Shown: in pieces, positions 1 to 51,663 of the stretch | Layout of the letters: each line of letters begins with the position of its first letter | How positions within the stretch are numbered: the stretch's first letter is position 1 | Assembly (NCBI RefSeq): GCF_000372725.1 | Contig: NW_005201092.1 | Coordinates: 117,683 to 169,345 of the forward strand | Direction: 5' to 3' | Source: Emiliania huxleyi CCMP1516 | Lineage: Eukaryota | Length of the DNA stretch: 51,663 nt | Program-made: the position numbers and the translations under genes | Notes under the pieces: generated by a model | Told to the model about the DNA's origin: nothing | Database searches by the model: none | The model's input: the letters and a program-made list of their open reading frames with translations, nothing else

Positions 1-114
1 CACCCTACTCCCACCACTCACACCCTACTCCCACGCTGTTCCGACCCCACTCCCACGCTACTCTCACCTCACTCCCACCCCACTCCCACGTGCAACCCAC
101 AGAGCTGGATGGGC

Positions 115-1210
115 TTGAGTGACGGCGCGGGGATGGCCCGCCAGCAGCCCGGCGAGGTATTCGAGCTGCAGGAGATGTCGACCTGCAAGTCATCTCGGGG
201 ACCAAATCGAAGTTCGCGCGCTCAGGTGCTTCATACCCGTCCGTTTCTGGATACTTGGACGATCCACACGTCGTAACGCCGCGGCCACGGCGTGGATCGT
301 CCCGTTTGAGGTCGCCCACGGACGCTCCATGTCGTAGCCGCGGCGTCGACGCCGCGGCCACGGCGTGGATCGTCCGTTTCCGCATTCTTGGACGATCCAC
401 ACGTCGTAGCTGGATGTCGCGGCCACGGCGTGGATCGTCCCGATTAAGGTCACCCGCGGACGCTCCGCGTCGTCGCCGCGGCGTCGCCGCGACTCCTGGC
501 TTCCCGCTCCGGACTTTTGCCGGCGCGCGTTGCGATTTCGTCCGCTCGCAGCGGCAGACTCGCCGCGAGGACTTCAGGCGGCGGCGCGGCAGACTCCAGC
601 GCCCCGGGCAGCACGCGGAACGGCAAGTCGAGCGCCGCCTCGGCTTTCGCGAGCGCGCCTGCCGCCGAGACGGGCGCGCCGGCTCGACCGCACACCGCGT
701 CGCCGCCCAGTGCAGCGTCACCGCCGCGCTAGGCGCGGTGTCGAGTTCCGCCGCCGCCAGGGAGAACGCCTCGTCGAGGTCCGCCGAAACGGGGGCGAGG
801 GCTCCGGGTTCCTGCGCCAGCGACGCCACCACCCGTAGCGCCTCCCGTCGCTCCGCCGCGAACGCCTCCGCGCCGCCCGGCTCCGCGAGCAGCCTGACGC
901 AGCGCCGGAAGCGCTCGTCGGCGAGCACGCGCCCTCGCGCCGCCCTCGCGCCGCCGCCGCAGCATCTGCGGTACAGCTTCTGGAGGAGGGCGGTGAGGGC
1001 TTTCCGGCGCTACCTTGGCCACGTGCAACGGCTGGCGCTCCCAGTCGATCGTCTCTTCCCGCCAGCGGGAGGAGCGCCGAGGCGCGCAGGGTCGTCCTCG
1101 GAGGCCGCCTCGGCGACCAATCGGTTCACGTCGCGGCTCGTGAGCGCTCGCGGCGAATCGTCGTCTCCCGAGGCCTTGGCCGCCGCGAGGGTCAGCCGGC
1201 GAGTGTGCGC
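115..1210 (-). CDS. Hypothetical Ala-rich protein, multi-exon, boundaries uncertain
   Basis: A GC-AG intron at 183-520 joins ...EIATRA-G to RHLLQLEYLAGLLAGHPRAVTQ in frame. Upstream coding-like segments (LADERFRRCVRLLAEPGG...) change frame. No family recognised. Confidence 0.4.
255..495. repeat. Intronic repeat made of hairpin modules (GGACGATCCAC...GTGGATCGTCC)
   Basis: GGACGATCCAC at ~257 and ~389; its reverse complement GTGGATCGTCC at ~292, ~365 and ~429. All lie inside the 183-520 intron. Confidence 0.75.
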
Positions 1211-1650
1211 TTGAGGACGGCGGGCCGCCTCGTTGCGGCGCCCCGGGCCGCTCGGCGAGAGCGCGCCCGTCGCAGCAGCAAATACCGTGTGAGTGCTGTG
1301 GCAAGACGCATGCTCGTCGACAGGCGCGCGATCAGGCGGTGCGGGTCGGCGGCGGCGCTCAGCGCCTGGGCAACAGAGTGTAGGCTCGACGGAGCGCGTG
1401 CGTCGCAGAACAGTGACGCGGACGTGCGCTGCGCCTACGCTCTCCTTGCGGACACGGTTTGCGGCAGCGCGCAGCGGTCGAGCCACGGCCGCTGCGCCGC
1501 GTGAATTTGACACAACTTTTTCATCGCAAGGCATTGCCTGATATCACATTTTTAGTTTATTGAACGCATCAGCACACACGAAAGAGTACTCGCCGCGCAT
1601 CGCGGTCGATGGCTAGGAAGCGCTGAGCCTGTGGGGTACACGTCCCCACT

Positions 1651-4600
1651 TCAGATTCGCTGCCAGATCATCGATCGCCAGGCAGGGAGCGAGGGAGCCG
1701 CTGGGAGGGAGGGGGCGGCCAGACCGCGGAGGGAGGGGGCGGTCAGACCGCTCATCCACTTGTGACGGTGCCTATACGCACACGCGAGGAGCAGCACAAG
1801 GAAGAGCGCGGCCAACACGCCCCCGACCACGGCGCCGGTGGGGAACGGGTCGCCGGAACTGTGCTCCACGGGCAAGACTGGAGGCTTCGGAGGCCGCGGC
1901 GGTGGCGCGGGCGCCCCGGCGGGTGGGTAGGGAGGCGGGTGAGGCGGCGGCGGCTGCGCAGGCGGCTTGGTAGGCAATGGCGAAGGCGGCGGCAGCGAGG
2001 GTGGCAAGGGCGAGGGCGCCATGTTGGGCGGGAAGGGCGGCGTCGGGGGCGGTGACGGCGGCGGCAACGGTAGCGGTTTCGACGGCTGGGGCGGAGGTGG
2101 CGGCAGGAGAGGACTTGTCGGGGGAGGGAGGGACGGCTTGCGTGCGGGCGCTGAGCCTAGGCCACTGCGTGAGTGGCGGAGGAAGCGGTACAGCGACCTT
2201 ACACAGCTGGTTGCAAGTCTGAACACAGGCCGGTGTGCTTTGACAAGCCAGCAGGCACGCGCTGAGACAAGCACTTGCTGCAGGAGGTGAAGGGGGCGCC
2301 GATGGCGGAGGCAGCGACGGCAGCGGTGATACCAACGGTGGTGGGGCTGAAGGCGGTACAGGGGACGGTGTAGGTGGCGCTGACGGCAGAGGAGGCGACG
2401 GCGGTGACGCGACATCGACCTTACACAGCTGGTTGCAAGTCTGAACACAGGCCGGTGTGCTTTGACAAGCCAGCAGGCACGCGCTGAGACAAGCACTTGC
2501 TGCAGGAGGTGAAGGGGGCGCCGATGGCGGAGGCAGCGACGGCAGCGGTGATACCAACGGTGGTGGGGCTGAAGGCGGTACAGGGGACGGTGTAGGTGGC
2601 GCTGACGGCAGAGGAGGCGACGGCGGTGACGCGACATCGACCTTACACAGCTGGTTGCAAGTCTGAACACAGGCCGGTGTGCTTCGACAATAGAGCAGGC
2701 ACGCGCTGACACAAGCACTTGCTGCAGGAGGTGAAGGGGGCGCCGATGGCGGAGGCAGCGATGGCAGAGCTGACAGCGATAGTGGCGATGCCGGTTGTGG
2801 CGATGGCGGTAGGCTCGTAGTCGGAGGGGACGATGCGGGCGGCGCGCTCGGCGGCACAACCGCGAGGCTGGTGGAGCGCGGGTAGAACTTTGAGAGGGCC
2901 GGCGAGAAGGCGATCGGAACCCCGTCGCTCCCCTGCGGTGGCGCCTCCAAGCCGGAGATGTCCTGCAGGCGGCGGCGGCGCGTGCCGCTCCCGGCGTCGT
3001 CCCAGGTCGTGAGGATCTCGGTCACGTCGAGAAGCGCCTCGCCGCCGAGGAGAATGCGGCCGCCGACGCGGAGGCCGCAGCTGAGGTGCCCGACCCACAG
3101 AGTGGTGTCGCCAACGGCGGCATCGCGCGTGAGCACCATCGGGTCGGATTTGCAGGGCGGGGGATCGGGCAGAGGCGACGGCGGCGCGACGGCAGGTGGC
3201 GGTGTGACGGATACCCCGCACCTCTCGCTGCAGCTCTGAAGGCATGCCGCTGTGCCTTGGCGGCACGCCGGGTCGGCACGGTACCGCAGACATGCGCTGA
3301 GACACAAAACTGCGGCTGGAGGCGCATCCGGTGGCGCGGGCGGTGGGTCGGGCAGTGTGTCCTGCGGTGTCGGGGGCGGCGGCAGTGGCGGCGGCAGTGG
3401 CAAGGGCGGCGGCGGTGAGGGTGGGGGCGGTGGTGGCGAGGGTGACGGCGGTGGCGACGGAGGTGGTGGCGGAGCCTGCGGTGCATCCTCAGGCGTGCGA
3501 GGCGGGGCATTGGGCGGCGGTGGGCTCGGAGGCGGAGGCGGCGACGGCGGCGGCGGGCTCGGAGGCGGAAGCAGCGTGGCCGGGGGGGGCAAGGGTGGTG
3601 GCGGCGGCGAGGCGGTTGGCGTTTTCGACGGCTGGACGGCAGGTGGTGGCGCTGATGGCGACGGCATCGGTGCAAGTAGTTGCGGTGGCAACGGCGGCGT
3701 GGTGCCTGCCGCGCACATCTCGACGGCGCTGCGCCGAACGGCGCTGTGGGGCGACCCGAGGACAGGCTCAAAGGAGAAGCCGGCGCCGTTGGCGCCATAC
3801 GGGAAGGTTGAGAGACCGAGAAATGCCTGGATCTGAGCCGTGTCGACGGCACCGTTCATGCGCACTTCGACGGCCACCGCGGCGAAGACGGCAAGCTCGG
3901 CCTCGCTTCCGGCCGGCTGCTCCAGCTGGGCGACGTACGACGAGGTCGAGGCGTCATACTCCGCGCGGATGAGCATGCCCTCCTGCGGGCCGCTGGCGCG
4001 CTGGTAGCCGGTGAAGCTAACAGTCGGTACCGAGGTGCCCATGCTGTACAGGCCATGCGGGTTGGAGTACGCCGAGAGCACACTTCCCCGCGTCACCTGT
4101 ATTGCTGGCAAAGCGGCGGCCGCGTCTTCGGACGCCAAGGGGCTCACAACTACTCGCACCTCAAAGTAGACGTCTGTCCCGACGGCGGGAGTCTGCGTCT
4201 CGCTCGGCACGCGCGCGGTGTCTTGACCGACGCCGCCCCAGGCCGCGGCGCGGAGTAGCACATTCGACCCCGGAGCTGCGGTCGAATCCACCCCGCACTG
4301 GGCCGACGGTTCGAGGAAGCGGTTGATATACTGGGTCGCGCGGCTGAGGTGGATGACGTCCTGCGAGTTGATGTTTGGCTGGCGGTACCGTGGGTCGGCT
4401 GGGTCGTCGCCGCCAAAGGCGCCGCCCAGCAGGTCGAGGGTGGGGTTGAGCTGCTGCTTGACCCAGTCGCAGCTGTACCCGCGCCCGTTGCTCCAGCCAG
4501 CGAGCGGGTTGGCGCCACTTGTGCCGGTGGCGAACGTGCTGTATGCCGTGGCGAACGTCTGTGCCTCGGTGACGTCGTTGACATTGAAGGCGCAATCTCC

Positions 4601-6328
4601 GCTTACGTCGCCAAAGATGCGCGCGGTGCAGGGGTCGCAGCCCGCGCCGGCCACCGCCGCTGGCTGCAAGCGGCGGGCGGGCGGTCTCAGTGACGACTCC
4701 CACGCCAGCTGGCTGTTCCGCAGACGGCGGCGCGTGGGCACGCCGACGAAGACCCGCGATAGAGCGGCGGCGGCCTGCAGGCTGCCCGTCGTGGTGCGAA
4801 GGTTGCCCGCGGCGCCGTCCTTGGCGCGCGTGTCGGATTGCAGCGAGACGATCTCGACCGTGACCTCGCCCGACAAGAGCCCGGTGCCCGAGACTGGGAT
4901 GGTGAAGTGGCCGAGACGGACCGTGTTCGGCGCGGGGACCGTCGAGGGATGGGATGCGGTGAGCCCCATCACCTGAGTCGACTGTACGTTGAAGCTTGCA
5001 GAGTTCAGGTAGCCGGTGGCGCCATTGTCCGTCCACTCGCCGCCCTCCGCGCTCAGCCCCTCGGGAAGCTCGACCTTGATCTGGACGGCGCGAAGGTACT
5101 GGCCCGCCTTTGGGCGAGCCCAGACGTGGATGACCATCCTCGGGCCTGAAGCGAAGTAGTAGGGCGCCCGATCATTATCGGAACTTGTGCCCATGTCGAC
5201 GTCCTCCTCTGCAGGCAAGAGGTTTGCCCAGATGCGCCTGTTCCATACGTCGCTGGCGCAGGCGATCCGGGCGCTGAGCCCAACCTTCTGATGGTGGTTG
5301 GCGCGCAGCGTCAGCGTGCCGGCCGTACTGATGGACACGTAGTCGGGGTGGCTCGACTCGAACGAGAGCAGCTCCGAAGGCGCGAACCAGGCAGAGGGGA
5401 GCGCGTTGATGGAGTCGTACTGGAAGCGGGCGCCGCCGCCATCGCTGTAGCCGAGATCGAAGCGCGACCGCTTCGTGCCACCCCGCTCGAGCTTGAGGGT
5501 CGAGCCCTCGACGACGTTCCACGCGCCCGTGAACGAGACGCCCGCGCGCGGCTCGCTCGAGACGGTGATGCTGGCCAGCTGAAAGCTCACGGAGGAAGTG
5601 TCGACGCCGCGAAGAGTCAGCTCGTCGCGTCGCCCAAAGGAGGCGATGCCGGCCCGCAGCGGCGCCACCACCCCGCCCTGCTCGGCGCGCGCGACGGCGG
5701 GCGAATCGGACGCGTAGCTCATTGCCGCAGTGAGATCTCCCGTGTCGCCCGTCGTCAGAGTGCCCTCCGAGCGCAATCGACCACGTTCGTAGAGCTCGGG
5801 GCTGTCGGTGCTACCGGCGCCGAGGGGCGACGCGCAAGGCAGTGGATGTAGCTGCTGCACGCTTGAGCTGCCTCCGGGGTAGGCGCTCATGAATGTGGAC
5901 ACGCTCGTGAGACGGGTGACCTCAGCGACGGCGGCGGCGTGGAAGTGAGCGGTGCCGACCGTCAGGTTGACCCGCACCTCGATTTCCGAGCACTGCGCGC
6001 CTGCAACGGCGGGCACGTGAACTGGTTATGCAATCATGCCAAGTCTGAGAAAGGAGCTGTTGGGTCGTAGAACAGGGGGGGCGTCAGACAACGCGGCGGG
6101 GGAGTCCCAGGCGGAGGTGCGCTGTTGGCGAGGAGATGGGCGTGGTCTCGGAAGGAGGAGCACCGGCGGGGTGAAGGTCTGGGAAGTGTCTCGGGGGTAT
6201 CGAGCACCCGGTAGGATGCGGACGCGGTCGAGCACGTTATCGACGACGGCACACGCGTCGTCGGGGACGGTGTACTCTGCCTCCGCCGCGGAGGCAAACG
6301 AGGCGGTGGAACCGTCGTCGTAATGTAC
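1651..6328 (-). CDS. Large Pro-rich single-pass surface protein with Ig-like, cohesin-like and dockerin-like modules (TMEM132-like architecture) and Cys-rich repeats
   Basis: 1414-aa ORF 1772-6016. Exon 6208-6328 splices in frame through a GT-AG intron at 6001-6207 (RILPG|AQCSE). Dockerin-like FGDVSGDCAFNVND and RRRL motifs are present. A putative 61-nt intron at 2137-2197 joins the frame ending in TM helix AVVGGVLAALFLVLLLACAY and a stop at 1651. Confidence 0.65.
2197..2780 (-). repeat. Coding tandem repeat, 222-bp unit, ~2.6 copies
   Basis: CCTTACACAGCTGGTTGCAAG at 2197, 2419 and 2641; each unit encodes SACLSACLLACQSTPACVQTCNQLCK plus a Pro-rich linker. Confidence 0.9.
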
Positions 6329-6480
6329 CTACGGGGAACGCTCAGGGAGGGGGGTGAGTGCAAGGCAGTGCACAGAGACGCGCCTCGGGCGTGTGCTCAA
6401 GGAGCTCGCGGGTGAGAATCTAGCTTAGGAGGAGCGGCCATGGGCAAGACTACAGAGTATTCAAGCCAGTAATGTTGCCG

Positions 6481-8957
6481 TCAAGTGAGTACGTGGTCGC
6501 ATTCTCCGTCCCCGGCCCAGTAGGCGCAGTAGTCTGGGCAGACAGGCGCAGAGGGAGGGGCGTGCGGAGGCGTCAAGCTGCGAGAGGGCGGCACAGCGGG
6601 GTTTAGAAGCGGGGGAGGCGACGCGGGCGGAGAGGCCTCTGGCGTCGGGGAGGACTCAGGGCTTGGCGAGGGCACAAGGCCGTCGTTCGAAGGTGTAGCG
6701 GCAGTCGGGAGCATCGGTGGGTGCAACGGAAGAGGTGATGATGGCGGAGGCGAGGGCGGCGGTGGTGAAGGAGGCGGAGGAGATGGTGGAGGTGGCGTGG
6801 GCTGAAGGAGCGTTGCTAGCGAGGGTAGTGGCGGTGGCGATGGTGGCGGTGGCGATGGCGGTGGTGGCGATGGTGGCGGCGGCGATGGTGGCGGCGGCGA
6901 TGGCGGTGGAGGCGAGGGTGGCAAGGGCGGTGAGGGATATACGTTGGTCGCGTACGGTGGCACGGGCGACGGCGAGGGCGGCGGAGGCGAGGGCGGCGGC
7001 GGTGAGGGAGGTGGTGGTGAGGGAGGCGGTGGGGAGGGAGGCGGTGGCATAGGTGACGTTGGCGGGGGTGAGGTGGGCGAAGGCGAGATTGGTGGAGGCG
7101 TTACGGGTGGCGATGCGGACGGCGGCGAGGGAGCATCGCAGTCACCGCCATCCCAGCCGCACTCGCTTTTGGCGCACCCCTGGTCGCAATCTCCGTCCCC
7201 GGCCCAGTAGACGCAGTAGTCTGGGCAGACAGGCGCAGAGGGAGGGGCGTGCGGAGGCGTCAAGCTGCGAGAGGGCGGCACAGCGGGGTTTAGAAGCGGT
7301 GGTGCCGGCGGTCGCGGCGATACGGGCGGCGAGGACGGTGAGGGTGGTAACGTTGGCAATGGGGGCGATATGTCCTCGCACTTGATGATCGGCTTTTCTT
7401 CGAACAATCCATTTGAACCGATTGCAAAGCTGTACTCCATGTCACAACCGTTGTGGTTGTGGTTGTGGTTGAACCCGCACTCCCAGTCCTTGCCGTCGTG
7501 CTGCATCCACCGCTGGACGCAATCCGGCGCCTCGTAGCAGTCCTCCACAAAGCGTCTGCAGACTGACACAACCAGCGGGGGGGAAGACATGGGACCACCG
7601 GCGGTGTGGAAGGTGGCGACAAAAGGACCGCCTCCGGTGCTGGCGAGGGCAGCAGACCGTCGTCGTTCGGTGGCGAGGTCGACGGGGTTGTCGATGAAGA
7701 AGGTTGTGGTAATGAGGGCGGCGGAGGCGAGGGCGGCGGGGGCGAGGGCGGCGGAGGCGAGGGCGGCGGAGGCGAGGGCGGCGGAGGCGAGGGCGGCGGA
7801 GGCGAGGGCGGCGGAGGCAAGGGTGGCGAAGGCGAGGGTGGCCGAGGTGTGGATGGCGATGGCACAGCGAGCGGAGGCGGCAATGGCGGCGGTAGCAGCA
7901 GTGGCGGTGGTAGTGGCAGCACATCCAAAGACCCAGACGCTTCGCCGGAGCCAGACTCGACGGAGCCAGTCTCGCCGGAGCCGGGCTCCTCGGCGTCCTC
8001 GGGGAACGGCACGGCAGTAGGGGGCGTTGAAGGTGGAGGCGTTGAAGGTGGAGGCGGCGAAGGCGGCTCCTTCAGTGGATACGCCGGACCGGCCGGGGGA
8101 GCTTGGGGTTCGCCTTTGGGTATTCTTGGTGGGGTGGATGGCGGAGGAGGGGACGGGGGAGACGGTGGCAAGACAGGAGAAGGGGTCGTCGATGGGAAGG
8201 GCGGTGGCGCATCCATGCCGGGAGATTGGGGTGGTGGCGCAGCCATGCCGGGAGATTGGGGCGGTGGCGATGGAGTCGGCGATGAGGGAGGTGAGTTGGA
8301 GGGGCCAACAGCAGCTGGCAGCATGGGCGACGTCGAGGGCGGTGGCGGGGAGGAAGGTGGCGGTGAGGGTGGCGGCGGTGAGGGAATGATCAAGCACGGG
8401 CAAGAAGCACAGACGACACGCTGGTCGGCCTCGGAAAGGAACCCGTTCGGCGGCTCCATGTTGAAAACAAGGCGCCCATCAGACCACCCTGGGTCCATGC
8501 AACCCGTGACGGCGGACTTCCAAGATCCATTCACGACCTCTATCGAGCGCAGCAGCTGCTCCGCGGCGTGCGTGCACTCCTCGAGGCTCTGGATTGCGCA
8601 CAACCCCTCGCGCGCGCAGTCGGTGTTGCCTACATCGACCCGCTGGTAGATGATCGGGCAGGCCGGCGACTGCGGCTCCAGGAGTGGCAGCAGCGGTGAG
8701 GGCGACATCGAGGGAATCGGCGGCGAGGGCGACATCGAGGGAATCGGCGGTGAGGGCGGCGGAGGCGAGGGCGGCGGCGGTGAGGGAGGCGGTGGGGAGG
8801 GTGGTGGAGGCGAGGGCGGCGGCGGCGTAGGCAATGCGCCTAGAGCGCCTGGAGGCATGGGTGACGGTGAGGGCGGTGGCTGCGAGGGCGGCGCTGGGGA
8901 GGGCGGCGGAGGCGAGGGCGGCGGTGGTGATGGAGGCGGAGGAGATGGTGGACGCAC
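6481..8957 (-). CDS. Extensin-like (SPPPP)n protein with LNR/Notch-like Cys repeats; frame change near 7600; possibly the 5' part of the 1651-6328 gene
   Basis: ORFs 7290-8957 and 6481-8403 carry SPPPP tracts. [30 protein letters not shown] fits the LNR pattern. A second, truncated copy ends at a possible GT donor (6492). Confidence 0.6.
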
Positions 8958-9229
8958 GAGCGCAAACTAACTGACGAGAAAGCAAACACCGTTGCGGTCT
9001 ACGAAACTAGTAATACGACATACATACATACGACTGGAAAGCCCGCGCCGATGTGGACAGTTATTGTGCTTCCGCTGCATTGCCTGAACTTTTAACAACT
9101 TGCTTGTGGAAGGGCCGGTTGGGAGTTGCAGAGGCTTTGCCGGTTCAGCCTGCTCGGTCGGCGTCGGCGGTTCGGCGCGCGCACCGGGGTGGTCTCCACC
9201 GATCGCGGGAGCTCCGTGTGTAGGGACGG

Positions 9230-9334
9230 CAATGCCCTCTCCCCGCACGCAAGCTCGTTCGCCGACTGCCACGCCACAGCGGTGTGGAGAACGGTGGACA
9301 GCCGCTGCATTTGCAGGCCGTGCCAACTCTTGGT
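9230..9334 (-). mobile_element. Short 3' remnant of a CRE-like non-LTR retrotransposon (same family as 14720-16163)
   Basis: Encodes TKSWHGLQMQRLSTVLHTAVAWQSANELACGE, nearly identical to the C-terminus of ORF 14741-16078. Confidence 0.75.
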
Positions 9335-9783
9335 AGGTAGGTAGGTGAAGAACAGCCAGGCTGCTCGGACTGGACACCAACGCGGTATGGGTGCACGCGG
9401 GACAGATGACGATGACACGCTCGAGCGACACACAGACACAAACTGGCTAACCCATAAAAAAAGCGCACAAGACACACAGCCTGCGTGGATCGCCCACACA
9501 ATCCTCGCTACCCAACGCGGCCAAAGGATATCAGCCTCGAGAACCTCGAGAACACAGCCAGCAGGGAAAAGAAAGAAAGTAAGAATTCTTCTCTCGGCCG
9601 CGGCCACACCATCCGATCCGCCTCAGCCTCGAGAGCGCTTAGAGGGATGGGAGGACGGCACGCCGCCACCACACAGGGATTTTAAGAAGAGGGGTGTGGT
9701 GCGCTATCCGTCGCCCATACTGAAGTCAAGTGCAGATTTTTCTTCTCTTAGAGCTCTACCCCTGATTGCCAGCTGCCTGATTG

Positions 9784-11231
9784 ATGATGGAGCCACACAT
9801 TGTGTGTGTGACTTTGCTCCTCTCCGTCATCAGCGGGTGCGCCGCACACGGCGCCATCGTCAGCCCGCGCAGCCGCAATTCGATTGACTACCTCGCCGGC
9901 GTCCGCGGAATCGACCGCTGCTACAACTTTTCGGGACCGGCGTGCGAAAACGGGCAAGCGGCCCACTACTACTCGCAGGGCTGCACGATCGGCTGCCCGA
10001 CGTGCGACCACGTCAGCGGGCGCCAGCAGGTCGACCTGTGCGGCCTCGGCAAGTCGGCGACGCTGCCCGACTATGCGCGCAGCGTGAACCGGCAGGCGGC
10101 GGCGGGCTCGGACCTCGACATCTACAAGCACAACCCGTGGCGCGCCCCCGGCTCCGCGCCCGTCGCCGACGCGTGCGGGCTCGCTGGCGGCACGCCGTGG
10201 GGCGCCGACGCGCCCGAAGAGGGCAGGTACGTCGCGCCGCGCTTTTTCTGTTTTGTCGTGGGCATGGGGAATTCTTTTTTGTGTCTTCACAGGTACGTCA
10301 ACACGAGCTTTGCGCACCACGGCATGCGGGGCACGGCGCTGCGCGAGCTGGCGACGGGGGTTCGGTGGGTGATCGGCGGGGCGGCGGAGGTGACGTGGCA
10401 GGTTCGCAACAACCACGGAGGAGGGTACAGCTACCGGCTCTGCCCCGCGGGCGAGGCGCTCACCGAGGCCTGCTTCCAGCGCCACCCGCTCCCCTTCGAG
10501 CGCACCAAGCAGGCGTGCTCTTCTTAGACCGCTACGCTGGTCGCAGTTTTGGTAGTGGCAGCGGTAGTAGAAGCAGTAGGAGGAGGAGGGGGAGGAGGAG
10601 GAGGAGTGGAGGAGGTGTTGGTAGGAGTAGGAGTGAGAGGAGGAGGAGGAGAGTAGCAGCAGCTGCTGCTGCTGCTGCACGAGGAGGCGCAGTAGCAGCT
10701 GGCCAGACTGTGCCTTCACATTCTTTGCCCAGCTGGCTAGGCCCTCGTCGTCGCGAGCGGCCAGAAGGTGCCGATCCGAGGCCTCTTTGTCGACGAAGGC
10801 ACCCGAGATTACCCCCGAGATTACCCGAGATTACCCCCGAGATTACCCCCGAGATTACCCGCGGCCTCTTTGTCGACGAAGGCACCTCGCCTCCCGAGAT
10901 ACCCCCGAGATTACTCGAGATTCCCCCCGAGATTACCACAGATTACCACAGATTACCCCCGAGATTACCCCCGAGATTGCCCGAGATGACCCGAGATTGC
11001 CCGAGATTAGGCACCTCGCCTCCCGGCTCGACGTGGGCGCGGCTGCCTCTTCCAGCGGACATCCTCGGTCCGCGCTGCGCGTGCAGGCGTGCACCTCTGC
11101 TAGTCCTCGTGTGCTCACACCACCACACTGTGGGGGGGGAGATGCCCGAGCCATGTCCATGTCCATGTGCATGTGCATGTCCATGTCCATGTCCATGTCC
11201 ATGTCCATGTCCATGTCCATGTCCATGTCCA

Positions 11232-11262
<31 letters not shown>

Positions 11263-13257
11263 GTGCGTGTGCGTGTGCGTGTGTGGGATGGACGGTGCTG
11301 TCATACTGCGCGGGGCTTCCCGCGGGGGACCGAAGGCGTACCGACCCCCCCCCCCCCCTCCCCCCCAACCCCCCACACGTGCAGCCCCGGGTTAGACTAC
11401 AAGCCGCGCGACTTCGCCTGCGGCTGCCTAGCCGGCGAGCAGAGAATCGGCTGCACGTCGGCCGGCAGCTGCTCGCCTCGCGGCCTGCTTTTCTTCTTTC
11501 GTCGTGCGGACCGTGAATTCTTTTTTGAGTCGTTCACAGGTCTGTGAACGACACTGCTCGCTCGGCGCGCGTGCGCGCGTCTCCCCACATCTCCCCACCA
11601 TCTCCCCATATCTCCCACAGGTAACTGCTCCCTCGGCGCGTGCGGAATATCTCCCCACATCTCCCCACCATCTCCCCATATCTCCCACAGGTAACTGCTC
11701 CCTCGGCGCGTGCGCGCCCTGCCCCGGCTCCAAGGGGTCGGACTGCTCGCGCTGCGGCAACGGCCTCGCGCTGCTAGACGCGGAATATCTCCCCGTATCT
11801 CCCCCCATATCTCCCCATATCTCGTGAGCAGGAGCAGCGGGCCCTAGAAGCGGAATATCTCCCCGTATCTCCCCATATCTCCCCATATCTCGTGAGCGGG
11901 AGCAGCGGGCCCTAGAAGCGGAATATCTCCCCGTATCTCCCCATATCTCCCCATATCTCGTGAGCAGGAGCAGCAGGCCCTGGAAGCGGAATATCTCCCC
12001 ATATCTCCCCATATCTCCCCATATCTCGTGAGCAGGAGCAGCGGGCCCTGGAAGCGGAAAGACATAACGATGAGATCGCACGAGATATGGGGAGCCGTAT
12101 TCCGCTGTATTCACTGTACTCGCCTCCCTTGTCTTCACGCGGTGCTCTGAAGACGCTGCACGACACCGCCCTTCCCGCCCCGAGGCTGGTGTCTTCAGCA
12201 CGCAGGCCTTGGACCGGCATTCGAGCCGCCGTTCCACTACAGCGGGCAACCCGCCGGTACCGCCCCCACCAGCGCCGCCCCGACTCCGCACCCACCGCCG
12301 CCGACGCCCCCCCCCCCCTCCTCCCTCCTCCCTCCTCCTCCTCCTCCTCCTCCTCCTCCTCCTCCTCCTCCTCCGCTGCTGCTGCTGCTGCTGCTGCCTC
12401 ACCGCCACCACAGTCTACGATGTCGTGCGAGTGCCGGCGGGGCTCCGGCCCGGACGGGGCGTGCTCTGTGAACGGCGTCTATTCACACCTCCAGCCGTGA
12501 ACAGGCGGGGCTCCGGCCCGGACGGTACGTGCTCTGTGAACGGCGTCTATTCACACCTCCAGCTGTGAACAGGCGGGGCTCCGGCCTGGACGGTACGTGC
12601 TCTGTGAACGGCGTCTATTCACACCTCCAGCTGTGAACAGGCCGGGCTCCGGCCCGGACGGTACGTGCTAGGCTTCCGGTACGATTGCGAGGCGACTGCG
12701 CAGGTCTGGCCCACCCCATCTCTCCCCATCTCTCCTCGTCTCTCCCCATCTCTCCCCATCTCTCCCCGTCTCTCCCCATCTCTCCCCATCTCTCCCCATC
12801 TCTCCCCATCTCTCCCCATCTCTCCCCATCTCTCCCCATCTCTCCCCATCTCCCCCCCCCTCCCCCAACCCCCCTCCTCTTCCTGCGTGCGCACGCTCGG
12901 CCTCGCACTCTCTGCTCGCACTCTCTGCACGGCGTTGGGCTCCTCCCGGCGCTTCGCGCGTGGAGGTGCGAGGGGCAGAGTGGGGGCAGAGTGGCACGGA
13001 GAGCCCCCCATGCGCCCCACACTGGCGCGCGGAGGCGTGTGTCTGCATTACTGTGAACGGCGTCTATTCACACCTCCGGAGGCGTGTGTCTGCATTACTC
13101 GGTAGATGGCACGCCAGTCCTATCGTGGCCCGGGGCGCGTCCGTCCCTAGTGGGCCCTGGCAGGGAGGGGAGGGACGGACGAGCACACTCTCTGCCTTAG
13201 GTCTGGTCGTCGTGCAGCGACATCACGCTGGTGGAGGAGGGCGGCACCACCCGCACC
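9784..13257 (+). CDS. Secreted lytic polysaccharide monooxygenase-like (His-brace) protein, multi-exon
   Basis: Signal peptide followed by His1 (AA|HGAIVSPRSRN), then NPWRAPG, NHGGGYSYRLCP, YVLGFRYDCEATAQ|VWSSCSDI. Introns at 10227-10292, 10513-10740, 10799-11010, 11087-11384, 11465-11690, 12437-12640 and 12704-13200. Exon(s) between ~11760 and 12414 and the stop are unresolved. Confidence 0.8.
11153..11284. repeat. (TGTCCA)n/(TGCGTG)n intronic microsatellite
   Basis: Hexamer arrays read directly from the sequence. Confidence 0.9.
11780..12058. repeat. Tandem repeat of ~68 bp, 4 copies (ATCTCCCC filler + CGTGAGCAGGAGCAGCGGGCCCT)
   Basis: GCGGAATATCTCCCC...CTCGTGAGC units at ~11780, 11850, 11918 and 11986. 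Confidence 0.85.
12437..12640 (+). repeat. GC-AG intron made of three 68-nt units (29-nt exon duplicate + 39-nt insert)
   Basis: 204 nt = 3 x 68. Removing it restores VRVP|AGLRPGRYVLGFRYDCE. Confidence 0.85.
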
Positions 13258-13631
13258 CGAGATGTGGGGAGATACGGGGAGATAGCACCTCGCCCTCGTG
13301 CAGCAGGATGTTTGGGAGATATGGGGAGATATGGGGAGATATGGGGAGATATGGGGAGATAGCACCTCGCCCTCGTGCAGCAGGTGCACTTGTGTGGGGG
13401 GAGAGGTTTGCCTTGCTTTACCACCGCCCTACTGTGCCGTAGGAGGGCGGCGCGCCAGAGGCCTCTTAGCGAGCGAGGAGCTGCGAGGGGGTGGGGTGCG
13501 AGCTTGCTCACCCTCGTGCACCTTCAATGCCGTGCCGGCTCCTGCCCGACCGTGGAGAGGACTGCAGTCCCGGACGAGGTCTTCCGAAGCCAGCCCAAAA
13601 TCTTCTTTTGGGGGGGGCGCGCCGCCAGAGG

Positions 13632-13716
13632 GCACTTGGAGCACTTGGAGTGCAGTCATAATCCAGGGTTGGGGAGCTAAGAAGCGCACCCAGCGAGCCG
13701 GATGATCGGCATCGGG
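13632..13716 (+). repeat. Dispersed repeat, copy 1 (copy 2 at 29883-29975)
   Basis: GCACTTGGAGCACTTGGAGTGCAGTC...GAAGCGCACCCAGCG...GGATGAT.GGCATCGGG is shared by both copies. Confidence 0.8.
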
Positions 13717-14542
13717 CTACAGGCTAGGGAGCCCTGACCCCAGGCTGGGGGGGTGCGCGTTCGCAGGGAAAGGGCCGTAAAATAAACACGGGTCTCCAAG
13801 GGTTAGTACCGCGCTCCAGGTTTCCCCTAGCAGCAGAACGCCCCCTCTACTCGGAGCTATAGTAAACACCAGACAAGGACACGCGACGACACACTCCCCC
13901 TTGCTGGCGACGCGGCGTCGTCAGTCACAACCCCTCCGCCCGGCCTCCCTGCCCCGGCACCGGATGCTAGAGCTAGTGCTTGAGAAGACACCACAAACGC
14001 GGCACGGCCCGTTTTGGATGTCTGCGGAGATTCTGTCTTAGCATACACAGTGAATTCGATGGCCAGAGTGCGATTGTGTGTGTGCGGGAGTTGGTTTGTC
14101 GGGAGGGAGGGGCAGGCTGCTCACCCACGTGCACCGGGCCAGTACTTGCACTTTGAATGCCGTGGGGCTCCTGCCCGTGTCCGGGTGTGGAGATGCGAGG
14201 GTCGCCCCCCCTTGCCCCACCACTTTGTGTGTGTGGAGAAATTTACCTTACCTTACCTACCGGTTGGGTCCACCCCCCCCGCTCGGTCCGTTCTCCTGTT
14301 TGCTTCTTGATGGTTGTACGGCGGGCGCGGGGCCCGACCTCCCCACCCTCCTAGCCTTTTTCGGCTGCGGCCCCGCCGCCGTCTCGTCTTCTCTGCTTGA
14401 TCCTGTTGACTCCGCCTCCGGCGATCCCGCGCCCGACTCCCCGGGTGAGGGCGGCGGCATCATGTCTCGTCGCCACCCCTCTACGGGAGGTCGGGCCGGC
14501 TCTCCCTGGTCAGCGAGTCGCGCCCGCACCCGTGGCCTCTCT

Positions 14543-14692
14543 CGTGCGGGGAGAGCGGCATTGTGCACGGTGCGGAATGCATTGCCGTTCTTAACGGAGT
14601 CGCTTAGGCGGCTCCGGTGGTGAGCCGGTGTGTGTGCCAGTCCGCGCCAGTCCGCGCCCTTGTCGTGCCAGTGTGCTGTGAGAGAGGCTTGT
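14543..14692 (+). mobile_element. 150-bp 3'-end copy of the CRE-like element
   Basis: Near-identical to 16014-16163 (end of ORF plus 3' UTR). Confidence 0.85.
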
Positions 14693-14719
14693 TCTTGTTC
14701 CTTAAGAAAAATTCTTCTC

Positions 14720-16163
14720 CAGACGCCGTAGCGCGCTGCCATGGTGGCCGCTGCCTTGGGCAGTGGCCACGGTGGCCGACCCAGGGCTCCTACGCGGCTA
14801 CAGCCGCGCGCGACCGCTGCCGCTGGCACCGGTCGCGAGGACTCTGGCTCGGCATGCGCGCCACCGAGGTTCCGCTTCTATCCGCACGGGCTGACGCCGG
14901 CTGCGGAGCTGCTTCCCCTGGCCCAGTTCTCGTCCACCCACGAGTTCCTGCACCAGGCGCAGCGGCGGTACACCTCTGGTGTGCACCACGCTAACTGGCT
15001 CAACCTTGCCAAGGAGCTTACCGACGAGGCGCTTCGCAGTGGCGGCCGCAAGGCGCCCTCCAAAGGCAACAAGGTCGGAAGACGCAAGAACCACAAATGC
15101 TGGCGAGAGGCGATCCGTTTTGTCGCCGTCAGCCAACCAGGGGCCGGCGCCTTCCTCAACGCCATCCCCATGCGTGATGATATGAAGATGGAGTCCTGGG
15201 CGATGCGCGTCACCGTCCAGCGCCGCCTTGGGCTCCCCCTTGATGTCGCCTGCCAGGCGGTGGAGGCAGGCAAGAGGGCACCCAGCGGCCAGCTACACGA
15301 CGTCTTTGGCGACGCCGCGATGGTTAACCCTCGGTCAAAGCATGCTACAAGACACAAATTTCTACTCAAACGTTTGATCAAATGCCTCCGCTCGGCGTGG
15401 GGCATGATCATCGAGATGGAGCCGACTGCACACCTCAGTTACAGTAATCCAAAACAACCTGACGTGGCGGCGGCAAACATCGGCAGGGGGCACAGGCGCC
15501 TTGTTGCCGATTTGAAGCTCACGAGCTCGCTTGCGAGCCAGGGCAAGGACACGGCCGGCGACGGAGAGCTCGGCTGGAAGGGGGCCTATGTGCGTTTTGG
15601 CAACACGGAGACCGGGCTGCTCAAGTTGGTCAAAGGGCGCGGCAAGTGGTCTCCGTCGGGAGCGACGGCAGCGGCGGTGGCGGGGGAGGAGGAGGAGGCC
15701 GAGGAGGAGGGGGAGGAGGGGGAGGAGGAGGATGCCCCCAAGGGAAAGCTCAAGGAGCTGCCTGGCGATTACCCCTTTGCGCGGCAGCAGGATTGCGATC
15801 TACGTTTGTTTGATTTTGAGGCTTTCGGAGGCTTTGGAAAGGAGGTTCGCAGCACCCTGAGGGAGGCGGCGAACCAGCTGAGCAACAAACTTTCGCACGC
15901 TCAGCACCTGGACGAGGTCACATGGACCACCAAGAACTGGCACGGGCTGCAGATGCAGCGCTTGTCTGTCGTCCTCCACACCGCCGTGGCGTGGCAGACG
16001 GTGAACGAGCTAGCGTGCGGGGAGAGCGGCATTGTGCATGGTGCGGAGTGCATTGCCGTTCTTAACGGAGTCGCTTAGGCGGCTCCGGTGGTGAGCCTGT
16101 GTGTGTGCCAGTCCGCGCCAGTCCGCGCCCTTGTCGTGCCAGTGTGCTGTGAGAGAGGCTTGT
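14720..16163 (+). mobile_element. 5'-truncated CRE-clade non-LTR retrotransposon (C-terminal restriction-like endonuclease region, no RT)
   Basis: ORF 14741-16078 contains AFLNAIP...QRRLGLPL...DVFGD...RH...EP...QPD...ADLK...EAFGGFG...QRLSVVL, the post-RT/RLE pattern of CRE-type elements. Confidence 0.75.
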
Positions 16164-16251
16164 ATCTTAAGAATTCTTTGCGACAAGGGCAAGCCGCGGC
16201 ATGCGCGACAACGCCACACGCCCATTGGTGTGGGGCCGTCCTGCGTTAAAT

Positions 16252-16845
16252 ATGACGGTGTGTCGCTCCAGCTGCTCCGTCGACTGCAAATCGTGCGGCA
16301 AACTGCCCGATCCAGCACCCAGCAACATCATGTGCTCACCCACACACACCCGACAGCTCCATGACATGCGTGGCCAGGTACGACCTGCCTCTCGGCGTCT
16401 GCTACTCACCACCTCTGCTCTTCCCGGGCGACCCGCAGTGGGGAGCGGGCGACGTACTCGACCAATGCGACGCGGCCGCCGGCATCCTCACTCGCACCCT
16501 CTACTCCTCCTCGGGCGGAACCTGCCGCGGCGGCGGCAGCCCGGTGCAGGCACCGCACACACCGCACGCACGACACAGCTCATACACACCTCATACACAC
16601 GAGCGCGCGTTGCGACGCAAACCCGCACAGACAAGCCTACCTCGCACCGTCAACGAGGATCGCCTCTCGTCGAGACTCCGCAGCTGCCACCGGCGCCTGT
16701 AATCATTGAGAATCGACTTATGATTCCCACAAGGACAGCATCATGATGTAGGTGCCGCTGGACGTCTGCGTGGGGCCGTTTGGACCGCCTCGACCGTCCG
16801 GCTCATTCCAGTGCCTCGACACCCCTGGCGGCGAACCCAGATGCG
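16252..16845 (+). CDS. Small Cys-rich protein, at least 3 exons, ends uncertain
   Basis: Introns 16293-16377 (GT-AG) and 16550-16751 (GC-AG) give MTVCRSSCSVDCKSYDLPLGVCYSPPLLFPGDPQWG...GGTC...VPLDVCVGPFGPPRPSGSFQC in frame. Confidence 0.6.
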
Positions 16846-17264
16846 GAAGTCCAGATCCACATCTCCCCACATCTCCCCGTATCTCGAGGCCTAGATGCGG
16901 AAGTCCAGATGCGGAAAATACACAGCATCGGTGTCTTCCGGCCCTCGAGGTGCCACGCACGCGGCTGCGCGTAGCGGGTAGCCCGCGGCCGTCAGCGAGA
17001 TTCGCCGCATTATCGTATACCAGCAATTGGGCTACTCGTCGGGGTGCCGGCGCCCCACCCGTCTGCTTAGAGCCCCCCATCCCACCACTAGCACCGCCAC
17101 CCCCCCACCTCCGCGGTCCCTCGCGGCCGCATTCGCAGCCGTCGCACTCTCGCGATCCTCGGCGTGGCCATATCTCCCCATATCTCCCCATATCTCCCCA
17201 TATCTCGGCTCACTCTCGTCACCATGCCCCGACGGCGTGATCACGGTGCAGGCGGCGGAGCAAC

Positions 17265-17419
<155 letters not shown>

Positions 17420-18909
17420 GCTCGCCCACGCCTGATGCAGGCGGCGGAGCAACGCGCGCAGGCGGCGGCGTCGCCCGCCCGCTGGGGGGTGGGTTCGGGT
17501 ACCGTGGGGTGGGGGAGGGTGGGTTCGGGTACCGTGGGGTGGGGGAGGGTGAACGCACCCGCCCGCTGGACTCGCGGAACGTCCACGGCCGTCTCGAGCC
17601 GCCGACCGCTGCTCGGGCAAGCGTAGACGCAGCAGTGGTCGGCGATGCATTCCGTGTCGGTGCTGCATTCCCTCAAGACGTGGCAGCTGCCGCCGAGAGG
17701 GACGGCGGCGGCGGCGCTCCGGCAGCCGGTGCAGTCGCACCCCACGAAGCAGAGCAGCGCGTCGGCGCGACGTGGCGGACGCCTCTCCCGCCCCCGCCCC
17801 GGCCGCCCATGCTGCTGGTGCTCCTCGTGGCCGTTGCTTTGGCCGCCAAGCGCTACGTGCGCCGACACGCCGCCGCGGTAGTAGCCGATGCGGCGTTTGC
17901 CGCCGACGACGGCGGCCGCGCTGGCGGCGCTGGGTGTGACGGGGAGTTCGACTGTGAGTATCGCGGTGTGCGGTGACCAGCAGGTAGAAGCAGCGGTATA
18001 AGTGAGAACGCCGGGCAGGCTCTCGGTCAGCCTATTGCACACTCACGGAGTGCGTCTATGTGACGGTGATAGCAGATTCTCCTATCTACGTTTGCGCGGC
18101 GGTGTCCTCTGTCCTGCACAGTACGGTGTCGGTCCACACTCACATCACTCTACACACTACAGACAACACAGGACGAGGAGACACGGGACGCGATGGCAGG
18201 CGAGACGAGGAGGACGGAGGCGAGGGAAGAGGCAGCGCCACAGTCGACGGAGGCGACAACGATGGAGAAGGGGAGGGAACGACAACGCGCAAAGAGGATG
18301 AGGATATAAACTGGGACGACGCAGCGGAGGGGATAGACGAGGGAATCGAGGGACCGGAGGGCTTTCGCGACAGCGACGATGACGACGAAGGCAGGGGAGG
18401 AGACGGAGGGGCGACACGCAGGAGGAGCGAAATCGCGAACGGCCCGAGCAGAGAGGGCGACGGCGGAGCACGAGGGGGCAACGGAAACGCTACCAATGAC
18501 GCGAATCGAGGCACGGGCGACGGCGGGGACGGGGAGGGCGACAGCGACGTCGAGGTTGACGCAACCGTATCGAGAGCGCCACCCAAAAGGAGGCGGACGG
18601 CCATGGAGGTCACCGAATGGAGGGCGAACGGCACGATACGAAAAGGCACGATACGAAAAGGGCGAGGCGGATGGAGAAAGAAGTGCCGAGGAGGCCATGG
18701 TGGAGGGGAGGGACGGGAGGACGAAAGAAGGGCGAGGAGGACGAGCGGCCCGCACAGACCGCGAGCAGACAGCGCCTGCTGGCCATTTCGAGACATTCGC
18801 AAAGAACGCTAGCTACATGGGAGGGCTTCGTGAAGGATGGATTGAAAAACATTCGAACAAAGAAGAGGCGACGGGTCACGGGAGGAACCGGCAGAGGATG
18901 CAGTGACGT

Positions 18910-19269
<360 letters not shown>

Positions 19270-20882
19270 TACGCTCGCGATCCTAGCAACATGCCTCCGA
19301 TTGCGAGCGGCGGCGCTCACAATCGTACGTACCACCTTAGTAGCGTGTCCACCCCACAGCCCCGTCTTCATGCGCCAGGCGCGCCCTCGTCCGCGCGGCT
19401 CCAGACGCGGCCGGTCAGCGCCGCGCTGCCCAAGAGGGGCGGCGGCGGAGCGGCGGGCGGCGGGGCCCGAGGCTGGGCGTGGGGCGTCGCGCCCGACCTC
19501 GGCGAGCTGCTGCACGCCATNNNNNNNNNNNNNNNNNNNNNNNNNNNNNNNNNNNNNNNNNNNNNNNNNNNNNNNNNNNNNNNNNNNNNNNNNNNNNNNN
19601 NNNNNNNNNNNNNNNNNNNNAGCCGACGGGCGTGACGGTGACTCTTTTTCGGGGGGGTTTCCCCTCCAAGCCGTTTATATGGGGTTCAGCTGCCTTTATC
19701 TCCCCTCCCCTTGGCTCAGCCTTTGCGGTAGCCTAAAGGTTCCCCCCCCCCCCCCCCCCTTGAAGGTGACGGTGCCGGCGGTGGCACAGGAGAAGCGGCC
19801 TTCGACCGCCGGCGCCGCCCGCCCGAGAGACTCCGTCAACGCTTCGACCACGCACAGGCGCGCGGAGAGAGGCCGACTCCCTTGCGCCGCCCCCGGCTGC
19901 CCCACTTAGGCTCGTGCTGCACGACGCTCTCGGCGCTCCCGGCGAGGGACCTGCCCGCGCCGCCGCGCCGCCGGACAGCCACTCCGGCCGTGGATCCGTG
20001 GTTCCTTCGACGGCAGCCGCTTGGGGGGCACCAGGCCGCTTAGGCGAAATACACGCGTGTTGGGCCCTGTTCGCTGTTGGTGTTCCTGTTGGAGCTTGGA
20101 GTTTGGAATAGTGCGCGCGCCGCGTGCCGTGCCGCGTGCGTTGCGTGCCTGGTGCGAGCTGCCCGCCTCTCAAGTCCCGTGACACACGTACACACATGCG
20201 ACATGTCTTACCTTACTGCTACCGCCAACACAAGCGCGATCACGCTCGTGGGCAGAAAACGTACTGACGTACACGAGTCCGCCTCCTCCTCCTCCGCCAC
20301 CGCAGGCGCAGGCGCCCCCTGGATCCGTCGCCGCCCCCTCGGCTCCTCTTGCCACGCCGGCCACGTAGATAGAATCCATCTCGATTCACTGTGACGTACA
20401 TGAGTCCCCGCCTTCTCCTCCTCCGCCACCGCAGGCGCAGGCGCCCCCTGCACCCCCCCTCTTGCCATGCCGAGCAACGTAGACAGAATGCTTCTCGATT
20501 CACTGCTTCTCTCTCTTGAGCGCGTCCTCGAGGGGGGAATTCTTCTGGACAGCCAGCTCAATGGAGGCGGCCCGGTCCTCCACGCTGAGGTCCGGCTCAG
20601 AGTCCGTGAAGGAGGGCCGCGAGACGAGGTTCGCTCTCATCGCAGCGCGCCTCCCGCTGCTCCTCCCGAACGTTTCGCGCTTGACCTCCTCGGGGACGGC
20701 GGGGATGGCGATCATGGGCGGCAGCGGCGGTTTGACGGCGGCGGGCTTGGCAGCGTCCCTGCCAGCGGTACTGGCAGCGGCCTGCATGCCAGCGGCAGTG
20801 GAGATGGTCTTCGGAGAGAGAGATTTTTAGCAATACCAAACAAATCTAACACTCACACGTCATTTGGGGCCTGGAGCCCTGT

Positions 20883-21340
20883 TCACGCGCGCGCGAGACG
20901 TGCAGACAGGGTTGCCAGGTGAGAGCGAATGGCGCGGTTCACGCCTCGCACAACAGAGAGAGAGATGCGCTCTGCATGGTGGGACATAAAAGAAAGCGAG
21001 TACTTGGGCGAGTAGGCCGTGCGGTCGACGCTGCCGCGCGCGACTTTGCGCGCGAGGCGGCGCAGTTTGAGAACGGCGGTGGGCGAGAAGCCGCCGCCGA
21101 ACGTCTCGTGGAGCAGCAGGTTGAAGTTGTTGCGCTTGACAAAGATCGCGTCGTGGTAGAAACCGCGATGCGCCTTGACGTAGCCGTGGCCGGTCTTGTG
21201 GGAGAAGGGTTGGCCGGGCTGCCCGCGCGCCTTGCAGCCCATGTTTAGGCGGCGGGCCTTCTCTTCGGTGTTGCCGAAGGCGTAGGAGTGGCCAACGGAG
21301 GCGGGCGTGCCGCCGCTTGTCTTCGGAGCCTCGTCCATCC
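20883..21340 (-). mobile_element. 3' fragment of a second CRE-like non-LTR family
   Basis: AFGNTEE...GFYHDA...HETFGGGFSP...HAERISLSV aligns with RFGNTET...GDYPFA...EAFGGFG...QRLSVVL of the 14.7-16.1 kb ORF. Confidence 0.6.
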
Positions 21341-21561
21341 GCAACGTGTGGTTTTTTATTTTTTGTGAAATTCCTGCGACGGTTTCTTGCTTTTCGCTTC
21401 GCGCATTCCCAAAGCCCCTGGGGAGGGCTTGTCCTGTGAATTAGCAAGCGCGTTTCCCGTTTCTTCTCTTACGGTTCCTCGGTGGTGGTGAGTGAGTATT
21501 ACACACACACTCCTCGGTGGTGGTACGAGCGAGCAGCCGTCGGTGTAGGAATTTAATCGAC

Positions 21562-22970
<1,409 letters not shown>

Positions 22971-23699
22971 ATCGGGATGTGATCTGTGATCTGTGAGGGT
23001 CCGCCCGCAGGCGCATTTTGTGTACCGAGGCGGTGCCCGGTGCCGAACCTGTCGGACCTTGAGACAGCATTGTAGATCCCCCTGGGCGAGGGTGGTGGCG
23101 TCCCCGTCGGGAGCACGGGAGGGGCTGTCTGGCGCGTGGCGGAGGCATGGTGAAAATTCTTTTTCGGCTCGTTATTTTCTTTTTCTCGCAGGAGTCGCCG
23201 TCGATCGTGCAAGACTTCCACCACGAACGATGTCCTCGCGACGGAGGACGCGCACCCACTGCGCGGCGGCGGAAGCCCCGGCGGGGACGACCTCGCCTGC
23301 CCCATTGGCACGATTCTCGACCCCAAGCAAGGGCGCGATGGGTCTCTCCCGCCCGGCGGCTTCATTCACAACCTCTGCCGCGGCGACGCGGGCTGGCGAA
23401 AGGCCCGACGTGGCCGTTTTACGTGCAGTCGGCGGTCCTGTCACTCTCGAAAGAAGAGTTTGGGGATGACCTCTCTGCGGACATCGCCATCGCCATCGAT
23501 CCGACGCTCAAGTTTGCTGAGTGTGTGAGTGAGTATTCTTATGATTGCACAAGCAACACGATGGCACTACTCAGCGTCGAGCCTTGTGATAGGGGCGGTG
23601 CTTGCCGTGTTAAAGTGCGGCTGATGGTGGAGGCGTCAGGAGTTATACTTCGACCCTGTCGACGGGACGCCACCACGCCCCAACAGCTTCAGCAGCAAC

Positions 23700-24170
23700 C
23701 GCCCGACTGGACGGCGTACACTGATGGGTCGGAAGACGGAGGCAGGGCAGGATGGGCGTACGCCGTAGTCATGGGCGGGGACGGCATATGCGACGTGAAT
23801 GCCATGCTCGTGACCGAAAGCTACGGCCCCGTCGTGACTAGCCCCGTACACGCCGCTTTCGTGGGGGCGCGGAAACACACCAATAACACGGCGGAGCTGT
23901 CAGCGCTTGCGGAGCTTTTTCGCTCACTACTCCACACGGCACCACGACCAGCAGGCTCACGAGGGGTGGTCCGAACGGACAGCGAGTACGCGATGGCGTG
24001 TGCGACGGGGAGAATCTCGCCGGGGGAGAACGCACAACTAGCGAGCTATCTTCGAGCAGCGTGGCGGCATTTAGCGTCGAGGCACGAAGTGACATGGAGA
24101 CACGTCAAGGGGCACAGTGGTCATAAGTGGAACGACTACGTCGATAAGCAAGCCGACCTCGGCAGGAGCG
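23700..24170 (+). mobile_element. Ribonuclease HI domain, probably retroelement-derived (within ORF 23147-24421)
   Basis: YTDGS...GA..HTNNTAEL...TDSEYA...HVKGHSGHKWNDYVDKQA supplies the DEDD residues plus His. Intronless; no RT or endonuclease nearby. Confidence 0.75.
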
Positions 24171-25488
24171 GCGCGAGGGATTGCGGCGCGCCGGAGTGGC
24201 AAGACGAATCTGTCCCAACAGACGCAGACGACGGGGAGAGCAGCACCGTGGGCGACGACGTGGTTATTAACGGAGGAGGTACATCAACCATCCCACTCGA
24301 CGACATCGGTGATGGGGCCTCTAGCTACGCCGATGACCCACCCGACTCCCCCGAAAACGAACCGCCGCCTAGCGCCCCGCCCTCGGGCCGCCTAAAGCCC
24401 CAGTCGTGGAGCAGGGGGTGATATGGATTTCATACACGCCGAGCGCGCAGGCGCGACACATCGGAGACAATAAGGGGATCCGGCGTGAAAGAGCTATCGA
24501 CATTGACGTTGACCCAGCCGATTCCACCGACGTCGACGCCATCACCTCCGCGGCTACCGCGCTTTTGCTCGACGACACCGTGGAGAATCGCACCGAGGAC
24601 CTTGCCGAGGCGATAGGCCGAATATCACTTTGGGCCCCGACTCCGCCCCCACCCCTCGGGGTGGGGGCACCCGCCCCTGTCGGGCACCGCTTGCGGCGCC
24701 TGGCAGGGGCACCCCCTGGGTGGGGGCCGGCGATTCCCATGCCGGCTCTCCGCCACAACCCCCGCCGGGAGGGAATCCCTGCTCACAGAAAAGGGCTTCG
24801 AGCCCTGCCTCGCGCACGCCCCTGGCGGGCGCTGCGGACCAGTTCCGCGAGCGCTCGTCAGCGGGTGGTGTGCGGTTCTTGCCGTAGTTCCTCTTCGGTC
24901 GCCTAGCCCCGGCGCCTTCTGTCGGACGCCTGCGTGTCACGAGTGCGAGCCGCTCGCGGTTCGTACGCCCGCTTGCGGGTTCGAGTGGCGGGCCATCCCG
25001 CTTGCGGGATGGCTTAGCGGGTTCGAGCCGTCACACATTGGCTGCCGGGGTGTGCCGAGGGGGGGCTGGGTGGGCGGTAAGCCGTCATTGCCCGACGCTG
25101 CTACCTTGCAGCGCTCTGGGTGGTAGTGGCGGCGCTCCAAGAGTGGTGCTCTTGGGAAGAGGTTCCTCCTTCCCCCCCCCCCCCCCCCGCAAGGCGCGAG
25201 ACACACATTCTTGATACGAAACCACGACCACACCAGTCGACTCGCATCGGTTGCCTCCATTAACGGCGGAGCTATTCTCGCGCCCACACCACACCTGGCT
25301 CCAACGTGGACACGCCCATAGCTGGGACACACACTCACTCAAGTTTGCTGGTACTCTCGGCGCCTTCACACAGCCACAGCGCCCGCCCCGCTCCGAAGCT
25401 CAAGTTTGCGAACGACTGTGCACGCTGTTTCCTGCACGCTGAGACGCTCTGGAGTCCTCTCGGTGCTCTCCATCTGAGAGGACCGTCC

Positions 25489-26044
25489 ATGCCGATCTGG
25501 GACTGGTTCAGGAAGGTCTCGGACGGCAAATCCGAGCGCCAATCCTCCGCCTCCGGCTGCACCGACGCCAGCTCCAGGCACAGCTCCAAGGACCCCTCCG
25601 AAAGGTACTCGAAGGCGAATGCCCATCCGCTGCCGGCCCCGGCGGCGGGCGGGCGGCAGGCGGTCGACGACTGGAGGTCGACGGGCGGCAGCGACGTGAC
25701 GAGCATGAGCAGCAGCTCCGACGCCAGCTCAGGCTTTGGGTCGCCAAAGAGCCACGGAGGCGCGGCGACGGAGCCGATGCGGCAAAGCCCGATCTCGGAG
25801 GGCGGCGGCGCCTCCTCCTCGACAGGCACCTCCCCCGCCGCCTCCGCCGTCTGCTACCGCCAGCCTGCGACGAGCGCCGCCCCTTCCGGCCCATTAGGCG
25901 TCGGCGGAGGCGGCGACGGCGGCTCTGGCACCGCGACGGGCGAGGACGCGACGGGGGCAGAGTACGCGCCAAACTACGGACGGGGAGGGCGCGCGTTCGG
26001 CGAGGCCGGCGCCGTCGGCCCGGCGGGCGGGTGCGCGGGCGAAT

Positions 26045-26075
<31 letters not shown>

Positions 26076-26098
26076 GTTGGCCAGTCAGCAACGGTCAT

Positions 26099-26141
<43 letters not shown>

Positions 26142-28563
26142 GGCTGCGGCAGAGAAGTCGCTCGGCGGCGGCGTGGGGGTGGGGAGGACGCCGGGCGAGG
26201 GGTGGAGCGCGAGGCCGACGGCGGCGGTGCGGGCCGGCGCCGACAGCGGGCGGGACGAGTCTCTGGCCTACCGCGTGGTGAGCGCGGTCGTGGGAGGCGT
26301 CCAGTTCGAGGTCGACGCTCGCTACACGATGCGCAACGTCGTCGGGAAGGGCGCATACGGTATCGTCGCCGCCGCCGACGACGCTCTCGGCGGCGGCGGC
26401 GGCGGCGGCGGCGGAGGAGGAGGAGGAGGAGGAGGAGGAGGAGGAGGAGGCGCTGCCGACGCCGAGCGCTGCAACGCGGGCTGCGTCGCGGTCGAGACGA
26501 TCTTCGAGCCGTTTGCGGACCGGACGGAGAGAAAAAGAAATACGGGCGTCGTTTCTGTCTTCAGGTCAAGAAGATCTTCGACCCGTTCGCGGACCGGACG
26601 GACGCCAAGCGGCTGCTGCGGGAGGTGCGGCTGCTGCGCGTGCTCCGCCACCCCAACGTCCTGCAGCTGCTCGACATGCTGCCCTCGCCGTCCCTCTCCT
26701 GCAGCAACTGGCGCGACGTCTACCTGGTGACGCGGCTGTACGACACCAACCTCCACCGCGTGATCTACAGCGGCCAGCCGCTCTCGGACGAGCACGTGCA
26801 GTACATCCTCTGGCAGGCGCAATCTCCCCCATATCTCCGCCATATCTCCCCATATCTCCGCCATATCTCCGCCATCTCTCACCATGTCTCCCCATATCTC
26901 CCGCCAGGCCTTCCGCGCGCTCCGCTACCTGCATGCCGCCGGCGTGGTGCACCGCGCCCTGACGCCAACCAAGGGAAGTGTCTAGGAAGTGTCTAGGAAG
27001 TGTCTAGGCGTGGTGCACCGCGACATGAAGCCAACCAACATCCTGCTCAACCGCGACTGCGAGCTCGCCCTCGCCGACCTCGGCCTCGCGCGCTACATTG
27101 GCGCCGCCGCTGCCTGCGGCGCCGCCCCGCCCTCCCGCCGCTCTTCGGACGGCAGCATGCAGCCACCGCCGGGCGGCACTGGCGCGGGGCTCGGCTCGCT
27201 GACCAAGTACGTGGTCACGCGCTGGTACCGCGCGCCCGAGCTGCTCGTCCAGAACCAGAGGTACGACGCGGCGGTCGACATGTGGTCGCTATTATTATGA
27301 TTATATATTATTATTATTATTGTTAGGTACGATGCGGCGGTCGACATGTGGTCGCTGGGCTGCATCGCCGCGGAGCTGCTCGGCACACGCGCGCTCTTCC
27401 CAGGCGAGGACTCGCTGCACCGCCTCACCCCCCGAGATTGGCCGAGATGACCCGAGATTGCCCGAGACTGCAGGCAAGGACTCGCTGCACCAGCTCAAGC
27501 TCATCATCGAGCGGCTCGGCGCGCCGTCCGCCGCCGAGCTCGCCCTCATCGAGAATGAGCAGGCCGTGCGCTACGTGGCGTCGCTGCGGCCTCGCGCAAC
27601 CGAGCCAGCGACCGCCGCCACCTACGGGTCCCCCGTCTTACCCAGCTGGCCGCCCGCCCGCAGGTGGAAGAAAGAAAAGAAAGCCCACCGTCTCCCGCTG
27701 GTAGGTCCCTCTTCCCGTTGGCGAACCCGCAGCTCCTCGACCTGATCCACCAGCTGCTCCAGTTCGACCCGCGCCGCCGCCCGACCGCCGCAGAGGCGCC
27801 GCGCCACCCGCACCTCCCCACATCTCGCCACACCTCCCCGCATCTCCCCACATCTCCTCCACATCTCCCCACATCTCCCCACATCTCCCCACACCCCCCC
27901 ACATATCTCCCCCCACCCCCCCACACCCCCCCACACCCCCCCACATCTCCCCACATCTCCTCCACATCTCCTGCCCATCTCCCCACATCCCCTCCACACC
28001 TCCCCACACCTCTCCACACCTCCCCACATCTCCCCACATCTCCCCGCAGGCGCTGCGCCACCCGTACCTCCCCACATCTCCCCACATCTCCTCCACATCT
28101 CCCCACATCTCCCCACATCTCCCCGCAGGCGCTGCGCCACCCGTACCTCCCCACACCTCCCCACATCTCCCCACATCTCCCCACATCTCCCCACATCTCC
28201 CCGCAGGCGCTGCGCCTCCCGTACCTCCCCACATCTCCCCACATCTCCCCACATCTCCCCGCAGGCGCTGCGCCACCCGTACCTCCCCACATCTCCCCAC
28301 ATCTCCCCACATCTCCCCGCAGGCGCTGCGCCACCCGTACCTCGCCGCGTACCGGGATGCGCCCGAGGAGGCGCTCGAAGTGCCCGTCATCGAGATGGAC
28401 TTTGAGGGGCGCGGCGCAAGCAAGGAGGAGCTGCGCGCCCTCGTCTGGCAAGAGATGCTGCGCGTGCGCCAGCCAGGCTTTACGAGGAGGTGTGAACAGC
28501 GTCTCTGCACACCCCACTGCTGTGAATAGGCGCGTGCGGCAGCCAGAGCGATTCGCGAGCTGA
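25489..28563 (+). CDS. Mitogen-activated protein kinase with a long disordered N-terminus
   Basis: [46 protein letters not shown] and ALRHPYL. Introns at 26491-26564, 26817-26907, 26942-27007, 27261-27326, 27404-27473, 27628-27704, 27796-28322 and 28460-28529 all restore the frame. Confidence 0.92.
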
Positions 28564-29882
28564 GCAGCGCGCCCGCCGCCCGCCCGCCCCACCTCAGCCG
28601 AGCCGGGATTGGCTGCGGCTGCGCGAGGCTTCGATGTGTCGCCGTCGAGGCTGCGGTGTTGCGCCGTGCGGCACCGCCGCAGCGGCAGATGCACGCAGTC
28701 ACCCGCACACGCACCCCCGCCCTGGCGGCACACGCAAACCGCCGTGTGGCAGGGGATGCTGTTTCGGGGGAGACCTGGAGCCGCGCGGCGGACGTGCGGC
28801 GACAATCTCCGCCTAGTACTCCATACAGAGAGGCCGTTGGAGAGAGATTTGGGGGGGGGGGGTTGGAGAGATTCTACACGCGCCGTGAAGCGAGATGAGG
28901 CCGCGTCTTGCGTGGGCAAGCAGAGAGATGGCAGATGGGATGCGTACGCTAAGCGTTCTTGGAGGGAAGGTCTCAAGCTTCAACTTCTCACTGTCTCGCC
29001 ATGAAAATTGCGTCACGCAGAAAACAAACGCAGTACGCAGATTCTGGTTTCTCTTTCTGCGCCCGGACTCTCTGCGAGAGCCCCGACGGGCCGAGACTGC
29101 GTCCGCCGGTCCGGTGTCCTGCCGTCTGCCGACGTGCGGGCGCCCCGTGTTCTCCGCCTCGACAGCACGAGCAACGTCCAACGAGATTGGCGACGAGAGA
29201 GGGGGCTGCGACGGAGCTCGGAGGAAAAAGGGGGCTGCCCCGAGAGCTTGAAGAGGACGGACATCAGTGATGACGAAACAGAAGCTAGCGCAGAAGAGAG
29301 CAGGGCAGACCCGGGGACTGGGGAGCCGGAGCGGACCCGAGGGAACGTTGGGAAGAGGCACGAGGAGGGCGGCGACCTCAACCGACTATGGAGGACACCC
29401 GTCACCAGTCGACGCAGAGCAGACGACGGTGAGGCGGAGCAGACGCGCAGGGCGAGACGAGGGAGGGAGCAGGATGTTGCGGAGATCAGCAGGAGGATGT
29501 ACGACGAGATTAGGAGCAGCAGGGACCCGAGGGACCATGTGGAAGACGGCTAGTGCTAGTCCCCCATCGGGAGGACGACCCCGGCTAGTCGCCGACCACA
29601 CCCACAAAGAACCCGGGTGTGTTCGATTGTAAAAAATCTGCCATAGGGCGCCCAGGGGCCGCCCCCGGCCGCCCGCGCGCACAAAAAAATACTCCTCCGC
29701 CCCGGACGCCCTCAGAAAACAACATACTAGCCCCACAAGCGTCACGAGTTTACGAGAGTACTCAAAATAAATTCCTGGAGTGCCCGGCCGCGCCGGCAGC
29801 AGGCCGCCGTACGCGTAAGGCTGGATAGGCCGCCGCGATGGCCGGCAGTCTCCCGTGCCTCTCGCAGGCATCCCTGTGTAGT

Positions 29883-29975
29883 GCACTTGGAGCACTTGGA
29901 GTGCAGTCGGCAACCGCACACCCAGGGCCGGGGAGCTGAGAAGCGCACCCAGCGGGCCGGATGATTGGCATCGGG
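29883..29975 (+). repeat. Dispersed repeat, copy 2 of 13632-13716
   Basis: Direct sequence match with a small indel. Confidence 0.8.
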
Positions 29976-30008
29976 TTGCATTAAAATTCTTTTAGCCGGC
30001 GCGAGGCG

Positions 30009-30629
30009 GTGTGGCGCGAGCGCGCCGAGACGGCCGAGCATGCCGTGCGGCGGCGCGAGCAGACGAACGACGAGCAGCGACAGCGCAACAAGAGCCTGCG
30101 GCAGGACAACAAGCGGGCGATGCGGGCGTTGCAGGATGCCAAAGCAGCGGCAGCGGCGGCGGAGGAGCGCGCCGAGGCGGCGGAGGCGCGTGCCGACGGC
30201 GCGGAGGCGGCGGCTAGGCAAGAGCTCCTGCGAAAGCGCACGCGCGACGCGGCCGAGGCCGAGCAGTGGCGGGAGCGGCTGCAGAGCGAGGTCATGGCTG
30301 ACGCGCGCGAGACGTCGGCGGACTACCGGCTGACGGCGCTGGCGGCCGAGCGCAAGCGGGCGGAGGCGGAGGTTCGAGCGAAACGGGCGGCGGCGGAGCG
30401 CGATGCGGCGCAGAGTGAGGCTGGAGCACTCCGCAACAAGTGTAACGGCCTCTCCAGCCGCCTCGCCGCGTCGGATCGAGCGAACCGCGGCGCCGCAGCT
30501 GCTGACGTGCGCGCGGCGTCAGGTCGCCCCGCCCGAGGCCGACCGGCACCTCCTCAACCCGCTGCTTGCGCCGGGTGCTTCGGTCAAGAAGAGCAAGGGC
30601 ACCGGGTGACCCGAGTAGATGCTCCATAA
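30009..30629 (+). CDS. Coiled-coil Ala/Glu/Arg-rich ORF fragment
   Basis: Heptad-like composition (AEERAEAAEARADGAEAA...); no clear start codon. Confidence 0.35.
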   Translation: MWRERAETAEHAVRRREQTNDEQRQRNKSLRQDNKRAMRALQDAKAAAAAAEERAEAAEARADGAEAAARQELLRKRTRDAAEAEQWRERLQSEVMADARETSADYRLTALAAERKRAEAEVRAKRAAAERDAAQSEAGALRNKCNGLSSRLAASDRANRGAAAADVRAASGRPARGRPAPPQPAACAGCFGQEEQGHRVTRVDAP

Positions 30630-31984
30630 CACACCGCCCCGGCCCCGCCGGCCCCGGCCCGCCCAGCCCGCCCATGCCGTACCGCGCCTGACTCGGCCTT
30701 GCCCGTCGGCGGTCTAGGTACGGCAAGGAGTCACTCAAGGCGCGCAAAGGGGCGAAGCGGACCGCCGTTCAGGCGGCCGGCCCCGCGCCGGGCCACATCA
30801 TGTCGGGCGGCCGGCAGATGTTGGCCAAGAACCAGTCCGGCAAGCGCCTCACGAAGAGGCAGCTGCGGGCGCGCGACAAGCCGCCGACGTCGAGCAAGGC
30901 GCCGCGGTCGGGGCCGTCGCGGCAGCCGCCCCCGCGCCCGCAACGCGCTATTGCCGCCCGTGCGATCTACGCCGGCGCCGACTCGGACGCCGACTCCTCG
31001 GACGGCGACTCCGACACAGCGACCTGAGCTGCTCCGGCGGGTCCGACGATGAGTCGGATTGCGCTGGCTCGGACGTCGATGACGAGTAGGCGCCGGTGCC
31101 TGGGCGTGGGGGGGGCGCGGAGCGGCGGCGGCGATCGGGCGGCGTGCGCCCCGCTCGGTGTGTGGGGCGCGGAGGGCGCGGAGGGCGTGTGGGGGGTGCC
31201 GGCAGAGGTCTGTCTGGCGCCCGGGGCGTGGACCGACATGTTGTACTGTTGCATGATAGTCATGTTATATCGCCAGAACTCGACCCCCCGCGTCCGGGGG
31301 AGGTCTGGTTCGTCGAATAAATAAGGTTTGGATAGGTTTTGGGGGCTTTGGACACCGAGAATGGTCATTTATTTTATCTGTAGGAGCCATAGCGACGTGC
31401 AGGTCGCGGGGGACGCCCGTCTGGCGGGACCCACGTCAGGGCCCAGCGCAGGAGGACGACACACCTACCGAGGTCAGGACTTCCGCTGCATGTCGCCCGA
31501 CTCCGCGCGCACTTTCACCTCCCCCAGTGAGTCCCTCTGGGGTGGTGCCGGGTGTTGCCAGCCCGACACCGGTGTCGCGCAGCTCTGGGTCATCCTTGCA
31601 TCAGGGAGAATCGGGGACTGCGTGGGGAGAGGGGCATGCGCGGGCTAGAGGCGCATGGGGAGAGCCCCAAGTCTGGAGCCCATCCCATGAGCTCTGCGCC
31701 CATCTGCCGGCTTAGCCGGGTGGGCGCGGCCCCCCCCCCCCCCATGGTACCCCAGCTCGCTTCAGCGGCCGTGGTGCGGGGGGAGCAAGCCACATCACAG
31801 CCCGCCAGATCTCACCCCACCCCCTTGACGGAGTGGTTTGTGGGCCCCCCACCCGCCTCACGTCTCGCAAAGCTGGGGGCTCTGGTGGGGTGTGGGGGGG
31901 GGGGGAGGGGGTCAGAAAGGGGAGGGGACGGGCGCACACACCGGCCATTGAGTAGTCAGCCGCGGCCCCAGCCGACGCCGGCCC

Positions 31985-32318
31985 AGCCGCCGCCGCCCTT
32001 GCCGCCTTTGCCGCCCTTGCCGCCGACGCCTTTGCCGCCGCCGCCCTTGCCGCCGCCGCCCTTGCCGCCGACGCCCTTGCCGCCGACGCCCTTGCCGCCG
32101 ACGCCCTTGCCGCCGACGCCCTTGCCGCCGACGCCCTTGCCGCCGACGCCCTTGCCGCCGACGCCCTTGCCGCCGACGCCCTTGCCGCCGACGCCCTTGC
32201 CGCCGACGCCCTTGCCGCCGACGCCCTTGCCGCCGACGCCCTTGCCGCCGACGCCCTTGCCGCCGACGCCCTTGCCGCCGACGCCCTTGCCGCCGACGCC
32301 CTTGCCGCCGCCGCCGTA
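31985..32318. repeat. 15-bp minisatellite (CCGCCGACGCCCTTG)n; minus-strand ORF 31956-32354 reads (GGKGV)n
   Basis: About 20 copies read directly from the sequence. Confidence 0.9.
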
Positions 32319-32624
32319 GCCGCCGCCGCCGTCGGCGGCAGTGAGGTCTGGCATCGCAGCGCCGGTCGTCTCGTCGAGGGCTACCTCTCGACTCTACTCC
32401 CGTGTCACAACGAAGCACGAGAGCGTGCACGACAGAGCGACGGCGCAGCACACTGCCGTCCAGTCGGCGAAGGGACGGCTGCTGCGCAAAGTGATCAGTT
32501 CTAATGAATGTTGAGCATGATTACCTCCGCTCCCCTCTCAAGCCGAGCGCCGGAGACCCCCGGCTCCGGCAAACTAGTTCTTTTAGCCGGCAACCACAGC
32601 CTGCCGGGCCACGCGCGCAACACG

Positions 32625-34843
32625 ATGGAGGCCCCACCCGCCGACGCCGAGCCCACGCCCGCGCCCGCCGCGCTGTCCGAGCCCGCCGACGCCGCGCCCG
32701 CGCCCGCGCCGTCCGCCGACGAGCCCGCGCCGTCCCCGCCGGTCGCCGCGCCGGCGTCTGCAGCGGGGAGCGACGACGAGGATGACGACGAGGTTGCGCG
32801 GCGGAAGCGGCGGCGCGAACGGTTCGCCAAGGAGCTGGCCGACAAGGAGCCGCTTCCCGCCGCCCCATCCGACAAGGAGAAGGAGCCGCCCGCCAAGCGC
32901 ACCAGGCCCGCCGCCGACGCCGACCGGCCGCCGCCGCCCGAGCTCGCAGACTCGGAGCTGGTGGCGGAGGGCGCGAGGCCGGGCGAGCAGGTGCGGCGTT
33001 GCCTGCGCTGCCCAAAGGTGTTCGCCGCGCGCGACATCGCCTCCTTCAAGAACCACAAGTGCGTCGCTCGCGACTCTTCCGCCGCCGCCGGCGACGCCGC
33101 GGCGGCGGCGGCAAACGGCGGCGGCGGCAACGGGCACGGCGATCCCCTACGGGCAAAGGAGCCGAAGCTCATCAAGTGCTTCCTGTGCGGAGAGGAGGGG
33201 CACCGGCGGAAGGAGTGCCCTCAGCTCAAGGTGACGCCCCCTCCTCCTCCCTCCTCCCTGGCGCCTCTCCTCTCCTCCCTCGCCCCCGCCCGCCGCCTCT
33301 CTCCTCCCCCGCCTCTCTCCTCCCTCGCCCCCGCCCGCCGCCTCTCTCCTCCCCCGCCTCTCTCCTCCCTCGCCCCCGCCCGCCGCCTCTCTCCTCCCCC
33401 GCCTCTCTCCTCCCTCGCCCCCGCCCGCCGCTCCTTCGCCGCGGCCGTCCGTCTCGACGGCCCCACATCTCCCCACCCCTCCCCACCCCTCCCCACCCCT
33501 CCCCACCTCTCCCCACACCTCCCCACCTCTCCCCACCTCTCCCCACCTCTCCCCACCTCTCCCCACCTCTCCCCACCTCTCCCCACCTCTCCCCACCTCT
33601 CCCCACCTCTCCCCACCTCTTGCCACCTCTCACCAACTCTGGGCGTCCGTCCGCCTCGACTGCCCCGCCCTACCCTGGCCCTATCCCTATGCTCAGGTCC
33701 CACCCGCACGCCCGAAGCACGACGACGGCGGCGGCGACGGCGGCGACGGCGGCGGCGACGACGGCGGCGACGCTGGCGAAGACGCTGAGGTGCGGAGACG
33801 CGGAGAGCCAGGGGGGGGTGGCGGGGCGGCGGCGGCGTCGGGTGCGGCGGTGAGGGCGGCGGCGGTGAGGGCGGCGGCGGTGAGGGCGGCGGCGGTGAGG
33901 GCGGCGGCGGTGAGGGTGGCGGTAAGGGGCGAGGGGCGGGCACCGGGGCGGCGGCGGTTGTGGCGGCAGCGGCGGCGGTGCGTGCTTGGCGGCGAGAGAA
34001 CGGGGAGAGGGCGCGCGCGCGCGCGAACTCGGACTGGCGTTTGCCTCTGGCGGGGGGGGACGGGCGCGCGCGGCGGGAGATGCAAATCTCGCGCAATCTC
34101 GCCCCAGCTCCTCTCCCCCCCCCCCCCTCCCTCCCTCCTCTCCACGCCGGCACCTTAGGAGCTGCGCGAGCGGCAGGACAAGGCAGACAAGGGGCGGGAG
34201 AGGGCGGAGAAGGCGCCGCCGGCGGACGTGCCGGGCTCACTACTCGAGCAGGCGCGAGATTGCGCGAGATTGCCGTTGAGATCCCTCCGAGATTCCTCCT
34301 CCGATCTCCGGCAGATCTCCTCCTCCGAGATCTCCTCCTCCGAGATCTCCTCCGAGATCTCCTCCGAGATCTCCTCCGAGATCTCCTCCTCCTCGGAGAG
34401 ATGGGCAGAGATGGGGAGAGATGGGGAGAGATGGCGAGAGATGGCGAGAGATGGCGAGAGATGGGCAGAGATGGCGAGAGATGGCGAGAGATGGGGAGAG
34501 ATGGCGAGAGATGGCGAGAGATGGCGAGGGATGGCACCCTTTTTCCTCCGCGGGGGGAGCTGCCTCCCACTCCCCTCTCGCGGCCTGGTACAGCGGTGCC
34601 ACAGCAGAGTCTCCGCGCTCGCACTCACTCCGCCCGGAGGGAGCCGGCAGAGGCGGTGGCACGGCTCGGCACTACTGGTGCGGGGTTGGTCGCCGTCTCG
34701 CTCGGCCCTCCGAAGACGGGCGGGGCCCTTTTCACGAGCGCACAACCCTCCCCGAGATCGGCCCGAGATCGGCCCGAGATCGGCCCGAGATCGCCCCCCC
34801 CCACGCACACACACACACACACACACACAGACACACAGACACA

Positions 34844-34930
<87 letters not shown>

Positions 34931-35004
34931 ACACACACACACACACACACGCACGCACGCACGCACGCACGCACACACACGCACACACACACACACACAC
35001 GCCA

Positions 35005-35073
<69 letters not shown>

Positions 35074-35680
35074 GCACGCACGCCCTCGCCCCCTCCCGCC
35101 GCAGCGGCGCGGCGTGCTCCGGCGCGTCTGCGCGACCTGCGGCAAGGTCTTCTCGCCCGGCGACGTGCGCTCCTTCGAGTTGCACATCTGCTTCAAGAGC
35201 CGCGACGACCGGCGCGCCGAGCGGCGGGCCGCGCGCGAGTTGCGCGGTGTGTACACACATTATGACCCAATGACCACCTGCCAACTGCCCTGCGCTGCCC
35301 TGCCCTGCCGCCCTGCCCTGCCCGCACACTGCCGCACCACTGGCCTGCCCGATCCCCTACCTGCCCCGGGTGTGAAACCCACACTGCCCTGCCCGGCCCA
35401 GCCCCCACTGCCCAGCTGTGAATCCCTGCCCGCTCGCGAGGTCTCGGAGACACTGAGGGTACACGTACATGCAGAGCCACCACGCTTTCAAAGCTCTAGT
35501 CCCTACGCCATGCAAGAGCCACACCCTCCACTGCCTGTAGAGCACCTGGACATGGCTCTCCCTCTCTAGGCCGCAGCGACCGCGAGGCGTGGGGCGTGTT
35601 TGGCGGCGAGCCGAGGGGCGGCGAGCCGAGGGGAGGCCAGCGCGGCGACAGGCTCGCAGAAAAGGGGGAGAAGAGGGGGG
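32625..35680 (+). CDS. CCHC zinc-knuckle protein with two CxxC...HxC fingers, multi-exon, 3' end uncertain
   Basis: CLRCPKVF...NHKC and CFLCGEEGHRRKEC followed by a GT donor at 33231. Candidate exons at ~33697-33789 and ~34159-34251, and CATCGKVFSPGDVRSFELHIC near 35130. Confidence 0.65.
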
Positions 35681-36537
35681 GGGGGGGGGGAAGAACGGGG
35701 AAATGGGTGCCCCGGGACTCCCCTTTACCCACCAGACAGCCGCTCTTCTAGCCCGGTAACGCCTATTTCCCCAAGCTGANNNNNNNNNNNNNNNNNNNNN
35801 NNNNNNNNNNNNNNNNNNNNNNNNNNNNNNNNNNNNNNNNNNNNNNNNNNNNNNNNNNNNNNNNNNNNNNNNNNNNNNNNNNNNNNNNNNNNNNNNNNNN
35901 NNNNNNNNNNNNNNNNNNNNNNNNNNNNNNNNNNNNNNNNNNNNNNNNNNNNNNNNNNNNNNNNNNNNNNNNNNNNNNNNNNNNNNNNNNNNNNNNNNNN
36001 NNNNNNNNNNNNNNNNNNNNNNNNNNNNNNNNNNNNNNNNNNNNNNNNNNNNNNNNNNNNNNNNNNNNNNNNNNNNNNNNNNNNNNNNNNNNNNNNNNNN
36101 NNNNNNNNNNNNNNNNNNNNNNNNNNNNNNNNNNNNNNNNNNNNNNNNNNNNNNNNNNNNNNNNNNNNNNNNNNNNNNNNNNNNNNNNNNNNNNNNNNNN
36201 NNNNNNNNNNNNNNNNNNNNNNNNNNNNNNNNNNNNNNNNNNNNNNNNNNNNNNNNNNNNNNNNNNNNNNNNNNNNNNNNNNNNNNNNNNNNNNNNNNNN
36301 NNNNNNNNNNNNNNNNNNNNNNNNNNNNNNNNNNNNNNNNNNNNNNNNNNNNNNNNNNNNNNNNNNNNNNNNNNNNNNNNNNNNNNNNNNNNNNNNNNNN
36401 NNNNNNNNNNNNNNNNNNNNNNNNNNNNNNNNNNNNNNNNNNNNNNNNNNNNNNNNNNNNNNNNNNNNNNNNNNNNNNNNNNNNNNNNNNNNNNNNNNNN
36501 NNNNNNNNNNNNNNNNNNNNNNNNNNNNNNNNNNNNN

Positions 36538-36918
36538 TCGACTCGGACTGACCGACGGCTCTGCCGAGGGCACTGCCCAGGGCAGAGCCCGCCGCCGCGC
36601 CCGGGGCGGAAGAGGGTCGCGGCGAGATCGTGGGCGGGTGGGTGGGCGGTGGGGGAGGCCGGCGGAGGCGGCGGCGAGGTCGAGATGACTACGTGGTAGT
36701 GCCTGATTTGGTTCCCGCGAGCAGGTCGCTTGTGGCACGCACGCACGGCCCTTGGCTGAAGAAGGAAGGGCACCCTTTTCGCCAGCCCGACGAGCACTGC
36801 TCCGAGCAGCTCGCCTTTCGTGGGGTGGGCGGACTGCCAGAGACTTTTTGACTGCCGCGGTGGCGGTCGTGCCGGTGGATCGTGGAAGTACCTCTCTGGA
36901 AGTCCCCCCGCCGCCGGG
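36538..36918 (+). repeat. Dispersed repeat B, uninterrupted (empty-site) copy
   Basis: Colinear with 45013-45218 + 47752-47782 + 48613-48735. Confidence 0.9.
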
Positions 36919-38163
36919 GGCAGTGTATTCTATATAGGCTGTAGAGCGGTCCCGACTCCCGAGGTCCCGCGTCTTTAGTGCATAGTGGGGGAAATGGTCC
37001 ATGATTCATTTTCCAAGCCCCAAAACCCAAGGACGGAAACCCCTCGAGGCGTTTGTGAGAGGCGTTTTCGTTCGGCGTCTACGGCTTTATGATGACGGTG
37101 ACAACCGCGGGTAGACCGCTCCTCGAGCGTCGAGGCATGGAAGCGATGGATATTTGCACTTCTCGGGGGCCTCAGCCCTCAGGGCCCGGACTGCTTGGCC
37201 CTGGCGATGGAGCTGCAGCCGGGCGCGCCGGACGCCGCCGCCGCGGCGGGGGCATCCAACTTTCCAAAGGACTCCAAAAGTCGGAAAAGTTGGACGGATG
37301 GCATCATGATGTGGCGTTTGTGTACAGTTTGAGAGGGTCTTTCACATTCACACGTCCGCGGTCATCAGCCAGCGCAAACATGAGAGGGATCGCACGCGCG
37401 CCAGCAGCAGCCCGGGGGGAGGGCGCGCTCTCTCTCTGCCTCTGCGCAGAGCTCTGGGCAAGTGCGTGTGAGGCGCGCAGAGCGCGCGTCCGTTGCACGG
37501 TCCGACTAGGGCACCAATCGGCGCCGAACGCGCGCGCCAGAGCGGGTTGGGGTCGCTCGGTACATGCCCTGGCGCGTGCCAGGACGGCTGCCGAGGGCCT
37601 GCGGCAGGGGGCGAGGGTGAGCTTCAAGGACCAGAAAGGACCTCACCGCCTGGGGGGATCTGCTCTGGGGTGACAGGGGATGGTTGGGTATGTGTGGCTA
37701 CGTGTACCATTGTGTACCACTGGAGATCTGGAACCCTTCTCGGGCCCTCTCGAGCTCTGGCGCAGCGCTGCGCTGCAGGCTGTGCGAGTGGTGTGACGGC
37801 GCGCCTCTCGGTGGTTGGGCGGAGGTCGTGCCGTTGGAGGCCCGGAGCCGCGGCGGCGAGTCGCGCATATTCGTCGCCGGCGCGCGCGCCGGCTGTGAAC
37901 AAACGTAGTCGAGAGGGGGACGCACGCACGCGCCCCTTGAACGAGGCTCGGCCGTCCCACAGACTTGACGAGGCGAGACTCGCCTCTCGGGTTGACTCGG
38001 CCAGACAAAAACCCCGAGAGGCGTGGGAGTACCTCGCCAGCCCATGTCTCTCTGTGTGCAGGTGTGCTCGCCGCAGCCTCCACAAACGTTGGCAACGGAT
38101 TCCGGTCGTGCACCCATCGACGGCGAGGCGCAAAACTCCGGCCAGCACGCCGCGCACGCACCA

Positions 38164-39456
38164 ATGAAGTTTGAAGCAGTCAATCAGGCCTTCACTGTCG
38201 CCGCACCTCGGCCCTCCGTCCTCGACTTTGATGACGTCCCCACCTCCGTGCTACCTTCTTCATCACCCGCACCTGCGGAAATGGAGTCACAGCCGCCACC
38301 GCTGCCGCCGACTGCTGCACATGGACGACGGAGCCGCCTCAGCCGCCTCCGCCAATCCTTTGCTTTGCGCAAGTCAAGCACTTCATCCAGCGAATTGAGC
38401 CATAAAAGACAGAGCCGCTTCAGCCGCCTCAGGCAATCCCTTCCTGGACTGTCGAGGAGCAAATCAACCAATCCACAGCTTACCATCACCACATCAATGA
38501 GCTCAACGGAAGGCGTGCAAGCCAACGACCAACCTCCGACTGCTTCAGTGCCTTCATTCCCATCGTCAAGCCGAACGCAAAGGCTTTCTCACATTATGGC
38601 TTACCACGCTGCCAACGCGGTGGTCAGCAGAGGTAGCAGAGTAGCCCTCAGCGAGGAGTTGGTTCGCCACGCTTCGGCGTCGTTTGTGCAGGAGGGCGAT
38701 GAGTACACGCCGCTGTCCACCAGGCTCTCTCAAGTCAAGTACTCTGAAGCCCGCTTGCATCGGATGTCTCATCGGATGTCGCACGTATCCACGAGGCACT
38801 CTGAAGTCCGTTCGCGCGCAGCCTCGCGTGAGTCCGGCGGTGCGGGAATGGCGCCCATCCACGACATGCCGAGTGTGAGGGAGCGGCCGGAGAGCATTGG
38901 CGAAGGCATCGCCGAAGGCATTGCCGAAGGCGACGTGTGCATCTCCTCTCGAATGAGCCGTGTGTCGAAGGTACGCGCGACGTCCATTGCGGAAGAGCAA
39001 GATGGACAGGACGCGCTGCCGGAGGCTTCGCAGGGCTTTCTGGGCGCGTGGAAGTTCCTCCGCGATGACAACTACAAGGCCTTTCTGTCCGAGTGCGTGG
39101 GGCTGCGGTGGCCAATCCTGCAGGTTGCCGAGCGCGTCAAGCCTCAGCCGACGCTCACGATCGAAGACGGCGTGCTGATCAGCAAGACCGCCCTACCGAG
39201 TATCAAGTCGTACACTGAGCGCCTTGCCGTCGGCGAGACGACCTTTTATGAGCCGAACCAAACCGCCGAATATACTGTGACCTCCGTTTGGGAGGATGGC
39301 GCCGTCTTTGTGTCGACGCGCCAGTGTGACAAGATCAATGCCGGCAAGCCTATCACACAGCGTCGGTGGATTGACGGGACGACAGGCGAGTTGGTCATAC
39401 AACATGATTGGGGAGGGAAGCGCCCCTTCATCTCATGGCACTCCAAGAACAAGTGA
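38164..39456 (+). CDS. Intronless protein with a disordered Ser/Arg-rich N-terminus and a C-terminal FABP/calycin-like beta-barrel
   Basis: FLGAWKFLRDDNYKAFL...VGL...KPQPTLTIEDG...ITQRRWID..GELVI resembles the iLBP GxW signature and strand pattern. Confidence 0.65.
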   Translation: MKFEAVNQAFTVAAPRPSVLDFDDVPTSVLPSSSPAPAEMESQPPPLPPTAAHGRRSRLSRLRQSFALRKSSTSSSELSHKRQSRFSRLRQSLPGLSRSKSTNPQLTITTSMSSTEGVQANDQPPTASVPSFPSSSRTQRLSHIMAYHAANAVVSRGSRVALSEELVRHASASFVQEGDEYTPLSTRLSQVKYSEARLHRMSHRMSHVSTRHSEVRSRAASRESGGAGMAPIHDMPSVRERPESIGEGIAEGIAEGDVCISSRMSRVSKVRATSIAEEQDGQDALPEASQGFLGAWKFLRDDNYKAFLSECVGLRWPILQVAERVKPQPTLTIEDGVLISKTALPSIKSYTERLAVGETTFYEPNQTAEYTVTSVWEDGAVFVSTRQCDKINAGKPITQRRWIDGTTGELVIQHDWGGKRPFISWHSKNK

Positions 39457-40045
39457 GGAGTTGGTTGAGATTGGCACAGAGAAGTAGAGTGCTGAGCGCT
39501 CAGTGAGGAGACACAGGAGGGGCAGGCGTGTTTGTGTTGGCGTTCGGTCGGTCGGAGGTCGGGGGAGAACGGGAGAGGGGCGGAACTTCACAGAGCTGTT
39601 CACACACCATGTGCGGCGAGTTGCCGACTTTGGACCGAAGTCGCCAGCCAGCACACCTTCCGCACCATCCACAATGCCGAGCAATCAGCAAGTGCGTGGC
39701 GCCGTCGAGGACCTCGTCGAGACGGAGATCCAGCGTTTTGATGTAGATCAATTGCTGCGCAATAAGGAGTGTACGACGCGATCTTGCAAGAGGTAGCTGA
39801 CGACCTCTTCAATCTCCTGCTCGAGCAGGAACGCCCCCGCAAGGCGCGCGATAGCCGATACACACATTTCCCTCTCGGTTTGCTGTGCTCTCTTAGCCGT
39901 GTACACGGACAAGTGCCGCCCTAGCGTCCCCTTGAAGATGGAGTCGACTCGGGCGTCCGGCGTCGCGTCGTGTGCAAGGTTCGCGTTGTAGTGCCGCCGC
40001 CGCACGATGCCCTCCAGCGTCTCCAGTGTGAGTGAGTGAGTATTC

Positions 40046-41100
40046 TTGATACCGAAACACGACGACACACACGATCTGCTGCACGTCGCGCCGATGGCGG
40101 CGGTGACCGACCGCCACTTTCGCATGCTCATCCGCTGCGTCAGCCCGCTGCCGACGCTGTGGAGCGAGATGACCTGGGACACCGTCGCCATCGAGACGGT
40201 GGACGCCGAGGCGCTCATGGGGTTCTCAGCGGCGGAGCGGCCCGTGGTGCTGCAGCTCGGCGGCAGCCAACCCGAGCGGCTCGCGCGCGCGGCGGCGCTG
40301 GCGGTCTCGCGCGGGTATCAGCACATCAACCTCAACTGCGGCTGTCCGGCGGGCACCAACGAGTGGCGAGCGTGCTACGGCGCCAGGCTGATGCTCGACC
40401 CGCGGCTCGTGGCGACGTGCTGTGCGGCCATGCACGCGGCGGCGCGCCGCGAGGCCGAGCAGATGGGCGCGGCGCCGCCGACCGTCCGTCAAGTGCCGGC
40501 TCGGCGTCGACGGCCGCGATTCGTACGACGGTCTCGTGGAGTTTGTGCGTCTCGTCTCGGGCGAGGGCGGTGTGCGCGTCTTCATCGTGCATGCGCGCGT
40601 GGCGCTTCTCACCCTCAACGCGGCCGCCAATCGAACGGTGCCGCCGCTCGACCACGAGCGCGTCCTCCGGCTCGCGGCCGCCTTCCCGCACCTCACCTTC
40701 ATTATCAATGGCGGCGTCACCAGCCTCGAGCAGGCGGCGGCGCTCATCGCGCGTGGCGTGCGCGGCGCGATGATCGGCCGGCAGTCTGTGACGGAGCCGT
40801 ACCTGTTTGCGCGCTCGGCGGTGCTGAGTGGCGGCGGAGGCGCGGCGCGCAGCCGGCGGGAGGCGCTCGACCTCTACCTGACCTACGCATCGGAGGCGCA
40901 GGCCGCGAACTGGGGCGGCGGCCACCCCGTCACACTCGCCCGCGCGCTGCTTGCACCCATCAGTGGTCTCTTTCACGCCACGGAGAGCGGGTCGAGGTGG
41001 CGGCGCGCGGTGCGCGCGGCCATGCAGGAGCGCGGGCGGCTGCGCGACTGCCCGATTGCAGACAGTGGCGGACGCGCTGCTCGACGACCGCCCTGCGGTG
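40046..41100 (+). CDS. dusA: tRNA-dihydrouridine synthase (DusA-like), frameshifted at ~40487
   Basis: VAPMAAVTDRHFR, LQLGGS, INLNCGCP, then in the next frame VKCRLG, FIVHAR, INGGV and GAMIGR. Start codon uncertain. Confidence 0.85.
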
Positions 41101-44100
41101 GCACTGCGGCACTCGCCGCCCGACGCACCGTCGCGCGCCGAGGACGAAAGTGACGACGCGGGTTGCCACCGTGGCGATGCGAAGGCCGATGCAGAGGGCG
41201 CTGCGCCTCCTCCCTCCGCTGTGCTGCGCATCTCGCGACTCCCTGCGGCCTTCTTGCGCGCACGCCCCGGCGCGTCCGGACCGACGCCGCGCGAGGCGCT
41301 GGCAGCGGCGGCGGCGCCGTTTGGTTTCTCTGGAAATCTCGCTGTGCTGCACGCCGCGCGCGTGGCGTTGCTCGAGATGGACTCGCCCGCGGCCGCGCAG
41401 GCCATGCTTGAGCACCACGCTCAACATGGGCTGCAGCTCAGCACGGGCGGTGCTGTGGTCTTTGAGGTTAGCCGCGAGGGTGTCATGCCCGCTCGTCGTG
41501 CCATCGGTGGCGCGGGCGGCGGCGCGGGCGGCGGCGCGGGCGGCGGCGCTGGCAACGGTGCGGGCGATGGCGCGGGAGATGACGCGGGAGACGGCGCGGG
41601 CGACGGCGCTGTCGTGATGCCGCTCCCCGCCCACGCGGTGGCATCCGAGTGCGAGCGATGCCTCGAGTCGATCGTGCGCCAGCTCGAGAAGGCTGAGGTG
41701 GAGGCGAACGCGCTGCGCAACAGAGAGCGCCACGCCGCCCATCTCGCCGTCATGGACGGCGTCTTCGCTGGCCACCACTTCGACCGCTCCGTGTGCTGGC
41801 CGCACTTTCGGCGCGCCGGCGGATGCGATCGGGGCGAGCACTGCGCGCACGCGCACGTGCTGGACGGGCCGCCGCGCTTCTGCTGCGCGCCGCCGCGGCT
41901 GAGGACGTTTGAGGAGGTGGACAGCTACCCTGCGGACTACAGGGAGCTATCCGACGAGAAGTGCGCGGTCAACCAGGCGCTCGGAAGCCTCGCAAAGGAG
42001 CACTGGGCGGAGCGCGCAGCGACGAGGGCGTCGCCGACCGCATTCGAAGCGGTGGAGGAGGGTGAGAGTGGCGGCGGTCAGGTGATGCGCTGCCTCGTGC
42101 TCGACGGCGCGGGAGTGTGCACGACGCGTGCACTAAAGCGAGCATTGGCCGGTACCACCAGTCCTGAGCACCGCCCAGCGGCGCCGCGCGTCGTGGTGCA
42201 CGTGCCCAACATTGCGACGGGCACGTACGCACGGCTGCTCGGGGCGGGCGAGTGCGTGCCATTCCTGGGCTCGCTTCGAGCCTTTCTCGACTCGCGCACC
42301 TGCCCGCGCGGCGAGCACGCGCAGCACTCGCCGCGCGTCGTCGGCGGACGCAGCCAACTCGCCGTTGCCGCCTCCGCCTGCGGCGACGCACCGCGAGCGG
42401 AGCCACAGGCAGACGGGGCGAGCCGCCAGGCCCCGTTCTTCGACGTCGTGTTTGCCGACTACTGCTGCTCCCTGTACGCAAACCGCCACGACCTCGAGCT
42501 CTCTCCCGTGCATGATCTGATCGCCCTCTTCGCCTCGGGCGCGCTCGCCGACGGCGCCGTGCTCGCTGTCACCCTCGCTCGCCCCGACGCGACCAAGCCG
42601 CGCTTCCCGAGCGAGGTGCACGCGGCCGTCACCGCGGCCGTGGGCGATCGGGGCGCACGCTCTCCGGCGGCGGACGAAATCGCGAGCGGCGGCGGCGCGC
42701 GCTGCCCTGATGGCAGCGGCCGGGGCGACAAGCACGCGCTCGACGACGACGCGGAAGTGCTCTGCGCCGCGGTGGATCGGTTGGCGTCGTGGATCGGCAG
42801 GGCGGCGTCTCTGCGGGCGCACTTCGACTTCGGAGCGACATTCGTCCGCATGTGGCGCATTGCGAGCACCGCAGCCCAAACGCCGCCCAAGCGCGCGCCG
42901 ATCGCAATGGAGACGCGCACCAGTCGCGAGCCCAGCGTAAGTACGACCGTCGATGGTCAGGTCGTGTGGCGCCGCCGCTTCAACGCCGTCTTCTACTTCA
43001 TGGACCTGCAGACGGCGCAAACGGTGGTGCGAATCCTCATCTCCTCGGGCCACCTGCCAAAGGACGTGGCGAAGGAGGCGGGCAAAGCGGTGAAATGCGG
43101 CGACCGCATCCGAGTGACTGGCACACAGGACGCCGAGCAGTCGCTCTTGCGCGTGACCGCCATCACGGTGCTCAGCAGCTGGAGCGAGCTCAACCCGAGC
43201 ACGCCATTCCAGCCGCAGCCACGCTCAAAGGCGCGCTCGTGCGACGTCGTCAGCACATCTGAGGCGCCTTTGAGCGTGGCTGCCAGCGAAGCGCCGCCTG
43301 CCGCCCCCTCGCTCGTGCGAACGGTCTGCAAATTCTTCGTCAACACCGGGCGCTGCGCCACGCGCGACTGCAGCTTCGCCCATGACGTGGCTGCTCGCGG
43401 CGAATGGGTCGCGGAGCGTCAGCGCGAGCGCCGCGCGGCCGCGCAGCTTGACAGCGAGCGGCTCGGCGACCCTCACGCAGCCGCAGTCAAGGGCGACAAG
43501 GGGCGGCGTGCGGCCATCTTCGCCGATTGGCTCGTAGCAACCTTTGGCGCGGAGGCACTGAACGAAGGCACTGGTGTGTGCGACGTGGCTGGTGGGAGAG
43601 GTGACCTCAGCTTCGAGCTGGCGTGCGCTCGCGGCGTGCGCTGCGTGCTGGTCGACCCGCGGCCCCAGCAGCCGCGCAAGCAACATTGGAAGCGACTCGC
43701 GCGCAGCGGCGGGCACGTTGCGCTGCCACGGCACGTGCAGTCGTGCGTGGGCCCCGAGTTTGGCGCGGTGAGCGCCGAGGAGCGTGAGGTGCTGCGCGCG
43801 AGCTCCGCCTTTGTGGGCATGCATCCGGACGAAGCGACCGAGTGGATCGTCGACACGGCGCTGCGCGAGCGGAGGCCGTTTGCGGTCGTGCCGTGCTGCG
43901 TCTTTGCGGACCTCTTCGCGCGGCGCACCGCCGACGGGCGCTCGGTGACGACCTACGAGGCGTTCCTTGCGTACCTCCTCGCCAAGGACTTGTCGATCCA
44001 ACGCGACTGGCTCCCCTTTGAGGGGAGAAATTGCGTCCTGTACCGGCACGCCGACGAACCCGCGCCCGCGAAGCCGACGGGCGCTCCGATGTCGCTCGCG

Positions 44101-44190
44101 CAGTGCGAGGCCTGTGAGGACGATTTGGGCGGCGCGTGCGTCCCCGACGTCAGTGCGACCACGGACTGTGATCCCGTCTTTAACGTTTAA
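41057..44190 (+). CDS. Multidomain protein: RRM-like, CCCH finger, putative MTase-like domain, OB-fold-like, CCCH finger, C-terminal SAM methyltransferase
   Basis: CWPHFRRAGGCDRGEHCAHAH; LVLDG...FDVVFADYC; CKFFVNTGRCATRDCSFAH; DVAGGRGDLSFEL...GMHPDEATE...FAVVPCCVF...LPFEGRN. Confidence 0.75.
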
Positions 44191-44203
44191 GGCAACGGGC
44201 CAA

Positions 44204-44804
44204 GGCTAGTGCCATGATCACTCTGACACGCTAATCTTGAAAACGTCTCCAACGGAGCTCCGTGTTGCTTCCAGCGCCCTCCCCCGCGCTCCCTGCGGCC
44301 ATGGCCGATGATCCTAGTATGAGAGGTCATCTGGCTACCGCGAGAGCGACCCAACTCGTCGACATCGTCCGATGATGGTGCCTCAAAGTCAGCCTTCGGA
44401 GGCTATCGTGGGGTCGAGCCGGCAGTAGCCGTGACATGTGGTTCCACCACCCCTCGTAGGCTTTGCCTCTGACCGCCACCGTTCCCAGGCTGCCTAATGG
44501 GATGGAAAGAAAGGCTCGGCGAGCGTATAGAAGCGTTCTCGACCTCGTCGTGGCAACCTGCACGGCAGCGCTGGCAGGCGCGATGAGCGTCGTGCCACCT
44601 GACCCGAGACGGGTCGCAGGCGTCGTACCGAGCGCGTCGAGACCGTGTCATGATGTGATCTGCACGGGTGAGTCACGTCGGCGTCAAAGGAGCGACGTGT
44701 GACTTGTCAGAGCTTGATCTCCGATCTCAGCGGCGTCGAGTCGTCTCCGGCGCGCTACAAAGGTACATCCACAGGACGCGCAGAGGCAGCTGCGACCCCG
44801 CTGA
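44204..44804 (+). mobile_element. MITE copy 1 (left part; right end lost in a gap)
   Basis: High identity over ~600 bp to 47783-48383; begins GGCTAGTGCCA. Confidence 0.8.
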
Positions 44805-45564
44805 NNNNNNNNNNNNNNNNNNNNNNNNNNNNNNNNNNNNNNNNNNNNNNNNNNNNNNNNNNNNNNNNNNNNNNNNNNNNNNNNNNNNNNNNNNNNNNNN
44901 NNNNNNNNNNNNNNNNNNNNNNNNNNNNNNNNNNNNNAGCGGGGCGAGTCGGAGAGGGCCAGGGCGAGGGGCGGCCGGGGCGACGGCCGCCGGCGGAGGA
45001 GCACGTCTCGCTCCGACTCGGACTGACCGACGGCTCTGCCGAGGGCACTGCCCAGGGCAGAGCCCGCCGCCGCCCCAAGGGCGGAAGAGGGTCGCGGCGA
45101 GATCGTGGGCGGGTGGGTGGGGGGTGGGGGAGGCCGGCGGAGGCGGCGGCGAGGTCGAGATGACTACGTCGGTGGTAGTGCCCGATTTGGTTCCCGCGAG
45201 CAGGTCGCTTGTGGCACGTTACCGCGCTGCAACAGCGCGCGTTTTTTGGCTAGGCGCTGTTCACAGACCTTACAAACCTCCCATACATACGCAAAACAAC
45301 CCCGGGCTCTAGACGCATCGGAGCCCGAACTCCGTGTATGTGGGGCGAGCTGTGTACACACACTACGCAGCGCTCTCTCGGATCCACACGTACACACGTG
45401 TAAACCTGTAAACCGCCGCGCACGTCGCCGAGAGCGAGCGTCAAAGCCACGGCCGGCCGATCGGGTGCCCCAACATGATGCAGCATCCGCACCGCGCTCG
45501 ACAAGTTCCACATCGACCGCTCGAGGTGGCCCGAGCTCGCCGCCGATCGCTCCGTCGGCCTGGA

Positions 45565-45738
45565 GTACTTGAGCTGTACGCGCGGCGCCTTCTCGTCGTC
45601 GGAGAACTCGATCTTGTACTCGAAATTGTTGAAGCCGAGGATCAGCTCGCGGTGCCCGTGGAAGAGCTGCAGCACGCGGTCTATGACACCGGGCGTGTCG
45701 ATCGACTGCGCCTTGAACTCCTTCATGATGTCGAGGAA
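45565..45738 (-). pseudogene. SIN3: Isolated Sin3 PAH1-domain exon fragment
   Basis: [44 protein letters not shown] follows a pyrimidine/CAG acceptor. The conserved LPP is missing and no other Sin3 exons are seen. Confidence 0.8.
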
Positions 45739-46195
45739 CTGGAGGAGGAGAGGAGGGGTGGCGGCTAGGCGGAGGTGTGACGAGAGGCGTGCCAGTGTCA
45801 GTGAGTATATTGTAGAAGCCACCCCATGTGCACAGTATCTTGACTGAGAGCTAAGCCAGGGGAGGCGATGCCGGGGCCGTACAGCAGCTTGATGGTGCTT
45901 CGCCGGCGTAGAAGCGGCCGCGGCGGGCTCCGGATGCCTGAAAAAGACGGATTTACGTGGGCTGTGGGAGATTTACTGTCGACCCAAACGACACTGTGGC
46001 GTGAACCTCTCAGACGGCGCTAAATATTTTCCGAGCCGTTTTAAAGTTCCACCGCTACGACTGGAGATAAATCGAGATTTGCTCTCGTTAAAGCGCACTG
46101 GTTTTTTAATTAATCATGCAAATCCGCGGAAGGAGCTTGCTTGCTCACCTTGCGCTGTCGGCTCCACCTTACTCTCTGCCCCAAACCGCGCCGCC

Positions 46196-47629
46196 ATGGC
46201 TTCCGACTTCTCGCTCGAGGACCCCGCCCGCTCCTCTGTCGCGCGCGGCTCGCGTCACAGCCAGCGCCAGAGCATCGACCTCTCCCAGTCCATGGTCGAG
46301 TCCGGCAACGCTTTTGGCGACCCGCCGTTGGTGCGGCCGTCGTGGCTGCAGCGGCAGTGGACCTTCTTCTGCGGCACTCCGTGCCGCGCGATGCTCGGCT
46401 GTGGTACGATCGTGCTGCTCGGACTCATCATATTCGTGCCCGTCTCTTTCGCCGAAACCTTTGCGCCCGGGCAGAGGACGTGCACTGGGGCAGGTGAAGA
46501 CTACTGCCAACCGGGCATTGCACGTTGCGGTCCATCCCCGCCATCAATCATCCTACCATGGGAAGACCAGATACCTCCCCACATACGCGACGACGATCCC
46601 AGCTGCTGCGAAGGGCTCTTTCCGAAGAAGTTGTTCGTCCGAGGGCAATTCAGGTGGATCTGCAAGCCTTTCGATGGAGTGTGTGTCAGCAAGGACTCGA
46701 CTTCACAGTGCTGGATCACCCCGCCGGGGAAACCGTCGTCGATACCATTCAACGATACCATTCAACACGGTGCTCCTGACCAGTGCAAACGCGTCTGGGG
46801 TGACCAACCAGGGATTGAGGTCTGCGATGGGATCAAGGATTATTGCGAGGACACTGGCTACGGGTGCAACGGCAACTACTGCTCGTTCGGACGGGGCGAA
46901 GGAGGTGGGTATTCCTGCATGACCGACCAGCACCCAATTTATGATGCGTTTAACCGCAAATATGATGCGTTTAACCGCGGCTATAATGATCCTAGCCTGT
47001 TGGGTCCTTACTTTGACATGCACAGCATCAGCGATTCTCCTTCCTTGGACAACGTCAACTTGTACAGCCCACAAGGGACGTACGTGATGCGAGCCTTCAA
47101 CTGTCACTCCACGTATGATGCATTGAAGATTGATCAACACACTTCGCTTTCTCCTTGGTGGTTGATGCCATGCCGTGGATGCCCTAACCCGAGGGAACAG
47201 AAGGGCTGTCTGGCATATGGCGACGCAGTGCGGGTGCAATATCTAATGATTTCCACACCACTTAGTGACGCTTACGACGCTGGTAAACCAGCAAGGACAT
47301 TCGGAGCGGAACACCACGACCCTTATGGCAGATTCAACGTATCAGGAATTGAACGGAATGTGACTTGGCTCTCACTGCCCTGGGAACAAGAAGGTAACCG
47401 TGATTCACCAGAGACAACCTTTGAGATGTTGGGGGCCGCGCGTCTCGACATCGAAGGATTTTTCAATGTTGCGTGCATCCAAGACGCAATTCGAGCCGAC
47501 CTTAAAGGAATTCCGGCTGCCCAGCTCGAAGCTGCTCTGACGCTGGCCACTACAACGCACACAGTGCACAACCGCAGCTGCGAGTGTGTGTGGACGAGTG
47601 GCAAGTGCGAGCCTGCGATATCGTCGTAG
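46196..47629 (+). CDS. Intronless Cys-rich type II membrane protein of unknown function
   Basis: GCCGCCATGG start; TM segment TIVLLGLIIFVPVSF; many Cys and N-glycosylation sequons. The 3' part is visibly more AT-rich than its surroundings. Confidence 0.7.
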   Translation: MASDFSLEDPARSSVARGSRHSQRQSIDLSQSMVESGNAFGDPPLVRPSWLQRQWTFFCGTPCRAMLGCGTIVLLGLIIFVPVSFAETFAPGQRTCTGAGEDYCQPGIARCGPSPPSIILPWEDQIPPHIRDDDPSCCEGLFPKKLFVRGQFRWICKPFDGVCVSKDSTSQCWITPPGKPSSIPFNDTIQHGAPDQCKRVWGDQPGIEVCDGIKDYCEDTGYGCNGNYCSFGRGEGGGYSCMTDQHPIYDAFNRKYDAFNRGYNDPSLLGPYFDMHSISDSPSLDNVNLYSPQGTYVMRAFNCHSTYDALKIDQHTSLSPWWLMPCRGCPNPREQKGCLAYGDAVRVQYLMISTPLSDAYDAGKPARTFGAEHHDPYGRFNVSGIERNVTWLSLPWEQEGNRDSPETTFEMLGAARLDIEGFFNVACIQDAIRADLKGIPAAQLEAALTLATTTHTVHNRSCECVWTSGKCEPAISS

Positions 47630-47782
47630 GTTCGACGGGAATGCTCCAACTCGGGGCCGAGTACTGCGATGGGGAAGATGAGCCATCGCCCTCGCAGCCA
47701 TCGCCCGAAGCGCCGCCGTCGGTGGGCCCGACTGCAGGAGCGGCCGCGTAGCGCACGCACGGCCCTTGGCTGAAGAAGGAAG

Positions 47783-48612
47783 GGCTAGTTCCAATTCACT
47801 CTGACACGCTAATCTTGAAAACGCGTCCAACGGAGCTCCGTGTTGCTCCCAGCGCCCTCCCCCGAGCTTCCTGCGGCCATGGCCGGTGCTACTAGTATGG
47901 GGGGCTACCTGGCTACCGCGAGAGCGACCCAACTCGTCGACATCGTCCGATGATGGTGCCTCAAAGTCAGCCTTCGGAGGCTATCGTGGGGTCGAGCCGG
48001 CAGTAGCCGCGACATGTGGTTCCACCACCCCTCGTAGGCTTTGCCTCTGCTCGCCACCGTTCCCATGCTGCCTAATGGGATGGAAAGGGAGGCTGGGCGA
48101 GCGTATAGAAGCGTGCTCGACCTCGTCGTGGCAACCTGCACGGCAGCGCTGGTAGGCGCGATGAGCGTCGTGCCACTTGACCCAAGACGGGTCGCAGGCG
48201 TCGTACCGAGCGCGTCGAGACCGTGTCCTGATGTGATCTGCACGGGTGAGTCACGTCGGCGTCAAAGGAGCGACGTGCGACCTGTCAGAGCTTGAATCTC
48301 CGATCTCAGCGGCGTCGAGTCATCTCCGGCGCGCGACAAAGGTACATCCCCAGGACGCGCAGAGGCAGCTGCGACCCCGCTGAGTGGACGNNNNNNNNNN
48401 NNNNNNNNNNNNNNNNNNNNNNNNNNNNNNNNNNNNNNNNNNNNNNNNNNNNNNNNNNNNNNNNNNNNNNNNNNNNNNNNNNNNNNNNNNACGCCGTCCA
48501 CTCGGCGGGGTCGCAGCTGCCTCTGGAAGGCACCGAGATGTACCTTTTTCGCGCAATGGTCAAAATCAAGGTTTTGTAACGCGAGCTGTGCCACAGTGAA
48601 ATGGAACTAGCC
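47783..48612. mobile_element. Non-autonomous TIR transposon (PIF/Harbinger-like MITE) with AAG TSD; contains a gap
   Basis: Left end GGCTAGTTCCAATTCACTCTGACAC; reverse complement of right end GGCTAGTTCCATTTCACTGTGGCAC. AAG at 47780-82 and 48613-15. Empty site GAAGG-AAG-GGCACCC near 36766. Confidence 0.88.
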
Positions 48613-48910
48613 AAGGGCACCCTTTTCGCCAGCCCGACGAGCACTGCTCCGAGCAGCGCCTTTCGTGGGGTGTGGGACAGCCATGGCGGTGCCGGTGGAA
48701 GTACCTCTCTCTGGAAGTCCCCCCGCGCCGCCGGCGGTCGACGTCGAGCGCCGTCCCGCGACTCCCGACACCCGAGTGGCGAGGGGCGAGCGTCCCGTCT
48801 TTTTGCATTTTGGCAACCCTTCAAGTGGTTGCTTAGTCCCGCACAGCGACACTCTTGTGTCTCGCGAGTCGTGTCTGTGATACCTGATACTCGCCTACGC
48901 TCTTCAACAC

Positions 48911-49055
48911 ATGCATTGCGAGCCTCGGGGGTGCATGTGCAGTACGCGCACACGGCACACAGACACACGACATAACGCAACGCATGCAAACGGCATGCAT
49001 CGGCAAGAAACACGCGCGGTGCTGAGCCGCCCGCACAGAGGGCGCGCGACGCACT
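48911..49055 (+). repeat. Dispersed repeat (second copy at ~50213-50342)
   Basis: ATGCATTGCGAG...GCAGTACGCGCACACGGC...CGGCAAGAAACACGCGCGGTGCTGAG is shared. Confidence 0.8.
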
Positions 49056-51184
49056 NNNNNNNNNNNNNNNNNNNNNNNNNNNNNNNNNNNNNNNNNNNNN
49101 NNNNNNNNNNNNNNNNNNNNNNNNNNNNNNNNNNNNNNNNNNNNNNNNNNNNNNNNNNNNNNNNNNNNNNNNNNNNNNNNNNNNNNNNNNNNNNNNNNNN
49201 NNNNNNNNNNNNNNNNNNNNNNNNNNNNNNNNNNNNNNNNNNNNNNNNNNNNNNNNNNNNNNNNNNNNNNNNGGCGCGGGGTTCGTCCGGCCTTAGAGAC
49301 GAGAGAAGAAGAGGGAGACGCGGCCCTGGCGGATGGCGCATTATCTTCATTGACAGAGCACCGTAACGCATATCAATCAGAACACAGGCCTGCAGGGCCA
49401 GGGCGCAGGGGGCGCGGGGCACCGAAAGCCAAAGAATGGCAAAACAAAAAAGAGTGAGAGCTTTATTTACCTCTGGAGCCGTATCGGCCCCAGCACACGC
49501 ACATTGTGAAACGAGAGTTGAGAGGATGGAGAGCCGTGTGTAGCATAGACAGGAGGAGGAGCGGATGCTTGCATGCGCTACTGTACGGGGTGTGGACCCT
49601 GAGTTGACCTGGGGTTGTGCGCTGGGCCCTCCTGCTCGGCTCCAGCCAGTAGACAAGTGTTACCATCAACAGAGGAGAAGGATATGACCTCAGGGCTGAT
49701 GTGACCAAGCGCTGGTAGCGTGGTTTTACCTCACACCCATGGTCTCACAGTGTGCCGGCAGTCGCCGAGCAGTGTCGCTCACACAAGCCGCAGCACGAGT
49801 GACTGAGGGCCAGTGAGGGCGAGCCCATCGCTGTCACAGCTGTGGCAGCCGCACAGTAGGCTGTGCCAACTGTGCAGAGCGTATGAGCAGCAGAGGAGCT
49901 GCTCTCCAGGCTTCAGGCGCAAAGAGCTGCATGCCACCGAAAGCGCTGTCGAGGTTCGCCGAGCGCGGCGAAATCGGGGGACGCCGTCACCGACGAGCGC
50001 GTTGGACTTTTCACTCCGGACAAAGACGGGTAGACGCACACGAGCCGCGGTCGTCTACCCGTCATAGCGGCGAGGCGTGGGACCGTCTGTGGCGAAGTGG
50101 GTCGCGTCCCCCGATTTCCTCAACTCAGGGTCCGCTCCCTCTATGTCAGGACTCTGTCAGGACTCTGTCAGGACTGTCAGGACAGTTGCGGGAGCTCCAC
50201 AAACCAGGTTACATGCATTGCGAGAGGGTGTGCATATGCAGTACGCGCACACGGCGACACAACGCAACGTATGCAAACGGTATGCATCGGCAAGAAACAC
50301 GCGCGGTGCTGAGGCGCGCGGACAGAGGGCGCGCGACGCACTCGCGGCGTGAGAGCCGGAAGAGGCAGGTGGGTTGGGTGGAGGTTTGGGGGGGGGGGGG
50401 GGGGGGGGTNNNNNNNNNNNNNNNNNNNNNNNNNNNNNNNNNNNNNNNNNNNNNNNNNNNNNNNNNNNNNNNNNNNNNNNNNNNNNNNNNNNNNNNNNNN
50501 NNNNNNNNNAGCCGGAGGGAGGAGGGAGGAGAGGAGGGAGGAGCGGAGAGGAGCGGAGGGAGGAGAGGAGGGAGGAGAGGAGGGGGGAGAGGAGGGAGGA
50601 GAGGAGAGGAGGAGGGAGGAGGGAGGAGAGGAGAGGAGGAGGGAGGAGGGAGGAGCGGAGAGGTGTGGGAGGGAGGGAGGGAGAGGAGAGCGGAGCGGAG
50701 GGAGGAGGCGGCAGAGGAGAGAGGGGGCAGGAGGGAGGAGGGCGGAGAGTGGAGTCGCGCGAGCGCCTCGTCAATCGCGGCATTGGCCATATCTCTCCCC
50801 GTATCTCCCCACATCTCCGAGCGCCTCGTCAATCGCGGCATTGGCCGCCGCCTCTGCGCTCGCCCACGCCGCCGCCTCCGTGTCGATCTCGCCTGATCTC
50901 GCGCGATTCCGAATCAGGCACGGCCTCCTGACCCGCACGCCCGTCGGAGAAATGGGGAGATACGGGGAGGTGTGGGGAGGTGTGGGGAGAGGTGGGGGGG
51001 AGGTGGGGAGATGTGGGGAGATGTGGGGAGGTGTGGGGAGGTGTGGGGAGATGCGTGTACTGACCAGGGGTGCGTTGCAGGGATGCGTGTACTGACCAGC
51101 TTATCTCTCGGCTCACCTCGGCTCCCCTCGGCTCCCCTCGGCTCCCCTCGCCTCCTCTCGGCTCCTCTCGCATCTAAAGCGCCG

Positions 51185-51663
51185 CACCGAGACGAGCGCC
51201 GCCACGCGGCCCCGCAGCTCGGGGAAGAGGGAGAGGGCGGCGGCGGCGTCGACCGCCCCCTTGGAGTGGCCGAGCAGCACGACGCGCGCCTAATCTCGGC
51301 TCAATCTCGGCTCAATCTCGTGCGATCTCGACCGCCCCCCCCCGCTTGAGTGGCCGAGCGGCACGACGCGCCTCTGGCTCCCCTCCAGACAGCTCCAGCA
51401 CCTGGGGGAAGGTTCCGAGAAGCGTCCCCTCCGCCGGACATGGTGCAGTGCGGGAATGACCGGGCGATGCGGGCGGGGTGTGGGTCGATCTCGAGCGATC
51501 TCGGTCGATCTGGGTCGATCTCGAGCGATCTCGAGCGATCTCGAGCGATCTCGAGCGATCTCGGAGACCGCCTCGTGCATCAGTCGCGCCGCGTTGACTC
51601 TCACGGGCTGGTCGGTGTCGATGCGCGAGCAGGTCAGGGTGAGGCCGAGCCTTCGATCTCGCG
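51185..51663 (-). CDS. Alpha/beta-hydrolase (lipase-like, GHSKG motif), partial
   Basis: Exons join as ...RIDTDQPVRVNAARLMHE|VLELSGGEPE|ARVVLLGHSKGAVDAAAALSLFPELRGRVAALVSV through GC-AG introns 51402-51571 and 51290-51371. Confidence 0.75.

What the first reader, a model, noticed from the sequence alone, without database searches (positions are those of the whole stretch)
12437..12640. One ~40-nt filler supplies the acceptor in introns of two unrelated genes
Seen: the LPMO intron has three copies of CTGTGAACGGCGTCTATTCACACCTCCAGC[C/T]GTGAACAG, each after a 29-nt exon duplicate. MAPK intron 28460-28529 ends in GTGTGAACAGCGTCTCTGCACACCCCACTGCTGTGAATAG after a 17-nt exon duplicate. The insert has a GTGAA...TTCAC mini-hairpin. 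Inference: this filler is a dispersed, templated mini-element rather than a local slippage product, i.e. a very small introner with long TSDs.
Basis: partly seen in the sequence, partly recalled or inferred. Interest (0 to 1): 0.85.

Follow-up and report, generated by a model that had tools for sequence, protein, structure and literature searches.

The report
Copied splice acceptors build algal introns
In a marine alga, many short introns consist of a roughly 30-base copy of the next exon's start followed by a 39-base splice-acceptor piece shared by over a hundred unrelated genes, likely because DNA-break repair copies that piece from other introns, which would be a route to mass intron gain that needs no conventional transposon.

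Summary
The three 68-nt units at 12437-12640 and the MAPK copy are there (5 matches, 0.00 expected), and RNA contigs splice out both introns at GC..AG. A partial metagenome scan returned 123 loci (about 400 estimated). 87 of 107 distinct sites carry a duplicate of the downstream exon start. Units measure 68.9 +/- 3.3 nt, and donors are GC, GT or GA with no further consensus.

The piece is not a closed element. Five pairs of unrelated loci also share 10-30 nt upstream of it (0.33 expected), often derived from the partner's exon. One gene holds an antisense copy of the LPMO array. A truncated copy sits inside an intron. A 178-bp satellite contains the core. Unrelated fillers build the same 65-75-nt units.

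Best reading (0.55): staggered-break repair duplicates about 30 nt and copies the insert from another intron; selection keeps the spliceable products. DNA versus RNA template is open. No empty-site allele was seen.

Introner families of unknown mechanism are already tabulated for Emiliania huxleyi, the likely host (inferred). The long duplication and copy-to-copy carry-over were not found in 10 paper searches or in earlier findings of this scan.

The parts
12437..12640 (+). LPMO-like gene intron, GC..AG, 204 nt = three 68-nt units
   Evidence: RNA joint in X11 and X12; exons joined in a script give the protein P0001 across this point
12437..12465 (+). Exon duplicate 1 (29 nt, 3 mismatches); supplies the GC donor
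12466..12504 (+). Filler copy 1 (39 nt, 10-nt direct terminal repeats, ends in AG)
12505..12572 (+). Unit 2: exon duplicate 12505-12533 + filler 12534-12572
12573..12640 (+). Unit 3: exon duplicate 12573-12601 + filler 12602-12640, whose AG is the acceptor used
12641..12703 (+). Exon whose first 29 nt are the duplicated sequence
13030..13099 (+). Fourth, 3'-truncated filler copy (13053-13076) between 23-nt direct repeats (13030-13052, 13077-13099); 47-nt unit inside intron 12704-13200, not at a splice site; same rare core variant as the array
28460..28529 (+). MAPK intron, GC..AG, 70 nt: 17-nt exon duplicate, 13-nt spacer, 40-nt filler (28490-28529)
   Evidence: RNA joint in X11 and X14; present in DNA contig of X9
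9787..13245 (+). Host gene 1: LPMO-like protein, 10 exons (stop codon not mapped)
   Evidence: Pfam LPMO_10 E 0.00083, below the curated cut-off
25489..28565 (+). Host gene 2: MAPK-like kinase, 9 exons
11465..11690 (+). LPMO intron of three stacked units with different fillers; the most diverged exon copy is at the 5' end
26491..28322 (+). Other MAPK introns with exon duplicates of 24-38 nt and other fillers: 26491-26564, 26942-27007, 27261-27326, 27404-27473, 27796-28322
   Evidence: 26491-26564 has no RNA joint listed

Best explanation
Each intron is a roughly 30-nt copy of the downstream exon's start (giving a GC, GT or GA donor) followed by a shared 38-39-nt piece ending in the AG acceptor, and it likely arises when repair of a staggered DNA break duplicates the overhang and inserts sequence copied from another intron. 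SHOWN: the anatomy, splicing at two window introns, dispersal, frame restoration, sharing of upstream sequence between unrelated loci, antisense and truncated copies. INFERRED: (1) nicks about 30 nt apart on opposite strands are filled in, giving the duplication; (2) the left end anneals by a few bases to an existing intron, nearby or distant, DNA or RNA, and copies the filler plus a variable part of that intron's own exon duplicate; (3) selection keeps products that begin G|GC, G|GT or G|GA, end in AG and total 60-78 nt; (4) every new intron becomes a template, and the quasi-palindromic filler can give splice sites on either strand, so the family snowballs; (5) unequal exchange between the duplicates gives arrays such as the three-unit LPMO intron.
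For: 94 of 116 usable copies have an upstream duplicate scoring >=10, against 0.3% of shuffled pairs. At the 87 of 107 distinct sites with one, the unit is 68.9 +/- 3.3 nt, lengths mod 3 are 30/28/29, and 76 of 87 have G before the donor. Among 145 distinct 5' parts, 5 cross-locus pairs score >=10 for shared sequence before the filler (null 0.33) and 4 score >=12 (null 0.03). Their fillers differ at 0, 0, 1, 2 and 5 of 38 positions against a median of 5. In L113/L029, L078/L088 and L026/L034 the shared part is the partner's exon-derived duplicate. L036 and L062 share a near-identical whole 68-nt intron in unrelated genes, each in frame. L020 holds 82 nt, 92.7% like the LPMO array including its exon copy, antisense, as a GT..AG in-frame intron of a PCIF1-domain gene. 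Neighbouring sites share variants: mean distance 1.44 versus 2.60 at 6 variable positions, 16 loci, P 0.0001. The intronic copy at 13053 has a 23-nt repeat, a 47-nt unit and no AG end. Unrelated fillers make the same 60-79-nt units (63 of 138 other short direct-repeat units). Opposite-strand nicks are known to yield small tandem duplications (PMC8355091, passages) and ectopic or nearby templated inserts (PMC7407515, passages).
Against: No empty-site allele was seen in the 4 non-RNA runs laid on two genes, so ongoing insertion is not shown. The whole genome was not available. The scan demanded an exact core, so 5'-truncated copies and true homogeneity are under-sampled. Only one unselected (intronic) copy has a short unit, so 'length set by selection' rests on n=1. 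Duplicate identity falls from about 0.94 over the first 16 nt to about 0.55 by +28 while the total length stays fixed, which in-register overwriting explains equally well. Similarity between target and partner exon starts is weak (P 0.04-0.13). L034 could be an assembly chimera and L091/L082 may be chance. Splicing of the metagenome loci was not tested with RNA. No enzyme was identified.
Confidence: 0.55

Rival explanations
1. Target-primed reverse transcription: a non-LTR reverse transcriptase copies excised or debranched intron RNA from its AG end into a staggered cut, giving a fixed 3' end, a 5'-truncated body joined by microhomology and a long target duplication.
For: 122 of 138 copies end in the AG motif, and core-to-AG is 38 nt in 79 of 87. 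Most are sense: 65 of 80 by a codon model. Partial 5' carry-over from a partner looks like 5' truncation. The filler is present in RNA contigs. An RNase H domain ORF lies in the window.
Against: L020 starts and ends inside the filler and is antisense. The copy at 13053 stops before the AG. Seven copies read by eye as introns of the opposite strand. Neighbours share variants, which points to local copying. No poly(A) tail. Fixed 3' end and sense bias also follow from selection. A likely branch point 20 nt from the AG (inferred from the yUnAy consensus) would stop copying of a lariat tail early.
Confidence: 0.2
2. Two steps: a whole 68-nt intron is inserted without duplication (reverse splicing or capture), then spliced mRNA or cDNA overwrites its 5' part in register with the next exon's start, to a variable extent.
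For: Identity falls away from the donor while total length stays fixed. Whole foreign introns without a local duplicate exist (L036, L034, L020). L091 and L082 both measure 78 nt. Old introns keep only 4-10 nt of match.
Against: The intronic copy at 13030-13099 duplicates non-exonic DNA. Two of three partial pairs are out of register (L078/L088, L113/L029). Near-universal overwriting of non-homologous sequence would be needed (87 of 107 sites).
Confidence: 0.13
3. One master source: the 178-bp satellite that contains the filler is the main template, and copies do not beget copies.
For: L009 and L103 are a 178/356-bp satellite whose A monomer holds the core and most of the 3' repeat, with no exon duplicate.
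Against: The satellite lacks the terminal AG. There are 100 distinct 38-mers in 143 copies. Pairs share exon-derived flanks. The direction satellite-to-intron is not shown.
Confidence: 0.07
4. A non-autonomous DNA transposon (MITE-type introner) with a cognate transposase.
For: [quoted passage not shown]
Against: The ends are direct, not inverted, repeats. The duplication is about 30 nt and variable, not 3-9 bp. Boundaries are not fixed.
Confidence: 0.03
5. Local slippage or convergent snap-back synthesis at each site.
For: A local fold-back at 11520-11555 makes the same terminal word from an acceptor (z -3.94). Arrays of 2-3 units exist at 13 of 146 sites.
Against: A non-periodic 23-nt core at 123 loci cannot arise independently.
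Confidence: 0.02

Closest known systems
Emiliania huxleyi CCMP1516 introner families in Gozashti et al. 2022 (PMC9860276, Suppl. Tables 5-6) and 2025 (PMC12130899, dataset sd07); supplement rows and main-text passages seen
   Same: 2022: 653 elements in 5 families, mean length 70 or 37 nt, GT/GC donors. 2025: fam24, 5 members, about 70 nt, '10bp terminal direct repeats', 'co-opt 5' carry 3'', class Unknown. This may be the same family.
   Different: TSD is listed as '?' or 'N' (2022) or 2 nt (2025). No 30-nt duplication, carry-over, antisense use or satellite link is noted in the rows seen, and the main texts do not contain 'Emiliania'. Two filler motifs were not found in the supplements (the 2022 file was cut when stored), so identity is unproven.
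TSD-co-opting introners (Symbiodinium microadriaticum type, PMC9860276 Fig. 2B legend; Aureococcus and Micromonas MITE introners, recalled)
   Same: Carry the acceptor, take the donor from the duplicated target and splice out precisely.
   Different: Those have TIRs and 3-9-bp TSDs. Here the duplication is nearly half the intron and the ends are open.
Tandem duplications and templated insertions from staggered-break repair (PMC8355091, PMC7407515; passages)
   Same: Duplication + filler + duplication; microhomology joins; nearby and ectopic templates.
   Different: Known as scattered mutations, not as a self-amplifying intron family. The enzymes were not tested here.
Intron gain by tandem genomic duplication (Hellsten et al. 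2011, PMC3265369; abstract only)
   Same: Duplicated exon sequence becomes the intron and supplies a splice site.
   Different: There the duplicated segment alone forms the intron, a rare event. Here the acceptor is imported and the event is repeated at many loci.
Hypoxylaceae internally symmetrical sister introns (PMC8469720; passages)
   Same: Symmetric or palindromic intron sequences that proliferate to new positions.
   Different: Long terminal inverted repeats, tens of copies; no long target duplication in the passages seen.

Membership tests
Introner (broad sense) | Similar intron sequences at many non-homologous positions | tested here: met
   107 distinct sites among 116 usable copies; 123 loci from 20 of 64 parts of the collection
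Introner (broad sense) | Spliced out precisely | tested here: met
   RNA joints for both window introns; phase agrees after removal in 26 of 27 confidently coding sites, 8 of 27 if left in, 60 of 80 overall
Introner (broad sense) | Similarity extends end to end of the intron | tested here: not met
   Only the 3' 38-39 nt are shared; the 5' 30 nt are locus-specific, except a few pairs
Introner (broad sense) | Recent gain: presence/absence polymorphism or absence in relatives | tested here: inconclusive
   No joined form in 4 non-RNA runs at two genes; a 79%-identical full-length protein on a 16-kb contig hints at an intronless orthologue, DNA not seen
MITE / TIR DNA transposon | Terminal inverted repeats | tested here: not met
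   The ends are 10-nt direct repeats; fold not significant
MITE / TIR DNA transposon | Short fixed TSD (3-9 bp) | tested here: not met
   Donor-to-core 30.6 +/- 2.7 nt at 33 full-length sites; variable
SINE / non-LTR retroposon | Variable-length TSD, fixed 3' end, 5' truncation | tested here: inconclusive
   Met by most copies, broken by L020 and 13053-13076; confounded by selection
SINE / non-LTR retroposon | Poly(A) or simple-repeat tail, or tRNA/7SL/5S-derived head | tested here: not met
   None in the position table; no Rfam match
SINE / non-LTR retroposon | Partner autonomous element with the same 3' end | not testable with these tools
   No genome held
Break-repair templated insertion with tandem duplication | Insert copied from nearby or ectopic sequence, with microhomology joins and open ends | tested here: met
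Break-repair templated insertion with tandem duplication | Dependence on Pol theta or NHEJ fill-in | not testable with these tools
   Needs genetics

The most novel reading that the evidence does not exclude
This lineage builds most of its introns by a transposase-free cycle. One nucleosome linker (about 30 bp; the satellite period of 178 minus 147 is 31) is duplicated at a staggered break, any existing acceptor is copied in as filler, and a spliceosome with almost no donor consensus picks the donor by distance. Intron ends then behave as selfish templates that spread genome-wide, with a 178-bp satellite as one reservoir.
Probability: 0.3. Interest if true: 0.9.

Novelty: new variant of a known kind. 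Interest (0 to 1): 0.72.

Why it matters
The source of new spliceosomal introns is a long-standing question; introner surveys leave about 72% of elements unclassified (PMC12130899, passage). This family leaves readable footprints: the duplicate dates each event against its own exon, and carried-over flanks link parent to daughter. Repair-based and RNA-based intron gain therefore become directly testable with existing strain genomes. It would also explain the excess of GC donors in E. huxleyi (about 55%, PMC7779022, passage): the donor is whatever exon sequence was duplicated. Gene predictors could use the duplicate as a splice-site marker.

Tried and rejected
A whole-genome search was not possible (no genome held), and the contigs behind five loci were not held, so copy number and empty sites in one genome remain open. 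The core had 0 matches in viral contigs and 0 in prokaryote genomes. No Rfam match was found for the filler region, the window or the satellite. A functional hairpin was rejected. A reverse-transcriptase template-switch artefact for the RNA joints was rejected: several joints have only 2-6 letters fitting both sides and fall at G[CT]..AG. Summed contig depth over the filler was about 300-640 times the unique exons, but the tool states this is no copy number, so it is not used. Homology-guided targeting was not established (P 0.04-0.13). A hotspot at existing acceptors was not claimed: 6 of 87 sites follow a different filler's acceptor (by eye), about what site frequencies would give. No nucleosome periodicity was seen in 52 inter-unit distances. 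The automatic sense/antisense classifier (80 sense, 10 anti, 29 neither, 28 no duplicate) misplaces boundaries, so antisense cases were read by eye (7 clear, 3 ambiguous, 1 neither, of 11). One search included two same-array pairs and was replaced. Ten paper searches found no description of this anatomy; the E. huxleyi genome paper did not come up in them, and bioRxiv supplements were closed. Four look-ups in earlier findings found no report of this family.

Full report
OBSERVATION. The window shows three head-to-tail 68-nt units at 12437-12640, each a 29-nt copy of the start of exon 12641-12703 plus the 39-nt filler. The MAPK intron 28460-28529 has a 17-nt exon copy, a 13-nt spacer and a 40-nt variant. 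A degenerate 23-nt core covering both variants matches 5 places, 0.00 expected. The fifth, 13053-13076, is new: 3'-truncated, between 23-nt direct repeats, inside the next intron. The claimed hairpin folds no better than shuffles.

SPLICING. RNA contigs of runs X11 and X12 (one study) join 12256 to 12640 with the microexon between, which removes 12437-12640 as GC..AG; all 9 LPMO introns are skipped. X11 and X14 (two studies) skip 28460-28529 and six other MAPK introns, while a DNA contig of X9 runs through it. No listed joint shows the joined form in the 4 non-RNA runs. The joined exons give a protein matching P0001 apart from a few substitutions. Of 17 introns in the two genes, 11 have GC donors and 7 carry exon duplicates of 17-38 nt.

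HOST. No call names it. Named homologues include Prymnesium parvum. GC donors fit E. huxleyi (PMC7779022 passage), and 10-11-nt intron repeats fit it too (recalled). I infer Emiliania/Gephyrocapsa huxleyi, and assume the metagenome loci come from it or close kin.

DISPERSAL. The scan returned 123 loci from 20 of 64 parts, about 400 estimated, with 138 exact copies; viruses and prokaryotes gave 0. 122 of 138 end in the acceptor motif. 116 had enough flank (22 dropped); 94 of these have an upstream duplicate scoring >=10, against 0.3% of shuffled pairs. After removing repeats of the same site, 87 of 107 remain with a duplicate: unit 68.9 +/- 3.3 nt (59-78), no bias to multiples of three, donors GC 42, GT 28, GA 9, other 8, G before the donor in 76, and no consensus beyond +2. 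A codon model trained on the two window genes puts 65 of 80 testable sites in the sense orientation; phase agrees after removal in 26 of 27 clearly coding sites (8 of 27 if left in) and 60 of 80 overall. Twenty further sites lie in 99 kb of flank. With 3 sites in this window, that suggests thousands per genome (inference; local clustering inflates it).

NOT A CLOSED ELEMENT. Identity between duplicate and exon is about 0.94 for 16 nt and decays to about 0.55 at +28, while donor-to-core stays near 31 nt. The remainder is sometimes traceable. Of 145 distinct 5' parts, 5 cross-locus pairs score >=10 for shared sequence before the filler (null 0.33) and 4 score >=12 (null 0.03); four of the five also share the filler variant (0, 0, 1, 2 differences; the fifth 5; median 5). 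In L113/L029 and L078/L088 the shared stretch is the end of one partner's exon duplicate, joined to the other's duplicate through a few shared bases. L036 and L062 carry a near-identical whole intron in a coiled-coil gene and a Rad16-like gene (my reading of the translation), each in frame. L034 carries L026's unit but could be a chimera. L020 holds 82 nt that are 92.7% like the window's array, from mid-filler through the LPMO exon copy to mid-filler, antisense, as an in-frame 80-nt GT..AG intron in a PCIF1_WW gene (E 1e-11). Seven of 11 inspected copies read as introns of the opposite strand. Neighbouring sites share variants more than distant ones (1.44 versus 2.60; 16 loci; P 0.0001). L009 and L103 are a 178-bp satellite (356-bp dimer) whose A monomer contains the core and most of the 3' repeat, without duplicate or terminal AG. 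Unrelated fillers, AT-rich, 10-11-nt repeats or unique, form the same units: 63 of 138 other short direct-repeat units fall at 60-79 nt, and intron 11465-11690 stacks three different ones.

MECHANISM. I favour staggered-break repair with templated insertion (0.55). Opposite-strand nicks give small tandem duplications (PMC8355091 passages), and repair inserts come from nearby or ectopic donors (PMC7407515 passages). The insert here is an existing intron end. Selection for splicing would explain the G|G[CTA] start, the AG end, the sense bias and the length; the one clearly unselected copy (13030-13099, 47 nt, no AG) breaks all of these, but it is a single case. Target-primed reverse transcription (0.2) fits the majority but not L020 or the truncated copy. 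Whole-intron insertion followed by mRNA-templated overwriting (0.13) fits the polarity and fixed length but not the duplicated intronic DNA. Whether the template is DNA or RNA is open, and no empty site was seen, so present activity is not shown. The 30.6 +/- 2.7 nt duplication (33 sites) equals 178 minus 147; E. huxleyi has periodic linker methylation (PMC9246332 passage). The linker link is a conjecture, and inter-unit distances showed no periodicity.

KNOWN. The main texts of Gozashti 2022 and 2025 do not contain 'Emiliania', but their supplements list E. huxleyi introners: 653 elements in 5 families of 70 or 37 nt with TSD '?' or 'N', and a 5-member family of about 70 nt with 10-bp terminal direct repeats, co-opting the 5' site, class Unknown. 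That may be this family; its sequence was not found in the files. So an introner-like family in this alga is known. The long duplication, parent-to-daughter carry-over, two-strand use and satellite link were not found in 10 searches or 4 look-ups in earlier findings. It works like an introner. It fails the end-to-end similarity, TIR, short-TSD and SINE-tail tests.

VERDICT. Real, spliced and widespread; a new variant of intron-generating repeats with a testable, probably transposase-free mechanism. Interest 0.72.

Noticed in passing
L009:293-967 and L103: 178-bp satellite with alternating A/B monomers (66% alike; 356-bp dimer 89%) that contains the filler core; possible reservoir or derivative.
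   Followed up: partly
L020:600-681: Antisense copy of the LPMO array forms an in-frame GT..AG intron in a PCIF1_WW gene; not RNA-tested.
   Followed up: yes
window 11520-11555: Perfect 10-bp fold-back across an internal acceptor (z -3.94); it creates the filler's terminal word locally, a possible origin of the family.
   Followed up: partly
window 26974-27008: An 11-nt triple-repeat filler draws very many contigs in RNA and DNA runs; likely a larger family with the same anatomy.
   Followed up: no
window 10240-10292 and 11484-11540: Two LPMO intron ends share a T-rich filler, another family.
   Followed up: no
window 12437-12640 and 27796-28322: Multi-unit introns regenerate a donor after each internal AG, so unit-by-unit (recursive) splicing is possible; untested.
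   Followed up: no
window 28459: The MAPK filler intron is the only one of 17 with T, not G, before the donor.
   Followed up: no
window 12414-12436: 23-nt microexon supported by RNA contigs.
   Followed up: yes
window 14540-16165: 448-aa open frame (14732-16078) without a Pfam match, between long direct repeats seen by eye; probable mobile-element remnant.
   Followed up: partly
window 23063-24421: Open frame with an RNase H domain (E 1.5e-13); probable retroelement remnant.
   Followed up: partly
window 14113-14261: Dispersed repeat of about 145 nt, 72-78% like stretches in L002, L046, L055 and L084; no Rfam match.
   Followed up: no
window 36001-37000: GC drops to 31% beside an N run in a window of about 65% GC; foreign or organellar insert or contamination.
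   Followed up: no
P0002: 79%-identical full-length LPMO-like protein on a 16-kb contig, a hint of an intronless orthologue; DNA not seen.
   Followed up: partly

What the first reader, a model, noticed from the sequence alone, without database searches (positions are those of the whole stretch)
26491..28529. Recurrent 'exon-duplicate + filler' introns: candidate intron-generating mechanism
Seen: six of the eight MAPK introns begin with a copy of the first ~15-38 nt of the following exon, then a short filler ending in AG (a seventh shares only ~5 nt). Examples: 26491 GTCGAGACGATCTTCGAGCCG... vs 26565 GTCAAGAAGATCTTCGACCCG...; 26942 vs 27008 with (GGAAGTGTCTA)3 filler; 27261 vs 27327, a 30-nt copy with (TAT)n filler; 27404 vs 27474 with CCGAGAT filler; also 27796 and 28460. 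Unit length clusters at 66-77 nt. The same design appears in the LPMO and hydrolase genes. Inference: insertions with long target-site duplications create introns, with the duplicate giving a GT/GC donor and the filler giving the AG, leaving the protein unchanged. This could explain the abundance of GC donors. It differs from described Introners, which are typically TIR elements with short TSDs.
Basis: partly seen in the sequence, partly recalled or inferred. Interest (0 to 1): 0.85.

Follow-up and report, generated by a model that had tools for sequence, protein, structure and literature searches.

The report
Introns born from duplicated coding DNA
Six of eight introns in an algal kinase gene begin with a 17-38-base copy of the next exon followed by repeat DNA ending in a splice signal, a distantly related alga shows the same design, and such introns were likely born when repair of a staggered DNA break pasted in the tail of another intron, a likely undescribed route to new introns.

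Summary
Confirmed, and wider than reported. Six of 8 MAP-kinase introns start with a 17-38 nt copy of their own next exon (permutation 2 of 40320). RNA contigs splice all 6 junctions tested (introns 1-6). Independent DNA holds the introns, so this is no assembly artefact. Genomic orthologues from four other haptophyte lineages lack introns at the sites they cover. The same design occurs in a Chrysochromulina contig with perfect 28-, 30- and 14-nt copies, and a close sister lineage lacks the first two, which points to recent gain. Fillers form families anchored at the acceptor AG with variable 5' starts. The donor dinucleotide equals the next exon's first two bases in 15 of 18 introns. Best reading: insertion with a long duplication, the donor taken from the duplicate and the acceptor from a captured intron end. 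The capture step is inferred: DNA repair or reverse transcription. Ten paper searches found no description in haptophytes. The scan earlier noted one similar 36-nt intron in another protist (unchecked). No genome-wide count was possible, and introns 7-8 were not RNA-tested.

The parts
25490..28562 (+). MAP-kinase gene, 9 coding exons (host gene)
   Evidence: spliced translation; haptophyte orthologues with Pkinase
26491..26564 (+). intron 1: 38-nt copy of next exon + 36-nt filler, GT-AG
   Evidence: RNA skip of 74 nt in X14; DNA X1, L027
26817..26907 (+). intron 2: ATCTCCCC-type satellite, no exon copy, GC-AG; site also interrupted in other lineages
   Evidence: RNA skip of 91 nt in X14 and X11; read-through proteins P0001-P0003, P0036, P0042, P0008
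26942..27007 (+). intron 3: 31-nt copy + (GGAAGTGTCTA)3 filler, GC-AG
   Evidence: RNA skip of 66 nt in X14 and X11
27261..27326 (+). intron 4: 30-nt copy + (TAT)n filler, GT-AG
   Evidence: RNA skip of 66 nt in X14
27404..27473 (+). intron 5: 18-nt copy (to about 25 with mismatches) + CCCGAGATT-type filler, GC-AG
   Evidence: RNA skip of 70 nt in X14 and X11
27628..27704 (+). intron 6: only 5 nt shared with next exon, GT-AG
   Evidence: RNA skip of 77 nt in X14 and X11
27796..28322 (+). intron 7: five stacked copy+filler+AG units (starts 27796, 28050, 28129, 28207, 28265), GC-AG
   Evidence: restores the conserved AAE|AL.H motif; not RNA-tested
28460..28529 (+). intron 8: 17-nt copy + 53-nt filler of the same family as the LPMO 12437 filler, GC-AG
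   Evidence: not RNA-tested
11465..11690 (+). LPMO-like gene intron with three layered units: old diverged copy with a T-rich filler, then two younger copies with an ATCTCCCC filler
   Evidence: whole skip of 226 nt in X14 and X13; inner skip 11540-11690 in one X14 contig; alignments
12437..12640 (+). LPMO-like gene intron: 29-nt copy, three 68-nt units, GC-AG
   Evidence: gene model matches transcript-derived protein P0176 at 377 of 381 residues
10799..11010 (+). LPMO-like gene intron with an internal 15-nt copy and a second duplication (10776-10803) whose filler does not end in AG
13237..13442 (+). LPMO-like gene last intron: GA donor with 9-nt copy of next exon
   Evidence: boundary from protein P0176
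51290..51371 (-). 82-nt candidate intron with a ~44-nt exon copy + GAGCCGAGATT filler in an unidentified gene
   Evidence: not RNA-tested

Best explanation
These are spliced introns whose first 17-38 bases copy the next exon, and they were likely gained one by one when a staggered DNA break in coding sequence was repaired with duplication of the overhang and capture of the satellite-bearing 3' end of another intron. The event turns exon1-H-rest into exon1-H-filler-AG-H-rest. The spliceosome takes the GT, GC or GA at the start of the first H as donor and the captured AG as acceptor, so the mRNA is unchanged. Events that cannot be spliced would be purged from exons but survive inside introns. 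Later slippage or unequal crossover between the two H copies would stack units, or delete the intron precisely, and point mutation erodes H. Shown: the anatomy, splicing, absence in orthologues, filler families and donor identity. Inferred: direction of gain, the break-repair step and the DNA template.
For: Anatomy and statistics. Splicing in 2 RNA studies per gene. Copy-bearing sites are intron-free in genomic L003 (sites 1-5), L011 and L021-L024 (sites 1-7) and L014 (sites 1-8). Perfect 28-, 30- and 14-nt copies occur in Chrysochromulina L021. Sister cluster P0233 (91% identical over the middle exon) has uninterrupted 770-786 aa ORFs on contigs up to 21 kb that lack both the 28- and 30-nt-copy introns, while gene calls on the intron-bearing type read through. 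Fillers share 3' ends at AG and differ at the 5' start. Duplications with the same filler families but no terminal AG lie inside introns (10776, 13030; L030), with 1-4 nt microhomology at junctions and a template about 0.5 kb away for 13030. Copies drift in other alleles.
Against: No intron presence/absence was seen among window-species DNA (X1, X10, L027, X2, X4), so gain is inferred from other species. The H-filler-H layout also allows precise loss in the intron-free relatives. A random-filler model expects 12-33% of spliceable events to have the donor at the duplicate's edge, but 10 of 11 do (p 1e-4 to 1e-7). Plain DNA capture therefore needs strong selection for a filler next to the AG; an RNA template would give this for free. 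The Chrysochromulina junctions have no RNA test. The 69-nt one is in frame without a stop, and the C. parva model P0248 uses another donor. The sample is about 23 introns in 5 genes.
Confidence: 0.55

Rival explanations
1. Same outcome, RNA template. A retrotransposon reverse transcriptase primes at a nick and copies an excised intron from its 3' AG end, stops early, and second-strand cleavage 14-45 nt away makes the duplication. Intron ends would thus propagate themselves.
For: Fillers are 3'-coterminal at AG with variable 5' truncation. Duplication length varies. There is microhomology at the 5' junction. The 10 of 11 edge bias needs no extra selection under this model. An RNase H frame lies in the window (weak).
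Against: Same-family fillers that stop short of the AG (13030, 10776, L030). Fillers in the reverse orientation occur inside an intron (13259-13360). Chrysochromulina fillers extend past a branch-point-like CTCAC (motif recalled), so a lariat tail alone is not the template. No autonomous element was linked.
Confidence: 0.25
2. Remodelling of older introns. The 3' splice site plus the exon head is duplicated by slippage on the local satellite, and the original 5' unit is later removed, so positions are old and only the sequence is renewed.
For: Stacked units are real (intron 7; LPMO 11465, 12437). An inner unit start works as a donor in one RNA contig. In-register microhomology with the local satellite.
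Against: The sites are empty in four other lineages and in the close Chrysochromulina sister. Layered units carry different filler families, which local slippage cannot supply.
Confidence: 0.12
3. Non-autonomous DNA transposons (Introners) with unusually long target-site duplications.
For: Repeated filler families; donor co-opted from the duplication, as in Symbiodinium and Polarella (PMC9860276; 10.1101/2020.10.14.339549).
Against: Duplication length varies from 14 to 44 nt instead of a fixed 3-9. Family members differ in 5' extent, and inserts are 35-95 nt satellites. No terminal inverted repeats were evident by eye (not scanned).
Confidence: 0.05

Closest known systems
[quoted passage not shown]
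   Same: New introns with a direct repeat of the adjacent exon end, read as staggered-break repair; later internal events lengthen them.
   Different: Repeats there are 4-12 bp (33 cases among 90 new introns) and insert sources are mostly unknown. Here copies are 14-44 nt, nearly always start at the donor, and inserts belong to repeated intron-end families.
Introners that recruit the 5' splice site from the TSD (Symbiodinium 4 nt; Polarella classes 4 and 8 nt; PMC9860276, 10.1101/2020.10.14.339549)
   Same: Identical splice logic: donor from the duplicate, acceptor carried by the insert, protein unchanged, non-GT donors drawn from coding sequence.
   Different: Fixed 3-9 nt TSD, defined ends and often TIRs there. 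The Chrysochromulina Introner shown in PMC9860276 has a 4-bp TSD and co-opts the 3' site, the reverse of this design.
Intron gain by tandem genomic duplication of an AGGT-bearing segment (PMC3443670; PMC4974935 seen in a listing only)
   Same: Duplicated exon sequence forms part of the intron, with precise gain.
   Different: There the whole intron is exon copy and both sites come from the duplicate. Here about half is foreign filler, and in 6 of 10 edge-type cases the upstream exon does not end in AG. One L021 intron (17349-17424) fits the AG|GT-inside type plus filler.

Membership tests
Spliceosomal intron | removed from mRNA at GY..AG ends | tested here: met
   6 of 6 MAPK junctions laid and LPMO 11465-11690; MAPK introns 7-8 and Chrysochromulina introns not RNA-tested
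Introner (DNA-transposon type) | short TSD of fixed length (3-9 nt) per family | tested here: not met
   14-44 nt; 28 vs 30 nt within one Chrysochromulina family, 17 vs 29 nt within one window family
Introner (DNA-transposon type) | end-to-end similar copies at many loci | tested here: inconclusive
   3' ends shared, 5' ends differ in 2 small families; no genome for a census
Introner (DNA-transposon type) | terminal inverted repeats (not universal) | not tested
   none evident by eye; no scan run
Introner (DNA-transposon type) | splice site co-opted from the duplication | tested here: met
   donor dinucleotide equals exon start in 15 of 18 introns
DSB-repair intron gain (Daphnia type) | direct repeat of adjacent exon flanking the insert | tested here: met
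   longer than the 4-12 bp reported
DSB-repair intron gain (Daphnia type) | intron-free ancestral allele or orthologue | tested here: met
   between species; no within-species polymorphism seen
DSB-repair intron gain (Daphnia type) | dependence on an end-joining pathway | not testable with these tools
   needs experiment
Tandem genomic duplication gain | intron wholly made of duplicated exon, both sites from AG|GY in it | tested here: not met
   35-95 nt of foreign filler in single-unit cases
Target-primed retro-insertion | variable TSD, 3'-anchored 5'-truncated insert | tested here: inconclusive
   met, but same-family fillers also end short of the AG

The most novel reading that the evidence does not exclude
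Haptophyte introns breed. The 3' ends of existing introns, as excised RNA, are reverse-transcribed into nicked coding DNA with 14-45 nt duplications, so each insert arrives with its own acceptor and borrows its donor from the host exon. This transposon-free cycle would have made a large share of haptophyte introns, spread their 10-11 nt satellites, and supplied the GC-AG majority of Emiliania.
Probability: 0.25. Interest if true: 0.93.

Novelty: new variant of a known kind. Interest (0 to 1): 0.8.

Why it matters
The source of most new spliceosomal introns is an open question (PMC3443670). Here the birth scar is long enough to read on single introns, in two distant haptophyte lineages, and in the small sample it marks a large share of introns (6 of 8 in the kinase gene; 4 of 5 in 21 kb of Chrysochromulina, counting one upstream-type copy). 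Divergence between copy and exon gives each intron a clock, so gain, stacking and loss rates become measurable from public genomes. It offers a concrete source for the unexplained 56-65% GC donors of Emiliania huxleyi (PMC4028052): donors are sampled from coding sequence, where GC outnumbers GT 331 to 70 in this gene. It also warns that read mappers and gene callers will misplace such junctions.

Tried and rejected
No whole genome was held and locus handles were not searchable, so there is no genome-wide census. Satellite-pattern scans found nothing in genome contigs or in most viral scans. One search gave L030. One search gave L031, a chance match in a phage gene, rejected. The plasmid search gave no match. 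Assembly artefact was rejected. Chance was rejected. The idea that the template is only the lariat tail below the branch point was dropped, because Chrysochromulina fillers extend upstream of a CTCAC motif (branch-point role recalled). The 68-nt repeat at 11774-12059 was first read as exon copies; it is wholly intronic. The relaxed scan (threshold 9) gives many chance hits and was used only as leads. Summed contig depth over fillers is not a copy number and only suggests repeated families. The careful tree did not finish; the quick tree (46 rows, with L026, L027, L029 and 36 of 55 proteins left out) is used only for the nearest clade. The L021 16468 row was mis-set by one base and dropped before the 10-of-11 count. 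The hydrolase label for 21564-22253 got no Pfam hit.

Full report
Context. The window has no genome on file. The kinase's named relatives are haptophytes (Prymnesium, Chrysochromulina). The very high share of GC donors fits Emiliania (Gephyrocapsa) huxleyi. That species name is my inference; no call gave it.

Observation. Removing eight GY-AG introns between 26491 and 28529 gives an open MAP-kinase frame. Six of the eight begin with a copy of their own next exon: 34/38, 28/31, 29/30, 17/18, 19/21 and 16/17 identical bases. Intron 6 shares 5 nt and intron 2 shares 2 nt. For each of the six, 0 of 249 other exonic G[TC] sites match as well. The pairing permutation gives 2 of 40320, and 5 shuffled windows give no hit. 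Upstream similarity (exon end versus intron end) is only 0-3 nt.

Splicing and reality of the DNA. On 26451-27812, RNA run X14 skips 74, 91, 66, 66, 70 and 77 nt at introns 1-6, and metatranscriptome X11 shows 4 of these 6 in the listed rows. X1 (kind not on record) and X10 (DNA?) show none of these joints and hold contigs running through intron 1 (X1) and introns 4-6 (both) (14 joint rows not shown). Locus L027 is a second allele with introns 1-6 and the start of 7; its intron 2 is 70 nt. The alleles differ by single bases inside the copies, as expected for neutral drift. Intron 7 restores a conserved motif; intron 8 rests on sequence alone.

Are the positions new? Of 29 related loci, L003, L011, L014 and L021-L024 carry several long ORFs and are read as genomic. 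They are uninterrupted at window sites 1-5 (L003), 1-7 (L011, L021-L024) and 1-8 (L014). L003 and P0001/P0003 form the nearest clade in a quick tree (SH-aLRT 100). P0003 lacks introns at sites 1, 3, 4 and 5 at protein level. It reads through one at site 2, the copy-less intron, as do P0001, P0002, P0036, P0042 and P0008. So the one site shared with other lineages is the one without a copy. Parallel gain at that site is possible: P0008 repeats the upstream seven residues there. L003 has its own intron 5 nt from site 5, and its head reads V-S-L-H where the next exon is expected to read D-S-L-H. Its downstream exon is off the contig, so this is a lead only.

A second lineage. The strict scan of 130 kb of loci found the design in L021/L023, a Chrysochromulina parva/tobinii-type contig by cluster names. 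The cases are perfect copies of 28 nt (2393-2474), 30 nt (2675-2743) and 14 nt (8209-8317, also in L022). Removing them restores reading frames, including an HRHHH motif. I saw two more introns in the 21 kb by eye: one with a 7-nt head copy and one with a 13-nt copy on the upstream side. A sister cluster (P0233, 91% identical over the middle exon) has uninterrupted 770-786 aa ORFs on contigs up to 21 kb that lack both the 28- and 30-nt-copy introns. Gene calls on the intron-bearing type read through the 69-nt intron, which shows that these calls ignore introns. Perfect copies plus an intron-free sister point to recent gain. Against: there is no RNA for these junctions, the 69-nt one is in frame without a stop, the C. 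parva model P0248 picks another donor, and precise loss in the sister is not excluded.

More anatomy. The neighbouring LPMO-like gene has 10 introns; the model matches transcript-derived P0176 at 377 of 381 residues. One intron has a 29-nt head copy, two have long internal copies, and four have a 5-9 nt matching head. Over both genes the donor dinucleotide equals the next exon's first two bases in 15 of 18 introns (11 GC, 6 GT and 1 GA donors). Intron 11465-11690 holds three layered units with two different filler families. It is skipped whole in X14 and X13, and one X14 contig skips only 11540-11690, so an inner copy can act as a donor. Fillers form families that end together at the AG and start at different points: kinase intron 8 with LPMO 12437, and two L021 fillers with L030. 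Several copy-filler junctions show 1-4 nt in-register microhomology (read). Duplications whose filler stops short of an AG occur inside introns (10776, 13030, first L030 unit).

Mechanism. The simplest event is exon1-H-rest to exon1-H-filler-AG-H-rest. I favour repair of a staggered break with templated capture of another intron's end, filtered by splicing (0.55), because non-AG versions with junction microhomology exist where selection is absent. The main tension is the edge bias. A random-filler model expects 12-33% of spliceable events to have the donor at the edge of the duplicate, yet 10 of 11 clear cases do. That model ignores selection on branch point and pyrimidine tract, and it ignores non-independence. 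An RNA template ending at AG would explain the bias directly (0.25). Remodelling of old introns (0.12) explains stacking but not the empty orthologous sites. GC donors follow from sampling coding sequence (GC 331, GT 70 in the kinase exons) only where the spliceosome tolerates GC; the five Chrysochromulina introns are all GT.

Literature. Ten searches returned no description of this design in haptophytes; the library lacks most subscription papers. Seen: PMC4028052 (passages, section 15, supplement list, supplement 6, a term search of 7 supplements; 56-65% GC donors, ascribed to GC content; figures not seen). PMC9860276 (passages; TSD 3-9 bp). 10.1101/2020.10.14.339549 (passages; TSD 3-8 nt). 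PMC4202315 (passages; 4-12 bp repeats). PMC3443670, PMC11782384, PMC4580454 and PMC10290126 (passages). PMC4974935 (listing only). That the E. huxleyi genome paper reported 10-11 bp repeats in introns is recalled, not seen. An earlier scan note (e1-7378193) describes one 36-nt intron of similar make in another protist; unchecked.

Verdict. This is a real, spliced, recurrent design in two distant haptophyte lineages. It works like TSD-co-opting Introners and Daphnia-type break-repair gain but fails the fixed short-TSD test. New variant of a known kind; interest 0.8. It is limited by a sample of about 23 introns and the lack of a genome-wide count.

Noticed in passing
window 11540-11690: One RNA contig removes only the inner two units of a stacked intron at an AG|GT junction, leaving the first unit: possible recursive splicing of a 226-nt intron.
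   Followed up: partly
window 13237-13442: Likely GA-AG intron whose GA donor is the copied first codon of the next exon.
   Followed up: partly
window 23063-24421: Frame with an RNase H domain (PF00075, E 1.5e-13), probably a retroelement fragment.
   Followed up: partly
window 14636-16160: Long open frame flanked by near-identical direct repeats of about 130 nt (about 14550-14690 and 16020-16160); looks like a small mobile element.
   Followed up: no
window 11774-12059: Four 68-nt tandem units wholly inside an LPMO intron; RNA loose ends suggest the unit's satellite-flanking motif recurs at other loci.
   Followed up: partly
window 50760-50850 and 51050-51100: Two further duplications (29 nt and 18 nt) with satellite or short filler in the minus-strand gene at the window end.
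   Followed up: no
L030 4370-4554: A phage-like contig ends in haptophyte-type DNA with two stacked copy-plus-filler units; possible chimera.
   Followed up: partly
L003 5193-5391: Intron head in the nearest relative reads like a copy of the expected next exon, 5 nt from window site 5.
   Followed up: partly
window 39700-44200: About 4 kb of apparently intron-free coding sequence beside genes with 8-10 introns: intron density is very uneven.
   Followed up: no
window 44200-44800 and 47800-48390: Two near-identical copies of about 600 nt flank a lower-GC region with an apparently intron-free gene (about 46200-47630).
   Followed up: no

What the first reader, a model, noticed from the sequence alone, without database searches (positions are those of the whole stretch)
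45219..47751. Gene-carrying 2.5-kb insertion without a transposase, at a CG dinucleotide
Seen: repeat B is intact at 36538-36918 but split here exactly at GGCA-CG-CACGCAC, with CG on both sides. The ends TTACCGCG... and ...GCGGCCGCGTAG are only weakly inverted. The cargo is a Sin3 exon fragment and an intact intronless membrane-protein ORF. Inference: a non-autonomous gene-capturing element. A 2-bp duplicated core without strong TIRs fits recombinase-type or HUH-type mobility better than a typical DDE element; the mobiliser is unknown.
Basis: partly seen in the sequence, partly recalled or inferred. Interest (0 to 1): 0.75.

Follow-up and report, generated by a model that had tools for sequence, protein, structure and literature searches.

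The report
Patchwork insertion creating a chimeric gene
A real 2.5-kb insertion made of six pieces (two from identified host genes, two from repeats, two of unknown origin) splits a repeat and fuses the membrane anchor of one gene to an orphan cysteine-rich reading frame; it is likely a one-off product of DNA-break repair rather than a new mobile element.

Summary
The 2,533-bp insertion is real. It splits repeat B at a CG present on both sides; an empty-site contig and a contig bridging the right junction occur in public runs. The mechanistic hints fail testing: the end 'inversion' is chance-level (p about 0.15), and a 2-bp junction ambiguity arises by chance about 20% of the time. In the one DNA-like run only a single contig covers the right 1.3 kb, stopping 34 bp short of the end, while an internal 354-bp piece is the highly repeated part. 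The cargo is a mosaic: unknown left piece, LINE-like fragment, Sin3 PAH1 exon with splice acceptor, repeat, 5' end of a DUF3712-like membrane gene, and an orphan frame. The 'intact ORF' is a chimera: 83 aa are 93% identical to a 748-aa host protein, fused in frame to 394 orphan codons found in 5 of 5 runs laid. Best reading: multi-fragment templated insertion by break repair that made a probably transcribed new gene (0.5). An old Helitron-like capture element remains possible (0.25). No whole genome was available.

The parts
45219..47751 (.). The 2,533-bp mosaic insertion
   Evidence: empty-site joint 45216 to 47752 in X4
45014..45218 (+). Repeat B left arm, ending in the CG at 45217-45218
   Evidence: 95.6% to 36539-36739
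47752..47785 (+). Repeat B resumes, starting with the second CG at 47752-47753
   Evidence: 100% to 36738-36771; bridged by X1 contig 46411-47811
36539..36925 (+). Uninterrupted copy of repeat B (empty site)
45219..45447 (.). Module 1: left piece of unknown origin, with a perfect 7-bp-stem hairpin at 45223-45239
   Evidence: hairpin frequency 0.9% in random 30-mers; fold
45448..45559 (+). Module 2: fragment of a repeated coding sequence; resembles the C-terminal end of an RTE-type LINE ORF (recalled motif, untested); window copy lacks 8 nt
   Evidence: contigs in X1, X2, X3 match 45448-45552 and run on unlike on both sides; translation; no Pfam hit
45565..45792 (-). Module 3: Sin3 PAH1 exon piece (45565-45738) with polypyrimidine tract and CAG acceptor upstream; local 9-nt-shorter patch at about 45618-45626 whose filler repeats 45606-45611
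45793..46146 (.). Module 4: piece of a highly repeated, lower-GC sequence (repeat C)
   Evidence: many X2 contigs, summed depth up to 3,804 against 12.5 on the orphan part
46147..46440 (+). Module 5: about 50 nt of 5' UTR and the first 82-83 codons (cytoplasmic tail and hydrophobic segment) of a 748-aa DUF3712-like host gene (P0001)
   Evidence: 93% over 83 aa; donor contigs depart at 46147 and 46440; weak DUF3712 hit, below curated cut-off
46441..47751 (+). Module 6: orphan coding module (394 codons, 22 Cys, GC3 0.59) plus 122 nt of 3' flank
46196..47629 (+). Chimeric 477-aa ORF, predicted single membrane anchor at about aa 65-86
45250..45738 (-). Second, weaker chimeric frame: Sin3 PAH1 continuing 104 codons through modules 2 and 1
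   Evidence: chance of staying open 4.7%
47783..48612 (.). Repeat A: separate TIR element with AAG on both sides, inserted 31 bp to the right in the same repeat-B copy
   Evidence: TIR score 16; second partial copy at 44204-44804

Best explanation
The segment is a patchwork of six DNA pieces inserted into repeat B, likely assembled and inserted once by double-strand-break repair (end joining with template switching) without any transposase, and it fuses the membrane anchor of a host gene in frame to an orphan cysteine-rich domain that is likely transcribed. Shown: the insertion, the module boundaries, the Sin3 and P0001 donors still existing intact, the in-frame fusion, and the presence of the orphan module in all runs laid. 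Inferred: break repair as the mechanism; one or several rounds of assembly; expression driven from the repeat C / P0001 5' region; a membrane-anchored protein with an outward-facing, disulfide-rich domain.
For: Donor contigs run on unlike the window at 45448, 45552, 45565, 45742, 46147 and 46440; modules are 110-350 bp plus one of 1.3 kb, with Sin3 on the minus strand and P0001 on the plus strand. The Sin3 piece keeps a splice acceptor, so it was likely copied from DNA. Junction overlap is 2 bp; yeast complex templated insertions show a median of 2 bp (range 0-4) at the break ends and can join several fragments from different loci (passages of PMC11724301). The Sin3 patch carries a filler that repeats an adjacent 6-mer, a pattern typical of synthesis-dependent end joining (sequence; interpretation from established knowledge). 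TIR (p=0.15) and ATIR (p=0.46) tests are chance-level. In DNA-like run X2 one unbranched contig covers 46411-47717 and nothing else is laid on the right end, whereas internal repeat C is covered by many contigs. The orphan frame is real coding sequence: 0 of 20,000 dinucleotide simulations stay open; its two known indels are in frame (21-nt duplication; 3-nt deletion in X5).
Against: A perfect 7-bp hairpin lies 4 nt inside the left end (0.9%; one of several features tested, and the fold z-score was only -1.4), and the right end is GTAG, one letter from the Helitron CTAG. The modules differ in divergence from their donors (module 2: 0 substitutions in 105 bp; P0001 piece: 10 in 293; p about 0.03 for equal age), which suggests stepwise assembly, as in gene-capturing transposons. 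The X2 contig stops 34 bp before the right end, so a short shared terminus is not excluded. No whole genome was available. No donor was found for modules 1 and 6.
Confidence: 0.5

Rival explanations
1. An old or low-copy non-autonomous Helitron-like (HUH) element that collected gene fragments in steps by read-through or gap repair.
For: No TIRs; the insert starts with T followed by a 7-bp hairpin, as Helitron2 5' ends do (PMC3627910 passages); it ends in GTAG with a 5-bp stem 18 nt upstream; multi-gene DNA fragments and chimeric ORFs are Helitron habits (PMC4778049); modules differ in divergence.
Against: No 5'-TC / CTRR-3' ends in either orientation; target is G|C in GC-rich DNA, not A|T; ATIR test p=0.46; a 5-bp stem occurs in 12% of random 30-mers; no further contigs on the right end in X2.
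Confidence: 0.25
2. A DNA circle integrated by a crossover at the CG, either by a tyrosine or serine recombinase (Crypton-like or IS607-like) or by microhomology.
For: The empty and filled sites fit a Campbell-type crossover at CG exactly; the two chimeric frames would end convergently at the circle joint.
Against: The core is only 2 bp (20% chance), whereas the one Crypton read about uses a 5-bp core; the arms around the core are not significantly inverted; no recombinase ORF was recognised among the 12 other window ORFs scanned against Pfam.
Confidence: 0.12
3. Repeat B itself is the mobile vehicle (Pack-type), and the mosaic is cargo captured inside one B copy.
For: B is repeated, has internal inverted repeats, and this copy also took up repeat A.
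Against: The outer ends of B abut assembly gaps and are undefined; no second cargo-bearing B copy was seen, since the orphan part is one contig in X2.
Confidence: 0.08
4. The left half (45219-46146) is a misassembly.
For: No listed contig bridges the junctions left of 46147 (the tables were cut).
Against: The left junction meets repeat B at exactly the base where B resumes on the right; a window-type 46187-46296 contig with 0 differences exists in X2.
Confidence: 0.05

Closest known systems
Complex templated insertions at double-strand breaks (NHEJ / alt-EJ / MMBIR; PMC11724301, passages)
   Same: Several fragments copied from different loci, 2-bp overlap at the break ends, donors left intact, no terminal structure
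   Different: Known mainly from induced breaks in yeast and from cancer cells; here it is a standing, shared allele that carries a long open chimeric frame
Gene-capturing non-autonomous Helitrons (PMC4778049, PMC3627910, passages)
   Same: No TIRs, DNA-level capture of gene fragments with a 5' region, chimeric ORF, hairpin near one end
   Different: No TC/CTRR ends, no ATIRs, G|C target, no further copies of the right end seen
Pack-MULE / Pack-CACTA elements (PMC13317346, passages)
   Same: Fragments of several unlinked genes forming a chimeric transcript
   Different: No TIRs; the repeated DNA is in the middle, not at the ends
Cryptons and Replitrons (PMC9977147, PMC10288648, passages)
   Same: No TIRs; short duplicated letters at the junction
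   Different: Core 2 bp rather than 5 bp; no terminal direct repeat; no RG target

Membership tests
Helitron1 | 5'-TC and CTRR-3' termini | tested here: not met
   Plus strand TT...GTAG, minus strand CT...GTAA (definition)
Helitron1 | Insertion between A and T without duplication | tested here: not met
   Site is CG in GC-rich DNA
Helitron1 | Subterminal 3' hairpin | tested here: inconclusive
   5-bp stem 18 nt from the right end (12% by chance); 7-bp stem 4 nt from the left end (0.9%)
Helitron2 | 5' T followed by a 5' hairpin | tested here: met
   45219 T, stem 45223-45239
Helitron2 | [quoted passage not shown] | tested here: not met
   Best score reached by 46% of 1,500 random pairs, both orientations
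Replitron | Short direct repeats at or near both termini | tested here: inconclusive
   None at the exact ends; a GC-rich 5-mer sits 3 nt inside both ends, significance not computed (definition)
Crypton | About 5-bp core shared by element terminus and target | tested here: not met
   Only CG is shared (definition)
Pack-type TIR (DDE) elements | Terminal inverted repeats | tested here: not met
   Score 3, p=0.145; control repeat A scores 16
Any non-autonomous transposon family | Both ends recur together at several loci | tested here: inconclusive
   One contig only on 46441-47717 in X2 and no other contig on the right end; no genome held
Any non-autonomous transposon family | Autonomous partner sharing the ends | not testable with these tools
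   No genome held
Complex templated insertion | Two or more fragments from different loci, donors retained | tested here: met
   Sin3, P0001 and module 2 donors continue in other contigs
Complex templated insertion | 0-4 bp microhomology at the break ends | tested here: met
   2 bp (range); also expected by chance 20% of the time
Complex templated insertion | Single occurrence in the genome | tested here: inconclusive
   Consistent with X2, but contig depth is not a copy number

The most novel reading that the evidence does not exclude
A low-copy, previously undescribed gene-building element of a marine alga, moved as a circle through a 2-bp CG core by an unknown recombinase or HUH enzyme, with an internal repeat acting as a two-way promoter for two working chimeric genes: a membrane-anchored orphan ectodomain and a stand-alone Sin3 PAH1 decoy (all 5 listed substitutions in the PAH piece are synonymous).
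Probability: 0.1. Interest if true: 0.75.

Novelty: new member of a known kind. Interest (0 to 1): 0.37.

Why it matters
If the best reading holds, this is a traceable case of gene birth: a surface-protein-like gene made by joining a host membrane anchor to an orphan domain, with the empty site and the donors still present, and shared among several samples and wild marine RNA. That is a useful example of how orphan genes arise in plankton, but the process is known. It would matter much more if a family of elements with these ends exists, which would be a new gene-capturing mobile system; the evidence here leans against that.

Tried and rejected
No whole genome is held, so copy number could not be counted. 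Left end: no contig was laid on 45219-45447 in any of the 5 runs laid; this is not used as evidence, because X2 also lacks the native Sin3 exon and part of repeat B. Left-end 21-mer: 0 matches in viral contigs; 3 in metagenome contigs, all chance, with no similarity beyond 21-23 nt. Repeat C pattern: 0 in viral and prokaryote contigs; weak, because the degenerate position was one base off the common variant at 45835. Repeat B empty-site pattern: 0 in viral contigs. No contig with a circle-type joint was listed, but the left end was uncovered. Orphan domain searches: none at near, longer or shorter lengths beyond the P0001 N-terminus; none in Pfam, viral contigs (35), prokaryote genomes (63), phages, PDB sequences or the Atlas. 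The one hit among 1.84 billion representatives (P0016, E=9e-7) is a singleton repetitive hypothetical protein matching one 40-aa stretch six times without the cysteines; rejected as spurious. The single-sequence structure model was unusable (pLDDT 32), so no fold search was run. Rfam: 0 matches. End folds were not more stable than shuffles. Earlier scan findings: nothing relevant in 7 look-ups.

Full report
Setting. The window is GC-rich eukaryotic DNA with assembly gaps. Its style recalls the haptophyte Emiliania/Gephyrocapsa huxleyi; that name is recalled and was not established by any search. The runs holding the region are 4 from one coded organism and 6 marine metatranscriptomes. No whole genome is held.

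Observation. Repeat B is continuous at 36539-36925. In the second copy its left arm (45014-45218, 95.6% identical) stops after a CG, and B resumes with a CG at 47752 (34 of 34 identical), so 2,533 bp are inserted. Run X4 has a contig joining 45216 to 47752 with two ambiguous letters (30 letters on the short side). Run X1 has a 1,401-nt contig, 0 differences, that crosses the right junction by 60 letters; X4 and X3 cross it by 30 and 5 letters, and X2 stops 34 short. The empty form therefore exists independently, and because the insert is built from pieces of other genes it is the derived state.

Anatomy. Laying 5 of the 10 listed runs splits the insert into six modules. (1) 45219-45447: unknown, with a perfect 7-bp hairpin at 45223-45239. 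(2) 45448-45559: matches contigs in X1, X2 and X3 that run on unlike the window on both sides; the window copy lacks 8 nt. Its plus-strand translation resembles the C-terminal end of an RTE-type LINE ORF; this is a recalled motif, and Pfam gave no hit. (3) 45565-45792: a Sin3 PAH1 exon piece on the minus strand, preceded by a polypyrimidine tract and CAG. Sin3 contigs in X1 and X3 leave the window at that boundary, as spliced RNA would. A patch at about 45618-45626 is 9 nt shorter than the donor and repeats the adjacent 6-mer at 45606-45611. (4) 45793-46146: covered by many X2 contigs (summed depth up to 3,804 against 12.5 on module 6; depth is not a copy number, but the contrast is large). 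(5) 46147-46440: the 5' end of a 748-aa gene (P0001, cluster of 51 members, weak DUF3712 hit below cut-off). (6) 46441-47751: orphan.

The ORF. The 477-codon frame is a fusion: 77 of the first 83 residues match P0001, then similarity stops, and P0001-type contigs depart at 46440 in X1, X3, X4 and X5. Contigs carrying the fusion begin at 46411 in 3 of 4 runs of the coded organism, 30 letters on the P0001 side, one short of the tool's bridging rule. The orphan part is coding: 0 of 20,000 dinucleotide simulations stay open for 394 codons; GC3 is 0.59 against 0.88 for the P0001 part and 0.68-0.83 for four other window ORFs. It has 22 cysteines, four N-glycosylation motifs and no second hydrophobic segment. 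It is identical in the listed contigs of X1-X4 and nearly so in marine RNA run X5 (3 substitutions and an in-frame 3-nt deletion in 581 nt). A 21-nt tandem duplication is also in frame. Transcription is likely but not shown: X1 and X4 are only guessed to be RNA, and RNA libraries can hold DNA. No credible relative was found. The P0001-derived part carries 5 residue changes and 3 purely synonymous changes against the donor, close to neutral.

The ends. An anchored inverted-repeat score of 3 was reached by 14.5% of 1,500 random CG-anchored pairs, while the neighbouring repeat A scores 16. A Helitron2-type ATIR score was reached by 46% of 1,500 random pairs. The right-end 5-bp stem is common (12%); the left-end 7-bp stem is not (0.9% of 3,000), though it is one of several features tested. 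A blunt insertion shows 2 or more ambiguous letters about 20% of the time at this GC content. In X2, which looks like DNA (85.8-kb longest record, very deep on non-coding repeat A; inference), one unbranched contig covers 46411-47717, and the depth of the last bin (3.9) is explained by its tail. A family of recent copies sharing the right end would be expected to break that contig or add others. A shared terminus shorter than about 60 bp, or strongly diverged copies, would be missed.

Mechanism. The picture is several short pieces from unlinked loci in mixed orientation, copied from DNA, donors intact, a 2-bp overlap, a local deletion with templated filler, repeats inside rather than at the ends. 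It fits complex templated insertion at a break, for which 0-4 bp overlap and multi-fragment capture are described (PMC11724301, passages). Against a single step, module 2 has 0 substitutions in 105 bp while the P0001 piece has 10 in 293 (p about 0.03). Helitron-like stepwise capture stays the main rival because of the left hairpin and the GTAG end, but the 5'-TC/CTRR ends, AT target (PMC4778049, passages) and ATIRs (PMC3627910, passages) are absent. Crypton-type integration uses a 5-bp core in the case read (PMC9977147, passages). Replitrons have terminal direct repeats (PMC10288648, passages). Pack-type elements have TIRs (established knowledge; PMC13317346, passages).

Unexplained. All 5 listed substitutions in the Sin3 piece outside the patch are synonymous (about 0.0004 if neutral). 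The patch keeps frame, and the frame stays open 104 more codons (4.7% by chance). Either the donor was a diverged working allele or paralog, or the PAH1 piece is under selection; no window-type RNA contig for it was listed. The sources of modules 1 and 6 are unknown.

Literature. Eight searches (listings only) showed no paper describing this locus or such an element in this alga. The library lacks most subscription papers, and no supplements were read.

Verdict. A real insertion and a real chimeric frame; most likely a one-off repair mosaic (0.5) rather than a new mobile element. New member of a known kind; interest 0.37.

Noticed in passing
window 47783-48612 (second partial copy 44204-44804): Repeat A is an 830-bp non-coding TIR element with AAG on both sides, like a PIF/Harbinger-type MITE (family name recalled); very deep in run X2.
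   Followed up: partly
window 45793-46146: Repeat C is deepest at its left end and fades rightward in X2; other copies show an inverted repeat near 45800-45850 that is decayed in the window copy (loose ends). It may be the terminus of a large transposon family.
   Followed up: partly
window 45565-45738: All 5 listed substitutions in the Sin3 PAH1 piece against Sin3 contigs are synonymous and the local deletion keeps frame.
   Followed up: partly
window 14741-16078: 445-aa ORF that looks like the C-terminal endonuclease region of a non-LTR retroelement (recalled motif); no Pfam hit.
   Followed up: no
window 23147-24421: ORF with an RNase H domain (E=1e-13), possibly a retroelement remnant.
   Followed up: no
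window 9784-10527: ORF with a weak LPMO_10 hit below cut-off.
   Followed up: no
window 48909-49055 and 50211-50342: Another short repeat pair, 84% identical.
   Followed up: no
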